Source: Candidatus Zixiibacteriota bacterium (GTDB lineage: Bacteria > Zixibacteria > MSB-5A5 > GN15 > FEB-12). Taken from it: a stretch of 54,115 bases of DNA. Under the pieces are notes generated by a model. The model worked only from the letters and a program-made list of their open reading frames with translations. It searched no databases and had not been told where the DNA came from. A program made the position numbers and the translations under genes. The DNA is taken from NCBI GenBank assembly GCA_020344395.1, contig CP070824.1, forward strand, positions 1,836,072 to 1,890,186, in the 5' to 3' direction. This document shows positions 1 through 54,115 of this stretch, piece by piece (within the stretch, counting starts at the first letter, position 1; every line of letters starts with the position of its first letter).

Positions 1-1812
1 GAGACACATCAGCGGAAGGAAAAGGAAACAATTGCCAGGCTCTCGTTCTTCGATACTCTGGTAAGTTACTTTGTTTCACCTCGGTTGAATATGCGCGACA
101 GGATAAACCAGTCCTACGCGCTCAATACCGGCGACTACTTCAAGTTTGATCCGTCCTGGTTCGTGCTCAGTCATGAGGCCACACCGATGCGAACAACGGT
201 GCAGCCTTACGGGCTGGCCGGGGACAGGCTGAACGTGATTCACAACGGTGAAGCGGTATCACCGTTTGAACATTTTCCTGAGCCGGATGGGCTGATGGAC
301 ATGAATGACCTGCCCTCGGCTCTGGACGGCGAAGTGTATCTGCTCACCGGACCCAGGGGACGACTTTTTGGAGGCGGCCAGAGCGTGGCTACTTTACTGA
401 CACGATCGAAGAGACCGGATGATTATCGTCCGGAAACGGCACTCCTGGTTGACAAGGGGTCATTTCTCTATTCGTTCGCGCGCGGCCGCTATTCGAAAAT
501 CTTCACCGGCGGGCGTGAGATGGATCTTTCAGTAGCTTACCGAAAGGCGGACGGTCTCTACTACAACCACTTTGAAGATTCGTACGATTATTATGGCAGT
601 CTGTACGAGCCTCTTTCGGCGGATTATGGCATGAGGGTAGTGGGCCACCTGTATGATCGTGACGGTCGACTGGCGGTGCGACCGAGCAGCCCGTACGGGT
701 TCGGCTCGCTCCAGGCCAGAGATCGCTTCGACCGCAGTCTGCGGATAGGTGCGGTACGTCATAATCGTTCACACACGGCCAGGACAGAGGTCGGCTACGC
801 GCATTTGCGCCAGGGCTCCTACCTGACGCAGGTTTACAGTGCGGATTTCAATAAGTGGGGTCATGGCGGTTATATCGAGCATGAGTTCGTCCGGGGGAAT
901 CGTATGTTTGCGGTTTCGGCCGATGCTGACTATCTCAAGTATCAGTATTCGCCGCGCAATGAAACAGCTACCCGGTGGACAGCGTCCGTTGATGTTACGG
1001 CTGTTGCTCTGACCAGTCCTTTTCGCTACGGGCTGCAGACATCTGTGGAGTATGTGGACGGGTTCAGGTTTCTTCCCTCGGGCACGGCTGTGGTTTACTA
1101 CGAGTCGGACCGGCTGTACACGAGTGGCTCGGTGGGGTACTCGGAACGGGCACCGGCGCTGCACGAGTTGAACCTTCAATATCAGTCAGCGCCTGTCTAT
1201 GGTGCGAGTCCGACAGTTTACGCCGATGAGGGGAATCGGTACCTGATCACCGAGAAGCAGTTGGTCGGATGTCTGGACATTGAATACGGCGCGGACGAGC
1301 GCAGCCTCGGCCTTCGTTTGACAGGCGGCCGCATTAAAGATGGGATTGACTGGAATCGGCTGCAGGGGGACACGGTGACGTTTCGGCCGATGAATGGAGA
1401 CATTGATTTCGCCACGGCCACGGGTCTGGCAGCCTATCGCCTGGCCGACATTATTCGGCTTAACGCCGGTGCATCATACCACTGGATCGACTACGAGCGA
1501 TTCGAGACCAGGGCGTACACGCCTGAGTACCAGGTGTTTTCGGGAGTCGAGTTCCATCTGTTCTGGTCGCAGAAGCTGATAGATCTCCGGGCGTACGGCG
1601 AAGCAATTCTGGTGGGGCCGTACGATGGCTATGATACTCAGGGATTGGGACAGGACCTGGTGATAAACGGTAAACTGTCGTTTCGTATGGGCGGTTTTCG
1701 GTTTCATTACATCTTTCACAACCTGTTGTCGAGGGTGTATTATCCGAGAGAGCAGTTCATGAACATAGGTCGCTATAATTCCTGGGGTTTCACCTGGGAA
1801 TTCCTTAACTAA
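1..1812 (+). CDS. Putative outer-membrane beta-barrel protein, 5'-truncated at window edge (family not recognised)
   Basis: Frame 1 is open from nt 1, with no stop before the TTG/ATG at 85/91, so the gene probably starts upstream of the window. There is no signal peptide at the ORF-track start. The protein is Tyr/Gly/Arg/Asp-rich with an alternating beta-strand-like pattern and an aromatic C-terminal strand (NSWGFTWEFLN). Confidence 0.4.
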   Translation, partial: ETHQRKEKETIARLSFFDTLVSYFVSPRLNMRDRINQSYALNTGDYFKFDPSWFVLSHEATPMRTTVQPYGLAGDRLNVIHNGEAVSPFEHFPEPDGLMDMNDLPSALDGEVYLLTGPRGRLFGGGQSVATLLTRSKRPDDYRPETALLVDKGSFLYSFARGRYSKIFTGGREMDLSVAYRKADGLYYNHFEDSYDYYGSLYEPLSADYGMRVVGHLYDRDGRLAVRPSSPYGFGSLQARDRFDRSLRIGAVRHNRSHTARTEVGYAHLRQGSYLTQVYSADFNKWGHGGYIEHEFVRGNRMFAVSADADYLKYQYSPRNETATRWTASVDVTAVALTSPFRYGLQTSVEYVDGFRFLPSGTAVVYYESDRLYTSGSVGYSERAPALHELNLQYQSAPVYGASPTVYADEGNRYLITEKQLVGCLDIEYGADERSLGLRLTGGRIKDGIDWNRLQGDTVTFRPMNGDIDFATATGLAAYRLADIIRLNAGASYHWIDYERFETRAYTPEYQVFSGVEFHLFWSQKLIDLRAYGEAILVGPYDGYDTQGLGQDLVINGKLSFRMGGFRFHYIFHNLLSRVYYPREQFMNIGRYNSWGFTWEFLN

Positions 1813-1843
1813 AGACCCTGCAGATACCTTACTTGACACTCAG

Positions 1844-2428
1844 ATGTCCCGGTTGTTTATTGGGCAGTCCATGGATCTGAAACTGACGCGCGATGCAGCC
1901 TACCATCTTGTCGAGGACAAGATCGGCCACAACAATCTGCTGAAACATATCCTTGCGGTGGAGGCCGGGATGCGACGGCTGGCCGAGCATCTCAACGAGG
2001 ATGTTGACTACTGGGGTTTGACCGGGCTCGTCCATGACCTTGACTACAACGAAACCAAGGATGACGAGGCCCGACACAGTTATCTTACCACCGAATGGCT
2101 AGCTGAGTATAAACTGCCTGAAGAGATGCTCTATGCGATCCACGCCCACCCGGGTCACGTGCCGTGTCGTACAAATTTGGACTGGGCTTTGTACGCGGTG
2201 GACCCGACGACCGGGTTTATTGTTGCCTGTGCCCTGATGCACCCGTCGAAGAAACTCGATGCTATTGATGTTGGCTTCATGATCAGGCGTTTCGGCGAGA
2301 AGCGGTTTGCGGCCGGGGCTAATCGGGAGAACATCTCCGCCTGCTCGGAGCTGGGGCTGGAACTGGAGCCGTTTCTGAAGCTCGTGCATGAGGGCATGCT
2401 GGGTATCCGGGACAAGCTGGGATTGTGA
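1844..2428 (+). CDS. Stand-alone HD-superfamily metal-dependent phosphohydrolase (COG2316-like)
   Basis: 194 aa. H...HD signature (LLKHILAVEAG ... GLVHDLDYNE) plus a later HAHPGH. The stop overlaps the next gene's GTG start (GTGA). Confidence 0.7.
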   Translation: MSRLFIGQSMDLKLTRDAAYHLVEDKIGHNNLLKHILAVEAGMRRLAEHLNEDVDYWGLTGLVHDLDYNETKDDEARHSYLTTEWLAEYKLPEEMLYAIHAHPGHVPCRTNLDWALYAVDPTTGFIVACALMHPSKKLDAIDVGFMIRRFGEKRFAAGANRENISACSELGLELEPFLKLVHEGMLGIRDKLGL

Positions 2429-3771
2429 ACGAAGTGAGTACAGATCGGTCGGCTGACTCGTCGATCTGGCGGCGGGATGTTGTCGGCTGGTCTCTTTACG
2501 ATTTCGCCAACACCATCTACTCGATGAATATCGTTTCGCTGTATCTGAAACGGTATATCGTTGAGGATCTTGGACATGAAGACTATTATTTCGACGTGGC
2601 GTTTTCGGTGTCGATGCTGCTGGCGGCGGTTCTGTTGCCGGCCCTTGGAGCCATGTCGGATCATGCGACACGCAAGAAGCTATTTCTTTTTCTTTTCACG
2701 TTTACATGTTGTCTGTCGGTTGGAATCCTGCCTCTTGTTCCTCCCGGCCTGATCTTTGTTGGCCTGGCCCTTTTTATTGTGGCCAACTTTGCGTACGAAG
2801 CGGGCCAGCCGTTTTATAATACGCTGCTGTATTCGGTTGCCTCGGGTCGGCAGGCACGACTGATATCCGGGTTCGGTGTGGCGTGGGGATATGTAGGCTC
2901 CATTCTCGGCATGGTTTTCGTTCTGCCTTTTGTAACGGGCGAAGTGTTTGGGTGGAATACGCCGTTTCTGAACGGCAGCGGTAAGGTCGGGTCGTTTCTA
3001 CCGTCGGCGGTGCTGTTTATGTTGTTCTCACTGCCGCTGTTTTTCTGGGTTCGTGAGAAGCCGGTGGTGAGCGAGAAGAAGATGACTTTTTCAAAGGCTT
3101 ACCGGGATGTCTGGGACGGTATCCGACAGACTCGAAAGTATCCTGGAGTGCTGCGATACCTGATCGCAGACTACTTCTTCGAGGATGCCGTCACCACCGT
3201 GATCCTGAATATAGGAATTTACTGCTCCATTGTCGTCGGATTCGCAGAGGGCCAGATTACGTTGTTTCTTATCATCTCAACGGTGTCGGCAGTGATCGGC
3301 TCCTTTGCGATGGGCTGGCTGGCCAAGATCTGGCGACTCAAGACGTTGATGATGCTGATCGTGTACGGCTGGATTGGCTCGCTGGTCATATTTGTAGTAT
3401 CGAGTGACAGGTATGTGGTCTGGGTGATGGGTTCGATAGTCGGGATTCTGTTGGGAGGGCTCTGGACCACCAGCCGACCGATGCTGGCCGAGCTGGTGCC
3501 TCGCGAGAGTCTGGGAAGGTTTTTCGGGCTATTCTCATTATCGGGGCGGGCAGCGGCGTTTATCGGGCCGCTGATATGGACCGGAGTCGTAGTGTTGTTC
3601 CAGCCGGACAGTTCCCTGGGGCAAGCAACAATCGAGTTTCTTGGTATGTCTGACGACACAGCGGCCGGCCTGCCATACAAAGCAGGGATACTTTCACTGG
3701 CGGCCATTATGGTTATAGGACTGATCATTTTCAGAAAAGTCCCGCACTCAAGGAAAACAGGTAATGGCTAG
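2425..3771 (+). CDS. MFS transporter, UMF1 / Atg22-like family
   Basis: 448 aa with about 12 hydrophobic helices. The N-terminal motif WSLYDFANTIYSMNIVSLYL is characteristic of UMF1-type MFS permeases. Overlaps both neighbouring genes. Confidence 0.7.
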   Translation: MNEVSTDRSADSSIWRRDVVGWSLYDFANTIYSMNIVSLYLKRYIVEDLGHEDYYFDVAFSVSMLLAAVLLPALGAMSDHATRKKLFLFLFTFTCCLSVGILPLVPPGLIFVGLALFIVANFAYEAGQPFYNTLLYSVASGRQARLISGFGVAWGYVGSILGMVFVLPFVTGEVFGWNTPFLNGSGKVGSFLPSAVLFMLFSLPLFFWVREKPVVSEKKMTFSKAYRDVWDGIRQTRKYPGVLRYLIADYFFEDAVTTVILNIGIYCSIVVGFAEGQITLFLIISTVSAVIGSFAMGWLAKIWRLKTLMMLIVYGWIGSLVIFVVSSDRYVVWVMGSIVGILLGGLWTTSRPMLAELVPRESLGRFFGLFSLSGRAAAFIGPLIWTGVVVLFQPDSSLGQATIEFLGMSDDTAAGLPYKAGILSLAAIMVIGLIIFRKVPHSRKTGNG

Positions 3772-4813
3772 GAAAGTTGGAGATCATTACCAGTATTCGG
3801 GCGCGGTCCATGTCCACACGACTGTCTCGGACGGCACCAAGACACTTGATGAGGTAATCGCTATCGGGCAGTCGGCCGGACTTGATTTTCTCATGTTGAG
3901 CGACCACATGGATCTGGCCGGCCGGGAGGCCGGGGGCGAAGGAAAGTATGGAAAGATGCTGGTGCTGATCGGGTACGAGCACAACGACGAAGACGATATT
4001 CACCACTACCTGATTTTTGGTTCACCCGGTGTATATCCGCGGGAGATGAGCGCGAAGGAGTACGTAGCGGCCGCCGCCGTTGACGGCGCGCTGGGGATCA
4101 TTGCTCATCCCGATGAAATCCGGCCGAAGGAGGGGAGACATCCTCCGTATCCCTGGCTGGACTGGTCAGTCGAGGGCTACGATGGCATCGAAATCTGGAA
4201 TCAGATGTCGGAATGGATGGAGAAACTGACGGCATGGAACAAGGTTCCGATGGCTTTTTCGCCTCGAAAGTCAATGGCGGGGCCGACGGCTCGCCTGCTG
4301 AAGATATGGGATGAGGTCAGCATGACACGCAAGGTGGTCGGAGTGGTGGCGGTGGATGCGCATGCCTTCGCCATCGGTGTCGGGCCGTTGACAGTGCAGA
4401 TATTTCCATACAAGGTCCACTTCAGGACTCTCAGAACTCATGTCATGTTGCCGGAGCGGCTGTCGGATGATTTTGAGATCGCACGAGACCAGGTTTATGC
4501 TGCCCTTCGTGATTGTCGTGCCTTTGGGTCCAATATGCGCTGGGGATCTGCGGACGGTTTCCAGTTTACGGCCGAAAACAGCTCTGAAAAAGCCATTTCA
4601 GGTGGAAGTGTCTCAGATGTGCAGAACACACGATTATGGGTTGACCTGCCGTCCCGGGCGCTGGTACGCATTGTCGGGAACGGCAGCACATTGCTGCAGA
4701 CAGAATCCGAGAGTGTCGATTACGCAGTGACGCAAGCCGGGATCTATCGTGTTGAAGCATGGAAGGGCAAACGGGGCTGGATATTTTCTAACCACATCCG
4801 GGTAGGTATCTGA
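3764..4813 (+). CDS. PHP-domain metal-dependent phosphoesterase (CehA/McbA-like)
   Basis: 349 aa. PHP metal-ligand motifs HVHTTVSDG, LMLSDH and IAHPDE. 8-nt overlap with the MFS gene. Confidence 0.7.
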   Translation: MARKVGDHYQYSGAVHVHTTVSDGTKTLDEVIAIGQSAGLDFLMLSDHMDLAGREAGGEGKYGKMLVLIGYEHNDEDDIHHYLIFGSPGVYPREMSAKEYVAAAAVDGALGIIAHPDEIRPKEGRHPPYPWLDWSVEGYDGIEIWNQMSEWMEKLTAWNKVPMAFSPRKSMAGPTARLLKIWDEVSMTRKVVGVVAVDAHAFAIGVGPLTVQIFPYKVHFRTLRTHVMLPERLSDDFEIARDQVYAALRDCRAFGSNMRWGSADGFQFTAENSSEKAISGGSVSDVQNTRLWVDLPSRALVRIVGNGSTLLQTESESVDYAVTQAGIYRVEAWKGKRGWIFSNHIRVGI

Positions 4814-4831
4814 CTCGCGGGACCGAATGAC

Positions 4832-5230
4832 ATGGAAAACACAACAATTAACCTGTCAAATGACAGCAAAGCGGACTCGCTGCCGGACGAGACCTGCACC
4901 TGCAAATTCGTGCTGATTAGAGTCGGCGGTGTGTGGCACCTTGTTTTCGGATTGCTCAGAGAGTTCCGTTACCATGCTGCTCTGGTCGAGAGATTCTGCC
5001 GACTCCATGGCATCGCGACGGCCTGGGTGGTCGAGCCGGAGCAGATTGAGATTGATGACCGGGATGTCGAACTGGGCGGTGGAGGATATATCAGGTTCGA
5101 GCCCGAAAAGGCAGCGGTTGATGTTTTTGGCTACTCCACTGTCTACGGAGGGTTTGACAGGCATGTGCTTCGTGACATCATCCGGGATGATGCTGCCTGG
5201 ACCCCTGTGACGCTGTCGATTGAGGACTGA
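4832..5230 (+). CDS. Hypothetical protein
   Basis: 132-aa ORF with plausible composition, no recognisable motif, and no signal peptide or TM helix. Last gene before the nuo promoter region. Confidence 0.4.
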   Translation: MENTTINLSNDSKADSLPDETCTCKFVLIRVGGVWHLVFGLLREFRYHAALVERFCRLHGIATAWVVEPEQIEIDDRDVELGGGGYIRFEPEKAAVDVFGYSTVYGGFDRHVLRDIIRDDAAWTPVTLSIED

Positions 5231-5401
5231 CCGGTATTTGCTGTTTGTGATATTATTACCAATCTCCTTCCGGCCGCCTGGCGGAATGCGACTCGCCGGC
5301 CAGTGTAACAATTGCTGTGTTAACGAGTTGGGTTGCTGTATATGGATAACTTAGGCCCACGTATAGCCGTTAAGGATGGCGGAAGTGTTTATAGAAATCA
5401 G

Positions 5402-5430
5402 TTGACTTTGAAGCAGGCAGCCAGTAAAGT
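5402..5430 (+). promoter_or_regulatory. Sigma-70-like promoter candidate for the nuo operon
   Basis: TTGACT (5402-5407), 17-nt spacer, TAAAGT (5425-5430). Lies about 45 nt upstream of the nuoA ATG in a 239-bp AT-richer spacer. Confidence 0.4.
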
Positions 5431-5475
5431 AGGCAAAACGTTTTCCGGCAGTCAACAGCTTAAGGTGTATTGTTG

Positions 5476-5832
5476 ATGTTTGAGACATTCTATCCGATTC
5501 TTTTCCTGGTGCTTGTAGCCGTGGTACTGGCGGTGGCGCTTTCGGCGCTTTCGATCTTTTTCGGGCGGCGAAGCAAATCAGGAAAGAAGGGCCAGCCGTA
5601 TGAGTGCGGTATTGAGCCGGTGGGGACCACCAAAGAGCCGGTGCCGGTAAAGTTCTTTATGATCGCAATCTCTTTTATTCTGTTCGACATAGAGGTGATA
5701 TTTCTGCTTCCCTGGGCGGTAGTGGCGCGAGATCTCGGGATGTTCGGTTTTGTTGCGATCCTCATCTTTGTAACCGCTGTGCTGATCGGTTATGTCTATG
5801 AGATCGGACGTGGAGCCCTCAGATGGGAATAG
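5476..5832 (+). CDS. nuoA: NADH:quinone oxidoreductase subunit A
   Basis: Three TM helices and the conserved YECGIEP motif. The ORF track starts at TTG 5470; ATG 5476 sits 8 nt after AAGGTG and is the more likely start. Confidence 0.9.
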
Positions 5833-6326
5833 AAGAGAAGATACCGGATTCGATAATTCTAACGTCTCTTGATAAGCTCGTCAACTGGGCACGCAAGCGT
5901 TCGATGTGGCCGCTGGGTTTCGGGCTGGCCTGCTGCGCGATTGAGATGATTTCCACGTTTGCCTCTCACTTCGATCTGGCCCGTTTCGGGATGGAGGTTA
6001 TGCGGCCGTCACCGAGGCAGGCCGACCTGATGATCGTAGCCGGGCGTGTTTCAATCAAGATGGTTCCGGTTATCAAGACGTTATACGAGCAGATGCCGAA
6101 TCCCAAGTGGGTGATCGCCATGGGTGCTTGTGCCTCCACCGGCGGCGTGTTCAACAACTATGCTATTCTTCAAGGTGTGGACAGGATCATCCCGGTCGAC
6201 GTTTATGTACCGGGTTGTCCGCCGCGTCCGGAGCAACTCATGGACGGCATACTAAAGCTGTACGACAAGGTTCAGAAAGAGTCCCTGGGCATCAAACGTG
6301 ATGAGCGGGAGCGCAAGATCGGCTGA
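5823..6326 (+). CDS. nuoB: NADH:quinone oxidoreductase subunit B (N2 cluster)
   Basis: [14 protein letters not shown] and VPGCPPRPE cluster-N2 motifs. 10-nt overlap with nuoA. Confidence 0.95.
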
Positions 6327-6390
6327 GCAGATCGATAGTGTCATGGTCGAGCAGGGATGAGTTTATAGGTATTAGCACCGCGGTCAGTAC

Positions 6391-6906
6391 ATGAGAGAAA
6401 AGGTCAGCAAATTCTTGCACAGCAACTTCGGTGACTGGATAATCAGCGAAGAAACTTTCCGAGACCAGCAGTCGATCTTTATAAAACCGGAGGCGCTTTC
6501 ACCCATCTGTCGGTCGCTGTTGGAGGATGAAACTCTCGGCATCAGGTTCCTCAGTGACATTACGTCGGTTGACTGGCTGGGCCATGCCCGTGAGAAGGAC
6601 GGGCGCTTTGAAGTTGTTTATAATCTGTACTCACTGAAATACAAGTACCGCTTCTTCCTGAAGGTGCACCTGCCGGCGGATAATCCCCAGATCGACTCAC
6701 TTACTCCCCTGTGGGAGGGTGCCAACTGGATGGAACGGGAAGTCTGGGACATGATGGGTATCACGTTCATCGGGCACCCGGACCTGACCCGGATTCTGAA
6801 CCCGGAGGATATGGAAGGACACCCGCTCCGCCGCGATTATTCCCTGACCTGGGAACAGCCGCAATTTACCTGGAACAAGGACAGACCCCCGGAGATCAAA
6901 GGCTGA
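6391..6906 (+). CDS. nuoC: NADH:quinone oxidoreductase subunit C
   Basis: 171 aa with the conserved EREVWDMMGITFIGHPDL motif. Position between nuoB and nuoD. Confidence 0.9.
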   Translation: MREKVSKFLHSNFGDWIISEETFRDQQSIFIKPEALSPICRSLLEDETLGIRFLSDITSVDWLGHAREKDGRFEVVYNLYSLKYKYRFFLKVHLPADNPQIDSLTPLWEGANWMEREVWDMMGITFIGHPDLTRILNPEDMEGHPLRRDYSLTWEQPQFTWNKDRPPEIKG

Positions 6907-8075
6907 TGGCTACCGAGACCATGCATATCAACATGGGGCCTCAGCATCCATCCACGCATGGAGTGTTGCGGGTAGAGCTTGATGTCGATGGTGAGACGGT
7001 CGTGCGGGCCAGGCCTGTCATTGGTTATCTCCATACCGGTATCGAAAAAACAATGGAGTCAAAACTTTATTACAAGGCGATTCCGTGCACCGATCGGATG
7101 GACTACCTCAACCCGATGGGAAACAATCTCGGCTACAGCCTGGCCATCGAGAAGCTGATGGGAATAGAGGTGCCGGATCGGGTCAAATGGGTGAGGGTGA
7201 TACTTGCCGAACTGACCCGGCTGAACTCTCACATCGTGTGGCTGGGCACCCATGCCCTCGACCTTGGGGCTATGTCGATGCTCCTTTACACATTCAGGGA
7301 GCGGGAGAGTATTCTGGATGTTTACGAGGCTTGCAGCGGTCAGCGCATGATGAGCAGTTATATTCGTATCGGTGGACTGGCTCATGATATTCCGCGCGAT
7401 TTTGACAAGGTGGTAAAGCGGATTCTGGATGAGTTCCCTGACAAGCTGCAGGACTACGAGGCGCTGCTCACGGACAACGAGATCTTCATCAACCGTACCA
7501 AGGGGGTGGCAGTGATTTCGGCCGAGGAGGCCATCAACCTGTCGCTGACAGGCCCCATGCTTCGTGGTTGCGGCGTGAACTATGATGTACGGAAGGCGGA
7601 GCCATACAGCGGCTACGAGAATTTCGACTTTGACATCCCGCTGGGCAAGAACGGTGACGCCTATGATCGCTACCTTATACGGCTGGCCGAGATGAGGCAG
7701 TCGCTGAGGATAGTCCGGCAGGCCATCGATGGGATGCCGGAGGGCCCATACCGAGCGCGTGTACCGGGAGTGGTGTTGCCGCCGAAGGAAGATGTTCTTC
7801 ACAAGATGGAATCCATGATCTTTCACTTCAAGATCATCACGGAGGGGTTCAAAGCACCACAGGGGGCGGTCTACCAGGCGATAGAATCTCCCAAAGGTGA
7901 ACTCGGTTTTTACATATCGTCGGACGGCAGTAACAAGCCGAATCGTGTGCGTGTAAGACCGCCCGCATTTATTAATCTGGGTTCGCTTCCGAGTCTGGTG
8001 GAGGGTCGTCTCTTTTCGGACGTCGTGTGTGCTATAGGTTCCATTGATATCATACTTGGGGAGGTTGATCGGTGA
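6906..8075 (+). CDS. nuoD: NADH:quinone oxidoreductase subunit D
   Basis: Starts MATETMHINMGPQHPSTHGVLR (HPSTHG motif). ATG 6906 overlaps the nuoC stop (ATGA). The ORF-track start at 6711 lies inside nuoC and is an out-of-frame overlap artefact. Confidence 0.93.
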   Translation: MATETMHINMGPQHPSTHGVLRVELDVDGETVVRARPVIGYLHTGIEKTMESKLYYKAIPCTDRMDYLNPMGNNLGYSLAIEKLMGIEVPDRVKWVRVILAELTRLNSHIVWLGTHALDLGAMSMLLYTFRERESILDVYEACSGQRMMSSYIRIGGLAHDIPRDFDKVVKRILDEFPDKLQDYEALLTDNEIFINRTKGVAVISAEEAINLSLTGPMLRGCGVNYDVRKAEPYSGYENFDFDIPLGKNGDAYDRYLIRLAEMRQSLRIVRQAIDGMPEGPYRARVPGVVLPPKEDVLHKMESMIFHFKIITEGFKAPQGAVYQAIESPKGELGFYISSDGSNKPNRVRVRPPAFINLGSLPSLVEGRLFSDVVCAIGSIDIILGEVDR

Positions 8076-8548
8076 TGCTGGCCGAAGAATCAATCGCCCT
8101 CATCAAGGAAAAGGCAGCCAAATATCCGGAGCGCAAGTCGGCCATCCTTCCCGCCCTTACCGTGGCTTACCGTCAAGTAGGTCATCTCAATGATGAACTT
8201 TACTCCGAGATTTCGGAGATTATCAGGGTGCCGGCGGTTGAGATCGCCGAAGCGGCAACCTTCTATACGATGTTCCCCAAGCATCCGGTCGGCAAGTACC
8301 TTATTCAGGTGTGCCACAATATATCCTGTGCGCTGCTGGGCGCGGACAGCCTGATAGGGTATCTCGAAGAAAAGCTGGAGATAAAGAAGGGTGAGACAAC
8401 GTCTGATAACCTGTTTACGCTGGTGACGGTGGAATGTCTTGGTTCCTGCTGCACGGCTCCGATGATGCAGATCAATCAGGATTACTACGAGAATTTGACT
8501 CGTGAGCGGGTCGACGAGATACTTGAAGAACTGAGGACCCGGGCATGA
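8072..8548 (+). CDS. nuoE: NADH:quinone oxidoreductase subunit E (2Fe-2S)
   Basis: 158 aa. Thioredoxin-like 2Fe-2S Cys pattern (VCHNISC ... ECLGSCCTAP). GTG 8072 or ATG 8075 start, overlapping the nuoD stop. Confidence 0.9.
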   Translation: MMLAEESIALIKEKAAKYPERKSAILPALTVAYRQVGHLNDELYSEISEIIRVPAVEIAEAATFYTMFPKHPVGKYLIQVCHNISCALLGADSLIGYLEEKLEIKKGETTSDNLFTLVTVECLGSCCTAPMMQINQDYYENLTRERVDEILEELRTRA

Positions 8549-9882
8549 GTTTCTATTCCCCGGTCAGGACCAACGCCTCAGAAGTGGCCGAGAGCGACCG
8601 CCTGCATCTTCTGAAGTACGCTGAAGATCCGAACCAGTGCAGCATCGATACGTACGTTCAACGGGGCGGCTATGGGGCGTGGCGGAAGGCCCTCACGTCG
8701 ATGAAGCCTGAAGAGGTTATTACCGCGATCAAGGATTCCGGCCTGCGGGGTCGCGGCGGAGCGGGATTCCCTACCGGCATGAAGTGGGGGTTTGTGCCCA
8801 AGGACTCGCCCAAACCTCGATACTTGATCTGCAATGCGGATGAGTCGGAGCCGGGAACGTGCAAGGATCGTGTGATCATGGAGAGGGATCCGCACGCTAT
8901 GATTGAAGGCATGGCTATCGCTGCCTATGCCATCGGAAGCCACCTCATGTTCGTCTATATCAGGGGTGAGTTTGCTCACTGCGCCGATCAGGTCGAGAAA
9001 GCCATGAATGAGGCATATGCTCAGGGACAACTGGGGAAGAATATTCATGGCTCCGGTTACGACCTGGACATGATAGTTCACACCGGAGGGGGAGCCTATA
9101 TCTGCGGTGAGGAGACCGCGCTGCTCAACTCCTTGGAAGGGTTGCGCGGGATGTCCCGCATTCGCCCGCCCTTCCCGGCTGTGGCGGGGCTGTATGGGTG
9201 CCCCACGATTGTCAATAATGTAGAGTCGCTGGCCTCGGTCCCGCACATCATTAATCGCGGCGCGGACTGGTATCGCTCACTCGGTACGGAAAAGTCGGCC
9301 GGCTCAAAGTTGTTCAGCCTTTCGGGACACATAAAGCAACCCGGCAACTACGAAGTCGAGCTGGGGTTCAGCCTGAAGACGCTGATCTACGATCCGAAGT
9401 ATGGTGGCGGCATACTCGACGACAAGAAGCTCAAAGGCGTGATCCCCGGGGGTGCCTCGACGCCCCTGCTCACTCCGGACATGATAGAGGTCGGACTTGA
9501 CTATGAATCGCTGCCTGAGAAGGGATCCATGCTAGGCTCGGGCGCCGTGATCGTCTTTCATGAAGAGACCTGTATTGTCTGGGTAATACAGAGACTGATT
9601 CATTTTTTCCGGCATGAATCGTGTGGCAAATGCACACCGTGCCACGAAGGCACGGCCTGGCTGGAGAAGCTTATAAATCGTGTGGAGTCCGGTAAGGGCG
9701 AAGAAGGCGACATAGAGAAGATCGACGACATCTGCAGCAATATCCTCGGCCGCACGGTCTGCCCGCTGGGAGATGCGGCCGTGATGCCAATACAGTCAGC
9801 CATCGAGCTATATCGGGATGAATGGGAACATCATATCAGACACGGCAAGTGCCTGGTGAAATCGCAGTTCGGATTGAAGTGA
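8545..9882 (+). CDS. nuoF: NADH:quinone oxidoreductase subunit F (FMN/NADH site, N3)
   Basis: GLRGRGGAGFPTGMKW FMN/NADH motif and ESCGKCTPCHEG 4Fe-4S motif. ATGA overlap with nuoE. Confidence 0.95.
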   Translation: MSFYSPVRTNASEVAESDRLHLLKYAEDPNQCSIDTYVQRGGYGAWRKALTSMKPEEVITAIKDSGLRGRGGAGFPTGMKWGFVPKDSPKPRYLICNADESEPGTCKDRVIMERDPHAMIEGMAIAAYAIGSHLMFVYIRGEFAHCADQVEKAMNEAYAQGQLGKNIHGSGYDLDMIVHTGGGAYICGEETALLNSLEGLRGMSRIRPPFPAVAGLYGCPTIVNNVESLASVPHIINRGADWYRSLGTEKSAGSKLFSLSGHIKQPGNYEVELGFSLKTLIYDPKYGGGILDDKKLKGVIPGGASTPLLTPDMIEVGLDYESLPEKGSMLGSGAVIVFHEETCIVWVIQRLIHFFRHESCGKCTPCHEGTAWLEKLINRVESGKGEEGDIEKIDDICSNILGRTVCPLGDAAVMPIQSAIELYRDEWEHHIRHGKCLVKSQFGLK

Positions 9883-9891
9883 GTGTGAGTT

Positions 9892-12453
9892 TTGGCTGAA
9901 GCAGTGACTAAGAAAGCACCTTCGAACAAGGCTACAGTCACATTGACTATTGACGGTCGCTCCGTCACCGTGGATAAGGGAACGACTGTCCTGGAAGCGG
10001 CGCGCAGCCTCGGAATTCACGTTCCAACCTTCTGCTGGCACCCCAAGCTAAAGTCGGTCGGTTCCTGCCGCATGTGTTATGTCGAGATAGAGAAGATGCC
10101 TAAGCTGCAGGTATCATGCGCCACTGAGGCTATGGACGGCATGGTGGTGGCGACCGATTCCGATCTTGTGAAGCAGGGACGGCGCGCGGTCATCGAGTTT
10201 ATCCTGATGAATCACCCTCTCGACTGTCCTACCTGCGATCAGGGTGGTGAATGCCAGTTGCAGGACCTGACCTTCGCCCACGCGATTGACGATAGCCGGT
10301 TCGCGTTCCAGAAAGAGCGTTTTGTCGAGGATGGCTCGGTCAGCACGTTTGATGATGTTCAAATCGGCCCGGAAATCATGCTCAACCGCAACCGGTGCAT
10401 ACAATGCTACAAGTGCGTGCGGGCCAACAAGGAAGCGTTCGGCGAATTCGATCTGGGTGCGTTCGAACGCGGGAATATTACCGAGATCAACGCTGCGCCC
10501 GGCCGGCAGGTAGACAACCCGTTCTCAGGAAATCTGGCCGAGATCTGTCCGGTCGGCGCTCTCACCGGTATGGACTGGAGATACAAGATTCGTGTCTGGC
10601 TGACCAAGACGGTCTCGTCAATATGTCCTTTCACTGCCTCAGGTGTGAACACCCTGATGTATATGGATGAAACCAAGAACAGGATTTACCGTACGACCAG
10701 CCGTCGCAATGATGAGATTGACGACGGATGGCTGTCCAATGTCAGCCGATACGCCTATCAAGTTGTGCACGCGGATGACCGGCTCCTGACCCCGTTCATC
10801 AGGAGAGATGGCAAGCAGGTTGAGGCTACCTGGGACGAGGCGCTGGACCTGATTGCAAAGCGCCTTAGCGACATACAGGACCAGAAGGGCTGCGTGTGCA
10901 TAGGCGGTCTGGTGAGCCCTCGCCTTGATAACGCGACGCTCTATGGCTTTAACAAACTGATGCGTCACGTAATTGGAACCAATAACGTGGATTATCGGAC
11001 AGAGTACCGCATGCTCCCTCAGACCCCGGAGGATCACTATCAGGCGGCATGTTCGCAACCGATCCGGATATCCGACGTCGACGACTCGGACGTGATTGTT
11101 GTTTTTGGCTCTGATATGCTCAAGGAGCATCCCAATCTGTATCTTCGTATTCGCAAGGCATTCAACTTTGGTGCGGCAAGGATTTTCATTCTCAATCCAT
11201 ATTCGACGAAGGCGTCCGATGTTGCCGAACTGGAGATGGTCTATCATGCGGGTATGGATGAAGTTGCCCTGGGAGCCGTCTGCCTGACCGCAGTTGAGAA
11301 GGGCATAGTGTCATCGGATGAGACTGACCGACTGAGGGAGGCAATCGCTTTCGATTCTGCCTCGGCCGCCGCACTCGCGTGTGGTCTGGAGCCCGATCAT
11401 CTGGAATTGATGGCCAGGGCCATGGCCGAGGCGCGGAAGGTGACTTTCCTGGCCGGCGAGATCATCAGCCGCTCGAGGGAGCGTGAGCCTATTGCCGCGG
11501 CGATCTGTAATCTCAACCGCCTGTTTTCCATCAACACGAAGGGTCAGTTTGGAATACTGCCAGGCCACTCCAACTCTCGGGGAGCGCACCACCTCGGCCT
11601 GGCGCCCGATCCGCCAGCTTCAATCAAGGCCAAGCTACGCAGTCTGTGGGGTCAGTATCCTGACACCGAGACCAACACTACCGATTCCATGATGGTTCAA
11701 ATGCGTAAAGAAGAGATAGATGGTCTGATCATCATGGGTGCCAATCCGGTGATGCTCTATCCGGATCGTGCCTTTGCCCGGGAGAGTTTAGAGAAGCTCG
11801 ACTTTCTCGTTGTTTCTGACCTTTTTGAGACTGAGACCACGGAACTGGCCGACGTTGTATTGCCGCTGAGCAGCTGGGCCGAGTATACCGGTGATTATGT
11901 GAACCTGGAAGGCAGGGTTCAGACAGCCTCTAAGGCGATACATCCGATCGGCGATTCGAGGCCGGGTTATGCTATTGTGGAGGCGATCGCCGACAGACTG
12001 GAAAACACGTTGTACACTGCTGAAGATTACAGACGTGATGAGATTGACACCATGCTCGAGGTTGATACTGCCTGTCCCGTACCGAATTTGTATGTGCCGT
12101 CAAAGGGCGGTCAGGATGAGGATGACGCTGAGTACCCGATTGCTTTGATGATCGGGGATGATCCGCATCACCGCGGCCATTACACTGAAAAGTCGGCTTC
12201 GCTGACCAGCCACGTGGGCGAAGCGTACCTTGAGCTCTCGCCGGACCTGGCGGCCGGGCACGAAATAAAGGAAGGTGATTCCGTCAGGATCGAATCCCCG
12301 GTGGGCAAGGTGGTGTTACCGGCCAGAATATCCGAGCATATCAGGAATGATATCGTGTTTGTCCCCCGGAATTTCCCTTCTGCTCCGGTAACGTCTCTGC
12401 TGATGCGTAAACGAAGGATCGACCGGGTTAGAATCAGTAAGGTGGTGAGGTAG
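9892..12453 (+). CDS. nuoG: NADH:quinone oxidoreductase subunit G (long form with molybdopterin-oxidoreductase-like domain)
   Basis: 853 aa. N-terminal 2Fe-2S (CWHPKLKSVGSCRMCYVEI), His-ligated cluster (HPLDCPTCDQGGECQLQ), CIQCYKCVRA, then a large MopB-like domain. Apparent TTG start, because an in-frame stop sits at 9886-9888. Confidence 0.9.
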   Translation: MAEAVTKKAPSNKATVTLTIDGRSVTVDKGTTVLEAARSLGIHVPTFCWHPKLKSVGSCRMCYVEIEKMPKLQVSCATEAMDGMVVATDSDLVKQGRRAVIEFILMNHPLDCPTCDQGGECQLQDLTFAHAIDDSRFAFQKERFVEDGSVSTFDDVQIGPEIMLNRNRCIQCYKCVRANKEAFGEFDLGAFERGNITEINAAPGRQVDNPFSGNLAEICPVGALTGMDWRYKIRVWLTKTVSSICPFTASGVNTLMYMDETKNRIYRTTSRRNDEIDDGWLSNVSRYAYQVVHADDRLLTPFIRRDGKQVEATWDEALDLIAKRLSDIQDQKGCVCIGGLVSPRLDNATLYGFNKLMRHVIGTNNVDYRTEYRMLPQTPEDHYQAACSQPIRISDVDDSDVIVVFGSDMLKEHPNLYLRIRKAFNFGAARIFILNPYSTKASDVAELEMVYHAGMDEVALGAVCLTAVEKGIVSSDETDRLREAIAFDSASAAALACGLEPDHLELMARAMAEARKVTFLAGEIISRSREREPIAAAICNLNRLFSINTKGQFGILPGHSNSRGAHHLGLAPDPPASIKAKLRSLWGQYPDTETNTTDSMMVQMRKEEIDGLIIMGANPVMLYPDRAFARESLEKLDFLVVSDLFETETTELADVVLPLSSWAEYTGDYVNLEGRVQTASKAIHPIGDSRPGYAIVEAIADRLENTLYTAEDYRRDEIDTMLEVDTACPVPNLYVPSKGGQDEDDAEYPIALMIGDDPHHRGHYTEKSASLTSHVGEAYLELSPDLAAGHEIKEGDSVRIESPVGKVVLPARISEHIRNDIVFVPRNFPSAPVTSLLMRKRRIDRVRISKVVR

Positions 12454-12458
12454 ACACG

Positions 12459-13469
12459 ATGCTTGAGATGATCATTTCATCATCCGTCCAGGTCGTGGTG
12501 GTGATCCTTGTGGTTCTGTTCGGGTGCGCCTATTCCACCTGGCTTGAGCGCAAAGTGCTGGGGCACCTGCAGCACAGAATGGGACCTACCTTTGCCGGCC
12601 CGTTCGGTCTGTTGCAGCCCGTATCGGATGGACTGAAGCTCATTTTCAAGGAGGATATCGTCCCGGACAGTGTGGAGCGCCTCACTTACACACTGGCGCC
12701 GATAGTCTCTTTCGTGCCGGCCTTACTTACTTTCGCCGTCATTCCGTACTCGGCTGAATTCAGTTTCTTCGGACTCGAATTCAAGGGTGTCATATCGGAT
12801 CTGAATATCGGCGTTCTCTGGGTGTTTGCAGTGACGTCTCTGGGCGTGTACGGCATAATTCTGGCCGGATGGTCGTCCGGATCAAAGTACTCTCTTATGG
12901 GCGGGCTGAGATCTTCGGCGCAGATGATTTCCTACGAGCTAAGCTACGGGCTCTCGATCGTGGGTGTTATCATTTTCGCCAACACCTTTTCAATGACGGA
13001 ACTCGTTGCGAAGCAGGCCAGCGACTCGATCCTGTTTTTCGAGAACTGGTACATCCTGAAACAGCCACTGGGTTTTCTGCTATACCTGACCTGTGCTATC
13101 GCCGAGACAAACCGTGCCCCGTTCGATCTGCCGGAAGCGGAGTCGGAGCTCGTAGGTGGCTATCATACCGAGTACTCGTCGATGCGTTTTTCGACATTCT
13201 TCATCGGAGAGTATGCCAACATGCTGGCTGTTGCCTGTGTCGGTGCCACGATATTTCTTGGCGGCTGGAACGGCCCGTTCTTTCTGTCCTTTGTGCCGGC
13301 GGTGGTGTGGTTTTTGATCAAAGTGTTCCTGTTCATGTTCTTCTATATCTGGCTGCGCGCGACTTTCCCGCGTTTCCGCTACGATCAACTGATGAGATTC
13401 GGCTGGCTGGTGTTGTTCCCGCTGGCCATATTGAATATTCTGGTGACCGGCCTGTTTGTATTGTTATGA
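12459..13469 (+). CDS. nuoH: NADH:quinone oxidoreductase subunit H
   Basis: 336 aa with 8 TM helices and the conserved PFDLPEAESELVGGYHTEYS motif. Confidence 0.93.
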   Translation: MLEMIISSSVQVVVVILVVLFGCAYSTWLERKVLGHLQHRMGPTFAGPFGLLQPVSDGLKLIFKEDIVPDSVERLTYTLAPIVSFVPALLTFAVIPYSAEFSFFGLEFKGVISDLNIGVLWVFAVTSLGVYGIILAGWSSGSKYSLMGGLRSSAQMISYELSYGLSIVGVIIFANTFSMTELVAKQASDSILFFENWYILKQPLGFLLYLTCAIAETNRAPFDLPEAESELVGGYHTEYSSMRFSTFFIGEYANMLAVACVGATIFLGGWNGPFFLSFVPAVVWFLIKVFLFMFFYIWLRATFPRFRYDQLMRFGWLVLFPLAILNILVTGLFVLL

Positions 13470-13491
13470 ACGTAAGAAGAGATCTGACCCC

Positions 13492-13998
13492 ATGAATGTA
13501 GTCCTCAGAGCCATAGGGAATGTCTTCTGGAGCATGCCGAAGGGTCTGGCTGTTACGTTCAAACATCTGTTCAAGAAACCGGTGACGCTGGACTATCCGC
13601 ACCAGAAGAAGCCGATGTCACCCCGTTATCGCGGGCTGCACTACCTTGAACGTTATGATGACGGGAGCGAGCGGTGCGTCTGTTGCGGATTGTGTGCGGC
13701 GGCCTGCCCGGCTGACTGCATATACATGGAGCCCGAGGAGAATGAGAAGGGGGAGCGCCGGGCCCGAATCTATGAAATCAACATGCTGCGATGCATCTTC
13801 TGCGGATATTGCGAGGAAGCCTGCCCCGAGGAAGCTATATTCCTGGGACGTGAATATGAGTTTTCGGATTATGACCGTGATTCCTTCATCTACACGAAGG
13901 TGCAGATGTTGGTTACCAGCCCGCGCAAGGACAATCCGTTCAAATGGATCATCCGCAAGGTGCGACGGGTATATGGAGTTCCGGAGCCCAGCCTATGA
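13492..13998 (+). CDS. nuoI: NADH:quinone oxidoreductase subunit I (2x[4Fe-4S])
   Basis: CVCCGLCAAACP and CIFCGYCEEACP motifs. ATG 13492 is preferred over the ORF-track start at 13456, which lies inside nuoH. Confidence 0.9.
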   Translation: MNVVLRAIGNVFWSMPKGLAVTFKHLFKKPVTLDYPHQKKPMSPRYRGLHYLERYDDGSERCVCCGLCAAACPADCIYMEPEENEKGERRARIYEINMLRCIFCGYCEEACPEEAIFLGREYEFSDYDRDSFIYTKVQMLVTSPRKDNPFKWIIRKVRRVYGVPEPSL

Positions 13999-14582
13999 CC
14001 GTTGATACTGTCATATTCTTCATTTCGGCGGCTGTGGCCGCCTTCGGTGCCACCATGATGATAGCACAGCGCAACCCGGTTGCTTCTGTTCTGTACATGA
14101 TTCTCTCGCTGGTGGCGCAGGCTGTGTGTTACGTGCAACTGGGCGCTCTGTTCATCGGTGCGGTACTGGTGATCGTGTATGCCGGAGCCATCATGGTCCT
14201 GTTCTTGTTTGTCATAATGCTTCTCAATCTGCGAGGTAGCGAGGATCTGGGAGGGCCGTCGACGCCGGTCAGCCTGACGACCAAACTGCTGGTGCCCGTC
14301 CTTCTGGTAGCGGAACTTGTGTTCATCGTTCGGAGTGCCTTCACCGAGGCGGCCTCGACCGGTATTATGGCGGCTCCTGAAGCGGGGTTCGGTGAGGTGG
14401 CGTCGGTGGCCAGGTTGCTGCTTACGCGCTATCTGTATCCGTTTGAACTGACCGGAATCCTTCTGCTGGTCGCCATTGTGGGTGCGGTCGTGATGGCGCG
14501 GCGGGAGAGAGGCGATGAAGCCGGCGGGACCGGGGTCGGTGTGTCAGCGTCCGATCGGACGCCGACGGGGGGATCTGATTAG
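13995..14582 (+). CDS. nuoJ: NADH:quinone oxidoreductase subunit J
   Basis: Starts MTVDTVIFFISAAVAAFGA. ATG 13995 overlaps the nuoI stop (ATGA). Five TM helices plus a roughly 25-aa charged/Gly-rich C-terminal extension. Confidence 0.85.
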   Translation: MTVDTVIFFISAAVAAFGATMMIAQRNPVASVLYMILSLVAQAVCYVQLGALFIGAVLVIVYAGAIMVLFLFVIMLLNLRGSEDLGGPSTPVSLTTKLLVPVLLVAELVFIVRSAFTEAASTGIMAAPEAGFGEVASVARLLLTRYLYPFELTGILLLVAIVGAVVMARRERGDEAGGTGVGVSASDRTPTGGSD

Positions 14583-14885
14583 ATGGTACCAATTTCTGCA
14601 TATCTGATTCTGGCTGCCGTACTGTTCGGCATAGGTTCCGTGGGCGTACTGGTGTCCCGGAATATGATAATCATGTTTATGTCCGTAGAACTGATGCTCA
14701 ACGCCGCTAACATGGCCCTGGTGGCGTTCTCGCGAGCCCTCAACCTTATGGATGGGCATGTAATAGTCTTTCTGGTTTTGACAATCGCCGCAGCCGAGGC
14801 CGCGGTAGGACTGGCCCTGATAGTGGCTCTGTTCCGCAACAGAGAGAGCGTCGACATCGACCGCTTTAACCTGATGAAATGGTAG
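14583..14885 (+). CDS. nuoK: NADH:quinone oxidoreductase subunit K
   Basis: 100 aa with three TM helices and a conserved membrane Glu ([11 protein letters not shown]). Starts immediately after the nuoJ stop. Confidence 0.9.
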
Positions 14886-14892
14886 ACCGGTA

Positions 14893-16827
14893 ATGGCAAG
14901 TGACATCTATTTGATTCCCCTCCTTCCGCTGATCGGATTCCTCATCAATGGACTCCTGATCGGTCGCCTGTCTCGGCCGCTGGTTACCATCATCGGGTGC
15001 GGATCAGTGGGCCTGTCACTGGTGTTGTCGATCCAGGCCTTTCTGCATTTGCGGTCGCTGCCGTCTGCTGAGCGAGTGGTGGAGCAGGTGCTGTTCACGT
15101 GGATTCCGTCGGGGAGCCTGCATGTCGATATGGCCTTCCTGCTTGACCCGTTATCTGCCGTTATGATTCTTGTGGTTACGGGCGTCGGTTTTCTGATCCA
15201 CGTATATTCGGTCGGTTACATGCATCATGATCCGGGCTATGGGCGCTATTTTGCCTACTTGAACCTGTTCACATTTTCGATGCTCACCCTGGTGCTGGCG
15301 AATAATTTCCTTCTCATGTTCGTGGGTTGGGAAGGCGTCGGGCTCTGTTCCTATTTGTTGATTGGTTTCTGGTTTGAAAGGAAGTCCGCCTCCGACGCCG
15401 GTAAGAAAGCGTTTATCGTCAACCGGATCGGTGATTTCGGCTTTCTGATCGGCATGTTCATTATCTTCTGGCAGGTTGGCTCGTTGAATTTTCTGACGGT
15501 TTCGGAAAATGCACCTCACGTGTTTGCAATGGGCGGCGGGTTGATAACCGCAACCTGTCTTCTGCTTTTCGTCGGCGCGGCCGGCAAATCTGCTCAGATT
15601 CCTCTCTACGTATGGTTGCCGGACGCCATGGAAGGCCCCACGCCTGTTTCGGCGCTCATTCACGCTGCCACGATGGTTACGGCCGGCGTTTATATGATCG
15701 CCCGCACTAACGCGCTTTACATAATGGCTCCGGATGCGTTGATGGTTGTTGCAATCGTCGGGGCTGTTACTGCCTTCTATGCGGCCACTATCGGGCTTGC
15801 TCAGAATGACATCAAGCGGGTTCTGGCTTATTCGACGGTCAGCCAGCTCGGGTACATGTTCCTGGCCTGCGGTGTGGCTGCCTTTACGGCCGGTATTTTC
15901 CATCTTATGACTCACGCCTTCTTCAAGGCCCTGCTCTTTCTCGGTGCCGGATCGGTGATTCACGCCATGTCAGACGAACAGGATATGCGGCAGATGGGCG
16001 GGCTGAAGAAGTACCTGCCGATTACGTTCGGCACCATGATGATCGCGACCCTGGCCATCTCGGGTATTCCCGGACTTTCCGGGTTCTTTTCGAAAGATGA
16101 GATCTTGTGGAAGGCATTTTCGTCGGATCACGGTCACTGGCTTCTCTGGGTCCTGGCGGTGGTAACGGCGGCCCTGACGGCCTTTTACATGTTCAGGCTG
16201 ATATACCTTACCTTCTACGGCCGTGAACGCATGTCCGATGAAGTGCGTTCGCATCTGCACGAGTCGCCACGGTCGATGACGGTACCGCTGGTGGTGCTGG
16301 GAGTCCTCTCGGTGATAGGCGGGTTTGTCGGCATGCCGCATATCTTCGGTGTGGCCAATCATTTTGAGGAGTGGATGGCGCCCGTGGTTGCCACGCACGG
16401 GGCAATAGCGGAGCATGCGCTGGCCTCCGGTCCGGGCTCCGCCGCGATGGAGTGGTTGTTGATGGCTGTCTCGGTTGTTCTTGTGGTCTTCTCGATTTAC
16501 ATGGCTTTTCGCGTTTACAACAGAAAGATCGAGACGGCTACGGCTCTGCGGCAGCGCTTTGCACTGATGCACAGGGTTTTGCTGAATAAATACTACGTTG
16601 ATGAAATCTATGGTGCTGTCATTGTCCGACCGGTTGTCTACGGCTCGCTCTTTCTCTGGAAATTCGTCGACGTAATTGTCATTGACGGTCTGGTGAACGG
16701 TATTGCGAGGGTCGGCCGCGATGCCTCGGATCTGTTGAGATACAGTCAGTCGGGAAGGGTCAGGAATTATGCCGCGATATTTCTGGCCGGAGTAGTAATC
16801 TTGCTGGCATGGTTCGTATTCGGGTAA
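14893..16827 (+). CDS. nuoL: NADH:quinone oxidoreductase subunit L (antiporter-like)
   Basis: 644 aa. WLPDAMEGPTPVSALIHAATMV motif, with a long C-terminal lateral helix and TM anchor. Confidence 0.93.
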   Translation: MASDIYLIPLLPLIGFLINGLLIGRLSRPLVTIIGCGSVGLSLVLSIQAFLHLRSLPSAERVVEQVLFTWIPSGSLHVDMAFLLDPLSAVMILVVTGVGFLIHVYSVGYMHHDPGYGRYFAYLNLFTFSMLTLVLANNFLLMFVGWEGVGLCSYLLIGFWFERKSASDAGKKAFIVNRIGDFGFLIGMFIIFWQVGSLNFLTVSENAPHVFAMGGGLITATCLLLFVGAAGKSAQIPLYVWLPDAMEGPTPVSALIHAATMVTAGVYMIARTNALYIMAPDALMVVAIVGAVTAFYAATIGLAQNDIKRVLAYSTVSQLGYMFLACGVAAFTAGIFHLMTHAFFKALLFLGAGSVIHAMSDEQDMRQMGGLKKYLPITFGTMMIATLAISGIPGLSGFFSKDEILWKAFSSDHGHWLLWVLAVVTAALTAFYMFRLIYLTFYGRERMSDEVRSHLHESPRSMTVPLVVLGVLSVIGGFVGMPHIFGVANHFEEWMAPVVATHGAIAEHALASGPGSAAMEWLLMAVSVVLVVFSIYMAFRVYNRKIETATALRQRFALMHRVLLNKYYVDEIYGAVIVRPVVYGSLFLWKFVDVIVIDGLVNGIARVGRDASDLLRYSQSGRVRNYAAIFLAGVVILLAWFVFG

Positions 16828-16830
16828 GAG

Positions 16831-18420
16831 ATGGAACATTTGATTCTGCCATTGGTGATATTCTTCCCGAGCATTGGTGCTTTGCTTCTGCTTCTGGTTC
16901 CGGAACGACAGGCGGATACGATCCGGGGAGTATCCCTTATCGTTTCCTTCGTTACAATGCTGCTGTCGTTCGCTGTGTACTACTGGTTTGATCCGGTCGC
17001 GTCCGGCATGCAGTTTGAGTTGAATCAATTGTGGATAGCATCAGTGGGCATAAACTTCCATCTCGGTATTGACGGCATATCATTGTTGTTGATAGTGTTG
17101 ACTACGATCCTGACCGTGCTCTGCATCCTGTCATCCTGGAGATCGGTTACCAAGGGCGTCAAGGGTTTCCATATTTCCATGCTGGTTCTGGCCACCGGCA
17201 TGATCGGCGTGTTCTGTGCCCTCGATCTGTTCCTGTTCTATATATTCTGGGAAGTAATGCTGATCCCCATGTACTTCATCATCGGCATCTGGGGTGGCCC
17301 GCGGAAAATCTATGCGGCCATCAAGTTCGTGCTGTTCACCATGATCGGTTCGCTGCTGATGCTGGTTGCACTGATCTACATCTATTTCGAGTTCCACAGC
17401 CTGACCGGGGAATACAGTTTCGACCTTCTTCAGATCATGTCGATGCAGGTGCCTTACCAGGCGCAGCTCTGGCTGTTTGCTGCCTTTGCCCTGGCCTTCG
17501 CCATCAAGGTTCCGCTCTTTCCGTTTCACACATGGCTGCCGGACGCACACGTCGAGGCTCCGACGGCTGGTTCCGTCATTCTGGCCGGTGTCCTCCTGAA
17601 GATGGGAACGTACGGCTTTATTCGAATTTGTATGCCGCTGTTCCCCGAAGCCACGATTGCCTACCTGCCGTATATCTGTATTCTGTCGATCATTGCGATC
17701 ATTTACGGTGCGTTGGTTTCGATGGTGCAAAAGGACATCAAGTCGCTGGTAGCGTTTTCGTCGGTGTCACACATGGGTTTCGTCATGCTCGGTCTCTTCG
17801 CGCTGAACCAGAACGGCGTCGAAGGCTCGGTTATGCAGATGATAAACCATGGTGTTTCCACGGGCGCGCTGTTCCTTCTGGTCGGGATGATTTACGAGAG
17901 ACGCCATACTCGCATGATCGCTGATTTCGGGGGACTGGCCAAGGTGATGCCGGCATTCTCGGTTTTCTTTATGATTGTCACCCTGTCGTCAATCGGTCTG
18001 CCTTTAACTAACGGGTTTGTCGGGGAGTTCTTGATCCTGCTGGGGGCGTTCAAGGCCAACGTGGTTTACGGTATAGTCGCGGCCAGCGGCGTGATTCTGG
18101 CGGCGTGCTATATGTTGTGGATGTATCAGCGGGTGGTGTTCGGCAAGGTGACCAATGCGCAGAATGAAAAGCTGTCTGACCTCTCGCCACGTGAAAAGCT
18201 TATCCTGGTACCCATTGTTGTTCTGATCTTCTGGATCGGTATCTACCCAAAGCCGTTCTTTGAGAGAATCGAACCGGCAGTCAAGGACGTGCTGACGAAG
18301 ATAAACGGGGCCCGTCTTTCGTCCGCTGATGATGGGCAGGATGCCGCTCAAATGTTCATTGATGAGAGTAAAGAGATTAGTACTGTTGTGATAGATGAAG
18401 GAGTGACCGCGGATGAGTGA
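16831..18420 (+). CDS. nuoM: NADH:quinone oxidoreductase subunit M (antiporter-like)
   Basis: 529 aa. HTWLPDAHVEAPTAGSVILAGVLLK motif. Acidic C-terminal tail of about 40 aa. Confidence 0.93.
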   Translation: MEHLILPLVIFFPSIGALLLLLVPERQADTIRGVSLIVSFVTMLLSFAVYYWFDPVASGMQFELNQLWIASVGINFHLGIDGISLLLIVLTTILTVLCILSSWRSVTKGVKGFHISMLVLATGMIGVFCALDLFLFYIFWEVMLIPMYFIIGIWGGPRKIYAAIKFVLFTMIGSLLMLVALIYIYFEFHSLTGEYSFDLLQIMSMQVPYQAQLWLFAAFALAFAIKVPLFPFHTWLPDAHVEAPTAGSVILAGVLLKMGTYGFIRICMPLFPEATIAYLPYICILSIIAIIYGALVSMVQKDIKSLVAFSSVSHMGFVMLGLFALNQNGVEGSVMQMINHGVSTGALFLLVGMIYERRHTRMIADFGGLAKVMPAFSVFFMIVTLSSIGLPLTNGFVGEFLILLGAFKANVVYGIVAASGVILAACYMLWMYQRVVFGKVTNAQNEKLSDLSPREKLILVPIVVLIFWIGIYPKPFFERIEPAVKDVLTKINGARLSSADDGQDAAQMFIDESKEISTVVIDEGVTADE

Positions 18421-18625
18421 TGTGACAATCTACACCAAAGAAGGGTGTCCATACTGCGCCGACGCGAAAAAACATTACACCGAGAAGGGTATTGCCTTCA
18501 CCGAGATTGACGTCCACAAGACGCCGGGAGCGATTGCCAAGGCCAAGGAGTTGTCCAAGGGCAAGTCCATGGTCCCGATTATAGTGGACGACGGTAAGGT
18601 GACCGTCGGTTTCGGCGGCGGCTGA
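18413..18625 (+). CDS. Glutaredoxin-like protein, YruB-type (CPYC active site)
   Basis: 70 aa. TKEGCPYCADAKK active site, cis-Pro context SMVPIIV, and GFGGG end. ATG overlaps the nuoM stop by 8 nt. Confidence 0.8.
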   Translation: MSDVTIYTKEGCPYCADAKKHYTEKGIAFTEIDVHKTPGAIAKAKELSKGKSMVPIIVDDGKVTVGFGGG

Positions 18626-18639
18626 GGAATTTGACTAAT

Positions 18640-18656
18640 GGCGGCAGTTTGCCGCC
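18640..18656 (+). other. Intra-operon GC hairpin between the glutaredoxin-like gene and nuoN
   Basis: GGCGGCA-GTT-TGCCGCC: a perfect 7-bp stem with a 3-nt loop and no U-tract. Possibly an mRNA processing or stability element rather than a terminator. Confidence 0.3.
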
Positions 18657-18667
18657 GCGGATGATAT

Positions 18668-20122
18668 ATGGTTGACTACGTTTCATCATTGTCGATCGAT
18701 TTCAGTCTGATTTATCCCGAGATAACCCTCCTGTTGGGTGCCTCGCTGATTCTTCTGAGTGTTTTCTCCAGACAGCTGGGGGCGCTTGCTCCGGGTATAG
18801 GGGTGGTGACTCTTGTCCTGGCGCTCGGCTTCACGGCAGCGCAGTGGGGGGATCAGAAGGCCGGGTTTGCCGGCATGGTGACCTGTGACGACTTCGGCAC
18901 CATGTTCAAGGGGATCTTCACCGTGGCGTCTTTTCTGACACTTCTCATCGCCCACCGCTATATGAAGGTGAGAGGGATCGACAAGCCGGAGTTTTACGCG
19001 CTGATTCTCGTGTCGACGGTCGGCATGATGGTTATGGCTAACAGTACCGATCTGATCGTGATGTTTCTCGGTCTGGAAATTATGTCGATTCCACTTTACG
19101 TCATGGCGGGATTCAACCGCCGCTCCCTCGAGTCAAACGAGTCGGCCATCAAGTACTTCATCATGGGTGCCTTTGCCAGCGCCTTTCTATTGATGGGCAT
19201 CGCGTTTATCTTCGGTGCGGCTGAGACTACAAACCTTCGCAGGATCGCAGCTGACTTCAGCTATATTGCCGGTCATTTCGGAGTATATCTGTATGCGGGG
19301 ATAGCTCTTATTGTAGTTGGTTTTGGATTCAAAGTGGCCGCCGTGCCGTTTCATTCCTGGGTGCCGGATGTCTATCAGGGTGCCCCCACACCAGTCACGG
19401 CTTTCTTCTCGGTGGCGCCCAAAGCAGCCGGGTTTGCAGCTATGCTGCGGATTTTCGTCTACGGCATGGCCGGTGCGGACGCCTTAACAGAGCTGTTCTG
19501 GATTCTGGCTGTCCTGACAATGTCGGTGGGCAACATTCTGGCCCTGCGTCAGGATAATGTCAAGCGTATGCTGGCCTACTCCTCGATTTCGCATGCGGGG
19601 TACATCATCATCGCCCTGGTGGTGGGCGGCTCAGACGCCGTTTCAGCGGCGATATTCTATCTGGTTGCATATACACTGTTCAATCTGGGTGCCTTTGCGA
19701 TTGTGACGCACCTGGAATGTCGGAGCGGATGTAAATCTGATCTTCCGGAACTGTCCGGGCTGGCCGGAACCAACCCGTACCTGTCGGTCGCGCTGGGTCT
19801 GTTCATGTTTGCGCTGGCCGGGTTTCCGCCGACGGTCGGTTTCTTCGCCAAGTTCTATCTGTTTGCCGCGGCGGTAAAGGCGGGCTTTGTATCGCTGGTT
19901 GTGATTGCTGTTCTCAACTCGTTTGTGTCGGTTTACTATTATTTGCGAGTTGTCAAGGCGTGCTTCTTTGATTCGCCATCAGCAAAGCCACTCACGCCGA
20001 TCAGGATGGTTCCATCCATACTGATAGTGGTGATCGTTACGGCCGTCGGAACGTTAGGGTTGGGCTTCTTCCCGCAGCGTCTGCTTGAATTGTCGCAGGC
20101 GGCCATTTTTGCTTTCCTGTAG
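18668..20122 (+). CDS. nuoN: NADH:quinone oxidoreductase subunit N (antiporter-like)
   Basis: 484 aa. HSWVPDVYQGAPTPVTAFFS motif. Last gene of the operon. Confidence 0.9.
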   Translation: MVDYVSSLSIDFSLIYPEITLLLGASLILLSVFSRQLGALAPGIGVVTLVLALGFTAAQWGDQKAGFAGMVTCDDFGTMFKGIFTVASFLTLLIAHRYMKVRGIDKPEFYALILVSTVGMMVMANSTDLIVMFLGLEIMSIPLYVMAGFNRRSLESNESAIKYFIMGAFASAFLLMGIAFIFGAAETTNLRRIAADFSYIAGHFGVYLYAGIALIVVGFGFKVAAVPFHSWVPDVYQGAPTPVTAFFSVAPKAAGFAAMLRIFVYGMAGADALTELFWILAVLTMSVGNILALRQDNVKRMLAYSSISHAGYIIIALVVGGSDAVSAAIFYLVAYTLFNLGAFAIVTHLECRSGCKSDLPELSGLAGTNPYLSVALGLFMFALAGFPPTVGFFAKFYLFAAAVKAGFVSLVVIAVLNSFVSVYYYLRVVKACFFDSPSAKPLTPIRMVPSILIVVIVTAVGTLGLGFFPQRLLELSQAAIFAFL

Positions 20123-20150
20123 ACCATCACCTGATTTATTCCACAAGAAA

Positions 20151-20172
20151 GGCCCGCAGTCCGGCGCGGGCC
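20151..20172. terminator. Bidirectional hairpin terminator between convergent nuoN and the protease gene
   Basis: GGCCCGC (20151-57) pairs with GCGGGCC (20166-72). Flanked by AAGAAA on the left and TTAT on the right. Sits in the 78-bp convergent spacer. Confidence 0.6.
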
Positions 20173-20200
20173 TTATCGTGCTGTAACTTTCGTGTCCGGA

Positions 20201-22942
20201 TCAGGGACAGTAATCCAGTTCCTCGAAGCTGATGAACAGGTAGTCGATCAGCTCGGTGAGGTCGCCGATGTCAGTTTGCGTGTCCGAGTTCACATCAGCT
20301 TCCGCCTCACAGCATAGTTCTTCGAACGAGATAAACAGGTAGTCGATCAGCCGTGTCAGGTCGCCCATGTCGGTCACGTCATCTATGTCACAATTAATAT
20401 TGCCCGTCCTGCCCACGCAACAGCCGGCATAGTTGATACTGAAGAGCACCGCGCTTAAATCAGTTGGATTGTTCTCTGCGGGTCCGTCGGTGTTGGAGTA
20501 TTCCAGCGCCTGGCAGCCGGTGGCCTGGATCCCAACCAAGGCGCGTCCGGCAAGGCCGGAGTTTTCGACGTCCAGGTATTGAAACAGCAGATTGCCATCG
20601 GACGACAAAACAACCTCAAAATCGGTCGTGGTACCCTGGCTATTGAAGTTGGCTACATCATGCCATTGAATGACCAGGGTATCGTTGCCGGGGCTCCTAT
20701 AGAGGTAGATCCCCGAGTTGGGGTAAGTGAAGTTGTCAATGATCAGATCAGCGTAGAACGGCGCTACGAATGTACTGAACGGGGCACCCGGAATGGACAG
20801 ACCGCTGTAGTAACCATTCACATTTATTTCTGACTCGGTGAACGAAAGAGCGCCATTCACAGCGATCCAGACTTGAGAGTAGTCACTTCCGTAGAAGCGA
20901 AAATCAAAGCCAATAGCCTGTGGACCGGTGGTGCCGTCATCCAGCGGATCGCCGCCGTGCGAATTGTAAAAGGTTATGGCCGGAATGCGGCTGCCCAGAT
21001 CGACCACGGATATCCAGCTGTAGGTCGGCCCGCCGGTGTCATCTGAGGACGCAGCAAGGTAAGAATCATCCGCGCATGCAACCTGGAGAAAGACCGGCAT
21101 GAGTGCTAATGAGTCGAGCGGCTGTCCTGCCGCGCTCCAGTGAATGTCCAGAGAGCCCTTGTACAGTTCAGGCCCTGCTTCGAGAACAGTGGCATCAAGG
21201 GTCACTGCTATATGAAACGAATCTGATGGGCTTATGCTCCCCGTCGTCGGCGAGGCATAAAGCCAGTCTGCAATTATGCTCCGTGGCAGTGAATCGTTAC
21301 CTTCAATAGAGAAATCAAGCGTAGAGCTTCCCGATCTGTTATGAAGCCAGAGATCCACGACGGCTGAATCGTTCTCGCCCAGGACAGTATCCACGAGCAG
21401 CGGCTCAAGGTACAGCGAGGCCGGTCCCGAGAGTCCTGCGATAGCGGCCAGCAGGTCAGGACGAGGGCCGATGTGCAGTGATGTATCCCCCAACTGCGGA
21501 GAGCCGGTACTGACGAGTTCAGTCCGGATCATGTCGGCGGTCATGTACGTCCCATAGGTGGCTTTGTAGTATCCCTGCAGGCAGGCCGCGGCACCGGTGA
21601 CAATTGGTGAGGCCGACGAAGTACCTGAAAAGGTCGCCGTGTAGAACTGGTTCTCGTCGCCGTTGGGAGCAAACAGCCCGCCGTAGCCGGTAGTGTAGAC
21701 GCCGGAGCCGTATCCCTGCAGATTGACCCTCTCGCCATAATTGGAGAAGCCGTGTTTTATACGATCGTACGCCGACGCAGCCGGCCAGCCAGCCCCGGCG
21801 AGAATGGCATGCGAGTTACGATAGGTTGTATCAAACAGTTGACCATATATCAGTTCGTCGTCAAAGTCCTCAGCTCCGTTGCCGGCCGCCTCGACGACCG
21901 TGATCCCGCTGGCCCAGGCATATTGCATGGCGTCAAAATTGGCCTGCCAGTATTCCATGCAGACATAGCCCAACTGGTCATCCCGACTCTCGAAATCGTA
22001 GTGCGGGCCGGGAGCATGCAGTTCAATCAGAATCAGGTCACCCGGCTGAAGGTCCTCCACGGCCATGTAGATTGCTTCGGCCGTCGACAGCGATGCGATC
22101 GAGACCATCCCGATATCCGCACCCGGGCATATGCCGGTGACACCGTAGCCGTTATCTCCGGCGATCATTTCACCGATTACCGCCGTGCCGTGATTCCGCC
22201 AGCTCAGATCATCAACCATCGCGCCGCTCAGCTCACCGCCTACCGATTTATCAAGGTCCTCATGAGTGGTTTGCCAGGCACCTTCAATGTCGATAATCTT
22301 GACGCCGGCGCCGTCGCCGCCAGTCAGGGTGTTGGCGTAGTCGGCATCAACGCCGTCCGGGGCAGCTTCGCGATAATCCTGAAAAGGACTGAAGTCATCC
22401 GTCGGCGGGTCGATGTCGCCGGCCGGCTCAGGCTTTGGCTCGAAGTAGGCAATCTCGACGTAGTCAAGGGCGTTGAGGTTATTGATAATTCTCTCCGCTT
22501 CGTCCGGATCCTGTACGTCGAGGGCAAAATAGCTTGCCAAATCGGCAAGTTCGCAAGCGGCTTCGTCCTGGAGGCGGGATCTCTGACGTGCGAATTCCGT
22601 TTCCGTAATCTGGGGAATCAGGGGCCTGATGTGGCTCGGAACATACGGTGCCAGAATGGTTTCAGCTTCGTCAGTCCGGAGACCTTTCAGCGAGACCAGG
22701 CGTCCGGCTTGAATCCGCACTCCATAGTCGTCGATGAACTTGACGACCACCCGGTCAATATTGACAAGCTTGGAAACACTGATTTGCTGGGGTTTAACAG
22801 CCAGCTGCCTCGGAGTCAGGGATGGAGATTCTTCGTCAGGTTGAACGGCGGTTGCAGACAGGATGGGGGCTGCACCAGCCCACAGGGCCAGACACACCAG
22901 CACCATGGCAATTGGGATTAGCGTTCGTTTATTAGAAGTCAT
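20201..22942 (-). CDS. Secreted subtilisin-family (S8) serine protease with C-terminal tandem dockerin-like repeats
   Basis: 913 aa. Signal peptide MTSNKRTLIPIAMVLVCLALWAGAAP. Catalytic triad contexts VKIIDIEGAW (Asp), HGTAVIGEM (His) and SGTSSASPIVTGAAA (Ser). A mid-region FRFYGSDYSQVWIAVNGALSF ... VAPFYADL resembles NIDO-like domains. GGAGGA sits upstream of the ATG. Confidence 0.85.
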   Translation of the reverse strand: MTSNKRTLIPIAMVLVCLALWAGAAPILSATAVQPDEESPSLTPRQLAVKPQQISVSKLVNIDRVVVKFIDDYGVRIQAGRLVSLKGLRTDEAETILAPYVPSHIRPLIPQITETEFARQRSRLQDEAACELADLASYFALDVQDPDEAERIINNLNALDYVEIAYFEPKPEPAGDIDPPTDDFSPFQDYREAAPDGVDADYANTLTGGDGAGVKIIDIEGAWQTTHEDLDKSVGGELSGAMVDDLSWRNHGTAVIGEMIAGDNGYGVTGICPGADIGMVSIASLSTAEAIYMAVEDLQPGDLILIELHAPGPHYDFESRDDQLGYVCMEYWQANFDAMQYAWASGITVVEAAGNGAEDFDDELIYGQLFDTTYRNSHAILAGAGWPAASAYDRIKHGFSNYGERVNLQGYGSGVYTTGYGGLFAPNGDENQFYTATFSGTSSASPIVTGAAACLQGYYKATYGTYMTADMIRTELVSTGSPQLGDTSLHIGPRPDLLAAIAGLSGPASLYLEPLLVDTVLGENDSAVVDLWLHNRSGSSTLDFSIEGNDSLPRSIIADWLYASPTTGSISPSDSFHIAVTLDATVLEAGPELYKGSLDIHWSAAGQPLDSLALMPVFLQVACADDSYLAASSDDTGGPTYSWISVVDLGSRIPAITFYNSHGGDPLDDGTTGPQAIGFDFRFYGSDYSQVWIAVNGALSFTESEINVNGYYSGLSIPGAPFSTFVAPFYADLIIDNFTYPNSGIYLYRSPGNDTLVIQWHDVANFNSQGTTTDFEVVLSSDGNLLFQYLDVENSGLAGRALVGIQATGCQALEYSNTDGPAENNPTDLSAVLFSINYAGCCVGRTGNINCDIDDVTDMGDLTRLIDYLFISFEELCCEAEADVNSDTQTDIGDLTELIDYLFISFEELDYCP
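20204..20401 (-). repeat. Coding tandem duplication (2 units) specifying a dockerin/EF-hand-like motif
   Basis: Unit 1 is NINCDIDDVTDMGDLTRLIDYLFISFEELCCEAEA and unit 2 is DVNSDTQTDIGDLTELIDYLFISFEELDYCP. The DNA units are also near-identical (…AACAGGTAGTCGATCAGC…GTCGCC.ATGTC). Confidence 0.8.
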
Positions 22943-23027
22943 CGTTCCTCCGTCAGGACGGCGCCGTAAGGCGATTTATCGGCCGTAGTTGAACATGTCT
23001 TAAGTTTGTGCCTGCAGGTACAATTTC

Positions 23028-23055
23028 AATATAAGACAGCGCCACACAAAGTCAA
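23028..23055 (-). promoter_or_regulatory. Sigma-70-like promoter candidate for the protease gene
   Basis: Minus-strand TTGACT (23055-23050), 16-nt spacer, TATATT (23033-23028). About 85 nt upstream of the ATG. Confidence 0.35.
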
Positions 23056-23085
23056 CATCATTGGACGACGCGGGCGTATTGATGC

Positions 23086-24480
23086 TCAGCCGAGTCTCAT
23101 CTTGCCATTGATGTCGGGAACTTTGATCGGGTACTTTCCCGAGAAACAGCCGTGACAGAAGGTCGTATCCGGCAGAGACGGCATGGCCAGCATGCCGTCA
23201 AGTGAGAGATACCTCAGGGAATCAACCTGGAGATACTCCTCAATCCTCTCCACGGACCAGTTGGAGGCGATGAGCTCCTTTCTGGTAGGCATGTCTATAC
23301 CAAAGAAGCAGGGTGAGATTATCGGCGGCGACGAGATTCTGAAATGGATTTCCTTGGCGCCGGCTTCCCTGATGATCTGAACCAGTTTCTTGGAGGTGGT
23401 GCCGCGCACGATTGAATCATCGACCACGACAACCCTCTTGCCGTTAAGCACTCCCTTGACCGGATTGAATTTCAGTTTTACATCTAGGTCCCTGATCTTC
23501 TGGTGTGGATCGATGAAAGTGCGACCTACGTAATGGTTGCGGATAAGGCCGATCTCGAAACGAATCCCTGATTGCTCGGCAAAGCCGAGAGTGGCAGTGT
23601 TGGCCGAGTCCGGGATGCCTATGACGATATCTGCCTCCACGGGGTGTTCGCGGGCCAGGAGGCGACCCAGTCGCCGCCTGACTTTGTCGACGTTCTCACC
23701 GAAAACCTTGGAGTCCGGTCGCGAGAAATAGATGTATTCAAAGATGCAAAATGCCTGTCTTGACGTACTGTTCAACTTCGTACATTTGAGACCCTTCCTG
23801 CTGATCTCGACCACTTCGCCGGGCTCGACGTCGCGGATGTACCTGGCTCCGATGATGTCGAAGGCGCAGGTCTCAGATGCTATGATGTACGATCGGCCGA
23901 GCTTGCCGATAGCCAGGGGACGAAAACCTTTGGGATCCCTGGCGGCAATAATGGAGTCGTCGGTTAGAAACAGCAGCGAATAGGCGCCGCGGATCCGGGT
24001 CAGCGCATCGCAAACACGGGCAAACCGAGTACGTTTTTTTGATACGGCGGCCAGGTGCAGAATGATCTCTGTGTCCGACGTTGTCTGAAAGATCGAACCC
24101 CGGCTGTCCAGCCTGGTCTTCAGGTCAAGCGAATTGGTCAGGTTGCCGTTATGGCAGATGGCCAGATTTCGGCGACGGTTGGTTATCATGAAGGGCTGGA
24201 TATTCAACAGCGACGAGGCACCGGTGGTACTGTACCTGGTGTGTCCGATGGCCACATTGCCAGTCAGTTGGTCGATGTGTTGTTGGTTTCCGAAGACCTC
24301 CGATACCTGCCCCATGGCCTTGTGCAGCAGGAACTTCCCCCTGTCTGAGGTTATGATGCCGGCCGATTCCTGTCCCCGATGTTGAAGTGCGTACAGGCCG
24401 AGGTAGGCTAACTCGGCGGCACGGCTGTGCCCGAAGATGCCAAAGACACCACAGTTGTCGTGTACCATTTCGTCCAGCAT
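23086..24480 (-). CDS. purF: Amidophosphoribosyltransferase, [4Fe-4S]/propeptide type
   Basis: MLDEMVHDN-CGVFGIFGH is the Ntn-nucleophile Cys preceded by a short propeptide, as in B. subtilis PurF. PRPP loop VVVVDDSIVRGTT. Cluster Cys contexts (FCIFEY, SPCFFGID, CHGCFSGKYP). The ORF-track start at 24726 adds 82 non-homologous residues. Confidence 0.9.
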   Translation of the reverse strand: MLDEMVHDNCGVFGIFGHSRAAELAYLGLYALQHRGQESAGIITSDRGKFLLHKAMGQVSEVFGNQQHIDQLTGNVAIGHTRYSTTGASSLLNIQPFMITNRRRNLAICHNGNLTNSLDLKTRLDSRGSIFQTTSDTEIILHLAAVSKKRTRFARVCDALTRIRGAYSLLFLTDDSIIAARDPKGFRPLAIGKLGRSYIIASETCAFDIIGARYIRDVEPGEVVEISRKGLKCTKLNSTSRQAFCIFEYIYFSRPDSKVFGENVDKVRRRLGRLLAREHPVEADIVIGIPDSANTATLGFAEQSGIRFEIGLIRNHYVGRTFIDPHQKIRDLDVKLKFNPVKGVLNGKRVVVVDDSIVRGTTSKKLVQIIREAGAKEIHFRISSPPIISPCFFGIDMPTRKELIASNWSVERIEEYLQVDSLRYLSLDGMLAMPSLPDTTFCHGCFSGKYPIKVPDINGKMRLG

Positions 24481-24765
24481 ACGTCTTAACACCTTACGGG
24501 GTCGGTAGAAGGCGCGTAAGTTACTGCAGGCCCCTGACCAAGTCAACTCATTTCGCCGTTCATAACGGCCCTGAGGTATGAACAGTCTTGCAACCGACAG
24601 GCGCTCAGTCGGGGGCTGTTCAAGGGTTGCACAGTGGAATTGCCTGGATAAGTCGGTGCCAGTGCAGTATCTTAGGGGGTCATCCGTAATTACTTCCGGT
24701 CCGCCGGATTTTCCCTCGAGATGCACCAGGTTTGCTCAAGAACCGGTTGACGGCGGAACTGCGCA

Positions 24766-25548
24766 ATGAATAACGAACGAGTCGACAGGTACGAGATACT
24801 CAGACGCCTGGCTATAGCCGGCGCCCATGAAGACGAGTTGACTCCGACCGTGGAGATGGCTATTCGACAGGCCAGCGACCTGGTGGGGCTGGGCGCGGCT
24901 GCCATGTATCTCTGGGATGACGATCTGAACAGCACGATGGCCGTCAGTTACGCCGAATCTGACGCTATGGGTAACACTTTAGCCTCGCTGGAAGAGGACC
25001 TCTTTCGGTCCCTGCGCGCGGAACGTCAGATGGTTTCCGCCTATATCTCATTCGCAGGTGAGAAGCCGATGCAATCGTTCACCCTGCCTCTTCAGCACGG
25101 CGAGAAAGTGTTTGGGGCGGTGATAGGTATTCAGGAGGGAGGAGGCCGACTGGTTTCGGAGGATGCTTTTCTGGAAGCGGTCTGTGCCGCCATCGCTCTT
25201 AATGTAGCCGCCGAAGGAATCGGGAAAGACACGGCCCTCAATGCTGACCTTATCGATAAGGAACGGCTGGGGGCAGTTATCCAGGCGGCCGTGACGGTGA
25301 ATCACGAAATCAACAATCCCCTCACTGCTATTCTCGGCAACGTTCAACTGCTGTTGATGAAGCGGAACGATCTCGACAAAGACCTGAGCGATAAGCTGAA
25401 GACGATTGAAGCTTCGGCCCTGAAGATCCGTGACGTAACTCAACGTCTTCTAAAAATCAAGTCGACGCGCTCGATCCCCTACACCGAAGGAACCACCATG
25501 CTCGATCTGTCAGGCGATGATAGTGAAGAGGGCCATGAAGGCGATTAG
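24766..25548 (+). CDS. GAF-like sensor domain fused to a HisKA (DHp) domain, no ATPase domain
   Basis: 260 aa. H-box VNHEINNPLTAILGNVQLLL at about residue 190, followed only by the second DHp helix and an acidic tail. No N/G1/F/G2 boxes. Confidence 0.6.
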   Translation: MNNERVDRYEILRRLAIAGAHEDELTPTVEMAIRQASDLVGLGAAAMYLWDDDLNSTMAVSYAESDAMGNTLASLEEDLFRSLRAERQMVSAYISFAGEKPMQSFTLPLQHGEKVFGAVIGIQEGGGRLVSEDAFLEAVCAAIALNVAAEGIGKDTALNADLIDKERLGAVIQAAVTVNHEINNPLTAILGNVQLLLMKRNDLDKDLSDKLKTIEASALKIRDVTQRLLKIKSTRSIPYTEGTTMLDLSGDDSEEGHEGD

Positions 25549-25586
25549 ACTTTATCTTCCCGGAGCTCCCCAACCTTCGTCCCCAC

Positions 25587-26375
25587 TTAATCCTTGAAAA
25601 GCCACTCGATCAGGTCAGCCATTGCCCGGGGCTGGCCGTCAATGAGATCCGTACCTCGCAGGCGTTCGCTATAGGTCATCAGCTCCAGGTTGTCACGGCC
25701 GTGTTCCTGAAACATCTCCGTACACTGCTGGAATCTTCGATGGTCACGTTTATCGATAATGATGAGCATCCGGCCATCGTAGCTATAGAGCGTCTCAGGA
25801 ATCTCCAGGCCAAAGTAATTTCTGGTGGGGGACAGCATGGCTACTCTGGCAGTCTGTTTCATGTGCCCGGTCATGAGCATGGCAGCCTGGGCGCCGATGG
25901 AAGCACCGACAAGGTAGATCCGCTCAGGGTCGATATTGTAGCTGGAGTCAGCAATAATGGTGTCTGTCATTTCGGCCAGCTCCGCGGGCACATCCATCCA
26001 GTGCGGCTTGCGCATATCTTCGGCAGCCAGCCAGGCCCGCCCGTAGCGAGTCGATTTGCCGTGTCCACGCATATCGAAGCTCAGGGTGTACGGCATGACA
26101 AGTGTTTGCGTGGTGTCAGATTCAACATGGTTCCTCATGGCCGTCAAAAACGGGCCGTACGATTCGTGGTCCTTTTCCCTCATGTGCAGTAGAACAACGA
26201 GCGGTGCCTGGCGGTGGCCGTCCGAGTGCGTGAGCCAGGCGTACAGTTGTGTGCCCTGGCTGGTTCGGTACACCTTCTCTTCAGCCTCTGCGAACGGATC
26301 TTCGGTCTCATTGGCCGAGAGGGACATGGTCAGCAGGGTGATGACAGCTATAGACAAGATCCTTTTCATATTCAC
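25587..26375 (-). CDS. Secreted alpha/beta-fold hydrolase
   Basis: 262 aa. Signal peptide MNMKRILSIAVITLLTMSLSA. Nucleophile elbow LVGASIGAQ (GxSxG), an HG oxyanion-type LLHM motif, and acid/His candidates near the C-terminus (IIDKRDHR). Confidence 0.65.
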   Translation of the reverse strand: MNMKRILSIAVITLLTMSLSANETEDPFAEAEEKVYRTSQGTQLYAWLTHSDGHRQAPLVVLLHMREKDHESYGPFLTAMRNHVESDTTQTLVMPYTLSFDMRGHGKSTRYGRAWLAAEDMRKPHWMDVPAELAEMTDTIIADSSYNIDPERIYLVGASIGAQAAMLMTGHMKQTARVAMLSPTRNYFGLEIPETLYSYDGRMLIIIDKRDHRRFQQCTEMFQEHGRDNLELMTYSERLRGTDLIDGQPRAMADLIEWLFKD

Positions 26376-26482
26376 TCCTAAGCACAGTCGCCGGAAGTCC
26401 CGACGACAGGATCAGCGGGGAAGCAAGCGCGCGGCCCGACCGCTGACGAATTATTATACATCACAATCAGGAAAGACGTTTT

Positions 26483-27205
26483 CTAGAGATACGTTTCGAT
26501 GATAGACTGAAGCTTGTTCTTAACATCCACGGCGACAGCCTTGTACTCACCCATGTTGTCTTCAGCACAGAACTCTTCGAGTCGCCCCACCAGAGTCTTG
26601 ATCTGCTCAAGTTCCTTCAAGAGTCCCTTCTTGCGGTCACCCACTCTTTTGGGAATGGACTCCTCCGTAAGGGCGGAAGCTTTGAACACAAGGGTCTCGG
26701 TGGAGCCCTTGATTCCGTCGGAGTTTTCGGCCGGAATATGTCGGTCCACGATGATTTTTACCGTGACCATCAGTCCCTGGATTTCCGGGTAGTCTATCGG
26801 GATCAACTGAGCGGCGGCTGACTCAAAGGCCTCATGTAATTCGGGGAGAATCGAATACACTTTCTCCTGGTTCTTTTCCGAAACAGCCTCCGAATACTGC
26901 TTCACATAATCGGCCAGCAAGGCTCGGGATGTTTTGAAGGATTCCAGCCGGACAGCGTTTGTAATGGCGGGCTTGAGTTCGATTATTGTGCCCACCTGCG
27001 CTGCAAACTTGGGCGCTGCAGCATACATCGCCTCGAAGTCCTTTTCCGGCCAGGCTTTGTGCCAGACAGGAGCAATCAGCTCATGAAATTCATGAAACGC
27101 CGAAAAACCGGCCCTGGCAGCTACTGCCGCCGGGCATTCTTCCTCACCTGCGAATGACGTTGCGATGAGCAGCAGGATCATTGCAGTTAGTACACTCAGG
27201 CGCAT
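26483..27205 (-). CDS. Hypothetical secreted, predominantly helical protein
   Basis: 240 aa. Signal peptide MRLSVLTAMILLLIATSFAG. No CxxCH or other cofactor motif seen. Confidence 0.5.
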   Translation of the reverse strand: MRLSVLTAMILLLIATSFAGEEECPAAVAARAGFSAFHEFHELIAPVWHKAWPEKDFEAMYAAAPKFAAQVGTIIELKPAITNAVRLESFKTSRALLADYVKQYSEAVSEKNQEKVYSILPELHEAFESAAAQLIPIDYPEIQGLMVTVKIIVDRHIPAENSDGIKGSTETLVFKASALTEESIPKRVGDRKKGLLKELEQIKTLVGRLEEFCAEDNMGEYKAVAVDVKNKLQSIIETYL

Positions 27206-27231
27206 TTGTTATCCCCTTGTCCTTACAGGTC

Positions 27232-28380
27232 CTATATTACGTTCGTTTCTTCCACGATGGTGCCGGCGGCAAAGCGCTGGGGGCTGAATGATTCGACGTC
27301 AACCGAGGGTTTCTTACCAGCCAGGATCTCCGATGTTATGAGTCCTGCGGCCGGGGCATGCATCAGGCCATGGCCTGAATACCCGGTATTGTGAAACATC
27401 CCGTCGACTTCGCCGGCCCAGCCTATTATGGCTCGGTGGTCGGGGGTCGTTTCATAGAGGCCAGCCCACTGGTTGGCCACCTCGGCCGTTTCCAGTTGGG
27501 GCAGGCGGTCGAGAGCCAGTTCAAGAATGGAATCGGTGTAGTCCGGATCGATAGAGATATCGAAGGATGCCTTGACTGACTTGTCTGACCATCCCAGAAG
27601 CAGTCCTTTGGACTCCGGGTGGCAGTAGAACCCGGTCCTGACATCGACCACCATCGGCAAGTCAGGTGTAACGCTATCCAGCTCACCGGTAGTGACGCAT
27701 TGTCTTCGGTACGGTTTGATACTTACGTCAGCACCGGCCATTCTGGCGATCTTACCGGAGTAGGCACCGGCACAATTAATAACCAGCGGTGTGGAGATCT
27801 CTCCGTTCGCAGTGCGGACCCCGGAGATTCTGCCGCTGGTCACTCCTATATCCAGAACCTCTGATTCCAGCCTGAATTCGGCCCCGTATCGGCGGGCCGC
27901 CTGCTCATACCCGGTAACGAACTCATGTGGGTCTATCAGGCCATCATCGGGGCAGAAAGTAGCCATCTTGATATCATCAATCCTGACGTGAGGAGCGCGG
28001 CGTGCTATTTCGTCCGGCTTCAGCAAGTGAACGTCCAGCCCCAGTGATTTCTGGAGCTTATAACTATCCTGAAATACTCGGATGTCTTTATCGTCGGACA
28101 GGAGAAAGAGATAGCCGACCTGATCGAAGGCGGCATCAGCGCCGGTGTCTTCCTTGAACCGACAGAGCAGCCTTTTGGACAGCATCGACATTTCAATATT
28201 CGCTTTGTTGTGGAACTGGGCTCGTACGCCGCCGGCCGCCTTTGCTGTGGAGCCGGCTCCGAGAAACTTCTCTTTTTCCACCAGCACCACACTGCCCATG
28301 CGCTCGCGGGCAAGGTAGAAAGCCACGGCCGTCCCAACGATTCCTCCACCAATGATGACTATGTCGGCCTTCGCCTGCAT
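27232..28380 (-). CDS. FAD-dependent oxidoreductase, DAO family (sarcosine oxidase beta / D-amino-acid dehydrogenase-like)
   Basis: Rossmann dinucleotide motif ADIVIIGGGIVGTAVAFYLA directly after ATG 28380. The ORF-track start at 28449 adds 23 unlikely residues. C-terminal TGYSGHGLMHAPAAG is typical of DAO enzymes. Confidence 0.8.
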   Translation of the reverse strand: MQAKADIVIIGGGIVGTAVAFYLARERMGSVVLVEKEKFLGAGSTAKAAGGVRAQFHNKANIEMSMLSKRLLCRFKEDTGADAAFDQVGYLFLLSDDKDIRVFQDSYKLQKSLGLDVHLLKPDEIARRAPHVRIDDIKMATFCPDDGLIDPHEFVTGYEQAARRYGAEFRLESEVLDIGVTSGRISGVRTANGEISTPLVINCAGAYSGKIARMAGADVSIKPYRRQCVTTGELDSVTPDLPMVVDVRTGFYCHPESKGLLLGWSDKSVKASFDISIDPDYTDSILELALDRLPQLETAEVANQWAGLYETTPDHRAIIGWAGEVDGMFHNTGYSGHGLMHAPAAGLITSEILAGKKPSVDVESFSPQRFAAGTIVEETNVI

Positions 28381-28538
28381 ATATTCCTCGCAGCAGATGT
28401 ACGACGTGAACTTTTTCACATAAGTTATGAAAACCAGCCTGCAAGTCAAGCGGATAGACCTGCCTTAGGGTAATCATCAGACTCAGATGGGTGCGAATTT
28501 GCTTGTCGCCGGGGTTTTATCGTATAGATTCAAGACCG

Positions 28539-30299
28539 ATGCCAACACAGATCACCAACCGCATTTCGCAACTGGTCCAGATATCCGAGACCCGACTTCT
28601 CATTGTATTGTCTGTAGTGGTTGGGGTCGCGACGGCCCTCGGCGCGGTCGGGTTTATCCGTTTGATAGAGTATTTCAACTCGGTCTTCTTCGGATTCACA
28701 GACCAGATTCTGGTGACGGCGGTGGGGTTCGCCGATTGGGGTGGATACAAAGTGTGGCTTCCCCTTATCCCGATGATCGGAGGACTGCTGGTCGGGCCAA
28801 TCGTTTACCGGTACGCCAGCGAGGCGAAAGGTCATGGAGTCCCGGAGGTCATGAACTCGGTTGCCCGCCTGGGGGGTATTATCCGGCCACGGGTTGCGGT
28901 CGCCAAGACAATTGCCTCGGCTATCTGTATCGGCTCGGGTGGATCGGCTGGGCGCGAGGGGCCGATCGTCCAGATAGGTTCGGCCCTGGGCTCGACGGTG
29001 GGCCAGCTGTTCAGGATGTCAGGCGACAGGGTCAAGGTGCTGGTTGGCTGCGGGGCGGCGGCCGGGATTTCCGCTGTGTTCAACGCCCCTATCGCTGGCG
29101 TGATCTTTTCGCTGGAGATCATCCTGGGTGACTTTTCGCAGAGAACGTTTGCACCGGTCATTATCTCGTCAGTTGTTGCCTCGGCCGTCAGCCACGCTTT
29201 CCTGGGTAATCACCCCGCCTTCGCCGTGCCCGAGTATGCCCTGGTCTCGCCGTGGGAAATCCCGCTGTATTGCCTGATGGGAGTCGCTGTGGGTGCGTTG
29301 GCGGTTGCCTTCACGAGGACCCTTGACCGGTTTGAGGATTTCTTCGATGATCTCCGCGTGGCCAACTGGACCAAACCGGCTCTTGGAGGTTTGCTGCTGG
29401 GTATCCTGGCCATTTTCTTCCCGCAGGTACTGGCTGACGGTTATCATACCATTTCGCTAGTTCTTCACGGCAACATGGCGGTCTGGCTGATGGTAATCCT
29501 GGTGCTGGTAAAGATGGTGGGCACGTCGCTGACTCTTGGTTCAGGCAACTCGGGCGGTATTTTTGCACCCTCGCTTTTCATGGGAGCGGTGGCCGGGGGT
29601 GCATTTGGTGTCCTGATGAACTGGCTGCTGCCGGGCAGCACGGCATCACCCGGAGCCTATGCCCTGGTGGGGATGGCTGCCATGGTCGCGGGCACCACTC
29701 ATGCGCCGATAACAGCCATGCTGATAATCTTTGAGATGACCGGTGACTATCGAATCATACTTCCCCTGATGGTGGCGGTAGTATTTGCGTCATTGGTGGC
29801 AGGAAAGTTGTTTTCTCAATCGATTTACACCGCCAAGCTGGTCAAGCGCGGCATCGACATCCGGGAGGGAAAGGATGTCAGCGTACTCAGGTCACACCGG
29901 GTTAGAGAGGTGATGGACACCAACTTCGAGACCATTCACGCCTCGACGAGTCTTCTGGACATCTTCCGCAGGATCGAGCATTCGCACGAATCTTATTTTG
30001 TGGTCGAGAGAGCTGATGGAAGACTCAAGGGTGTTATCTCGTTTCAGGATATCAGGAACCTCCTGACCCAGCACGATCTTGACTATCTGGTGATAGCACA
30101 GGACCTGGTGGCACCGGATACGGCGGTGCTCTACACGAGCGATGATCTGGAGACGGCGCAGAGATTGTTCGGCCTGAAGGGATTTGTTCTGCTACCCGTG
30201 GTCGACAAAAATTTTCCCGACCGTGTGGTCGGCGTAGTCAGACGTGAAGAGTTGACCGACTACTACAACAGGCGGCTGCTGGAAACTCTCAGGAATTAG
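28539..30299 (+). CDS. ClC-family chloride channel / H+-Cl- exchanger with C-terminal CBS pair
   Basis: Selectivity-filter motifs GSGGSAGREGP and GGIFAPS. Conserved Tyr region. Two CBS repeats in the last 150 aa or so. ATG 28539 is preferred, with 28491 as an alternative. Confidence 0.85.
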   Translation: MPTQITNRISQLVQISETRLLIVLSVVVGVATALGAVGFIRLIEYFNSVFFGFTDQILVTAVGFADWGGYKVWLPLIPMIGGLLVGPIVYRYASEAKGHGVPEVMNSVARLGGIIRPRVAVAKTIASAICIGSGGSAGREGPIVQIGSALGSTVGQLFRMSGDRVKVLVGCGAAAGISAVFNAPIAGVIFSLEIILGDFSQRTFAPVIISSVVASAVSHAFLGNHPAFAVPEYALVSPWEIPLYCLMGVAVGALAVAFTRTLDRFEDFFDDLRVANWTKPALGGLLLGILAIFFPQVLADGYHTISLVLHGNMAVWLMVILVLVKMVGTSLTLGSGNSGGIFAPSLFMGAVAGGAFGVLMNWLLPGSTASPGAYALVGMAAMVAGTTHAPITAMLIIFEMTGDYRIILPLMVAVVFASLVAGKLFSQSIYTAKLVKRGIDIREGKDVSVLRSHRVREVMDTNFETIHASTSLLDIFRRIEHSHESYFVVERADGRLKGVISFQDIRNLLTQHDLDYLVIAQDLVAPDTAVLYTSDDLETAQRLFGLKGFVLLPVVDKNFPDRVVGVVRREELTDYYNRRLLETLRN

Positions 30300-30725
30300 T
30301 TTGGGCCTTTTTTCCCAACCGAAAATCTTAATTTCATTCGCACGACAGTTTTTTTTTAAGAGGCTTTCCCGGGACACCAAGGGAACATTTTTCCCTTCGC
30401 ACGCGAACTGATTGATCCGTGGCAAGGTATGCCGGGGAAATTATTTCTCATGATTGAATCGAAGAGGCGGCACTTTGAAATGACACACCTGCAATTTGCT
30501 TCCGGTCCTTGACGATCGGGGATAATGTATTATCATTAAGTCGCACAAGGAAAGCTGTGTGCTTATAACACCTGCTTGAGTGATCCTTCCATTGAGGGAA
30601 GGATGTAATTCCAGGAAGGAGGTGATGCCGAAGTGGACTACAAATTGACCGTTGAAATATTGGAGGCACGTATAGCTCCAATCGGTGGTTGGAGTAACGG
30701 CCGTCCGTAAGTTTATCTGGAAGCC

Positions 30726-30748
30726 AGGGCAGGTCTTAAACCTGCCCT
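30726..30748. terminator. 9-bp hairpin spanning the stop codon of the Ser/Thr kinase gene
   Basis: AGGGCAGGT-CTTAA-ACCTGCCCT. The kinase TAA (30736-38) lies in the loop. On the plus strand the hairpin is followed by CTTCTATTT, so it could terminate a plus-strand transcript from the spacer. Confidence 0.4.
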
Positions 30749-33729
30749 CTTCTATTTGCCAGCAGCTCTCCGAGCTGCTTTATTTTTTTCGCCAGCAACA
30801 TCACAGTCCTTCTCTGCTGATAGATGCGGCGATCGGCTTCGTCAGGTATAGTGTCGACGATTTTTTTATGAAGGCGCAAGCTTTTTTTGAAGTCCGCGTA
30901 ACAGCTCTCCCAGTCCTTCTGCAGGTATAGCAGCCGACCGCTCAGGGCCAGTGCTTCGGCTAATTCGTGGATCGTACCGGAGTTCTCGGCCGCTGAGATT
31001 GCTCTCTTTATATGTTTGCGGGTTGATTCGGGGGGGCTGGAATCAAGTTGTGCCTCGGCTACCAAGTTGCACATCCAGGCGGTTTCGAGATCCTTCGATG
31101 ATTGTGAGAATGTCCTGCTCAGGTTCTCAGCCATAATGCGGGCCCTGTCCCATTGCTCGTAGTAGAGGCATAATTCCAGCCGGTTGAATTCCAGCAGGCG
31201 TCGTTCTCGTTTCAAATGCATGCTGCCAATCAGCTTTTCCGCATCCCGCTGGTGTTCGGTCTTATCGCTCAGGCGTGTCACCAGCAGCAGGGCAGAAAGT
31301 TGACTCTCGGCATCGTTGATTTCTTTCGCCTCACGGAGCGCGGCCAGTCCGAGTTGAAGTGCTTGCCGACGGTCACCGACGGCGTATTGATACATAGCTT
31401 TCTGAAGGCGGATTTCGATTTCGAGATGACGCGAGTCAATCTCCCGGCAGATCGAATCTGCGCGCTCTATACATTCAGTTGTTTCTCGGAGACGTCCCAG
31501 TCGCCTGTAAACTGTAGCCATTTTGTTGTGGAATACAGCCACATGCGATCGGTCGTCGAGAGACTCGGAGAGTTGGAGTCCCTCGCGAATGTGAATAAGG
31601 GAGCGGTCGAGCTGTCCGCCGGAAATCATGATGGCGGTGAGGTTTTCCAGATTGAACAGCATTTCCTTTTTTGAACCAATGCGCCTGTTTATCTGAAGGG
31701 ATTCGGTAAGACAGTCGACGGCTTTGTCGATATCGCCCACAATGTAGCTCGCGTAACCAAGGTTGTTCAGGGTCCGGGCGATTTCTCCGGCGTGTCCGAG
31801 TTCCTTCTTGAGTCTCAGTGTGATAGTCAGTAGTGAAATGCAGCGTGAGTGACGTCCCAGTACGCCATATACGTTGCCGATGTTGTTCAGGGTCGTGGCG
31901 GCGTCGGCGTCAGCCTTCATCTGTCTCTGTATTCGCAGGGCTTTGCGATAGCAGGTCAGGGCTTTTGACATTTCCGCGGTCAGCCAGTAAGTGTTACCCA
32001 TATTGTTCAGTACTCGTGACACCTGCAGTTCATCACCCAGTTGCTGGGATATTTCCCGCGACCGGTCAAGCGCGTCCAGCGCTTTTCCGAAGTCCTGTCG
32101 CAGTCGGTGCAGATCTCCGAGTCGGTTGTACGCGTCAGCCAGCAGGCTGTCCGGCGTCCGGTCTCTGTACAGTTCGACGAGGCGTCGGCAGACGTCCAGG
32201 GCATCAGCAATATCGCCGTCTTCTTTGTGGTAGTCTGCGGCCAGTTTCACGAGTCGTCTGACGCGAAACTCTTTTCCGGACAACCTGGCGTAACGGGTGA
32301 CTTCGTTTATCAGCGAGAGTGCTTCTTTATTTCGATGCTCTCCGTTGAAACGAATAGCTGCCTCCTGAGCGCATCGTTCGGCCGCCTCGAGATTGCCCGC
32401 CTGGACGTACAGCCTGGCTGCCGGGCCAGCGAGTTGTTTCTCTTCGGCGAGCCCGGCGTAGCGTTTAGAGAGCCTCTTGACAGTAGCCGGCCGGAGCAAA
32501 TGGATCAACAGAGCTGTAAATGAGGGATCCGGTGTCTTTGTGGTTTTGCGCCCGGCCAGATCCTCAACCAGGGCATGATTCCCCACCACGGCACAAACCA
32601 CGGCCTGTCTTCTCAGCGAGAAGGGTAGTAGCGCGAATCGATTCAGCAGCCGTCGTCGGCAGACCGCCGGCCAGTATGGCGCATTTCGCCACCTGAAGCG
32701 ACCGTCGCTATAGACCAGATTGTTCCTGATGAAATTGGCTGTCAGGGCCATCCTCAACCCGGCCACGGTACGATCGGTAATCGAGTCGATCCGCGCCCGA
32801 CCATCAGCGTCAAGTTCGAGCCACCGGGAAGCACTTTCATCATAATTATCGTTCACGCGCATGAAGGCGGACGGTCGTAGAATTCGTTTGTAGGGGTATT
32901 TGCTACCCAATCGGACCAGCGTCTCGCAAACCTCAATTGCTGTTTGCGGACGCTCTTTTTCGGCCTTGGCCAGGAGAGAGTGCACCAGGCTTGCCAGGTC
33001 CGGATCTATCCCGGGGCAAAAATCGGCCAGCGGTATCTCCGGATCCTCGCGTGTTCTGCTGCTGACCGTAACCGGTTCGCATGCGCCGTCCATGAACGGA
33101 TGATGGCCGGACAGGAGTTGATAAGCTATGATGCCGAGCGCAAAAAGATCTGATTGATGGTTGGCCCGGCCGTCGGCAATTGTCTCCGGTGCCATGAAGC
33201 CGACCGTCCCGAGACCAAGGCGGATATTGTCGGATTCCGCGAACCTTTTCCCGAGAGAGAAATCCGAGAGCTTGACGTGTTTTGCCGGGCGTGAATCGAG
33301 ACATTTCCAGTCCGGCGGAAGAAAGACGTTTTCAGGTTTAAGATCGCCGTGGACTAGTTCGACCGCCCTCAGAAACTCCAGAACCGTCGCAATCGCTGAC
33401 AGAATGTTCAGAGCCTGGTTGATCGGTGGTCGCCCAATCGAATCGAGCGTGGGGCCGGTACAAAGTTGAAGCAGGATGAACTCAGCGTTTTCATCAGGCT
33501 TGGCCAGCGGTTGAATCAGGCCCGGGAAACGCAGATCAGAGATAAGTTCGTACTCCCGTCGAGCCAGTGCTGAAAATGGAGTTTCGGAGTTGTCGGTCTC
33601 AGCTAGCGGATACTTGAGAGCCGCCTCTCGGCCTAGTTTGGTGTCAAATACTCGAACGACTTCGGCCGTTCCCCCGCAGCCGAGCTTTTCAATGAATTGA
33701 AAGCGGGAGTTCTCAAAGGGGAAGGCCAT
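30736..33729 (-). CDS. Ser/Thr protein kinase fused to a long TPR array
   Basis: 997 aa. Gly loop LGCGGTAEV, AALK lysine, catalytic loop HGDLKPENVF (non-RD), DFS in place of DFG, and GTVGFMAPE. At least 10 TPR-like units from about residue 470 (LNNMGNTYW, LNNIGNVYG, LNNLGYASY). No P-loop between the domains. Confidence 0.85.
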   Translation of the reverse strand: MAFPFENSRFQFIEKLGCGGTAEVVRVFDTKLGREAALKYPLAETDNSETPFSALARREYELISDLRFPGLIQPLAKPDENAEFILLQLCTGPTLDSIGRPPINQALNILSAIATVLEFLRAVELVHGDLKPENVFLPPDWKCLDSRPAKHVKLSDFSLGKRFAESDNIRLGLGTVGFMAPETIADGRANHQSDLFALGIIAYQLLSGHHPFMDGACEPVTVSSRTREDPEIPLADFCPGIDPDLASLVHSLLAKAEKERPQTAIEVCETLVRLGSKYPYKRILRPSAFMRVNDNYDESASRWLELDADGRARIDSITDRTVAGLRMALTANFIRNNLVYSDGRFRWRNAPYWPAVCRRRLLNRFALLPFSLRRQAVVCAVVGNHALVEDLAGRKTTKTPDPSFTALLIHLLRPATVKRLSKRYAGLAEEKQLAGPAARLYVQAGNLEAAERCAQEAAIRFNGEHRNKEALSLINEVTRYARLSGKEFRVRRLVKLAADYHKEDGDIADALDVCRRLVELYRDRTPDSLLADAYNRLGDLHRLRQDFGKALDALDRSREISQQLGDELQVSRVLNNMGNTYWLTAEMSKALTCYRKALRIQRQMKADADAATTLNNIGNVYGVLGRHSRCISLLTITLRLKKELGHAGEIARTLNNLGYASYIVGDIDKAVDCLTESLQINRRIGSKKEMLFNLENLTAIMISGGQLDRSLIHIREGLQLSESLDDRSHVAVFHNKMATVYRRLGRLRETTECIERADSICREIDSRHLEIEIRLQKAMYQYAVGDRRQALQLGLAALREAKEINDAESQLSALLLVTRLSDKTEHQRDAEKLIGSMHLKRERRLLEFNRLELCLYYEQWDRARIMAENLSRTFSQSSKDLETAWMCNLVAEAQLDSSPPESTRKHIKRAISAAENSGTIHELAEALALSGRLLYLQKDWESCYADFKKSLRLHKKIVDTIPDEADRRIYQQRRTVMLLAKKIKQLGELLANRRGQV

Positions 33730-33730
33730 T

Positions 33731-35539
33731 TTAGTCGCTGGTCTCTCTGGTCGACTGAAATCGCGGGATGGTTATAGTGAAGGTTGTGCCCTCGTATTCT
33801 CTAGATGCGACGGCCAGCGTCCCGCCATGCAGTTCCACAATCTTCTTGCAGTTGTGAAGACCCAGGCCATGGCCGCCCTGTTTAGTAGAGAAGTGGAGTG
33901 CAAAAATCTTATCCCGGGTGTCCTCGGATATTCCGATGCCGTTATCCTCGATCTCCAGTGTTATCTCCTCACTTGCACTCTGGTAAGAGGCCCTGACACC
34001 AATGTGCGGCTGGAAATCACGGCCGGCGCTTTCTTCCGCCGCTGCCCGGTCGCCCAGAGCATCGGCTGCGTTGATGAGAAGATTCATGAGCACCTGCTGT
34101 ATCTGTCCGACATCCATTTCGAGGTCGGGCAAATCAGCAGGCAAGTCCATGGAAAAGTCTATGATTTTGAACCGGGGCTGGATGCGCAGGGAGAAGAGAA
34201 CATCGTCGATCACTGTCTTCAGGTCGTAACTTATGAATTCAGACTCAGGGCTGGAAAACTCCATGAGATTGTCTACAAAGCGCTTTATTTTCTGTATGGC
34301 CTCGATGATTGACTTGCTGTTGAACCTGACCTTGTCAAACTTCTTGCGTTCCACGTTCAGCGACATCAACTCGGCGTTGTTGGATATAATCGACAGGTAG
34401 TTGTTTAACTCGTGAGCGACCGAGGCAGCCATCTCCCCCTTGGCCACCAACTTTTCGGAAAGGATGACATACTGTTCCATGGTGGTCTTCTCGGTGATGT
34501 CCTCCACTGTGAGCATCAATCCGTCCCCTACGCCGGGCAGACCCGCGAGGGGATCGATCTTGACCGACAGCGCCTTTTCGATATAGCCGGTGTTGTGGCG
34601 CAGTCGCGGTTCTGAGTGCTCCTGCCCGGTCACCATGGCCGTGGAAATTATCTTCTGCCATTGAGGTCGCTGGCTTTGGTCGAGAATGTCAAGAAAGACA
34701 GATGGTTCGCTACCGTCACCGAGGAGGTGGATGTTTTCCCTGTCGAGGTCGAATGCTCTCAGGGCGCTGGAGTTAATGGTGGCGATTCTTCCGGCCATGT
34801 CGAGTACGACAATGCCGACAGGCGAACTGCTGATTATTGCCTCGTTGTATTGTTCGAGCTTGAGAAGTGATTCGTAGATTTCGGCATTGTGCAGGGCATC
34901 GGACACCAGTTGGGCGTAGAGTTCGAATATGTAGAGGTCCGATTTCAGGAACATTTTGGTCTGGCTTGAATTATCGAGATAGATTACACCGACGACCTTT
35001 TCCTTGACGACCAGGGGGACGCACATGATTGAGCGCAGATGCAGTTCCAGGACCGACTTGTGCTGTGAGAAGCGATCATCTTTGAGAGCGTCTGAAGTGT
35101 ATATTGATTTGCCCGTGCGAGCCACTTCCGAGGTGACACTGCTGGAGACCCGGAAATCTTCCTCCATCATTTCTTCTTTACAGAGATTGTAGGCCGATCT
35201 GACCTGCAGTTCACCCTGCTTGTCCAACAGCATGACCAGACCACGTTCAGCCTGCATCAGGTCGACTGCCTTTCTCATGACGACCTGCAAAACGTCATCG
35301 AGGACCAGCGATGAATTGACCGCTACGGAAGCTTCCAGAAGGGCCTTCAAATCGGTGATCCGTCCGGTATCAGCAGAATCCGCGCGCTTGATCCGCGGGT
35401 TCGACTGCGCTACTTTGTCCAAGGTAAGCTCAAGATCGGCAAACATATCGGAAGTGGGGGATTCATGCTCCTGCCCTGGCTCGCCAGTTGCCTGAGGCTG
35501 AGTGTCTTCATTCGCTGTGTTGCTGCTCGGTTGCTTCAT
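33731..35539 (-). CDS. Cytoplasmic GAF-PAS sensor histidine kinase
   Basis: 602 aa with no TM helix. GAF (VMRKAVDLMQAERGLVMLLD), PAS (SPVGIVVLDMAGRIATINSSA), H-box SVAHELNNYLSII, N-box LLINAADAL, and G2 GHGLGLHNCKKIVELHGG. Its stop lies 1 nt from the kinase start. Confidence 0.85.
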   Translation of the reverse strand: MKQPSSNTANEDTQPQATGEPGQEHESPTSDMFADLELTLDKVAQSNPRIKRADSADTGRITDLKALLEASVAVNSSLVLDDVLQVVMRKAVDLMQAERGLVMLLDKQGELQVRSAYNLCKEEMMEEDFRVSSSVTSEVARTGKSIYTSDALKDDRFSQHKSVLELHLRSIMCVPLVVKEKVVGVIYLDNSSQTKMFLKSDLYIFELYAQLVSDALHNAEIYESLLKLEQYNEAIISSSPVGIVVLDMAGRIATINSSALRAFDLDRENIHLLGDGSEPSVFLDILDQSQRPQWQKIISTAMVTGQEHSEPRLRHNTGYIEKALSVKIDPLAGLPGVGDGLMLTVEDITEKTTMEQYVILSEKLVAKGEMAASVAHELNNYLSIISNNAELMSLNVERKKFDKVRFNSKSIIEAIQKIKRFVDNLMEFSSPESEFISYDLKTVIDDVLFSLRIQPRFKIIDFSMDLPADLPDLEMDVGQIQQVLMNLLINAADALGDRAAAEESAGRDFQPHIGVRASYQSASEEITLEIEDNGIGISEDTRDKIFALHFSTKQGGHGLGLHNCKKIVELHGGTLAVASREYEGTTFTITIPRFQSTRETSD

Positions 35540-35645
35540 AATTGCCTCTTCATCTATGCAGACTCGTCCGTTCTCTGTTGTTTATCGGCAGGGATTTAGC
35601 CGTGCTTGACAGAATTATTGCTGAGCCCGAAGGACGTCTGTTAGC

Positions 35646-36287
35646 TCAGTCTTCGCCCCTGAGATCCCGGAGGGAAAACGAAATCGATTTGGCCTCTGTC
35701 ACCCGGCGGCCGTAACCGGTCAGACGGAGAAATTCTCGGAACAGGAGCCTGATTGGTGATGCCGGGGCGTCCGTTTGTTCGGATGATCCGGCCGTCGTGT
35801 TCAGATCAGTCAGGGCTGTCGTTGTAATCCTGAGTTGAAGTGAATACCGGCGTTCTCTGTCAAGAGAGTCAGTACCTTCCATCGTTACGGTAATAGAGTC
35901 GCGCAGGTATTGTCTCAGGTCAGCAGACGCGGCGAATACGCGGGGGGCAAACCAAGACTCTGGCGGCAAGAGCAACTCGTAAGTTTCGGTGACGGGACCG
36001 TAGCTTATGTGTAATGCGTTTTGCTCCTGAGCAACCAGCCTGTTCCCAAACAGTCGTCTGGGACTGACAAGCTTGAATTGACCCGTCATGAGGATGTCAA
36101 TACCGTCATGAAGAAGAGCTGAATCTTCGGCACTGAGGAGCGAAGAATAATCGACCCAAACCGTCACATTGGAATTTTCCAGGAAGATGTCAAACGGGAT
36201 ATGATGCTCCTGAGCCCTTGCGGACCCGAGTGCAAGCAGGAGAATCGGGCCGAACAACCACAGCCGGATAGATTCCGATCGTTTCAT
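35646..36287 (-). CDS. Secreted hypothetical protein, possibly DUF4390-like
   Basis: 213 aa. Signal peptide MKRSESIRLWLFGPILLLALGSARA. The segment LLHDGIDILMTGQFKLVSPRRLFGNRLVAQEQNALHISYGPVTETYELL resembles my recollection of the DUF4390 pattern. DUF4390 genes classically neighbour ntrYX. Confidence 0.45.
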   Translation of the reverse strand: MKRSESIRLWLFGPILLLALGSARAQEHHIPFDIFLENSNVTVWVDYSSLLSAEDSALLHDGIDILMTGQFKLVSPRRLFGNRLVAQEQNALHISYGPVTETYELLLPPESWFAPRVFAASADLRQYLRDSITVTMEGTDSLDRERRYSLQLRITTTALTDLNTTAGSSEQTDAPASPIRLLFREFLRLTGYGRRVTEAKSISFSLRDLRGED

Positions 36288-36317
36288 CCGGGGTTTTCTC
36301 CCGGAAACCGAATCGAT

Positions 36318-38060
36318 TTAGAATGCGTGGTCCACGCGTGCATAGAAATTTGGATCGGTCTCAGCAGAGCGGTCGAGTCGCTTGGCCAGCGAAATCCTCA
36401 GATCATCACCGAGGTAGATGGCTATCCCGAGCGAATGCTTCACTTCGTCGGTCTCCTGGAACTTCACGTCGTTCGTTATCTGCGCTGCGTCCCACAGGAG
36501 CGAAAGAGCCAGGTCACTGGCGGGGAATCGGAACCGGTACTCAAAATTAGCCATCCAGAATCTCGTGCCCATAAATTCTTTGTGCTTGAAGCCGCGGAGT
36601 GTCCCAAGGCCGCCAAGGTAAAAGCGCTTGTGCATCGGCAGATATCCATCGGAACCACCGAACATGGCCTGGCCTATAATCATTGAGCGACGGGTGAGAC
36701 GCTGGTACCGGCTGCCTCTGAGGGTGTATCGACGATAGTCGAAGTCCGAACCGAGATCGGGATGGGACCATTCAATTCGGCCATCGGCCAGCCATGCGGA
36801 TCGTCGGAAGGGGTTAGAGCCACGCGTGTCATAGGTGACAGTCGCCGTGAGGCCGGCGAGGGTGGTGGTGTCAATCATGGCGATTCCAATGTCACGAAAT
36901 ACTGAGTCGACCCTCCTGAAATTGGGGCTGAACAGCTTATCTCCGCCGAAAAGTGAAAAGAGGTGTGGTTGAGAAGGAAGCCAGTTTGTTTCCTCCTGTC
37001 GGTATCTTGTCTCCAGACGCAGGTTGCGCATTGGCCTGGCCGTTATATAGGCGCTGGCTCCTTCTGCTTCGTAGTAATCCTTGAAGTCTTCCGTAACCAG
37101 CAGGGCAAACACGGTATTTTCGCAGTCGCCAAGAAGCCAGTCATCCTCGGAGGCCAGGCGCCGATAAAATTCCGCGCCGATCGATATATCGGGTCTCCGC
37201 AGTATCGGCTGTTCTACGCCGATTCCGAAACGCCAACGTTCGGACTCGAAAGCGTAATCGGCGGACACCTCGACCGAAGGCAGGTACCCCAAAGCGTCAG
37301 TGTGCTGAAGTGACTGCCCTACTCGTGCACCATCAACCCGGTTGTACGTAAATCGGGGTTTGATGTCGCTATGTGACTCGACTGTCCAGCGACGATGAAC
37401 TCGGCCCCGGTGGCGGCCGGTATAGGTTCGCCCGTATACTGTCGCGCGGTCCGATACGGTAACCTTTCCTGTGACCGAGACGATATCCCCCCTGATAACT
37501 GCTTCCGGTCCCACATAGATATTGCCGAAAAGGGAAATTACATCCCTGTTGACCTCTCCCATTACCTCAATATCCCCGGTGACAGTGAAGAGCAGACCTC
37601 GCACAAACCGATCCTCGTCAATTGTAATGTTCCGGTGAGGTCGTATGACGTTACCTCTCTTGACACGTGAGACTCTGCCGATATCCTGGGTCCGGGCGAG
37701 GAAAGTGACTGCGGTATAGCCATCGGTACGACCCACCCGGGTGTCGTATACTTCGCCCAGGGAGACCTTCTGACCGTCGATGACTAGTTCGTCCTGATCG
37801 AAGATAATATGCGCGCCTCCTCTTACCTGCCCCCTGGTGATACTCAGGTCTCGGCGCTGGTAGGCAGCTTGGGCTGTTCGATCCTCCTCGAAGAGAGTAA
37901 TCTCAATGCTACGTTTGTTGAAACTGACCTCGAACAGATTCTTTGTCCGGATTGATCGGCGATATTCTTTGTAAGTGCTCTTCTGTGCGTCTGCCACGCT
38001 GAAACTGCCGGCAATGATGGCAAGGCCCAGCAACGGACCTGAAAGAAACCTGCGAACCAT
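36318..38060 (-). CDS. Omp85/BamA-superfamily outer-membrane barrel with non-POTRA, beta-helix-like N-terminal region
   Basis: 580 aa. Signal peptide ...SFSVADA|QK. Omp85 hallmark RFYLGGLGTLRGF and a C-terminal beta-signal ending ...YARVDHAF. Residues about 150-215 carry bactofilin-like repeats (VTGDIEVMGEVNRDVISLFGNIYVGPEAVIRGDIVSVTGKVTV). Confidence 0.75.
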   Translation of the reverse strand: MVRRFLSGPLLGLAIIAGSFSVADAQKSTYKEYRRSIRTKNLFEVSFNKRSIEITLFEEDRTAQAAYQRRDLSITRGQVRGGAHIIFDQDELVIDGQKVSLGEVYDTRVGRTDGYTAVTFLARTQDIGRVSRVKRGNVIRPHRNITIDEDRFVRGLLFTVTGDIEVMGEVNRDVISLFGNIYVGPEAVIRGDIVSVTGKVTVSDRATVYGRTYTGRHRGRVHRRWTVESHSDIKPRFTYNRVDGARVGQSLQHTDALGYLPSVEVSADYAFESERWRFGIGVEQPILRRPDISIGAEFYRRLASEDDWLLGDCENTVFALLVTEDFKDYYEAEGASAYITARPMRNLRLETRYRQEETNWLPSQPHLFSLFGGDKLFSPNFRRVDSVFRDIGIAMIDTTTLAGLTATVTYDTRGSNPFRRSAWLADGRIEWSHPDLGSDFDYRRYTLRGSRYQRLTRRSMIIGQAMFGGSDGYLPMHKRFYLGGLGTLRGFKHKEFMGTRFWMANFEYRFRFPASDLALSLLWDAAQITNDVKFQETDEVKHSLGIAIYLGDDLRISLAKRLDRSAETDPNFYARVDHAF

Positions 38061-38086
38061 ATCTCCTCCGTTTATCGGAACTATTC

Positions 38087-38103
38087 AACAAGTTTCATGC
38101 CGG
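38087..38103 (-). promoter_or_regulatory. Weak sigma-54-like (-24/-12) promoter candidate upstream of the Omp85-like gene
   Basis: Minus strand reads CCGGCATGAAACTTGTT, against the consensus TGGCACG-N4-TTGCW. GG and TTG are correctly spaced, but the -12 reads GT rather than GC. A palindrome CGTGTGATGAACACACG lies about 60 nt upstream (38154-38170). Confidence 0.25.
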
Positions 38104-38189
38104 CAAGTCAAGTTGTGTTTGGTCAAGCAATTAGGCGGAATGATTGACGATAAGCGTGTGTTCATCACACGGGCAGGCACATTTTCTGG

Positions 38190-39533
38190 TCATGAGTTCT
38201 TAAGCCCATACTCTTTCACTTTCTTGGACAGATGAGCCCGATCGACCTTCAGCTTGCGAGCTGCCTGTGATATATTGCCGCGGGATTCCCGCAGGGTGCC
38301 GGCAATCAATTGCCTTTCATAAGCACTGACCTGCTCCGACAGCGAACCGGATGATCGGCTCGCTGCCGATGCAAGTACTGAACCGCGGGGATCAGCAGCC
38401 AGATCGTCGGGTTCGATCCTCTGACCTCTGTATTGGATGGTGAGCCGCTCGATCAGGTTCTTCAGCTGACGAACATTTCCGGGCCAGTCGAGCGAACTGA
38501 GGTAGGCCAGGGCAGAAGCGCTGAGTTGTGTCGCTCCGGTCGGGTCGTATCGGCGGAGAAAGTCACCCACCAGCAAGGGTATGTCTTCTGCGCGTTCGGC
38601 CAGTGACGGCACATGAATCTCAAAGACGGAGATACGATAATATAAATCGGCACGGAATCTTCCGTCGGCGACCAACCTCTCCAGGTCGTGATTTGTCGCG
38701 CAGATAATCCGCACGTCAACTTTGCGGCGTGTATCCGAGCCCAAAGTCTCGATCTCACCCGTCTCCAGAGCTCTCAGAAGCTTGGCCTGGCAGGGTAAAG
38801 GGAGGTCGCCTATTTCGTCGAGGAACATCGTCCCGCCGTCGGCAAGCGCGAATTTACCGGGGTAGTCTCTGACAGATCCGGTAAATGACCCTTTCATGTG
38901 GCCGAACAGTTCGGATTCAAACAGTGTCTCAGGAATGCCGGGGCAATTCACCTTTACAAAGGGACTCTGACGGCGGTTGCTTCCCAGATAAACCTGTGTC
39001 GCCACCAGTTCCTTTCCAGTGCCGTTTTCTCCGGTCACCAGAACGGTCGTATCGGTAGGGGCGACATCTGCGATAGTCGCGGTCAGGCTTGAGATGGCCT
39101 TGGATTCTCCGAGGATGCGACATGTTTCTTCCATTTCGCCAACCTGAACTGCTCGCTGGCGGTTAGCTGTCACCAGAGCCAGACAGGCTCGCACCGATGC
39201 TATCAGCTTCTCCGGCGGCACGGGCTTTTCCAGGAAGTCGGCCGCCCCCAGCCGCACCGCATCCAACGCCATAGGGATATCCGCCTGCCCGGATACAACA
39301 AGCACCACGGGCGGCCAGCTCTCACCCTTGAGTTGCCTAAGGAAGTCGATGCCCGACATACCCGGTAGCTGCAAGTCAAGGACGATCAGATCAAACGACC
39401 GTCTGGCGCACTTCTCAACAGCCGCCTCCGCGGTCTCCGTGATCGCGGTTTCATATCCCTCGTCCTTTAGCAGGGACGAAAAGGAGAGCGTGATGTTTGG
39501 CTCGTCGTCTACAATCAGGATGCTCGCTGCCAT
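38190..39533 (-). CDS. Sigma-54-dependent response regulator (NtrC/NtrX family: REC-AAA+-Fis HTH)
   Basis: 447 aa. REC domain with DLIVLDLQLPGMSG, Walker A GENGTGKE, ESELFGH, the GAFTGA-equivalent loop GSFTGS, and a C-terminal HTH NISQAARKLKVDRAHLSKKV. Confidence 0.9.
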   Translation of the reverse strand: MAASILIVDDEPNITLSFSSLLKDEGYETAITETAEAAVEKCARRSFDLIVLDLQLPGMSGIDFLRQLKGESWPPVVLVVSGQADIPMALDAVRLGAADFLEKPVPPEKLIASVRACLALVTANRQRAVQVGEMEETCRILGESKAISSLTATIADVAPTDTTVLVTGENGTGKELVATQVYLGSNRRQSPFVKVNCPGIPETLFESELFGHMKGSFTGSVRDYPGKFALADGGTMFLDEIGDLPLPCQAKLLRALETGEIETLGSDTRRKVDVRIICATNHDLERLVADGRFRADLYYRISVFEIHVPSLAERAEDIPLLVGDFLRRYDPTGATQLSASALAYLSSLDWPGNVRQLKNLIERLTIQYRGQRIEPDDLAADPRGSVLASAASRSSGSLSEQVSAYERQLIAGTLRESRGNISQAARKLKVDRAHLSKKVKEYGLKNS

Positions 39534-39539
39534 GTGACC

Positions 39540-40973
39540 TTACCGTATGGGTATTTCAAGAGTTACTGTTGTCCCTTCGTCCGGGCTCGACTCCACCCGG
39601 AGCTGTCCGCCGAGTTCAGCGATTGACTTCTCTACGATGGCCAGGCCCAACCCGGTGCCCTTCTCCTTGGTCGTGTAATAGGGTAAACTGGCCTGTGCCA
39701 TAACGTCCGACTTCATTCCAACACCGCCGTCGCTGACTATGATAAGAGCCCGATCATCTCCGGCGGCCAGGCGAAGTTCGACTCTCTGACCCTTCGAGGT
39801 AGCATCAATGGCGTTCTGCACCAAGTTGTGTAGTGCCTCTCTGAGATAGGCCAGATCGGAGTTGACGACCAGGCCGGACGGCGGTGCCACCACGATGAAA
39901 TCGCGCTCTTCCAGTTGTTCGCGGTAAAGGTTGGAGATTGATGCGAGCAGGGCCGTCAGATCAACGACTCCGAGCTTTGGGGGCGGCAGTTTGGCGAGGT
40001 GGGAGAATCGTTCGGCCAATTGCCTGAGGTGCTTGACCTCCTCGGAAGCGGCCTTGAGAGGTTCATATATCTGATCGTATGCATCGGTGTCGGCCAGCTG
40101 TTTCTCTATTCTGTAGAGTGACACCAGCAAGGGCTGCAAAGGGTTTCTCAGTTCATGAGCAAATCGTCGTGCCACCTGACGCCATGCTGCTACGCGCTCG
40201 GTCTGAGCAAGGCGTCGCGTTGTATCATCGAGTCGCCGTGCCATGTGGTTGAAGCTGTCGATAAGCGAGGCTACCTCGCCATCCCCGGTGCGTTGTATTT
40301 GCTGCTGAAACTCGCCCGCGGCAATCTTCTGCGAGGCTTTGCTTAATTGCTGCAAAGGTCGGGCCAGGCGGCGGGAGAGTCGGGATGACAGGTACCAGGC
40401 TCCCAATATGCTGGCTCCGGAGACAATGATGAAGAGAAGGGACAGAAACAGTAAATATTCTGAGCGTAACCGACGGCTGACATTCTGTGCGGCCGTTCCG
40501 CGGTGAATCATTTCAAGGAGCGCGCCATATGCCTCGTCATGGATAATTCCCCCATAAATGAATCGAGTGGAGTCAATCGGCCTGACCACGAACTGACAGA
40601 GTGTGTTGTTCAGTACCACAAATCCCCTGGATTTGGCCCTTCCCGCCTCAACGATGCGACCGGCCAGATCCGGGGAGAGCCGGTGGTGCGTCTTTATGGC
40701 TTCCGTTCCGTCGGTATCTGATAGAAAGACGAAGTCAGGAAATCCCGGGGAGGCCATCTGCGATGAAGCGGTCTCGACGAGGGCGCTCTCAAGGCGGTCG
40801 AAGAGGATGTTGCTATGATATTCTGCGATCTGCGACGGGTCGGAAGGCGAATCGGGACGGAACATTTCGCTCTCCGTCGTCAGATAGTAGCCGATCAAGG
40901 TGATGATGATGATCGGGACGATTGAAAAGACCAGGAAGAGCCTGAACAGTCTGCCCTGGAAGCCGGCTTTCAT
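39540..40973 (-). CDS. Membrane sensor histidine kinase (NtrY-like: 2 TM-HAMP-HisKA-HATPase)
   Basis: 477 aa with two TM helices flanking a periplasmic loop of about 150 aa. HAMP (LARPLQQLSKASQKIAAGEF), H-box FAHELRNPLQPL, N-box LVQNAIDA, and G2 GTGLGLAIVEK. Ends 6 nt upstream of the regulator gene. Confidence 0.85.
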   Translation of the reverse strand: MKAGFQGRLFRLFLVFSIVPIIIITLIGYYLTTESEMFRPDSPSDPSQIAEYHSNILFDRLESALVETASSQMASPGFPDFVFLSDTDGTEAIKTHHRLSPDLAGRIVEAGRAKSRGFVVLNNTLCQFVVRPIDSTRFIYGGIIHDEAYGALLEMIHRGTAAQNVSRRLRSEYLLFLSLLFIIVSGASILGAWYLSSRLSRRLARPLQQLSKASQKIAAGEFQQQIQRTGDGEVASLIDSFNHMARRLDDTTRRLAQTERVAAWRQVARRFAHELRNPLQPLLVSLYRIEKQLADTDAYDQIYEPLKAASEEVKHLRQLAERFSHLAKLPPPKLGVVDLTALLASISNLYREQLEERDFIVVAPPSGLVVNSDLAYLREALHNLVQNAIDATSKGQRVELRLAAGDDRALIIVSDGGVGMKSDVMAQASLPYYTTKEKGTGLGLAIVEKSIAELGGQLRVESSPDEGTTVTLEIPIR

Positions 40974-41560
40974 GAGGACGGACTACTGTTAGGGCTGGAA
41001 CGAAATCTTCTGCTGTAATCGTCCAGGGCCCGGCGATGGGATTCGAAGGCGATCTTATCAGGAATCTCATCGAACCCGAAAAACTTCACTTCGAGAGCAT
41101 CATCCGAGGCCTGCAGACGACCCCCGATTACGTCGGCGAGGTAGAGCAGGAGTACGGCATTTACGCGCGGGTCGTCCTTGCCCGTGTACACCTCAAAGAA
41201 TCCCGTGAGTCTGACCTTGAGACCGGTTTCCTCTTCCAGTTCCCGCACGGCTGTATCGCTCGGATGCTCGCTCCATTCCATGAACCCGGCCGGAAGACAC
41301 CACCAGTTGATCTTTGGGGGGTGGGCTCGCTTCACGAGCAGCACGCGGTCGTTCTCAACTATAATGGCTGCGGCGGCCGGAACAGGATTCTGGTAATAGA
41401 TGAAGCCGCATTCAGGGCTATCGCAGATCTTTCGGGGCAGACCATCCAGGTGTTTGAGGACCAGCGGGTTTCCACAAAGGGGGCAAAAACGGTATCCGCA
41501 AAAATCGTCTTTGCGTTCAGAGACCTTCCCGGCGTCAAAGTTCTCGTGCTTAGGTTTCAT
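40970..41560 (-). CDS. NUDIX hydrolase with N-terminal C4 zinc ribbon
   Basis: 196 aa. Zinc ribbon CPLCG...CDSPECG. A perfect NUDIX box GFMEWSEHPSDTAVRELEEETGL. The start overlaps the PP2C gene by 11 nt, and the stop overlaps the kinase start (ATGA). Confidence 0.85.
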   Translation of the reverse strand: MKPKHENFDAGKVSERKDDFCGYRFCPLCGNPLVLKHLDGLPRKICDSPECGFIYYQNPVPAAAAIIVENDRVLLVKRAHPPKINWWCLPAGFMEWSEHPSDTAVRELEEETGLKVRLTGFFEVYTGKDDPRVNAVLLLYLADVIGGRLQASDDALEVKFFGFDEIPDKIAFESHRRALDDYSRRFRSSPNSSPSS

Positions 41561-43814
41561 TCATGCCACCCATGTTGTTTACCTTGAGTATCACCATCGT
41601 GGTATCATCCTGAGGTGGATAGCTGGGGTCGAAACTCTGTACGTCTCTCTTCAGCGCGTCTATGATGGCAGCCGGTTCCATGGTACGTTGCTTGACCACG
41701 AACTCCTGGATACGATCCTCGCCGTATTCCTTGCCGTCAGCGTCCATAGCCTCAGACAGTCCGTCCGTGAACAAGAACAGCAGATCATCGTCTTGAAGTT
41801 GCACGGCGGCTGACTTATAATCCATGCCGGGGAGGGCTCCGATGATCGGTCCTCCCTGGTCCAGATGTTCAACCTGTCCGTTGGCCCGCACCAGGATCGG
41901 GTAGTTATGCCCGGCGTTGGCATAGTGAAAAGCGTTGTCTTCCCGGTCATACTCTCCGTAGAACAGTGTGACGTACTTCTCTGCTGATGTGGATTTATGA
42001 ATCTGCTGATTCATGTTCTTCATTATTTCGGGGATCGGATTACCGTTGTTGACTTCACTTCGTATGATGGCCTGTATCTGGGCGATGAGCAGAGCAGCCG
42101 GCATTCCTTTGCCCGAGGCGTCAGCGATAACCACCCCCACCCGGTTTTCATCGGCCATCGGAATGAAATCGTAGAAGTCACCCCCCACCGTGCGTGAGGG
42201 TGTGGACTCTGCACAGATCATGGCGCACGGCAGGTCCGGCGGCCTTTCCGGGAGCAGATCGAGCTGAATCTGCCGGGCCATGCTCATCTCTTCCTCGAGG
42301 CGGATTTTTTCCAGCGAATCTGCATAGAGCCGTGCGTTGGTCAGGGCTGTCACCATTTGGTTGGATAAGACTCTAAGCACGTTGTAATCTTCCGGGGTGT
42401 ATCTGTATCCGGCTGCTTTGGAGGTCAGGGCCAGGAAACCGACCAGATGCTGGGCATCCTTCAGCGGCAGGATCAGGCGGACTCTCTGTTCTTTCAGGAT
42501 GGCGGCGAGGGCGGAGCCTTCTACATATTCTCTGAGACTCGCAAACGGAGTTGGTTTGTCCAGCAGGTTGATGCCCCTGAGCATCATGTCATCGCGGTTT
42601 ATGACCGTACGCCGGGGGTAGTCATCGCTCTGGAGAATAGCGTACTCTCCCACGCTGTCATCATAGAGAACAAAGTACACGTGGTCCACCAACAGAGCTG
42701 TCTTGAGGGTCTCTTCAATCGTCTGGCGCAGCTTCAGGGAGTCGAATATGGAAATCACTTGACGTGAAAAACGCTCCATGATGTTTCGGTAGTCGGTGCG
42801 GGTCCGCACGAACATGGAGCGGATAATGTTGTCAATCCAGTTGCTGAAGGTCGGGAATAACAGCAATATGAACACGATAAAGAAGTAACTGACTGTTTGG
42901 GCTCGTTCGCCGAATATGGGGGCGAGGAACTGCTCCGCTCTCAGGCTCAGGATAATGTATACTCCAACCAGAATCACCGAAGTGAGGGTATAGATAAGAG
43001 ACTGGCGGAAAACCAGCCGTACGTCGAGAAACTGGCGTCTTACAATAGCGAGGGCAAAGAACGACGCCAGAGTCATAAGGGCGGCAAAGCGGAGGAATGT
43101 TATCAGCGCATCCGGAATCTCATTGGGGAATATCTGCGATCCCAGGTACGACAGGGCGAAGAGAACGGCTGCCAGTCTGAGTCCCCGGATGACGGTGTTT
43201 GTTTGTGCAGTCAGTCTTGGATTGGTCTGTCGCCTTCTGCCGGTTTCAAGGAAGTAAAAGGCGACGGCTATGTAAAGCAGGTTGATGGTGCCAAAGACCG
43301 GCTCCGCATAGGCGCGCAGGAAGCCTAACAGGAGGGTTACCCTGGACACAACGTAGGCCAGGGGTCCCAGTACTATGCTGAATATACCCCCCTCTTCAGC
43401 GCGAGCCTCGAGGCTATCAGAGAAGTTAGCTATATCACCGAATGCCAGCATGAGCACCAAATGCATCACCTGTGGCACGAGAAGAAGGTAGATGACGGTC
43501 GGTCGCTTGAAATTTCTCAGACGATTATACGGGAAGAGTAGCGAGAATGCGACCAGCGTGGGGAAGAACAACTCCCACACCAGATAGAAGCTATATAGTG
43601 TGGTTCGTTCGATGGGCGTGGCGCCCAGTGCATCCTGAGCCATGATGGAACCCAGGGCTGCAAAGATAGGCCCCAGCCCCGCCAGGAACAGCAGGCCTCC
43701 GGTGATACGGTTGACACGGCTCGTGAAATTATCCCGAGTGACCGTAATCCCGAGAAAGACGAGAAATCCTCCGGTTACAAGAAAGAGAAGGTTCTTTATG
43801 AGGTCAGCGTTCAT
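41550..43814 (-). CDS. Membrane-bound PP2C/SpoIIE-family phosphatase (RsbU-like) with polytopic N-terminal sensor and GAF-like linker
   Basis: 754 aa with about 9-10 TM helices in the first 330 aa. PP2C motifs GGDFYDF, VVIADASGKGMPAAL and LFLFTDGLSEA. Confidence 0.85.
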   Translation of the reverse strand: MNADLIKNLLFLVTGGFLVFLGITVTRDNFTSRVNRITGGLLFLAGLGPIFAALGSIMAQDALGATPIERTTLYSFYLVWELFFPTLVAFSLLFPYNRLRNFKRPTVIYLLLVPQVMHLVLMLAFGDIANFSDSLEARAEEGGIFSIVLGPLAYVVSRVTLLLGFLRAYAEPVFGTINLLYIAVAFYFLETGRRRQTNPRLTAQTNTVIRGLRLAAVLFALSYLGSQIFPNEIPDALITFLRFAALMTLASFFALAIVRRQFLDVRLVFRQSLIYTLTSVILVGVYIILSLRAEQFLAPIFGERAQTVSYFFIVFILLLFPTFSNWIDNIIRSMFVRTRTDYRNIMERFSRQVISIFDSLKLRQTIEETLKTALLVDHVYFVLYDDSVGEYAILQSDDYPRRTVINRDDMMLRGINLLDKPTPFASLREYVEGSALAAILKEQRVRLILPLKDAQHLVGFLALTSKAAGYRYTPEDYNVLRVLSNQMVTALTNARLYADSLEKIRLEEEMSMARQIQLDLLPERPPDLPCAMICAESTPSRTVGGDFYDFIPMADENRVGVVIADASGKGMPAALLIAQIQAIIRSEVNNGNPIPEIMKNMNQQIHKSTSAEKYVTLFYGEYDREDNAFHYANAGHNYPILVRANGQVEHLDQGGPIIGALPGMDYKSAAVQLQDDDLLFLFTDGLSEAMDADGKEYGEDRIQEFVVKQRTMEPAAIIDALKRDVQSFDPSYPPQDDTTMVILKVNNMGGMNET

Positions 43815-43841
43815 ATCCCAAAGCTTCGCATTTTGAGCCGG

Positions 43842-44261
43842 TCAGAAGGCTTTTGCGATGGTGACCGTGGTTCCGGTCGTAGCAGCCTCAATGTCAACAG
43901 AATCCATGAGCGATCTCACGATGAAGATACCTCGGCCGATTTCCTTCATCAGATTTTCCTCGGCCAATGGATCTTCAATCGAATCAGGGTCAAAACCTGC
44001 ACCCTGATCAGATATAGTTATTTTGACCGAACTGTTCTCACGCAGTAATTTGATTGTGACCGACTTGTCCGCTGCTGACTTGTTGCCGTGCAGCATGGCA
44101 TTGTTTACGAGTTCCGAGACCGATATGGCGATGTCGGCTATGATCGATTCATCCACCCCGAAACCCCGCAGGGTGGCCTCGAGAAAGGCGTCGATATCGG
44201 CCAGGTACTCCTGGTCGGACGGGACTATCATGGTGTCCCCGATGATCCTGGGTCTGTCCAT
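43842..44261 (-). CDS. RsbW/SpoIIAB-like anti-sigma-type serine kinase (HATPase_c_2)
   Basis: 139 aa. N-box ELVNNAMLHG, G1 DQGAGFD, G2 GRGIFIVRSLMD. Confidence 0.75.
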   Translation of the reverse strand: MDRPRIIGDTMIVPSDQEYLADIDAFLEATLRGFGVDESIIADIAISVSELVNNAMLHGNKSAADKSVTIKLLRENSSVKITISDQGAGFDPDSIEDPLAEENLMKEIGRGIFIVRSLMDSVDIEAATTGTTVTIAKAF

Positions 44262-44346
44262 TGTTGCAGGTTACTCCAAATGAAACAGGCAGACGGTGCC
44301 CCGTCCGCCTGAGGCAACAGGATTATAGTAATTCAATACGGGTCAT

Positions 44347-44685
44347 CTATTTGAAGCTTGCCACCGCATCTTCAATTGAGTCGAAGGCTTCAAAGACCGA
44401 AACTAGCTTGGTAATTGTGAGCAGCGACTGGATTTTGTCGGTGACATTGGCCAGCTTGAGAATGCCTTCATTGTTGCGAAGAGTGGTGTAGCCGGAGATA
44501 AGGATGCCCAGCCCGGTGGAGTTCATCCAGTCAACTTTGCTCAGATCAACGACAACCTTCTTCTTCCCTTGATCGATGTATTCGTAGAGTTTGTCGTGGA
44601 GGAGGGTGGCGTCCGGTCCGCCCATGATCTTTCCCTTGGGCTCCAGGATGACAATACCATCCTGTTCGCGGTCGGCTAATCTCAT
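44347..44685 (-). CDS. STAS-domain anti-anti-sigma factor (RsbV/SpoIIAA-like)
   Basis: 112 aa. Phosphorylatable-Ser context VDWMNSTGLGILI, and the typical C-terminal helix. Confidence 0.8.
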   Translation of the reverse strand: MRLADREQDGIVILEPKGKIMGGPDATLLHDKLYEYIDQGKKKVVVDLSKVDWMNSTGLGILISGYTTLRNNEGILKLANVTDKIQSLLTITKLVSVFEAFDSIEDAVASFK

Positions 44686-44876
44686 GTCAGTTTCTCCTAA
44701 TATAACTCTTACGTAGTCGCAAAAGTCGGGTTCCGCATTTCATCATGCGGTGGCGTCAATGGATTCGTGCTAAGTTCTTAATTAGCTTGCTGTTGGCAGG
44801 CATGTCAAGACGTTTTTGCCTGACATTGGTCGGTACGGACCGAGGAGGCGGACGTAGCTCGCTGAGTCCGTTCCGC

Positions 44877-45311
44877 TTACGCGCTCTTGCGGTCGGATGA
44901 GCAAATCTCTTGATGGGCCAGTGCTTTGGTCGGGCAGAACATGGCACAGACGGGTTCACCGCCGCACAGGTCACATTTTACGACGAGACTGTGCTGGTCG
45001 TCGGGCAGGGAACATCCAAACGGGCATGCCGCCACACAGGCCATGCAGCGAACACATCTGTCGTAATCCAGCTCAAGAGCGCCTGTCTCCGGATTCCGGG
45101 CGATGGCGTCAACCAGACAAGCTTTGACGCAGGCGGCGTTTTCACACTGTAGGCAGACCACCGGTACCCAAGCCTCATCGGTGCCTGCTGATAGAGGGTA
45201 AATGCGGCTCAACCCCGGCTTACCGTTCACAGAATGGGAGAAGGCGCAGGCCAGTTCACATGTCCGGCAGCCCGTGCAGAGATTTGGAGTAACCACAAAC
45301 CGCTTATCCAT
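44877..45311 (-). CDS. CooF/HycB-like polyferredoxin (four [4Fe-4S] motifs)
   Basis: 144 aa. Motifs CTGCRTCELAC, CLQCENAACVKAC, CVRCMACVAACP and CDLCGGEPVCAMFCP. Confidence 0.8.
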   Translation of the reverse strand: MDKRFVVTPNLCTGCRTCELACAFSHSVNGKPGLSRIYPLSAGTDEAWVPVVCLQCENAACVKACLVDAIARNPETGALELDYDRCVRCMACVAACPFGCSLPDDQHSLVVKCDLCGGEPVCAMFCPTKALAHQEICSSDRKSA

Positions 45312-45314
45312 GCA

Positions 45315-46088
45315 TTACTCCTTCCGATCCCACTCAGCCAACTTGCCCAGGGTCAGAGCCAATTGGCGACGATGCGACTCGTGGTCGTGCTCGAAGTAAT
45401 CGGCCGGAATATTACGTTGCCGGGACAGATGCTCGGCAAACTCCACCGTTATCGTGGGCCGACCGGTGTCCTTGCAGGTAAGCAGCTTGAACTTCTTCCC
45501 CCAGATGGTTCGTGTTTTGCCCTTGTCCTTGTACTGAATGAAATCAGTCGGGCAGACCTGAGCGCAACTGAGGCAACCAACACAGTCCGGCGGCGGCTCC
45601 TTCAACGGGGGGGCAATCTCTTTACCATGACCTCGGTTTACCGATGAGATGGCGTGAAATCCCATGGCATCACACACTCGTGTGCAGAGAGCGCACAGAA
45701 TGCAGTTGTCTCCATCAGGGACTTTCTGGAAGCTGGTAGCCGTGATGCCATACTCGGCGGCCATTTCACGGATCAGAGCAGCGCCCGGTGATCGAGCCAG
45801 GTACAGGTCCAGCAGGGTCTTGCGCAACTCGATGACTTCCGGTGCGTGCGTGCTTATGATGAGGCCTTCTTCTGCCGGGTATAGGCATGCCGTGACATAG
45901 TTCTTCCAGCCATTCCATTCGGTCTTAGTAATTTCAACAGTACACAGTCGGCAGGCGCCGTAGGGTTCGACGGCATCGTGATGGCATGTGGAAGGGATAT
46001 CGATCTTCAGCCGCCTGATGACGGACAGGAGCATTTCGCCTTCGTCTGCTTGCACCAGTTTGCCGTTTACGGTAAGGTTTACCATCAC
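45315..46088 (-). CDS. NuoG-N-terminal / HoxU-like FeS protein ([2Fe-2S] + 2x[4Fe-4S]) with no catalytic domain
   Basis: 257 aa. 2Fe-2S context IPSTCHHDAVEPYGACRLCTVEI, plus CILCALCTRVC and CVGCLSCAQVCP. No H-cluster or molybdopterin motifs. The His-ligated cluster motif (HPLDCPxC) appears absent. ATG 46085 is an alternative start. Confidence 0.8.
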   Translation of the reverse strand: MMVNLTVNGKLVQADEGEMLLSVIRRLKIDIPSTCHHDAVEPYGACRLCTVEITKTEWNGWKNYVTACLYPAEEGLIISTHAPEVIELRKTLLDLYLARSPGAALIREMAAEYGITATSFQKVPDGDNCILCALCTRVCDAMGFHAISSVNRGHGKEIAPPLKEPPPDCVGCLSCAQVCPTDFIQYKDKGKTRTIWGKKFKLLTCKDTGRPTITVEFAEHLSRQRNIPADYFEHDHESHRRQLALTLGKLAEWDRKE

Positions 46089-46094
46089 AATCTC

Positions 46095-47948
46095 CTAGGT
46101 AACGTCAATGGCGTCAAAGCGGCAAACTGCATAGCAGGCACCACACTGGGTACACTTTTTCTGATCAAGTATATGAATTTCATCCTTCTTGCCGGTAATG
46201 GCTTCATAGGCGCAGGCCGGGATACAGGCCAGGCAGCCGGTACATTTGTCATTAATCTCGTACGTGATAAGATTTTTGCAGACTCCGGCCGGGCAGCGTT
46301 TGTCGCGTATGTGAGCGAGGTACTCGTCCCGGAAATACCTGATGGTACTGAGGAACGGGTTCGGGCCGGATTTTCCCAGGCCGCAGAGTGAGCCCCGGAT
46401 GATTACATCCGAGAGCTGCTCCATGCGGTCCAGATCGGCCTCCACCGCTTTGCCGTCGCTTATCTTCACGGCCAGCGCGTGCAGCTGGTAGAGCCCCTCG
46501 CGGCACGGAACGCACTTGCCGCACGATTCCTTTACGAGGAACTCCAGGAAGTACTTGGCGACATCGACCATGCACGTCTTGTCGTCCATTACGATCATGC
46601 CGCCCGAACCCATCATTGAACCGGCCTTTGTCAGCGTGTCAAAGTCCACCGGCAAATCCAGCTTCGATTCCGGGAGACATCCCCCCGAGGGCCCGCCGGT
46701 CTGGATCGCCTTGAACGGGCGATCATCAATAATTCCGTCGCCAATGTCGTAGATGATTTCCCTGAGTGTGATACCCATGGGAACTTCAATCAGGCCCGTG
46801 TTTCGGACTTTCCCAACCAGTGAGAACGCCTTGGTCCCGGAGCTTCCGTCAGTGCCGATTTTCTTGAACCACCCGGCACCCTTCATTATGATCACCGGTA
46901 CGTTGGCGTAAGATTCAACGTTGTTTAAGACAGACGGCTTGTCCCACAAGCCCTTGATGACCGACCGAACATATTTGGCTCGAGGCTCGCCAACTTCACC
47001 GGCCACCGACTTCATGAGGGCCGACGATTCACCACAGACAAAGGCACCGGCGCCACGAGCGATGCTGATCCTGAATGAGAAATCGGTGCCGAGAATGTTA
47101 TCGCCGAGCAGTCCTTCTTCCTCAAGCTGTCTGATAGCTTCGTAAAGACGTTCCACAGCCAGCGGATATTCTTCGCGGACATATATATATCCCTCGGTGG
47201 AACCGACGGCATAAGCTGCGATGAGCATCCCTTCGAGAACAGAATGCGGGTCGCCTTCCATAATGGCCCTGTCCATGAAAGCCCCCGGGTCGCCTTCGTC
47301 ACCATTACAGAGGACGTACCGCGTATCCGATTCTACATTGGCACACGTGCGCCACTTGCGACCGGCCGGAAAACCTCCGCCGCCCCGTCCGCGCAGACCG
47401 GACTTGGATACGGTCTCAATCACCTGATCCGGCGACATTTTGAGAAGCGCTCTGGCCAGTCCCTGATATCCACCGCCTGCGATGTAGTCATCGAGGCTGT
47501 CAGGTCTTATGTGACCGAGGTTCCTCAGAGCTACTCGGTTCTGATGCCTGTAGAAATTTATCGATGAGTACTTCTTCTTTGTTTTGCCTGTGGCCGGCTC
47601 GGTGAACAGAAGGCGATCGATGATCTCATTCCTGGCGAGCGTTTTCGAGACGATCTCATCGATGTCCTTCGGCTTGACTTTTGTATAGAACAGGCCATCC
47701 GGTTCAACGACGACTAGGGGGCCCTTTTCACACAGCCCGTGACACCCTGTTTCTCTGACAGTCTCTACCGTGAAGCCCTTGATTTTCTTCTTTTTCAATG
47801 ACTCTCTGAGACCGTCGGCAATCTTCTGGGCACCACAGGCCAGGCATCCGGGACCGCAGCATACTATCACTTTGCGCGGGAACTTCTTTTCCCCGGCAAG
47901 AAGCTGTGTCTTTCGCTTATTCAGCTGCTGTACAGTCCTGATGCACAT
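46095..47948 (-). CDS. NuoF-like NAD(H)-binding flavoprotein, HydB/HndC-type (N-terminal 2Fe-2S domain, C-terminal 2x[4Fe-4S])
   Basis: 617 aa. N-terminal thioredoxin-like Cys set (CCGPGCLAC...GCHGLC), GLRGRGGGGFPAGRKW, and ESCGKCVPCREG. C-terminal CTGCLACIPAC and CTQCGACYAVC. Confidence 0.9.
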   Translation of the reverse strand: MCIRTVQQLNKRKTQLLAGEKKFPRKVIVCCGPGCLACGAQKIADGLRESLKKKKIKGFTVETVRETGCHGLCEKGPLVVVEPDGLFYTKVKPKDIDEIVSKTLARNEIIDRLLFTEPATGKTKKKYSSINFYRHQNRVALRNLGHIRPDSLDDYIAGGGYQGLARALLKMSPDQVIETVSKSGLRGRGGGGFPAGRKWRTCANVESDTRYVLCNGDEGDPGAFMDRAIMEGDPHSVLEGMLIAAYAVGSTEGYIYVREEYPLAVERLYEAIRQLEEEGLLGDNILGTDFSFRISIARGAGAFVCGESSALMKSVAGEVGEPRAKYVRSVIKGLWDKPSVLNNVESYANVPVIIMKGAGWFKKIGTDGSSGTKAFSLVGKVRNTGLIEVPMGITLREIIYDIGDGIIDDRPFKAIQTGGPSGGCLPESKLDLPVDFDTLTKAGSMMGSGGMIVMDDKTCMVDVAKYFLEFLVKESCGKCVPCREGLYQLHALAVKISDGKAVEADLDRMEQLSDVIIRGSLCGLGKSGPNPFLSTIRYFRDEYLAHIRDKRCPAGVCKNLITYEINDKCTGCLACIPACAYEAITGKKDEIHILDQKKCTQCGACYAVCRFDAIDVT

Positions 47949-47951
47949 ATC

Positions 47952-48452
47952 TTACTTTTTTGTCCTTGCCTTGACCTTTGCTTTAGCTTTGGCCTTCGCC
48001 TTCGTTTTAGTGAGTCTGCGGGCAGAGTTGACGTTGACCGTTCCATGGTACTTGTCATTGACAATCACCACCGGAGCCATGGCACACGCGCCGACACAGG
48101 CCACCACCTCGAGTGAAAACTCCAGATCTTTGGTTGTCTCACCGGCCTTTATCTTCAAGGAGTTCTCCAGTTGGTCCTGAATCAGTTTGGCGCCACGGAT
48201 ATGGCAGGCCGTTCCGACGCACACCCGGATGTTACGTTTACCCTTGGGGTTGAGGCTGAACGCATTATAGAAAGTGGCCACCGAAAACACTTTGCTCAAG
48301 GGTACTTCCAGGGTCTCGGCAGTTTTCGTGAGTGCTTCGCAGGGAAGGTAGTTGTATTCTCGCTGGATTTCCTGGAGCACCATTATCAGCGACTCGGGTC
48401 CTTTGGGATGCCGGTCAATCAACTCCGGCAGCTTACTGAAATCGTGCCTCAT
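47952..48452 (-). CDS. NuoE-like [2Fe-2S] protein, HydC/HndA-type, with Lys/Ala-rich C-terminal tail
   Basis: 166 aa. Cys pattern VCVGTACHIRG ... ACVGACAMAP. Tail RRLTKTKAKAKAKAKVKARTKK. ATGA overlap with the OFOR gamma gene. Confidence 0.85.
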   Translation of the reverse strand: MRHDFSKLPELIDRHPKGPESLIMVLQEIQREYNYLPCEALTKTAETLEVPLSKVFSVATFYNAFSLNPKGKRNIRVCVGTACHIRGAKLIQDQLENSLKIKAGETTKDLEFSLEVVACVGACAMAPVVIVNDKYHGTVNVNSARRLTKTKAKAKAKAKVKARTKK

Positions 48453-49024
48453 GCCCTGAGTTTCCCCTTCGATTCAGCTTTGCCGCGGTTGTAACCTTCT
48501 TCGAGCACTTTCAGGTTGACTTCAAGCAAGCCCTTTTTCTTACCCAGTTTTACCTTGAGGGTCTCTTTGAGGTGATTGTAGCTGACTATTCCGGTGGCCC
48601 CCACGAAGGCACCCAGCATAACGATGTTGGTCACCTTCGGGCTGCCGGCATCGATGGCAATCCGGTTCGCCGGCAGCAGAATCTGAGTGATGTCGGTTCG
48701 GTCTGTTGTGGCGGTGATGAGCGATGAGTTTACGAGCAGCAGACCGCCCGGCCTTACTTTGGGACCGAACTTATCGAATGAAGGACGGTTGAACACGCAA
48801 GCGGCTCGGGGGTTGTTAATGATCGGTGATCCGATTCTCGAATCAGACACCACCACCGTACAGTATGCCGTTCCGCCGCGCATCTCCGGACCATAGGAGG
48901 GTATCCATACAACCTGCTTGCCTTCTTCAATGCCGGTATAGGCGAGCAATTGCCCGGCCACCATGATCCCCTGGCCGCCGAAGCCGGCCCATGTCACTTC
49001 ATACTGGGCCATCACTATCCTCAT
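48449..49024 (-). CDS. 2-oxoacid:ferredoxin oxidoreductase, gamma subunit
   Basis: 191 aa. AGFGGQGIMVAGQLLA and SYGPEMRGG motifs. The start overlaps the beta subunit gene (ATG 49012 is an alternative). Confidence 0.85.
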   Translation of the reverse strand: MRIVMAQYEVTWAGFGGQGIMVAGQLLAYTGIEEGKQVVWIPSYGPEMRGGTAYCTVVVSDSRIGSPIINNPRAACVFNRPSFDKFGPKVRPGGLLLVNSSLITATTDRTDITQILLPANRIAIDAGSPKVTNIVMLGAFVGATGIVSYNHLKETLKVKLGKKKGLLEVNLKVLEEGYNRGKAESKGKLRA

Positions 49025-49775
49025 CTGATTCAGGCGATTTGAAGCATCCCAGGGGGAAGTACGGCGTCATTTTTTCCTGCAGCCACGCGGTGGCCTCATC
49101 AGGGGTCAGTCCCCAGTTGGTCGGACAGGTGGACAACACTTCTATAAGTGAGAAACAGGTACCGGCGGCCTGGTAGGCGAAAGCCTTGCGGATGGCCCGC
49201 TTGGCTCCGATTATGTTCTGTGGAGTGTGTACGGCTACCCGCTCAATGTAAGCTGGCGTGTTCAATGTTGACAGCAGTTCTGCCACTCGAACCGGCTGGC
49301 CGGTCTGCTGGACATTTCGTCCTATGGGGGAAGTGGTGGTAATCTGGCCCTCCAGCGTGGTGGGGGCCATCTGTCCGCCGGTCATCCCGTATATGGCATT
49401 GTTAACAAAGATAGTGGTGAATTTCTCCCCCCGGTTGGCCGAGTGAACGATCTCGGCCATGCCTATGGATGCGAGGTCACCGTCACCCTGATATGTAAAC
49501 ACAATCATGTCCGGTCGGACGCGTTTGAACCCGGTCGCCAGGGCCGGGGCGCGTCCGTGAGGTGCTTCGAGGAAGTCACAGTTAAAGTAGTTGTACGCAA
49601 GTACGGAACATCCCACCGGAGCGATGCCGCAGGTGCGTTCACGGAGGTTCAGTTCGTCAAGAGTTTCAGCCACCATCCGATGAATCACTCCGTGCGTGCA
49701 ACCCGGACAGTAGTGTGTGACTACATCCCTGAGCGATTCCGGTCGACGAAATACGGTTTTGGCAAGCTCCGACAT
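48999..49775 (-). CDS. 2-oxoacid:ferredoxin oxidoreductase, beta (TPP/[4Fe-4S]) subunit
   Basis: 258 aa. YCPGCTHG, TPP-binding GDGDLASIGM ... NNAIYGMTGGQ. Confidence 0.9.
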   Translation of the reverse strand: MSELAKTVFRRPESLRDVVTHYCPGCTHGVIHRMVAETLDELNLRERTCGIAPVGCSVLAYNYFNCDFLEAPHGRAPALATGFKRVRPDMIVFTYQGDGDLASIGMAEIVHSANRGEKFTTIFVNNAIYGMTGGQMAPTTLEGQITTTSPIGRNVQQTGQPVRVAELLSTLNTPAYIERVAVHTPQNIIGAKRAIRKAFAYQAAGTCFSLIEVLSTCPTNWGLTPDEATAWLQEKMTPYFPLGCFKSPESDEDSDGPV

Positions 49776-49777
49776 GG

Positions 49778-50878
49778 CTACTTTCTTTTTTTGGCCGGCC
49801 GCCCGCGCCGGCTCTTCTTCTTTATCAACTTCTTAATCTGATCTTTGACTTCCTCCGGAGTCGGAACAATGCCGCCGGTCCGTCCAAAGAAGTTGACAGG
49901 CCGGGCACCAGCGACGGCCTTTTCTACATCTTCAACCATCTGGCCCATGCTCATCTCGACGACCAGGACCGATTCGATATTCTTGCGGGTGGCTTCCTTT
50001 CGCAGCGCCACTTCAGGGTAAGGGAAGAGCGAAATGGGCCGGAACAGCCCGACCGAGTAGCCTTCGGGCTCCAGGTCGTCGATGACGGTCTGGCAGATAC
50101 GCGCCATGGTGCCGTACGAGACAATGAGCACCTTGTTTGATGGCTTCACTTTGTAATTCTCGAAGCGTATCTCTTCCTTTTTGGCCTGCTCATATTTCTT
50201 GTGCAGGATGATGGAATTCTCTTCGAGGGTAGTAGGATCCAGAAACAGGGACCGGATGATGAGAGGATCCCGGTCGCTGGCTCCGGTGGCGGCCCAATCC
50301 TTCGGCGGCAGTTCCGGTTCGCTATAGCTGTCAGGGAACTCGACCGGCTCCATCATCTGCCCGATCATGCCATCGCCCAGAATCATGACGGGGTTGCGGT
50401 ATTTGTCGGCCAGATGAAAGGCCAACATGGTCAGGTCGACGGCTTCCTGAATGGTTGACGGAGCAAGTACCAGTAACCGGTAGTCGCCATGGCCACCACC
50501 CTTGACAGCCTGAAAATAGTCGGATTGGGCCGGCAGTATCCCTCCCAGGCCGGGCCCTCCCCGGACGATGTTCAGAACCACGCAGGGCAGTTGTGACCCG
50601 GCCATATAGGACAGGCCTTCCTGCATGAGACTGATTCCCGGGCTGGATGATGAAGTGAATACGCGCTTCCCGGTGCAAGAGGCGCCCAGGATCATGTTCG
50701 CGACGGCTATCTCGCTTTCAGCTTGCAGAAAGACACCACCCACCTCCGGCATCCTTTTGACCAGATACTCGGCCACCTCTGACTGGGGTGTGATGGGATA
50801 ACAGAAGTAATTCGTTGCTCCGGCTCTGATGGCGGCCTCAGCAATCGCTTCGTTGCCTTTCATCAGTATTCTAGCCAT
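49778..50878 (-). CDS. 2-oxoacid:ferredoxin oxidoreductase, alpha subunit, with basic AT-hook-like C-terminal tail
   Basis: 366 aa. MKGNEAIAEAAIRAGATNYFCYPITPQSE N-terminus typical of PorA/KorA/OorA. Tail KKLIKKKSRRGRPAKKRK. Confidence 0.9.
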   Translation of the reverse strand: MARILMKGNEAIAEAAIRAGATNYFCYPITPQSEVAEYLVKRMPEVGGVFLQAESEIAVANMILGASCTGKRVFTSSSSPGISLMQEGLSYMAGSQLPCVVLNIVRGGPGLGGILPAQSDYFQAVKGGGHGDYRLLVLAPSTIQEAVDLTMLAFHLADKYRNPVMILGDGMIGQMMEPVEFPDSYSEPELPPKDWAATGASDRDPLIIRSLFLDPTTLEENSIILHKKYEQAKKEEIRFENYKVKPSNKVLIVSYGTMARICQTVIDDLEPEGYSVGLFRPISLFPYPEVALRKEATRKNIESVLVVEMSMGQMVEDVEKAVAGARPVNFFGRTGGIVPTPEEVKDQIKKLIKKKSRRGRPAKKRK

Positions 50879-50907
50879 GTGCAGGTCCTGATCCTAACTT
50901 CACAAAC

Positions 50908-51141
50908 TCAATAATCGAACAGGCTGTATGCTGTTCCGTTGACGTTGACTTCGATGGCTGCATCCGGACATACAATCGCACAGATGCGACAGCCTAGGCA
51001 CCGAGAGGGGTCATGCATCAGGGCATAGAAGTAGCCTCTGAGAGTAATCTCTTTGGACAGGGAGATAATGCCCTGCGGGCAGGACTTAACACAGAGTTCA
51101 CAGCCCTTGCAATGATTCTTATCTACCGCAATCGTCGGCAT
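50908..51141 (-). CDS. 2-oxoacid:ferredoxin oxidoreductase, delta (2x[4Fe-4S] ferredoxin) subunit
   Basis: 77 aa. CKGCELCVKSCP and CLGCRICAIVCP. The delta-alpha-beta-gamma order matches OorDABC/KorDABC-type rather than PorGDAB-type clusters. Substrate is not assignable. Confidence 0.8.
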   Translation of the reverse strand: MPTIAVDKNHCKGCELCVKSCPQGIISLSKEITLRGYFYALMHDPSRCLGCRICAIVCPDAAIEVNVNGTAYSLFDY

Positions 51142-51156
51142 GACTGTTCTGTGTCC

Positions 51157-51888
51157 CTAGCGGCGCTGCTCCCACGGTTTTAGTAGCTCACGATTGAGTG
51201 TCAACACCGGCAGGTTGATCTTCCGAGGATCAAACCTCCCGGCAATGCTGGTTTCCATGCTGACAAATTTAATCGGCAGGCCGGTCCTGGCGGCGACTTC
51301 CCGTGACACCTCCAGTCCCTCCAGGATGATCTCATCAGTCGTGTCATCCATTAAATGAGTATTAGAGATAATTCCGGTCAGTTTCAAGCCGGCCGCATCT
51401 TCAATCTCGCCGATCACTGATAATGATCCTTCAACCGTGGAGGTGAAGGGTCGCCTGAGATTGAGAACCATGAGAAATTCGTAACTGTCTGCCGAAAAAG
51501 CATCGCGCAGTGAGCTTAACACTCTGGCCCCGAGGTCGTCGCCGCCGACATCGAGGATCAACAGTCCATCACGCTTCTGGATGGCGGACTTGATCTCAGG
51601 GATTATGATGGGCAGGTCGGCTTCAGCCAGAGACCCGGGCGGAACAAGGGACTTCACGCCAAGGTCGGCCAGTACTTCAGCGGCCTCCCGTGACCGAAAG
51701 TAAGGATTGATAATGTCCAGATCGCCGATAGATACCGGTTTATCTCCCTGTTGAGCCAGAACGCGTGCGAGGTTTACCGAAACCTCCGACTTGCCCGATC
51801 CGAATCCCCCTACAATCACGACGACCTCCCGGTCAAAAACCGGAGTTCTGAAGCGGTTTTCCGAACTCGTCATGCTGGCTATTTCCAT
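51157..51888 (-). CDS. P-loop NTPase (MinD/ParA/CooC-like SIMIBI fold), first gene of the OFOR operon
   Basis: 243 aa. Walker A VGGFGSGKSE, DLDIINPYFRS, and Walker B-like LLILDVGGDD. Family not firmly recognised. Confidence 0.6.
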   Translation of the reverse strand: MEIASMTSSENRFRTPVFDREVVVIVGGFGSGKSEVSVNLARVLAQQGDKPVSIGDLDIINPYFRSREAAEVLADLGVKSLVPPGSLAEADLPIIIPEIKSAIQKRDGLLILDVGGDDLGARVLSSLRDAFSADSYEFLMVLNLRRPFTSTVEGSLSVIGEIEDAAGLKLTGIISNTHLMDDTTDEIILEGLEVSREVAARTGLPIKFVSMETSIAGRFDPRKINLPVLTLNRELLKPWEQRR

Positions 51889-52045
51889 AAGAGTCGTTGT
51901 CAGAAGGCGCGTGTCTTGCCGGCGTCCAGGAGAGAAAAACCTCCAATTAGGACTAAATCCGTTTTGTTTCGTCTCATACTAAATATGGCCGTATGAACGG
52001 CTAAAGTCAATAGGATATGTGAAAAAAATAACGATTCTTCCCTGT

Positions 52046-52074
52046 TTGACACTGTCACAACGACATATTATACT
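52046..52074 (+). promoter_or_regulatory. Near-consensus sigma-70 promoter for the lipoprotein gene
   Basis: TTGACA (52046-51), 17-nt spacer, TATACT (52069-74). Confidence 0.5.
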
Positions 52075-52116
52075 ATTATGCTAGTTGAACTTAAGAGAAT
52101 CGCAAAGCAGGACAGA

Positions 52117-52950
52117 ATGTATAGGAATTGCCGTAAATACGTGATATCGACGCAGTCGTCCGAATTGGAACTGCTCCTTATATCGGCGATATTGGTGCTG
52201 GCTCTGGGTGTGTTTTCGGGCTGTACAGAGGAGGTGGGTTCACCTTGCGACCCAAAGCCCGAGGGTGCCTATGACGACTGGCTGACTTATCGGTATGAGA
52301 ACTTCGTTATTCTTTATCCTCCGAAGCATCCCAACGAATCCGGACTTGAAAGCATTGGTACGAACTACATCAATTGTATTGACAGGGTAGTGACGGACCT
52401 CCGCATGTCTCCTCTGACAGATTGTATCCTGTTTGTCTACTACACCGGGTATGGTTCAGGCCGCGAGATGACCGGTCGCCAGTACCCATTTGCCACCGAC
52501 ACGGCTATTCACTTCTGGCTGCCGAGCTTTCCCGGCCCGGTTCTGATGCAATACCTGTTACCTCTATGGGTGCCAGGTGAGCCACACTACCGGTTTCTAA
52601 AACATGGTCTGATATCTCTATATGATTTTTCCGGCCAGGCATACCATGAGTTCACGGTCGGGTATATCAACAAAGACAGATTCATAAAGCTGGCGGACCT
52701 TGCCGCTGACACGACCGTCAACAGCAACACCGAGCGCCATCAGTCGGCCGAGGCTGCATCGTTCTGTGCCTTTGTCATGGGTCAGTTCGGTGCGGACACT
52801 TTGAAGGCGCTGTATCAGTCGAGCGAACCGTTCGATCAGGCAGTGCCGGCGCTGTTCGGTATGTCCGTAGAGGCTCTTGAGAATTACTGGCTCCGTTACG
52901 TGAGGGCGTCAGTGCCGGCTGATTCGATTGTTGATTCCCTCTGGGATTAG
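52117..52950 (+). CDS. Hypothetical lipoprotein
   Basis: Lipobox LALGVFSG|C. The ORF-track ATG at 52078 lies only 3 nt after the -10 hexamer. ATG 52117, with AGGA 5 nt upstream, is therefore the likely start. Confidence 0.55.
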   Translation: MYRNCRKYVISTQSSELELLLISAILVLALGVFSGCTEEVGSPCDPKPEGAYDDWLTYRYENFVILYPPKHPNESGLESIGTNYINCIDRVVTDLRMSPLTDCILFVYYTGYGSGREMTGRQYPFATDTAIHFWLPSFPGPVLMQYLLPLWVPGEPHYRFLKHGLISLYDFSGQAYHEFTVGYINKDRFIKLADLAADTTVNSNTERHQSAEAASFCAFVMGQFGADTLKALYQSSEPFDQAVPALFGMSVEALENYWLRYVRASVPADSIVDSLWD

Positions 52951-53012
52951 CCCCGCGCGGCCGGTATGTACTTGGGCATCAGATGACGATCGAGTGACAG
53001 AGACAAGGGGAG

Positions 53013-53549
53013 ATGATGTTAGCGAATCTACCTATCGAAGTGGATGGGCTGGTGATCGATAGATTTAAGCTATCGGATGCTGAGGAATTGTACGGTTTTA
53101 TGAATCTGCCGGAAATCCGGGAGTTCATTCCTGACCGGTTTGAAAACAAGAATGATCTGGTGAATGTGCTCGATTGGTTGATCGGAAACTACAGCCTGGA
53201 AAAGGACAAGGTTGTAAGGATTTCACTGGCAATAAGGGAAAAGGGCAGCGGCGACTTCATCGGCTGGGTTACTTATGGCCCGTTGCCGTATGACGAAGAA
53301 CTAAAGGAGATAGGGTTCGCCATAGATCCGGTGTACTGGAATCTGGGATACGCTACATTGGCGGGAGAGAAATTCCTTGAGTGGGTGAGGAATAATGTCA
53401 CAGAGGAGGCAGTCTACGCGGAAGTTGATGAAAGAAACGTGAAGTCACAGAGAGTGCTGGAAAAACTCGGATTCAGCAAAGTAAAAGAAGACCGGATACA
53501 CCGTGACAAAACTGAAAAGAACATATGGATATACAGGTGGGACGGGTGA
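53013..53549 (+). CDS. GNAT-family N-acetyltransferase (RimJ/RimL-like)
   Basis: 178 aa. IGFAIDPVYWNLGYATLAGEKFLEW (motif A region) and ERNVKSQRVLEKLGF. Confidence 0.75.
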   Translation: MMLANLPIEVDGLVIDRFKLSDAEELYGFMNLPEIREFIPDRFENKNDLVNVLDWLIGNYSLEKDKVVRISLAIREKGSGDFIGWVTYGPLPYDEELKEIGFAIDPVYWNLGYATLAGEKFLEWVRNNVTEEAVYAEVDERNVKSQRVLEKLGFSKVKEDRIHRDKTEKNIWIYRWDG

Positions 53550-53615
53550 TTAAGGCTACATCCATACGAAACAGGATGATAGACTAAATACCGTTACCGG
53601 GGGGCTTTTTGCGAT

Positions 53616-54115
53616 TCATAGTCCATTGAGGAAATTGTTGATTATTCGCGCTGTCTCGTCGGCGTGGGTAAGGTAAAGGGAATGGCCGGCACCCATCACT
53701 TCAGCCACCTTGCCATTCTTCATCTCGGTCATGAAAGTCTGTCGTGATGCGGCTTCCATCTTCCTGCTAACCTCGTAGCGCCGGCGCATCCGGGCCTGGA
53801 CGATTGTGTCCCTTGTTTCATAATCAGAGAACAACTCGGTAATGGGATAGTCGACGCCATAGATGGCCAGCGCCGGGACATCAATCCTCGAGTAGTCTGG
53901 GTTTTCCAGAGCGTTTTTGATTCCTCCATAAACATAACCCGGGATAAGGTGGTTTCGAATATCTCCCTCAGGCCCTACGGCAAACAGAGCGTATACTTCA
54001 GATGCGGGCCATCTTACGCCATTAGCTAACTCGTAATAATCAAGGAAAGCGGTCACCGAAGCACGGTCGCCTAAGGTAGGTGGCTGTGGTTTGGACTCGG
54101 GAACAGGATAATTCG
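53616..54115 (-). CDS. Alpha/beta-fold hydrolase, N-terminus beyond window edge
   Basis: The minus-strand frame stays open from the GTG at 54056 to nt 54115. The C-terminal VMGAGHSLYLTHADE is a typical catalytic-His context. Confidence 0.6.
   Translation of the reverse strand, partial: NYPVPESKPQPPTLGDRASVTAFLDYYELANGVRWPASEVYALFAVGPEGDIRNHLIPGYVYGGIKNALENPDYSRIDVPALAIYGVDYPITELFSDYETRDTIVQARMRRRYEVSRKMEAASRQTFMTEMKNGKVAEVMGAGHSLYLTHADETARIINNFLNGL

Follow-up and report, generated by a model that had tools for sequence, protein, structure and literature searches.

2-Oxoacid:ferredoxin oxidoreductases (OFORs) are central to anaerobic carbon and amino acid metabolism, and their partners are assumed to be only ferredoxin or flavodoxin. 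An architecture in which an OFOR is joined to a Bfu module has already been predicted and named Por-Bfu, a Type 2 Bfu enzyme (Schut 2022, PMC9304861). The published Por-Bfu consists of seven subunits, BfuABC and PorDEFG, and is represented by 12 sequences from Chloroflexi and Proteobacteria (PMC9304861). It has no WorS homologue, and its BfuA lacks a C-terminal helix (Feng et al. 2025). WorABC(SL)3 of Acetomicrobium mobile (PDB 9MQX; PMC12318220) is a biochemically proven bifurcating aldehyde oxidoreductase, in which neither acceptor is reduced alone. In its WorA subunit, a Zn-finger buttresses an adaptor helix (PMC12318220). NCBIfam also holds a curated NAD-linked OFOR, the NADH-dependent phenylglyoxylate dehydrogenase PadEFGHI (NF045762-NF045766), a family that was overlooked in a first-pass annotation of the DNA studied here.

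The first-pass annotation had read a gene cluster in the window, by which we mean the whole 54-kb stretch of DNA analysed, as encoding an NAD(H)-coupled OFOR supercomplex. This interpretation is supported by our analysis, but the idea is not new, since it has been published as Por-Bfu (PMC9304861). The accompanying statement that no such enzyme had been characterised biochemically agrees with the literature searched, a limited set, where Por-Bfu is predicted but never purified.

The cluster lies on the minus strand at 44877-51888 and consists of nine co-directional, near-abutting genes, in the order P-loop NTPase, OFOR delta, alpha, beta and gamma, BfuC, BfuB, BfuA and S polyferredoxin (Table 1). 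All nine ORFs are present at the coordinates given earlier, and Pfam and NCBIfam return the domains listed for them. Two start codons need a small correction: the identical proteins at NCBI begin at internal ATGs (BfuA, 256 aa from 46085; P-loop protein, 238 aa from 51873). The distance between neighbouring genes is +15 nt for P-loop/delta, +29 nt for delta/alpha, +2 nt for alpha/beta, -26 nt for beta/gamma, -4 nt for gamma/BfuC, +3 nt for BfuC/BfuB, +6 nt for BfuB/BfuA (+9 nt when counted from the BfuA ATG) and +3 nt for BfuA/S. At the gamma/BfuC junction, the gamma stop overlaps the BfuC start in an ATGA.

Table 1. Features of the OFOR-Bfu cluster and its flanks, in positions of the window
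Feature	Position	Strand	Basis
P-loop (SIMIBI-class) NTPase, orphan, first gene	51157..51888	-	243 aa, longest ORF
OFOR delta, 2x[4Fe-4S], 77 aa	50908..51141	-	Fer4 dicluster domains
OFOR alpha, 366 aa	49778..50878	-	POR_N + PFOR_II domains; VorB NF005507
OFOR beta, TPP-binding, one [4Fe-4S], 258 aa	48999..49775	-	TPP_enzyme_C domain
OFOR gamma, 191 aa	48449..49024	-	PF01558 POR; TIGR02175
BfuC (NuoE/HoxE-like), 166 aa, [2Fe-2S] cluster C1	47952..48452	-	PF01257
BfuB (HydB-type NuoF), 617 aa	46095..47948	-	PDB 8a6t_B HydB, 9mqx_B WorB
BfuA (WorA-like truncated NuoG/HydA N-terminus), 256 aa from ATG 46085	45315..46088	-	PDB 9mqx_A
S subunit, WorS/CooF-type polyferredoxin, 144 aa	44877..45311	-	PDB 9mqx_E, 8c0z_C
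Divergent intergenic region upstream of cluster	51889..52077	.	sigma-70-like hexamers, consensus matches only
191-nt spacer downstream of cluster	44686..44876	.	ORF coordinates

Of the two boundaries proposed earlier, the downstream spacer was found as described, and the "divergent promoter region" upstream amounts to consensus hexamer matches only. These sigma-70-like hexamers are situated at 52010-51982 (-) and 52046-52074 (+), and the scan gave 8 matches in the scanned region compared with 4.4 +/- 2.3 in shuffles. Neither a Rex operator nor an Rfam family was found in this intergenic region. The spacer contains two short inverted repeats and no terminator-like site; the first such site on the minus strand is at 44311-44286. 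Beyond the spacer lie STAS, anti-sigma kinase and PP2C phosphatase genes.

The four OFOR genes carry all the marks of the OFOR superfamily, as judged from Pfam, motifs and Cys conservation. The alpha subunit combines POR_N with a YPITP motif, and the TPP-binding beta subunit contains a GDG...NN motif and a [4Fe-4S] cluster, with Cys-23, Cys-26, Cys-56 and Cys-217 conserved at 94-96%. The gamma subunit is a POR protein (PF01558, E 1.3e-38) that scores 86.9 bits on TIGR02175 (cut-off 81.1), and all 8 Cys of the 2x[4Fe-4S] delta subunit are 100% conserved among 64 sequences. The alpha subunit scores 525 bits over the full length of NCBIfam model NF005507 "VorB" (cut-off 399) and 103 bits on PorA_Arch, where the cut-off is 550; its nearest solved structures are 1yd7, 8ys5 and 6n2n. 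Neither beta nor delta reaches an equivalog cut-off in NCBIfam, and delta lies under those of its nearest models, OGOR_delta and OorD. These features show that the four subunits would make up a catalytically complete Vor/Kor-like 2-oxoacid:ferredoxin oxidoreductase. These scores place alpha within VorB, a subfamily for branched-chain 2-oxoacids, and outside the Por families; the enzyme may act on these or on other 2-oxoacids.

BfuB matches HydB (PDB 8a6t_B, E 3.6e-225) and WorB (9mqx_B, E 5.7e-224). It has an N-terminal thioredoxin-like 2Fe-2S domain (residues 26-102) and a C-terminal 2x[4Fe-4S] domain (residues 565-616) in Pfam, and besides an FMN/NAD site it contains the ligands of B1 (Cys-476, Cys-479, Cys-482 and Cys-522), B3/B4 in the C-terminal domain (Cys-569 to Cys-579 and Cys-599 to Cys-609) and B5 in the N-terminal domain (Cys-30, Cys-35, Cys-69 and Cys-73). 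The ligand Cys are 97-100% conserved among 70 sequences. Each of the B2 (Zn) ligands Cys-459, His-546, Cys-552 and Cys-557 is 100% conserved, and Schut et al. found the same Cys/His/Cys/Cys set in every one of the 1558 Bfu sequences that they compared (PMC9304861). The NAD/FMN motifs DEGDPGAFMDR (residues 217-227) and GAGAFVCGE (residues 299-307) are of the Bfu type defined in Supplementary Fig. 10 of PMC9304861; the second has Phe instead of Tyr, and this Phe-303 is 100% conserved in 70 homologues. The earlier assignment of the NuoF-like protein to the HydB/Bfu type is thus borne out by its domains, motifs and B2 ligands. BfuC belongs to PF01257 (E 4e-47), and its C1 ligands Cys-78, Cys-83, Cys-119 and Cys-123 are ~92% conserved. 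These data show that the predicted BfuB/BfuC core has all cofactor ligands, along with each sequence mark published for Bfu enzymes that bifurcate.

The window also contains a separate and complete nuoA-N operon (5470-20122) with its own NuoE, NuoF and NuoG. In contrast to BfuB, to which it is 40% identical, this canonical NuoF has the non-bifurcating versions ESEPGTCKDR and GGGAYICGE, and neither of the extra domains is present in it. With that operon separate, the cluster is not the N-module of respiratory complex I, that is, NuoEFG with a ~440-aa NuoF free of extra FeS domains and a NuoG with a molybdopterin-like domain, encoded within a nuo operon.

As had been noted from the letters of the DNA, the third Bfu subunit is truncated and carries FeS clusters only. 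In Pfam, BfuA consists of Fer2_4 and one dicluster domain, which hold the [2Fe-2S] cluster A1 and the two [4Fe-4S] clusters A2 and A4. No H-cluster, molybdopterin or PF10588 domain was detected in it by Pfam, although PF10588 is present in the canonical NuoG of the window, and A3 (His-ligated), A5 and a catalytic domain are absent. Its 12 ligand Cys are 100% conserved among 78 sequences. By these predicted clusters, A1, A2 and A4 only, and with catalysis on extra subunits, BfuA is of the Type 2 Bfu kind. Its best match is WorA (9mqx_A, 247 aa, E 3.7e-46), which is also the top Foldseek match of the BfuA model, with 245 aligned columns. Of 78 homologues, 39 retain the Zn-finger CxxC..CxxC, which is degenerate in the BfuA of the window. 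Past its position, 18 residues follow that are predicted to be helical; the AlphaFold2 model places a helix at residues 235-250, with a low overall confidence (pLDDT 62.9).

The S subunit contains 16 Cys, corresponding to 4x[4Fe-4S], at ~95% conservation among 75 sequences. Its relatives in the PDB are WorS (9mqx_E, E 1.4e-28) and AorA (8c0z_C, E 5.9e-27). The role of electron wire proposed earlier for this CooF-like protein is plausible, as its best solved relative, WorS, serves as the wire in a Bfu enzyme that is proven to bifurcate. Among NCBIfam models, S matches the N-terminal part of PadI best. The PadI profile has an S-like domain at positions 9-137 and an OFOR beta domain at 224-365, so that a named NADH-dependent OFOR has the two fused into one protein.

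The P-loop protein has the Walker A motif GGFGSGKS and no Cys. It matches no NCBIfam family, and in Pfam it gives sub-threshold hits only (ParA/NUBPL, 20.5 bits; cut-off 27.1). Different sources name it CbiA, MinD-like or hypothetical. The folds nearest to its AlphaFold2 model (pLDDT 86.5) are the G domains of SRP Ffh/FtsY, at TM 0.5-0.6 and ~22% identity. The gene is present in 55 of 55 complete loci, and the NTPase represents an uncharacterised family whose sole known context is the OFOR-Bfu cluster. For the NTPase, a role in assembly or maturation is most likely, though speculative. Two Planctomycetota loci have neither S nor the NTPase nearby, so neither is strictly required.

All nine genes occur in the same order in 55 of the 80 species-level genomes examined, and 21 further loci, cut by contig ends, are consistent with this order. 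By record title, these genomes come from Zixibacteria, Ignavibacteria, Bacteroidia, Delongbacteria, Myxococcota, Planctomycetota, Acidobacteriota and Riflebacteria, and protein identity across the 80 loci is 40-79%. Median intergenic distances range from -12 to +20 nt, with a median of -3 nt at the gamma/BfuC junction between OFOR and Bfu in 69 loci. Uniqueness of the OFOR linkage to this contig, named earlier as refuting evidence, is therefore not borne out: the linkage is colinear in every informative locus among the 80, which refutes chance adjacency. A Pfam scan of 36 ORFs of the 54-kb window outside the cluster (every ORF of at least 220 aa and five shorter ones beside the cluster) detected neither hydrogenases nor formate dehydrogenases nor tungsten aldehyde oxidoreductases. 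The sole molybdopterin-domain match of the scan was the canonical NuoG (9892-12453). Within the cluster the OFOR is the only catalytic module in cis, as the first-pass annotation had it.

The nine genes probably encode one multi-subunit cytoplasmic OFOR-Bfu complex and one accessory NTPase, with bifurcation suggested by analogy to WorABCSL (9MQX) and the Bfu mechanism. Synteny and homology suggest that the OFOR and Bfu halves may associate physically and be coupled, which fits the Por-Bfu proposal of Schut et al. and the precedent set by Wor-Bfu. As a 2-oxoacid is oxidatively decarboxylated with CoA, electrons would be released singly and would pass from TPP to the beta cluster, then through the clusters of delta and S to A4, A2, A1 and the B1-FMN-C1 flavobicluster. 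Because BfuA lacks A3, the segment S, A4, A2, A1 is the expected route, as in Wor-Bfu. Per two turnovers, two electrons would go to NAD+ as hydride and two via C1 and B3/B4 to external ferredoxin. The net reaction would be 2 R-CO-COO- + 2 CoA + NAD+ + 2 Fd(ox) -> 2 acyl-CoA + 2 CO2 + NADH + 2 Fd(red), and neither NAD+ nor ferredoxin should be reduced alone. The degenerate Zn-finger of BfuA and the two Planctomycetota loci described above speak against such a complex.

Schut et al. note that direct reduction of both NAD+ and ferredoxin would be feasible for a couple near -500 mV (PMC9304861), so the need for bifurcation is not obvious. The Bfu module might then act as a diaphorase only, in a non-bifurcating NAD+-dependent OFOR with no obligatory ferredoxin, functionally like phenylglyoxylate:NAD+ oxidoreductase (PadEFGHI). 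This is unlikely. NAD-linked OFORs do form a curated family, PadI is the best NCBIfam match of S, and 2-oxoacid oxidation at such potentials can reduce NAD+ directly (PMC9304861 Table 1), but BfuB keeps its C-terminal 2x[4Fe-4S] ferredoxin-interacting domain, N-terminal 2Fe-2S domain, B2 ligands and Bfu-type NAD/FMN motifs at ~100% conservation in 70 relatives. Those features are absent from characterised non-bifurcating homologues (PMC9304861). The Pad matches of the cluster are confined to weak ones of alpha, beta, gamma and S, with scores far under the equivalog cut-offs (67 versus 700, 47.5 versus 700, 71 versus 300 and 82 versus 700, respectively).

The same complex could also run in reverse, as a confurcating 2-oxoacid synthase in which NADH and reduced ferredoxin drive the reductive carboxylation of acyl-CoA for anabolism or CO2 fixation. 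We consider this improbable, because a mix of NADH (~-280 mV) and ferredoxin (~-500 mV) is less reducing than ferredoxin alone for a ~-500 mV couple (values from PMC9304861). Schut et al. suggested that Por-Bfu makes pyruvate for gluconeogenesis (PMC9304861), and in L082 (GCA_034414775.1), a Por-Bfu example locus used here for contrast, a class II fructose-1,6-bisphosphatase gene directly follows the Por-type genes; no gluconeogenic or reverse-TCA gene, however, adjoins the cluster among the scanned ORFs of the window. In 30 related loci the cluster has a divergent upstream neighbour that resembles citryl-CoA lyase, but this gene is limited to MAGs labelled Zixibacteria or Ignavibacteria and is absent from the window. 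Two independent adjacent enzymes, a standalone OFOR and an orphan BfuABC-S with its partner elsewhere (e.g. a hydrogenase or formate dehydrogenase), are very improbable: OFORs with delta subunits normally act alone with free ferredoxin, but here the nine-gene order is kept in all informative loci among the 80 genomes, which are labelled as several phyla, the 4-nt overlap at gamma/BfuC is conserved, BfuA has no catalytic domain and the scanned ORFs offer no such partner.

If the OFOR is coupled to Bfu in the bifurcating complex, it would send half of its electrons straight to NAD+. The predicted ATP, NADH and ferredoxin balances would then shift for Zixibacteria, Ignavibacteria, Acidobacteriota, Planctomycetota and Myxococcota MAGs, in whose reconstructions the cluster genes are presently labelled "NADH dehydrogenase", "hydrogenase diaphorase" or "VorB". 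To our knowledge, no OFOR-Bfu has been purified so far. The nine-gene form is compact (~7 kb) and well defined, with a solved template (9MQX) for four subunits, which makes it a good first purification target.

Four-subunit OFORs of the Oor/Kor/Vor type (OorDABC of H. pylori and the Methanothermobacter VorB subfamily, NF005507) share the delta-alpha-beta-gamma order with the cluster, whose alpha scores above the NF005507 cut-off and whose delta is nearest to the OGOR/OorD models. Those enzymes use free ferredoxin or flavodoxin without a flavin/NAD module, whereas the cluster has one. In PadEFGHI, NAD+ receives the electrons of an OFOR, as is proposed for the cluster, but coupling here would proceed through the BfuBC flavin module instead of a Pad-type subunit. 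PadEFGHI presumably needs the FAD/NAD-binding PadH subunit, and the cluster contains no such flavoprotein.

With HydABC-type [FeFe]-hydrogenase (T. kivui, PDB 8A6T), the BfuB/BfuC architecture and ligands match, and BfuA and HydA share a homologous N-terminal domain. BfuA differs in lacking the H-cluster domain, A3 and A5, and the third substrate would be handled by separate subunits. The resemblance to Wor-Bfu extends to S: the best or near-best solved relatives of BfuA, BfuB and S are chains A, B and E of a single entry, 9MQX, and BfuA aligns with WorA over its full length in Foldseek and shares with it a C-terminal helix, predicted here, after the Zn-finger position. The catalytic module differs, being tungstopterin WorL in Wor-Bfu and a TPP/FeS OFOR here, and no AOR/WOR domain was found in the cluster or the other scanned ORFs of the window, so that it is not itself WorABCSL. 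The Zn-finger is degenerate in the BfuA of the window, and no published Wor counterpart of the NTPase was found. The S subunit ends ~11 residues past the aligned core compared with ~21 in WorS, and the helix that builds the WorS nanowire may therefore be missing.

In both Por-Bfu locus L082 and the window, a four-subunit OFOR is directly upstream of BfuC-BfuB-BfuA, and BfuA is ~250 aa long with FeS clusters only (A1, A2 and A4). Identity between the two loci is 49% for BfuC, 53-60% for BfuB and 44% for BfuA, but only 26-31% for the OFOR subunits. The L082 OFOR is Por-type, in the order gamma-delta-alpha-beta, and its subunits match the PorC, PorD, PorA and PorB models with scores that reach the cut-offs or fall slightly short of them; the window OFOR is not Por-type, given its alpha scores (PorA_Arch 103 bits against VorB 525) and 26% identity to the PorA-type alpha of L082. 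L082 has neither an S subunit nor a P-loop gene, and its BfuA stops at the Zn-finger (..CPNCR) without a C-terminal helix, in agreement with the published description. In the window, a WorS homologue is directly downstream of BfuA and a helix is predicted past the Zn-finger. We tentatively suggest, as a possibility short of probable, a second OFOR-Bfu class assembled independently of Por-Bfu, in which a WorS-type wire would link a Vor/Kor OFOR to a WorA-type BfuA, with the complex assembled or gated by a dedicated and hitherto undescribed Cys-free SIMIBI NTPase, and which, widespread in uncultured anaerobes of many phyla, would couple the oxidation of branched-chain or other 2-oxoacids obligately to the formation of NADH and reduced ferredoxin. 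At the level of sequence, the cluster is a variant distinct from the published Por-type, with a Vor/Kor-like OFOR, a WorS-like wire subunit, a predicted C-terminal helix in BfuA and a conserved NTPase.

The nine minus-strand open reading frames that the first-pass annotation placed at 44877-51888 were recovered in the same order when the ORF coordinates were recomputed, and Pfam and NCBIfam searches bore out all of the domain assignments made for them. Besides a P-loop protein, the genes encode four subunits of a 2-oxoacid:ferredoxin oxidoreductase (OFOR), a flavin/FeS module (BfuABC), and a polyferredoxin of the WorS/CooF type, here called S. Adjacent genes are spaced at -26 to +29 nt, with an ATGA common to the gamma and NuoE-like genes, and a 191-nt spacer lies 3' of the last gene. 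NCBI has identical copies of the cluster proteins, encoded on a 3.44-Mb contig of a Candidatus Zixiibacteriota MAG. A protein look-up gave no exact match for the 257-residue, GTG-initiated form of BfuA, as the deposited form begins at the next ATG. Two of the proteins end in Lys/Arg-rich tails, OFOR alpha in ..KKLIKKKSRRGRPAKKRK (49778-49840, -) and BfuC in ..KTKAKAKAKAKVKARTKK (47952-48020, -). The alpha tail is shared with several close relatives labelled Zixibacteria or Ignavibacteria, the BfuC tail occurs in this window only, and neither was found in other phyla.

Genes of the OFOR-Bfu cluster, its downstream neighbors, and the complex I genes used for comparison
Feature	Position	Strand	Length (aa)	Basis or context
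P-loop protein	51157-51888	-	243	ORF
OFOR delta	50908-51141	-	77	ORF + Pfam/NCBIfam
OFOR alpha	49778-50878	-	366	ORF + Pfam/NCBIfam
OFOR beta	48999-49775	-	258	ORF + Pfam/NCBIfam
OFOR gamma	48449-49024	-	191	ORF + Pfam/NCBIfam
NuoE-like protein (BfuC)	47952-48452	-	166	ORF + Pfam/NCBIfam
NuoF-like protein (BfuB)	46095-47948	-	617	ORF + Pfam/NCBIfam
NuoG-N-terminal-like protein (BfuA)	45315-46088	-	257 (256 from ATG)	ORF + Pfam/NCBIfam
CooF-like protein (S)	44877-45311	-	144	ORF + Pfam/NCBIfam
STAS anti-sigma antagonist	44347-44685	-		directly 3' of cluster
HATPase_c_2 anti-sigma-type kinase	43842-44261	-		next after STAS gene
SpoIIE/PP2C phosphatase, membrane	41550-43814	-	754	after HATPase_c_2 kinase
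Canonical NuoE	8072-8548	+		within nuoA-N
Canonical NuoF	8545-9882	+	445	within nuoA-N
Canonical NuoG	9892-12453	+	853	within nuoA-N

Judged by its sequence, the flavin module of the cluster is of the Bfu type and not of the complex I type. BfuB matches over its full length both HydB of the bifurcating hydrogenase from T. kivui (8a6t_B, E 3.6e-225) and WorB of WorABCSL, the bifurcating aldehyde oxidoreductase of Acetomicrobium mobile (9mqx_B, E 5.7e-224). The marks listed by Schut et al. 2022 (PMC9304861) as separating bifurcating BfuB from non-bifurcating NuoF, HoxF, and FdsB are a Cys/His/Cys/Cys set at the B2 site, the sequence DEGDPGAFMDR in the NAD domain, GAGAFVCGE with Phe rather than Tyr in the FMN domain, and the extra clusters B2-B5. 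All of these are present in the window BfuB, where the B2 ligands are C459, H546, C552, and C557, and the NAD- and FMN-domain motifs occupy residues 217-227 and 299-307, respectively. The ligand cysteines are conserved at 97-100% among 70 homologues. These matches and the Schut marks together bear out the HydB-type assignment proposed on the first pass.

The window also encodes a canonical complex I in full, as the nuoA-N operon (5470-20122, +). Its NuoF carries the non-bifurcating motif versions, CNADESEPGTCKDR and GGGAYICGEETAL, and thus serves as an internal negative control for the Bfu assignment; it is without both extra FeS domains, and its identity to the BfuB core is only 40%. Structural work (PMC11829005) assigns bifurcation to a B1-FMN-C1 "flavobicluster," zinc to B2, and the binding of ferredoxin to B3/B4, and ligands for the B1, C1, B2, and B3/B4 sites were all found in the cluster proteins.

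The 256-residue BfuA contains 12 invariant cysteines, enough for one [2Fe-2S] and two [4Fe-4S] clusters. The domain search detected no PF10588 His-ligated cluster, H-cluster domain, or molybdopterin domain, in agreement with the earlier description of a NuoG-like protein that stops after its FeS domains. These features place BfuA in Type 2 of the scheme of Schut et al., with clusters A1, A2, and A4. By far its closest solved relative is the 247-residue WorA (9mqx_A, E 3.7e-46), followed by HydA (1e-24), and the AF2 model aligns with WorA over 245 columns (overall pLDDT 62.9; 72-86 in the C-terminal domain). S has 16 conserved cysteines, sufficient for four [4Fe-4S] clusters, and is closest to WorS (9mqx_E, E 1.4e-28) and then to the AOR wire subunit AorA.

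In the WorABCSL structure, electrons leaving the catalytic subunit reach cluster A4 of WorA by way of WorS, which is positioned by a zinc finger and a C-terminal adaptor helix of WorA (Feng et al. 2025). Like WorA, the window BfuA has a predicted helix (residues 235-250 of the AF2 model) beyond the zinc-finger position, but the CxxC..CxxC of the finger itself has decayed to a single cysteine. The finger, sought in residues 200-242, is intact in 39 of 78 BfuA homologues. It is reduced to one cysteine or none in the window protein (45315-46085, -), in close relatives, and in one Thermoanaerobaculales locus, with the C-terminal helix retained. A second and independent pointer to docking of S on the OFOR is PadI, which is the beta subunit of an NADH-dependent OFOR, phenylglyoxylate dehydrogenase. 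In the NCBIfam profile of PadI, positions 9-137 match the window S and positions 224-365 match OFOR beta, so that a named NAD-linked OFOR has the two modules fused.

To follow the gene order across genomes, one genome per species (GTDB) was scanned with the BfuA alignment, using a pattern and tblastn. A BfuA relative is encoded in 507 genomes, and the synteny figures, obtained by tblastn with the nine window proteins, cover the best 80 of these. All nine genes are colinear within 6.5-7.7 kb at 55 of the 80 loci. Contig ends cut another 21, where every observable gene is present; one locus is broken by an N gap, one is ambiguous, and two from Planctomycetota have neither S nor the P-loop gene. 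Median spacings between neighboring genes lie between -12 and +20 nt, with -3 nt at the gamma/BfuC junction. Across these 80 loci, protein identity to the window is 40% to 79%, and the record titles, in which MAG labels may be imprecise, include Zixibacteria, Ignavibacteria, Bacteroidia, Delongbacteria, Myxococcota/"Deltaproteobacteria," Planctomycetota, Acidobacteriota (Thermoanaerobaculia, Holophagae), and Riflebacteria, among others. Uniqueness of the OFOR linkage to this contig, which the first-pass annotation named as grounds for refutation, is therefore not what was found: the linkage of OFOR and NuoEF-like genes recurs, and the adjacency is not due to chance. The two Planctomycetota MAG loci (L072 and L076) are the only ones with enough flank that are missing both the P-loop gene and S, which hints that these genes go together (n = 2). 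Apparent fusions of the P-loop and delta genes (L043) and of alpha and beta (L047) are single cases and were set aside as evidence.

The P-loop protein has a Walker A motif GGFGSGKS and invariant motifs that include DLDxxNPYFRSREA, LDVGGDDxGARVLSSL, and LxKPWE. It reached the cut-off of no Pfam or NCBIfam family, and its database names are CbiA, MinD-like, and hypothetical. Its model, a confident one (pLDDT 86.5), matches only SRP-type G domains, at TM 0.5-0.6, which puts it among the SIMIBI-class NTPases, with no close relative of solved structure. A weak Pfam match pointed to a cluster carrier of the Mrp/NBP35/NUBPL type; this was rejected because the deviant Walker A lysine is absent and the protein, being devoid of cysteine, cannot itself carry FeS clusters in the manner of Mrp/NBP35. 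A role in assembly or maturation is our guess.

The same-strand region downstream (38190-44685, -) begins with STAS, kinase, and phosphatase genes; next come genes for a histidine kinase of the HAMP type and for a sigma-54 response regulator. The first three trail the cluster in 16-18 of the 55 complete loci, an adjacency that is probably lineage synteny; no terminator-like site was found between the cluster and the STAS gene. Divergent from the cluster is a 290-residue protein (52078-52950, +) without a Pfam or NCBIfam match, found at the same position in 24 related loci. In six loci, represented by L055 (labelled Alphaproteobacteria), a gene ~130 nt 3' of S encodes a 171-residue ferritin/rubrerythrin-like four-helix-bundle protein. 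Thirty loci (range L002-L061; e.g. L010:873-1643) have a citryl-CoA lyase-like gene close to the cluster, mostly ~1.1 kb upstream and divergent; it scores 309 bits on NF004869 (cut-off 212). Its presence might have signalled a function in the reverse TCA cycle or as a 2-oxoglutarate synthase; since it is confined to MAGs that are Zixibacteria-labelled, Ignavibacteria-labelled, or unlabelled, and is absent from the window, it was treated as lineage synteny. Rex operator searches gave only chance-level matches elsewhere in the window, Rfam and tRNA searches found nothing, and no inverted repeats were found in the upstream intergenic region.

With this subunit inventory, these cofactor ligands and Bfu marks, and the conserved operon, an electron path can be proposed on the basis of 9MQX and published work on Bfu enzymes. 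Decarboxylation at TPP would release electrons to the beta cluster, and they would pass to delta, S, A4, A2, and A1, and on to B1-FMN-C1. At that site, of two electron pairs, one would go to NAD+ as a hydride and the other to ferredoxin as two low-potential electrons, the latter leaving via C1 and B3/B4. The potentials tabulated by Schut et al. (PMC9304861) favor the oxidative direction; by the same values, the reverse (synthase) direction would be less favorable than with ferredoxin alone.

The first-pass reading of an OFOR joined to a Bfu module is supported, and its central idea is a published hypothesis, since Schut et al. 2022 (PMC9304861), who defined the Bfu family, had already predicted "Por-Bfu." That type comprises BfuABC and four Por subunits, was uncharacterised, and was represented by 12 sequences from Chloroflexi and Proteobacteria, with BfuB in clades 35, 44, and 45. 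The literature searched for the term "Por-Bfu" contained no biochemistry on it, in line with the earlier statement that such an enzyme had not been characterised, and the portions seen of the Ignavibacterium, Melioribacter, and Caldithrix genome papers discuss no OFOR-NuoEF cluster. According to Feng et al. 2025, the WorA homologue of Por-Bfu has the zinc finger and no C-terminal helix, and there is no WorS homologue.

A BfuB fragment from the Schut supplement, used as a query for the Dehalococcoides Por-Bfu, yielded only fragments, none above 73% identity and none from a Dehalococcoides protein. One candidate, P0214/L081, proved to be an unrelated, frameshifted NuoF-like locus; P0187/L082 (GCA_034414775.1) is a usable Por-type Por-Bfu locus. 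Its order is PorC-PorD-PorA-PorB-BfuC-BfuB-BfuA, with a class II fructose-1,6-bisphosphatase gene 3' of the cluster and neither an S nor a P-loop gene at the locus. On the Por equivalog models, its OFOR subunits reach the cut-offs or fall just short of them, and BfuA terminates ..CPNCR, without the helix. BfuB of this locus (L082:8669-10357) is broken by an in-frame TAG and stops just past the B2 ligands, with the C-terminal 2x[4Fe-4S] domain missing; the gene may be a pseudogene or encode a truly shortened BfuB, or the sequence may be in error.

The Bfu subunits of L082 and the window are 44-60% identical, whereas the OFOR subunits are only 26-31% identical. The window OFOR order, delta-alpha-beta-gamma, is that of oorDABC. 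OFOR alpha scores 525 bits on NF005507 "VorB" (cut-off 399) and only 103 bits on PorA, with 1yd7, 8ys5, and 6n2n as its closest solved relatives, and delta is closest to the OGOR and OorD models. These comparisons assign the window OFOR to a lineage other than that of the Por-type OFOR of L082. The enzyme class itself had been predicted before, and the nine-gene form is a new variant, undescribed in the literature searched, although the proteobacterial Por-Bfu of clades 35 and 44 may prove to be of this type. Set against L082 and the published description of Por-Bfu, it is an OFOR-Bfu architecture of its own, set apart by four features: the OFOR is Vor/Kor-like, the wire is of the WorS type, BfuA bears a C-terminal helix, and there is an NTPase.
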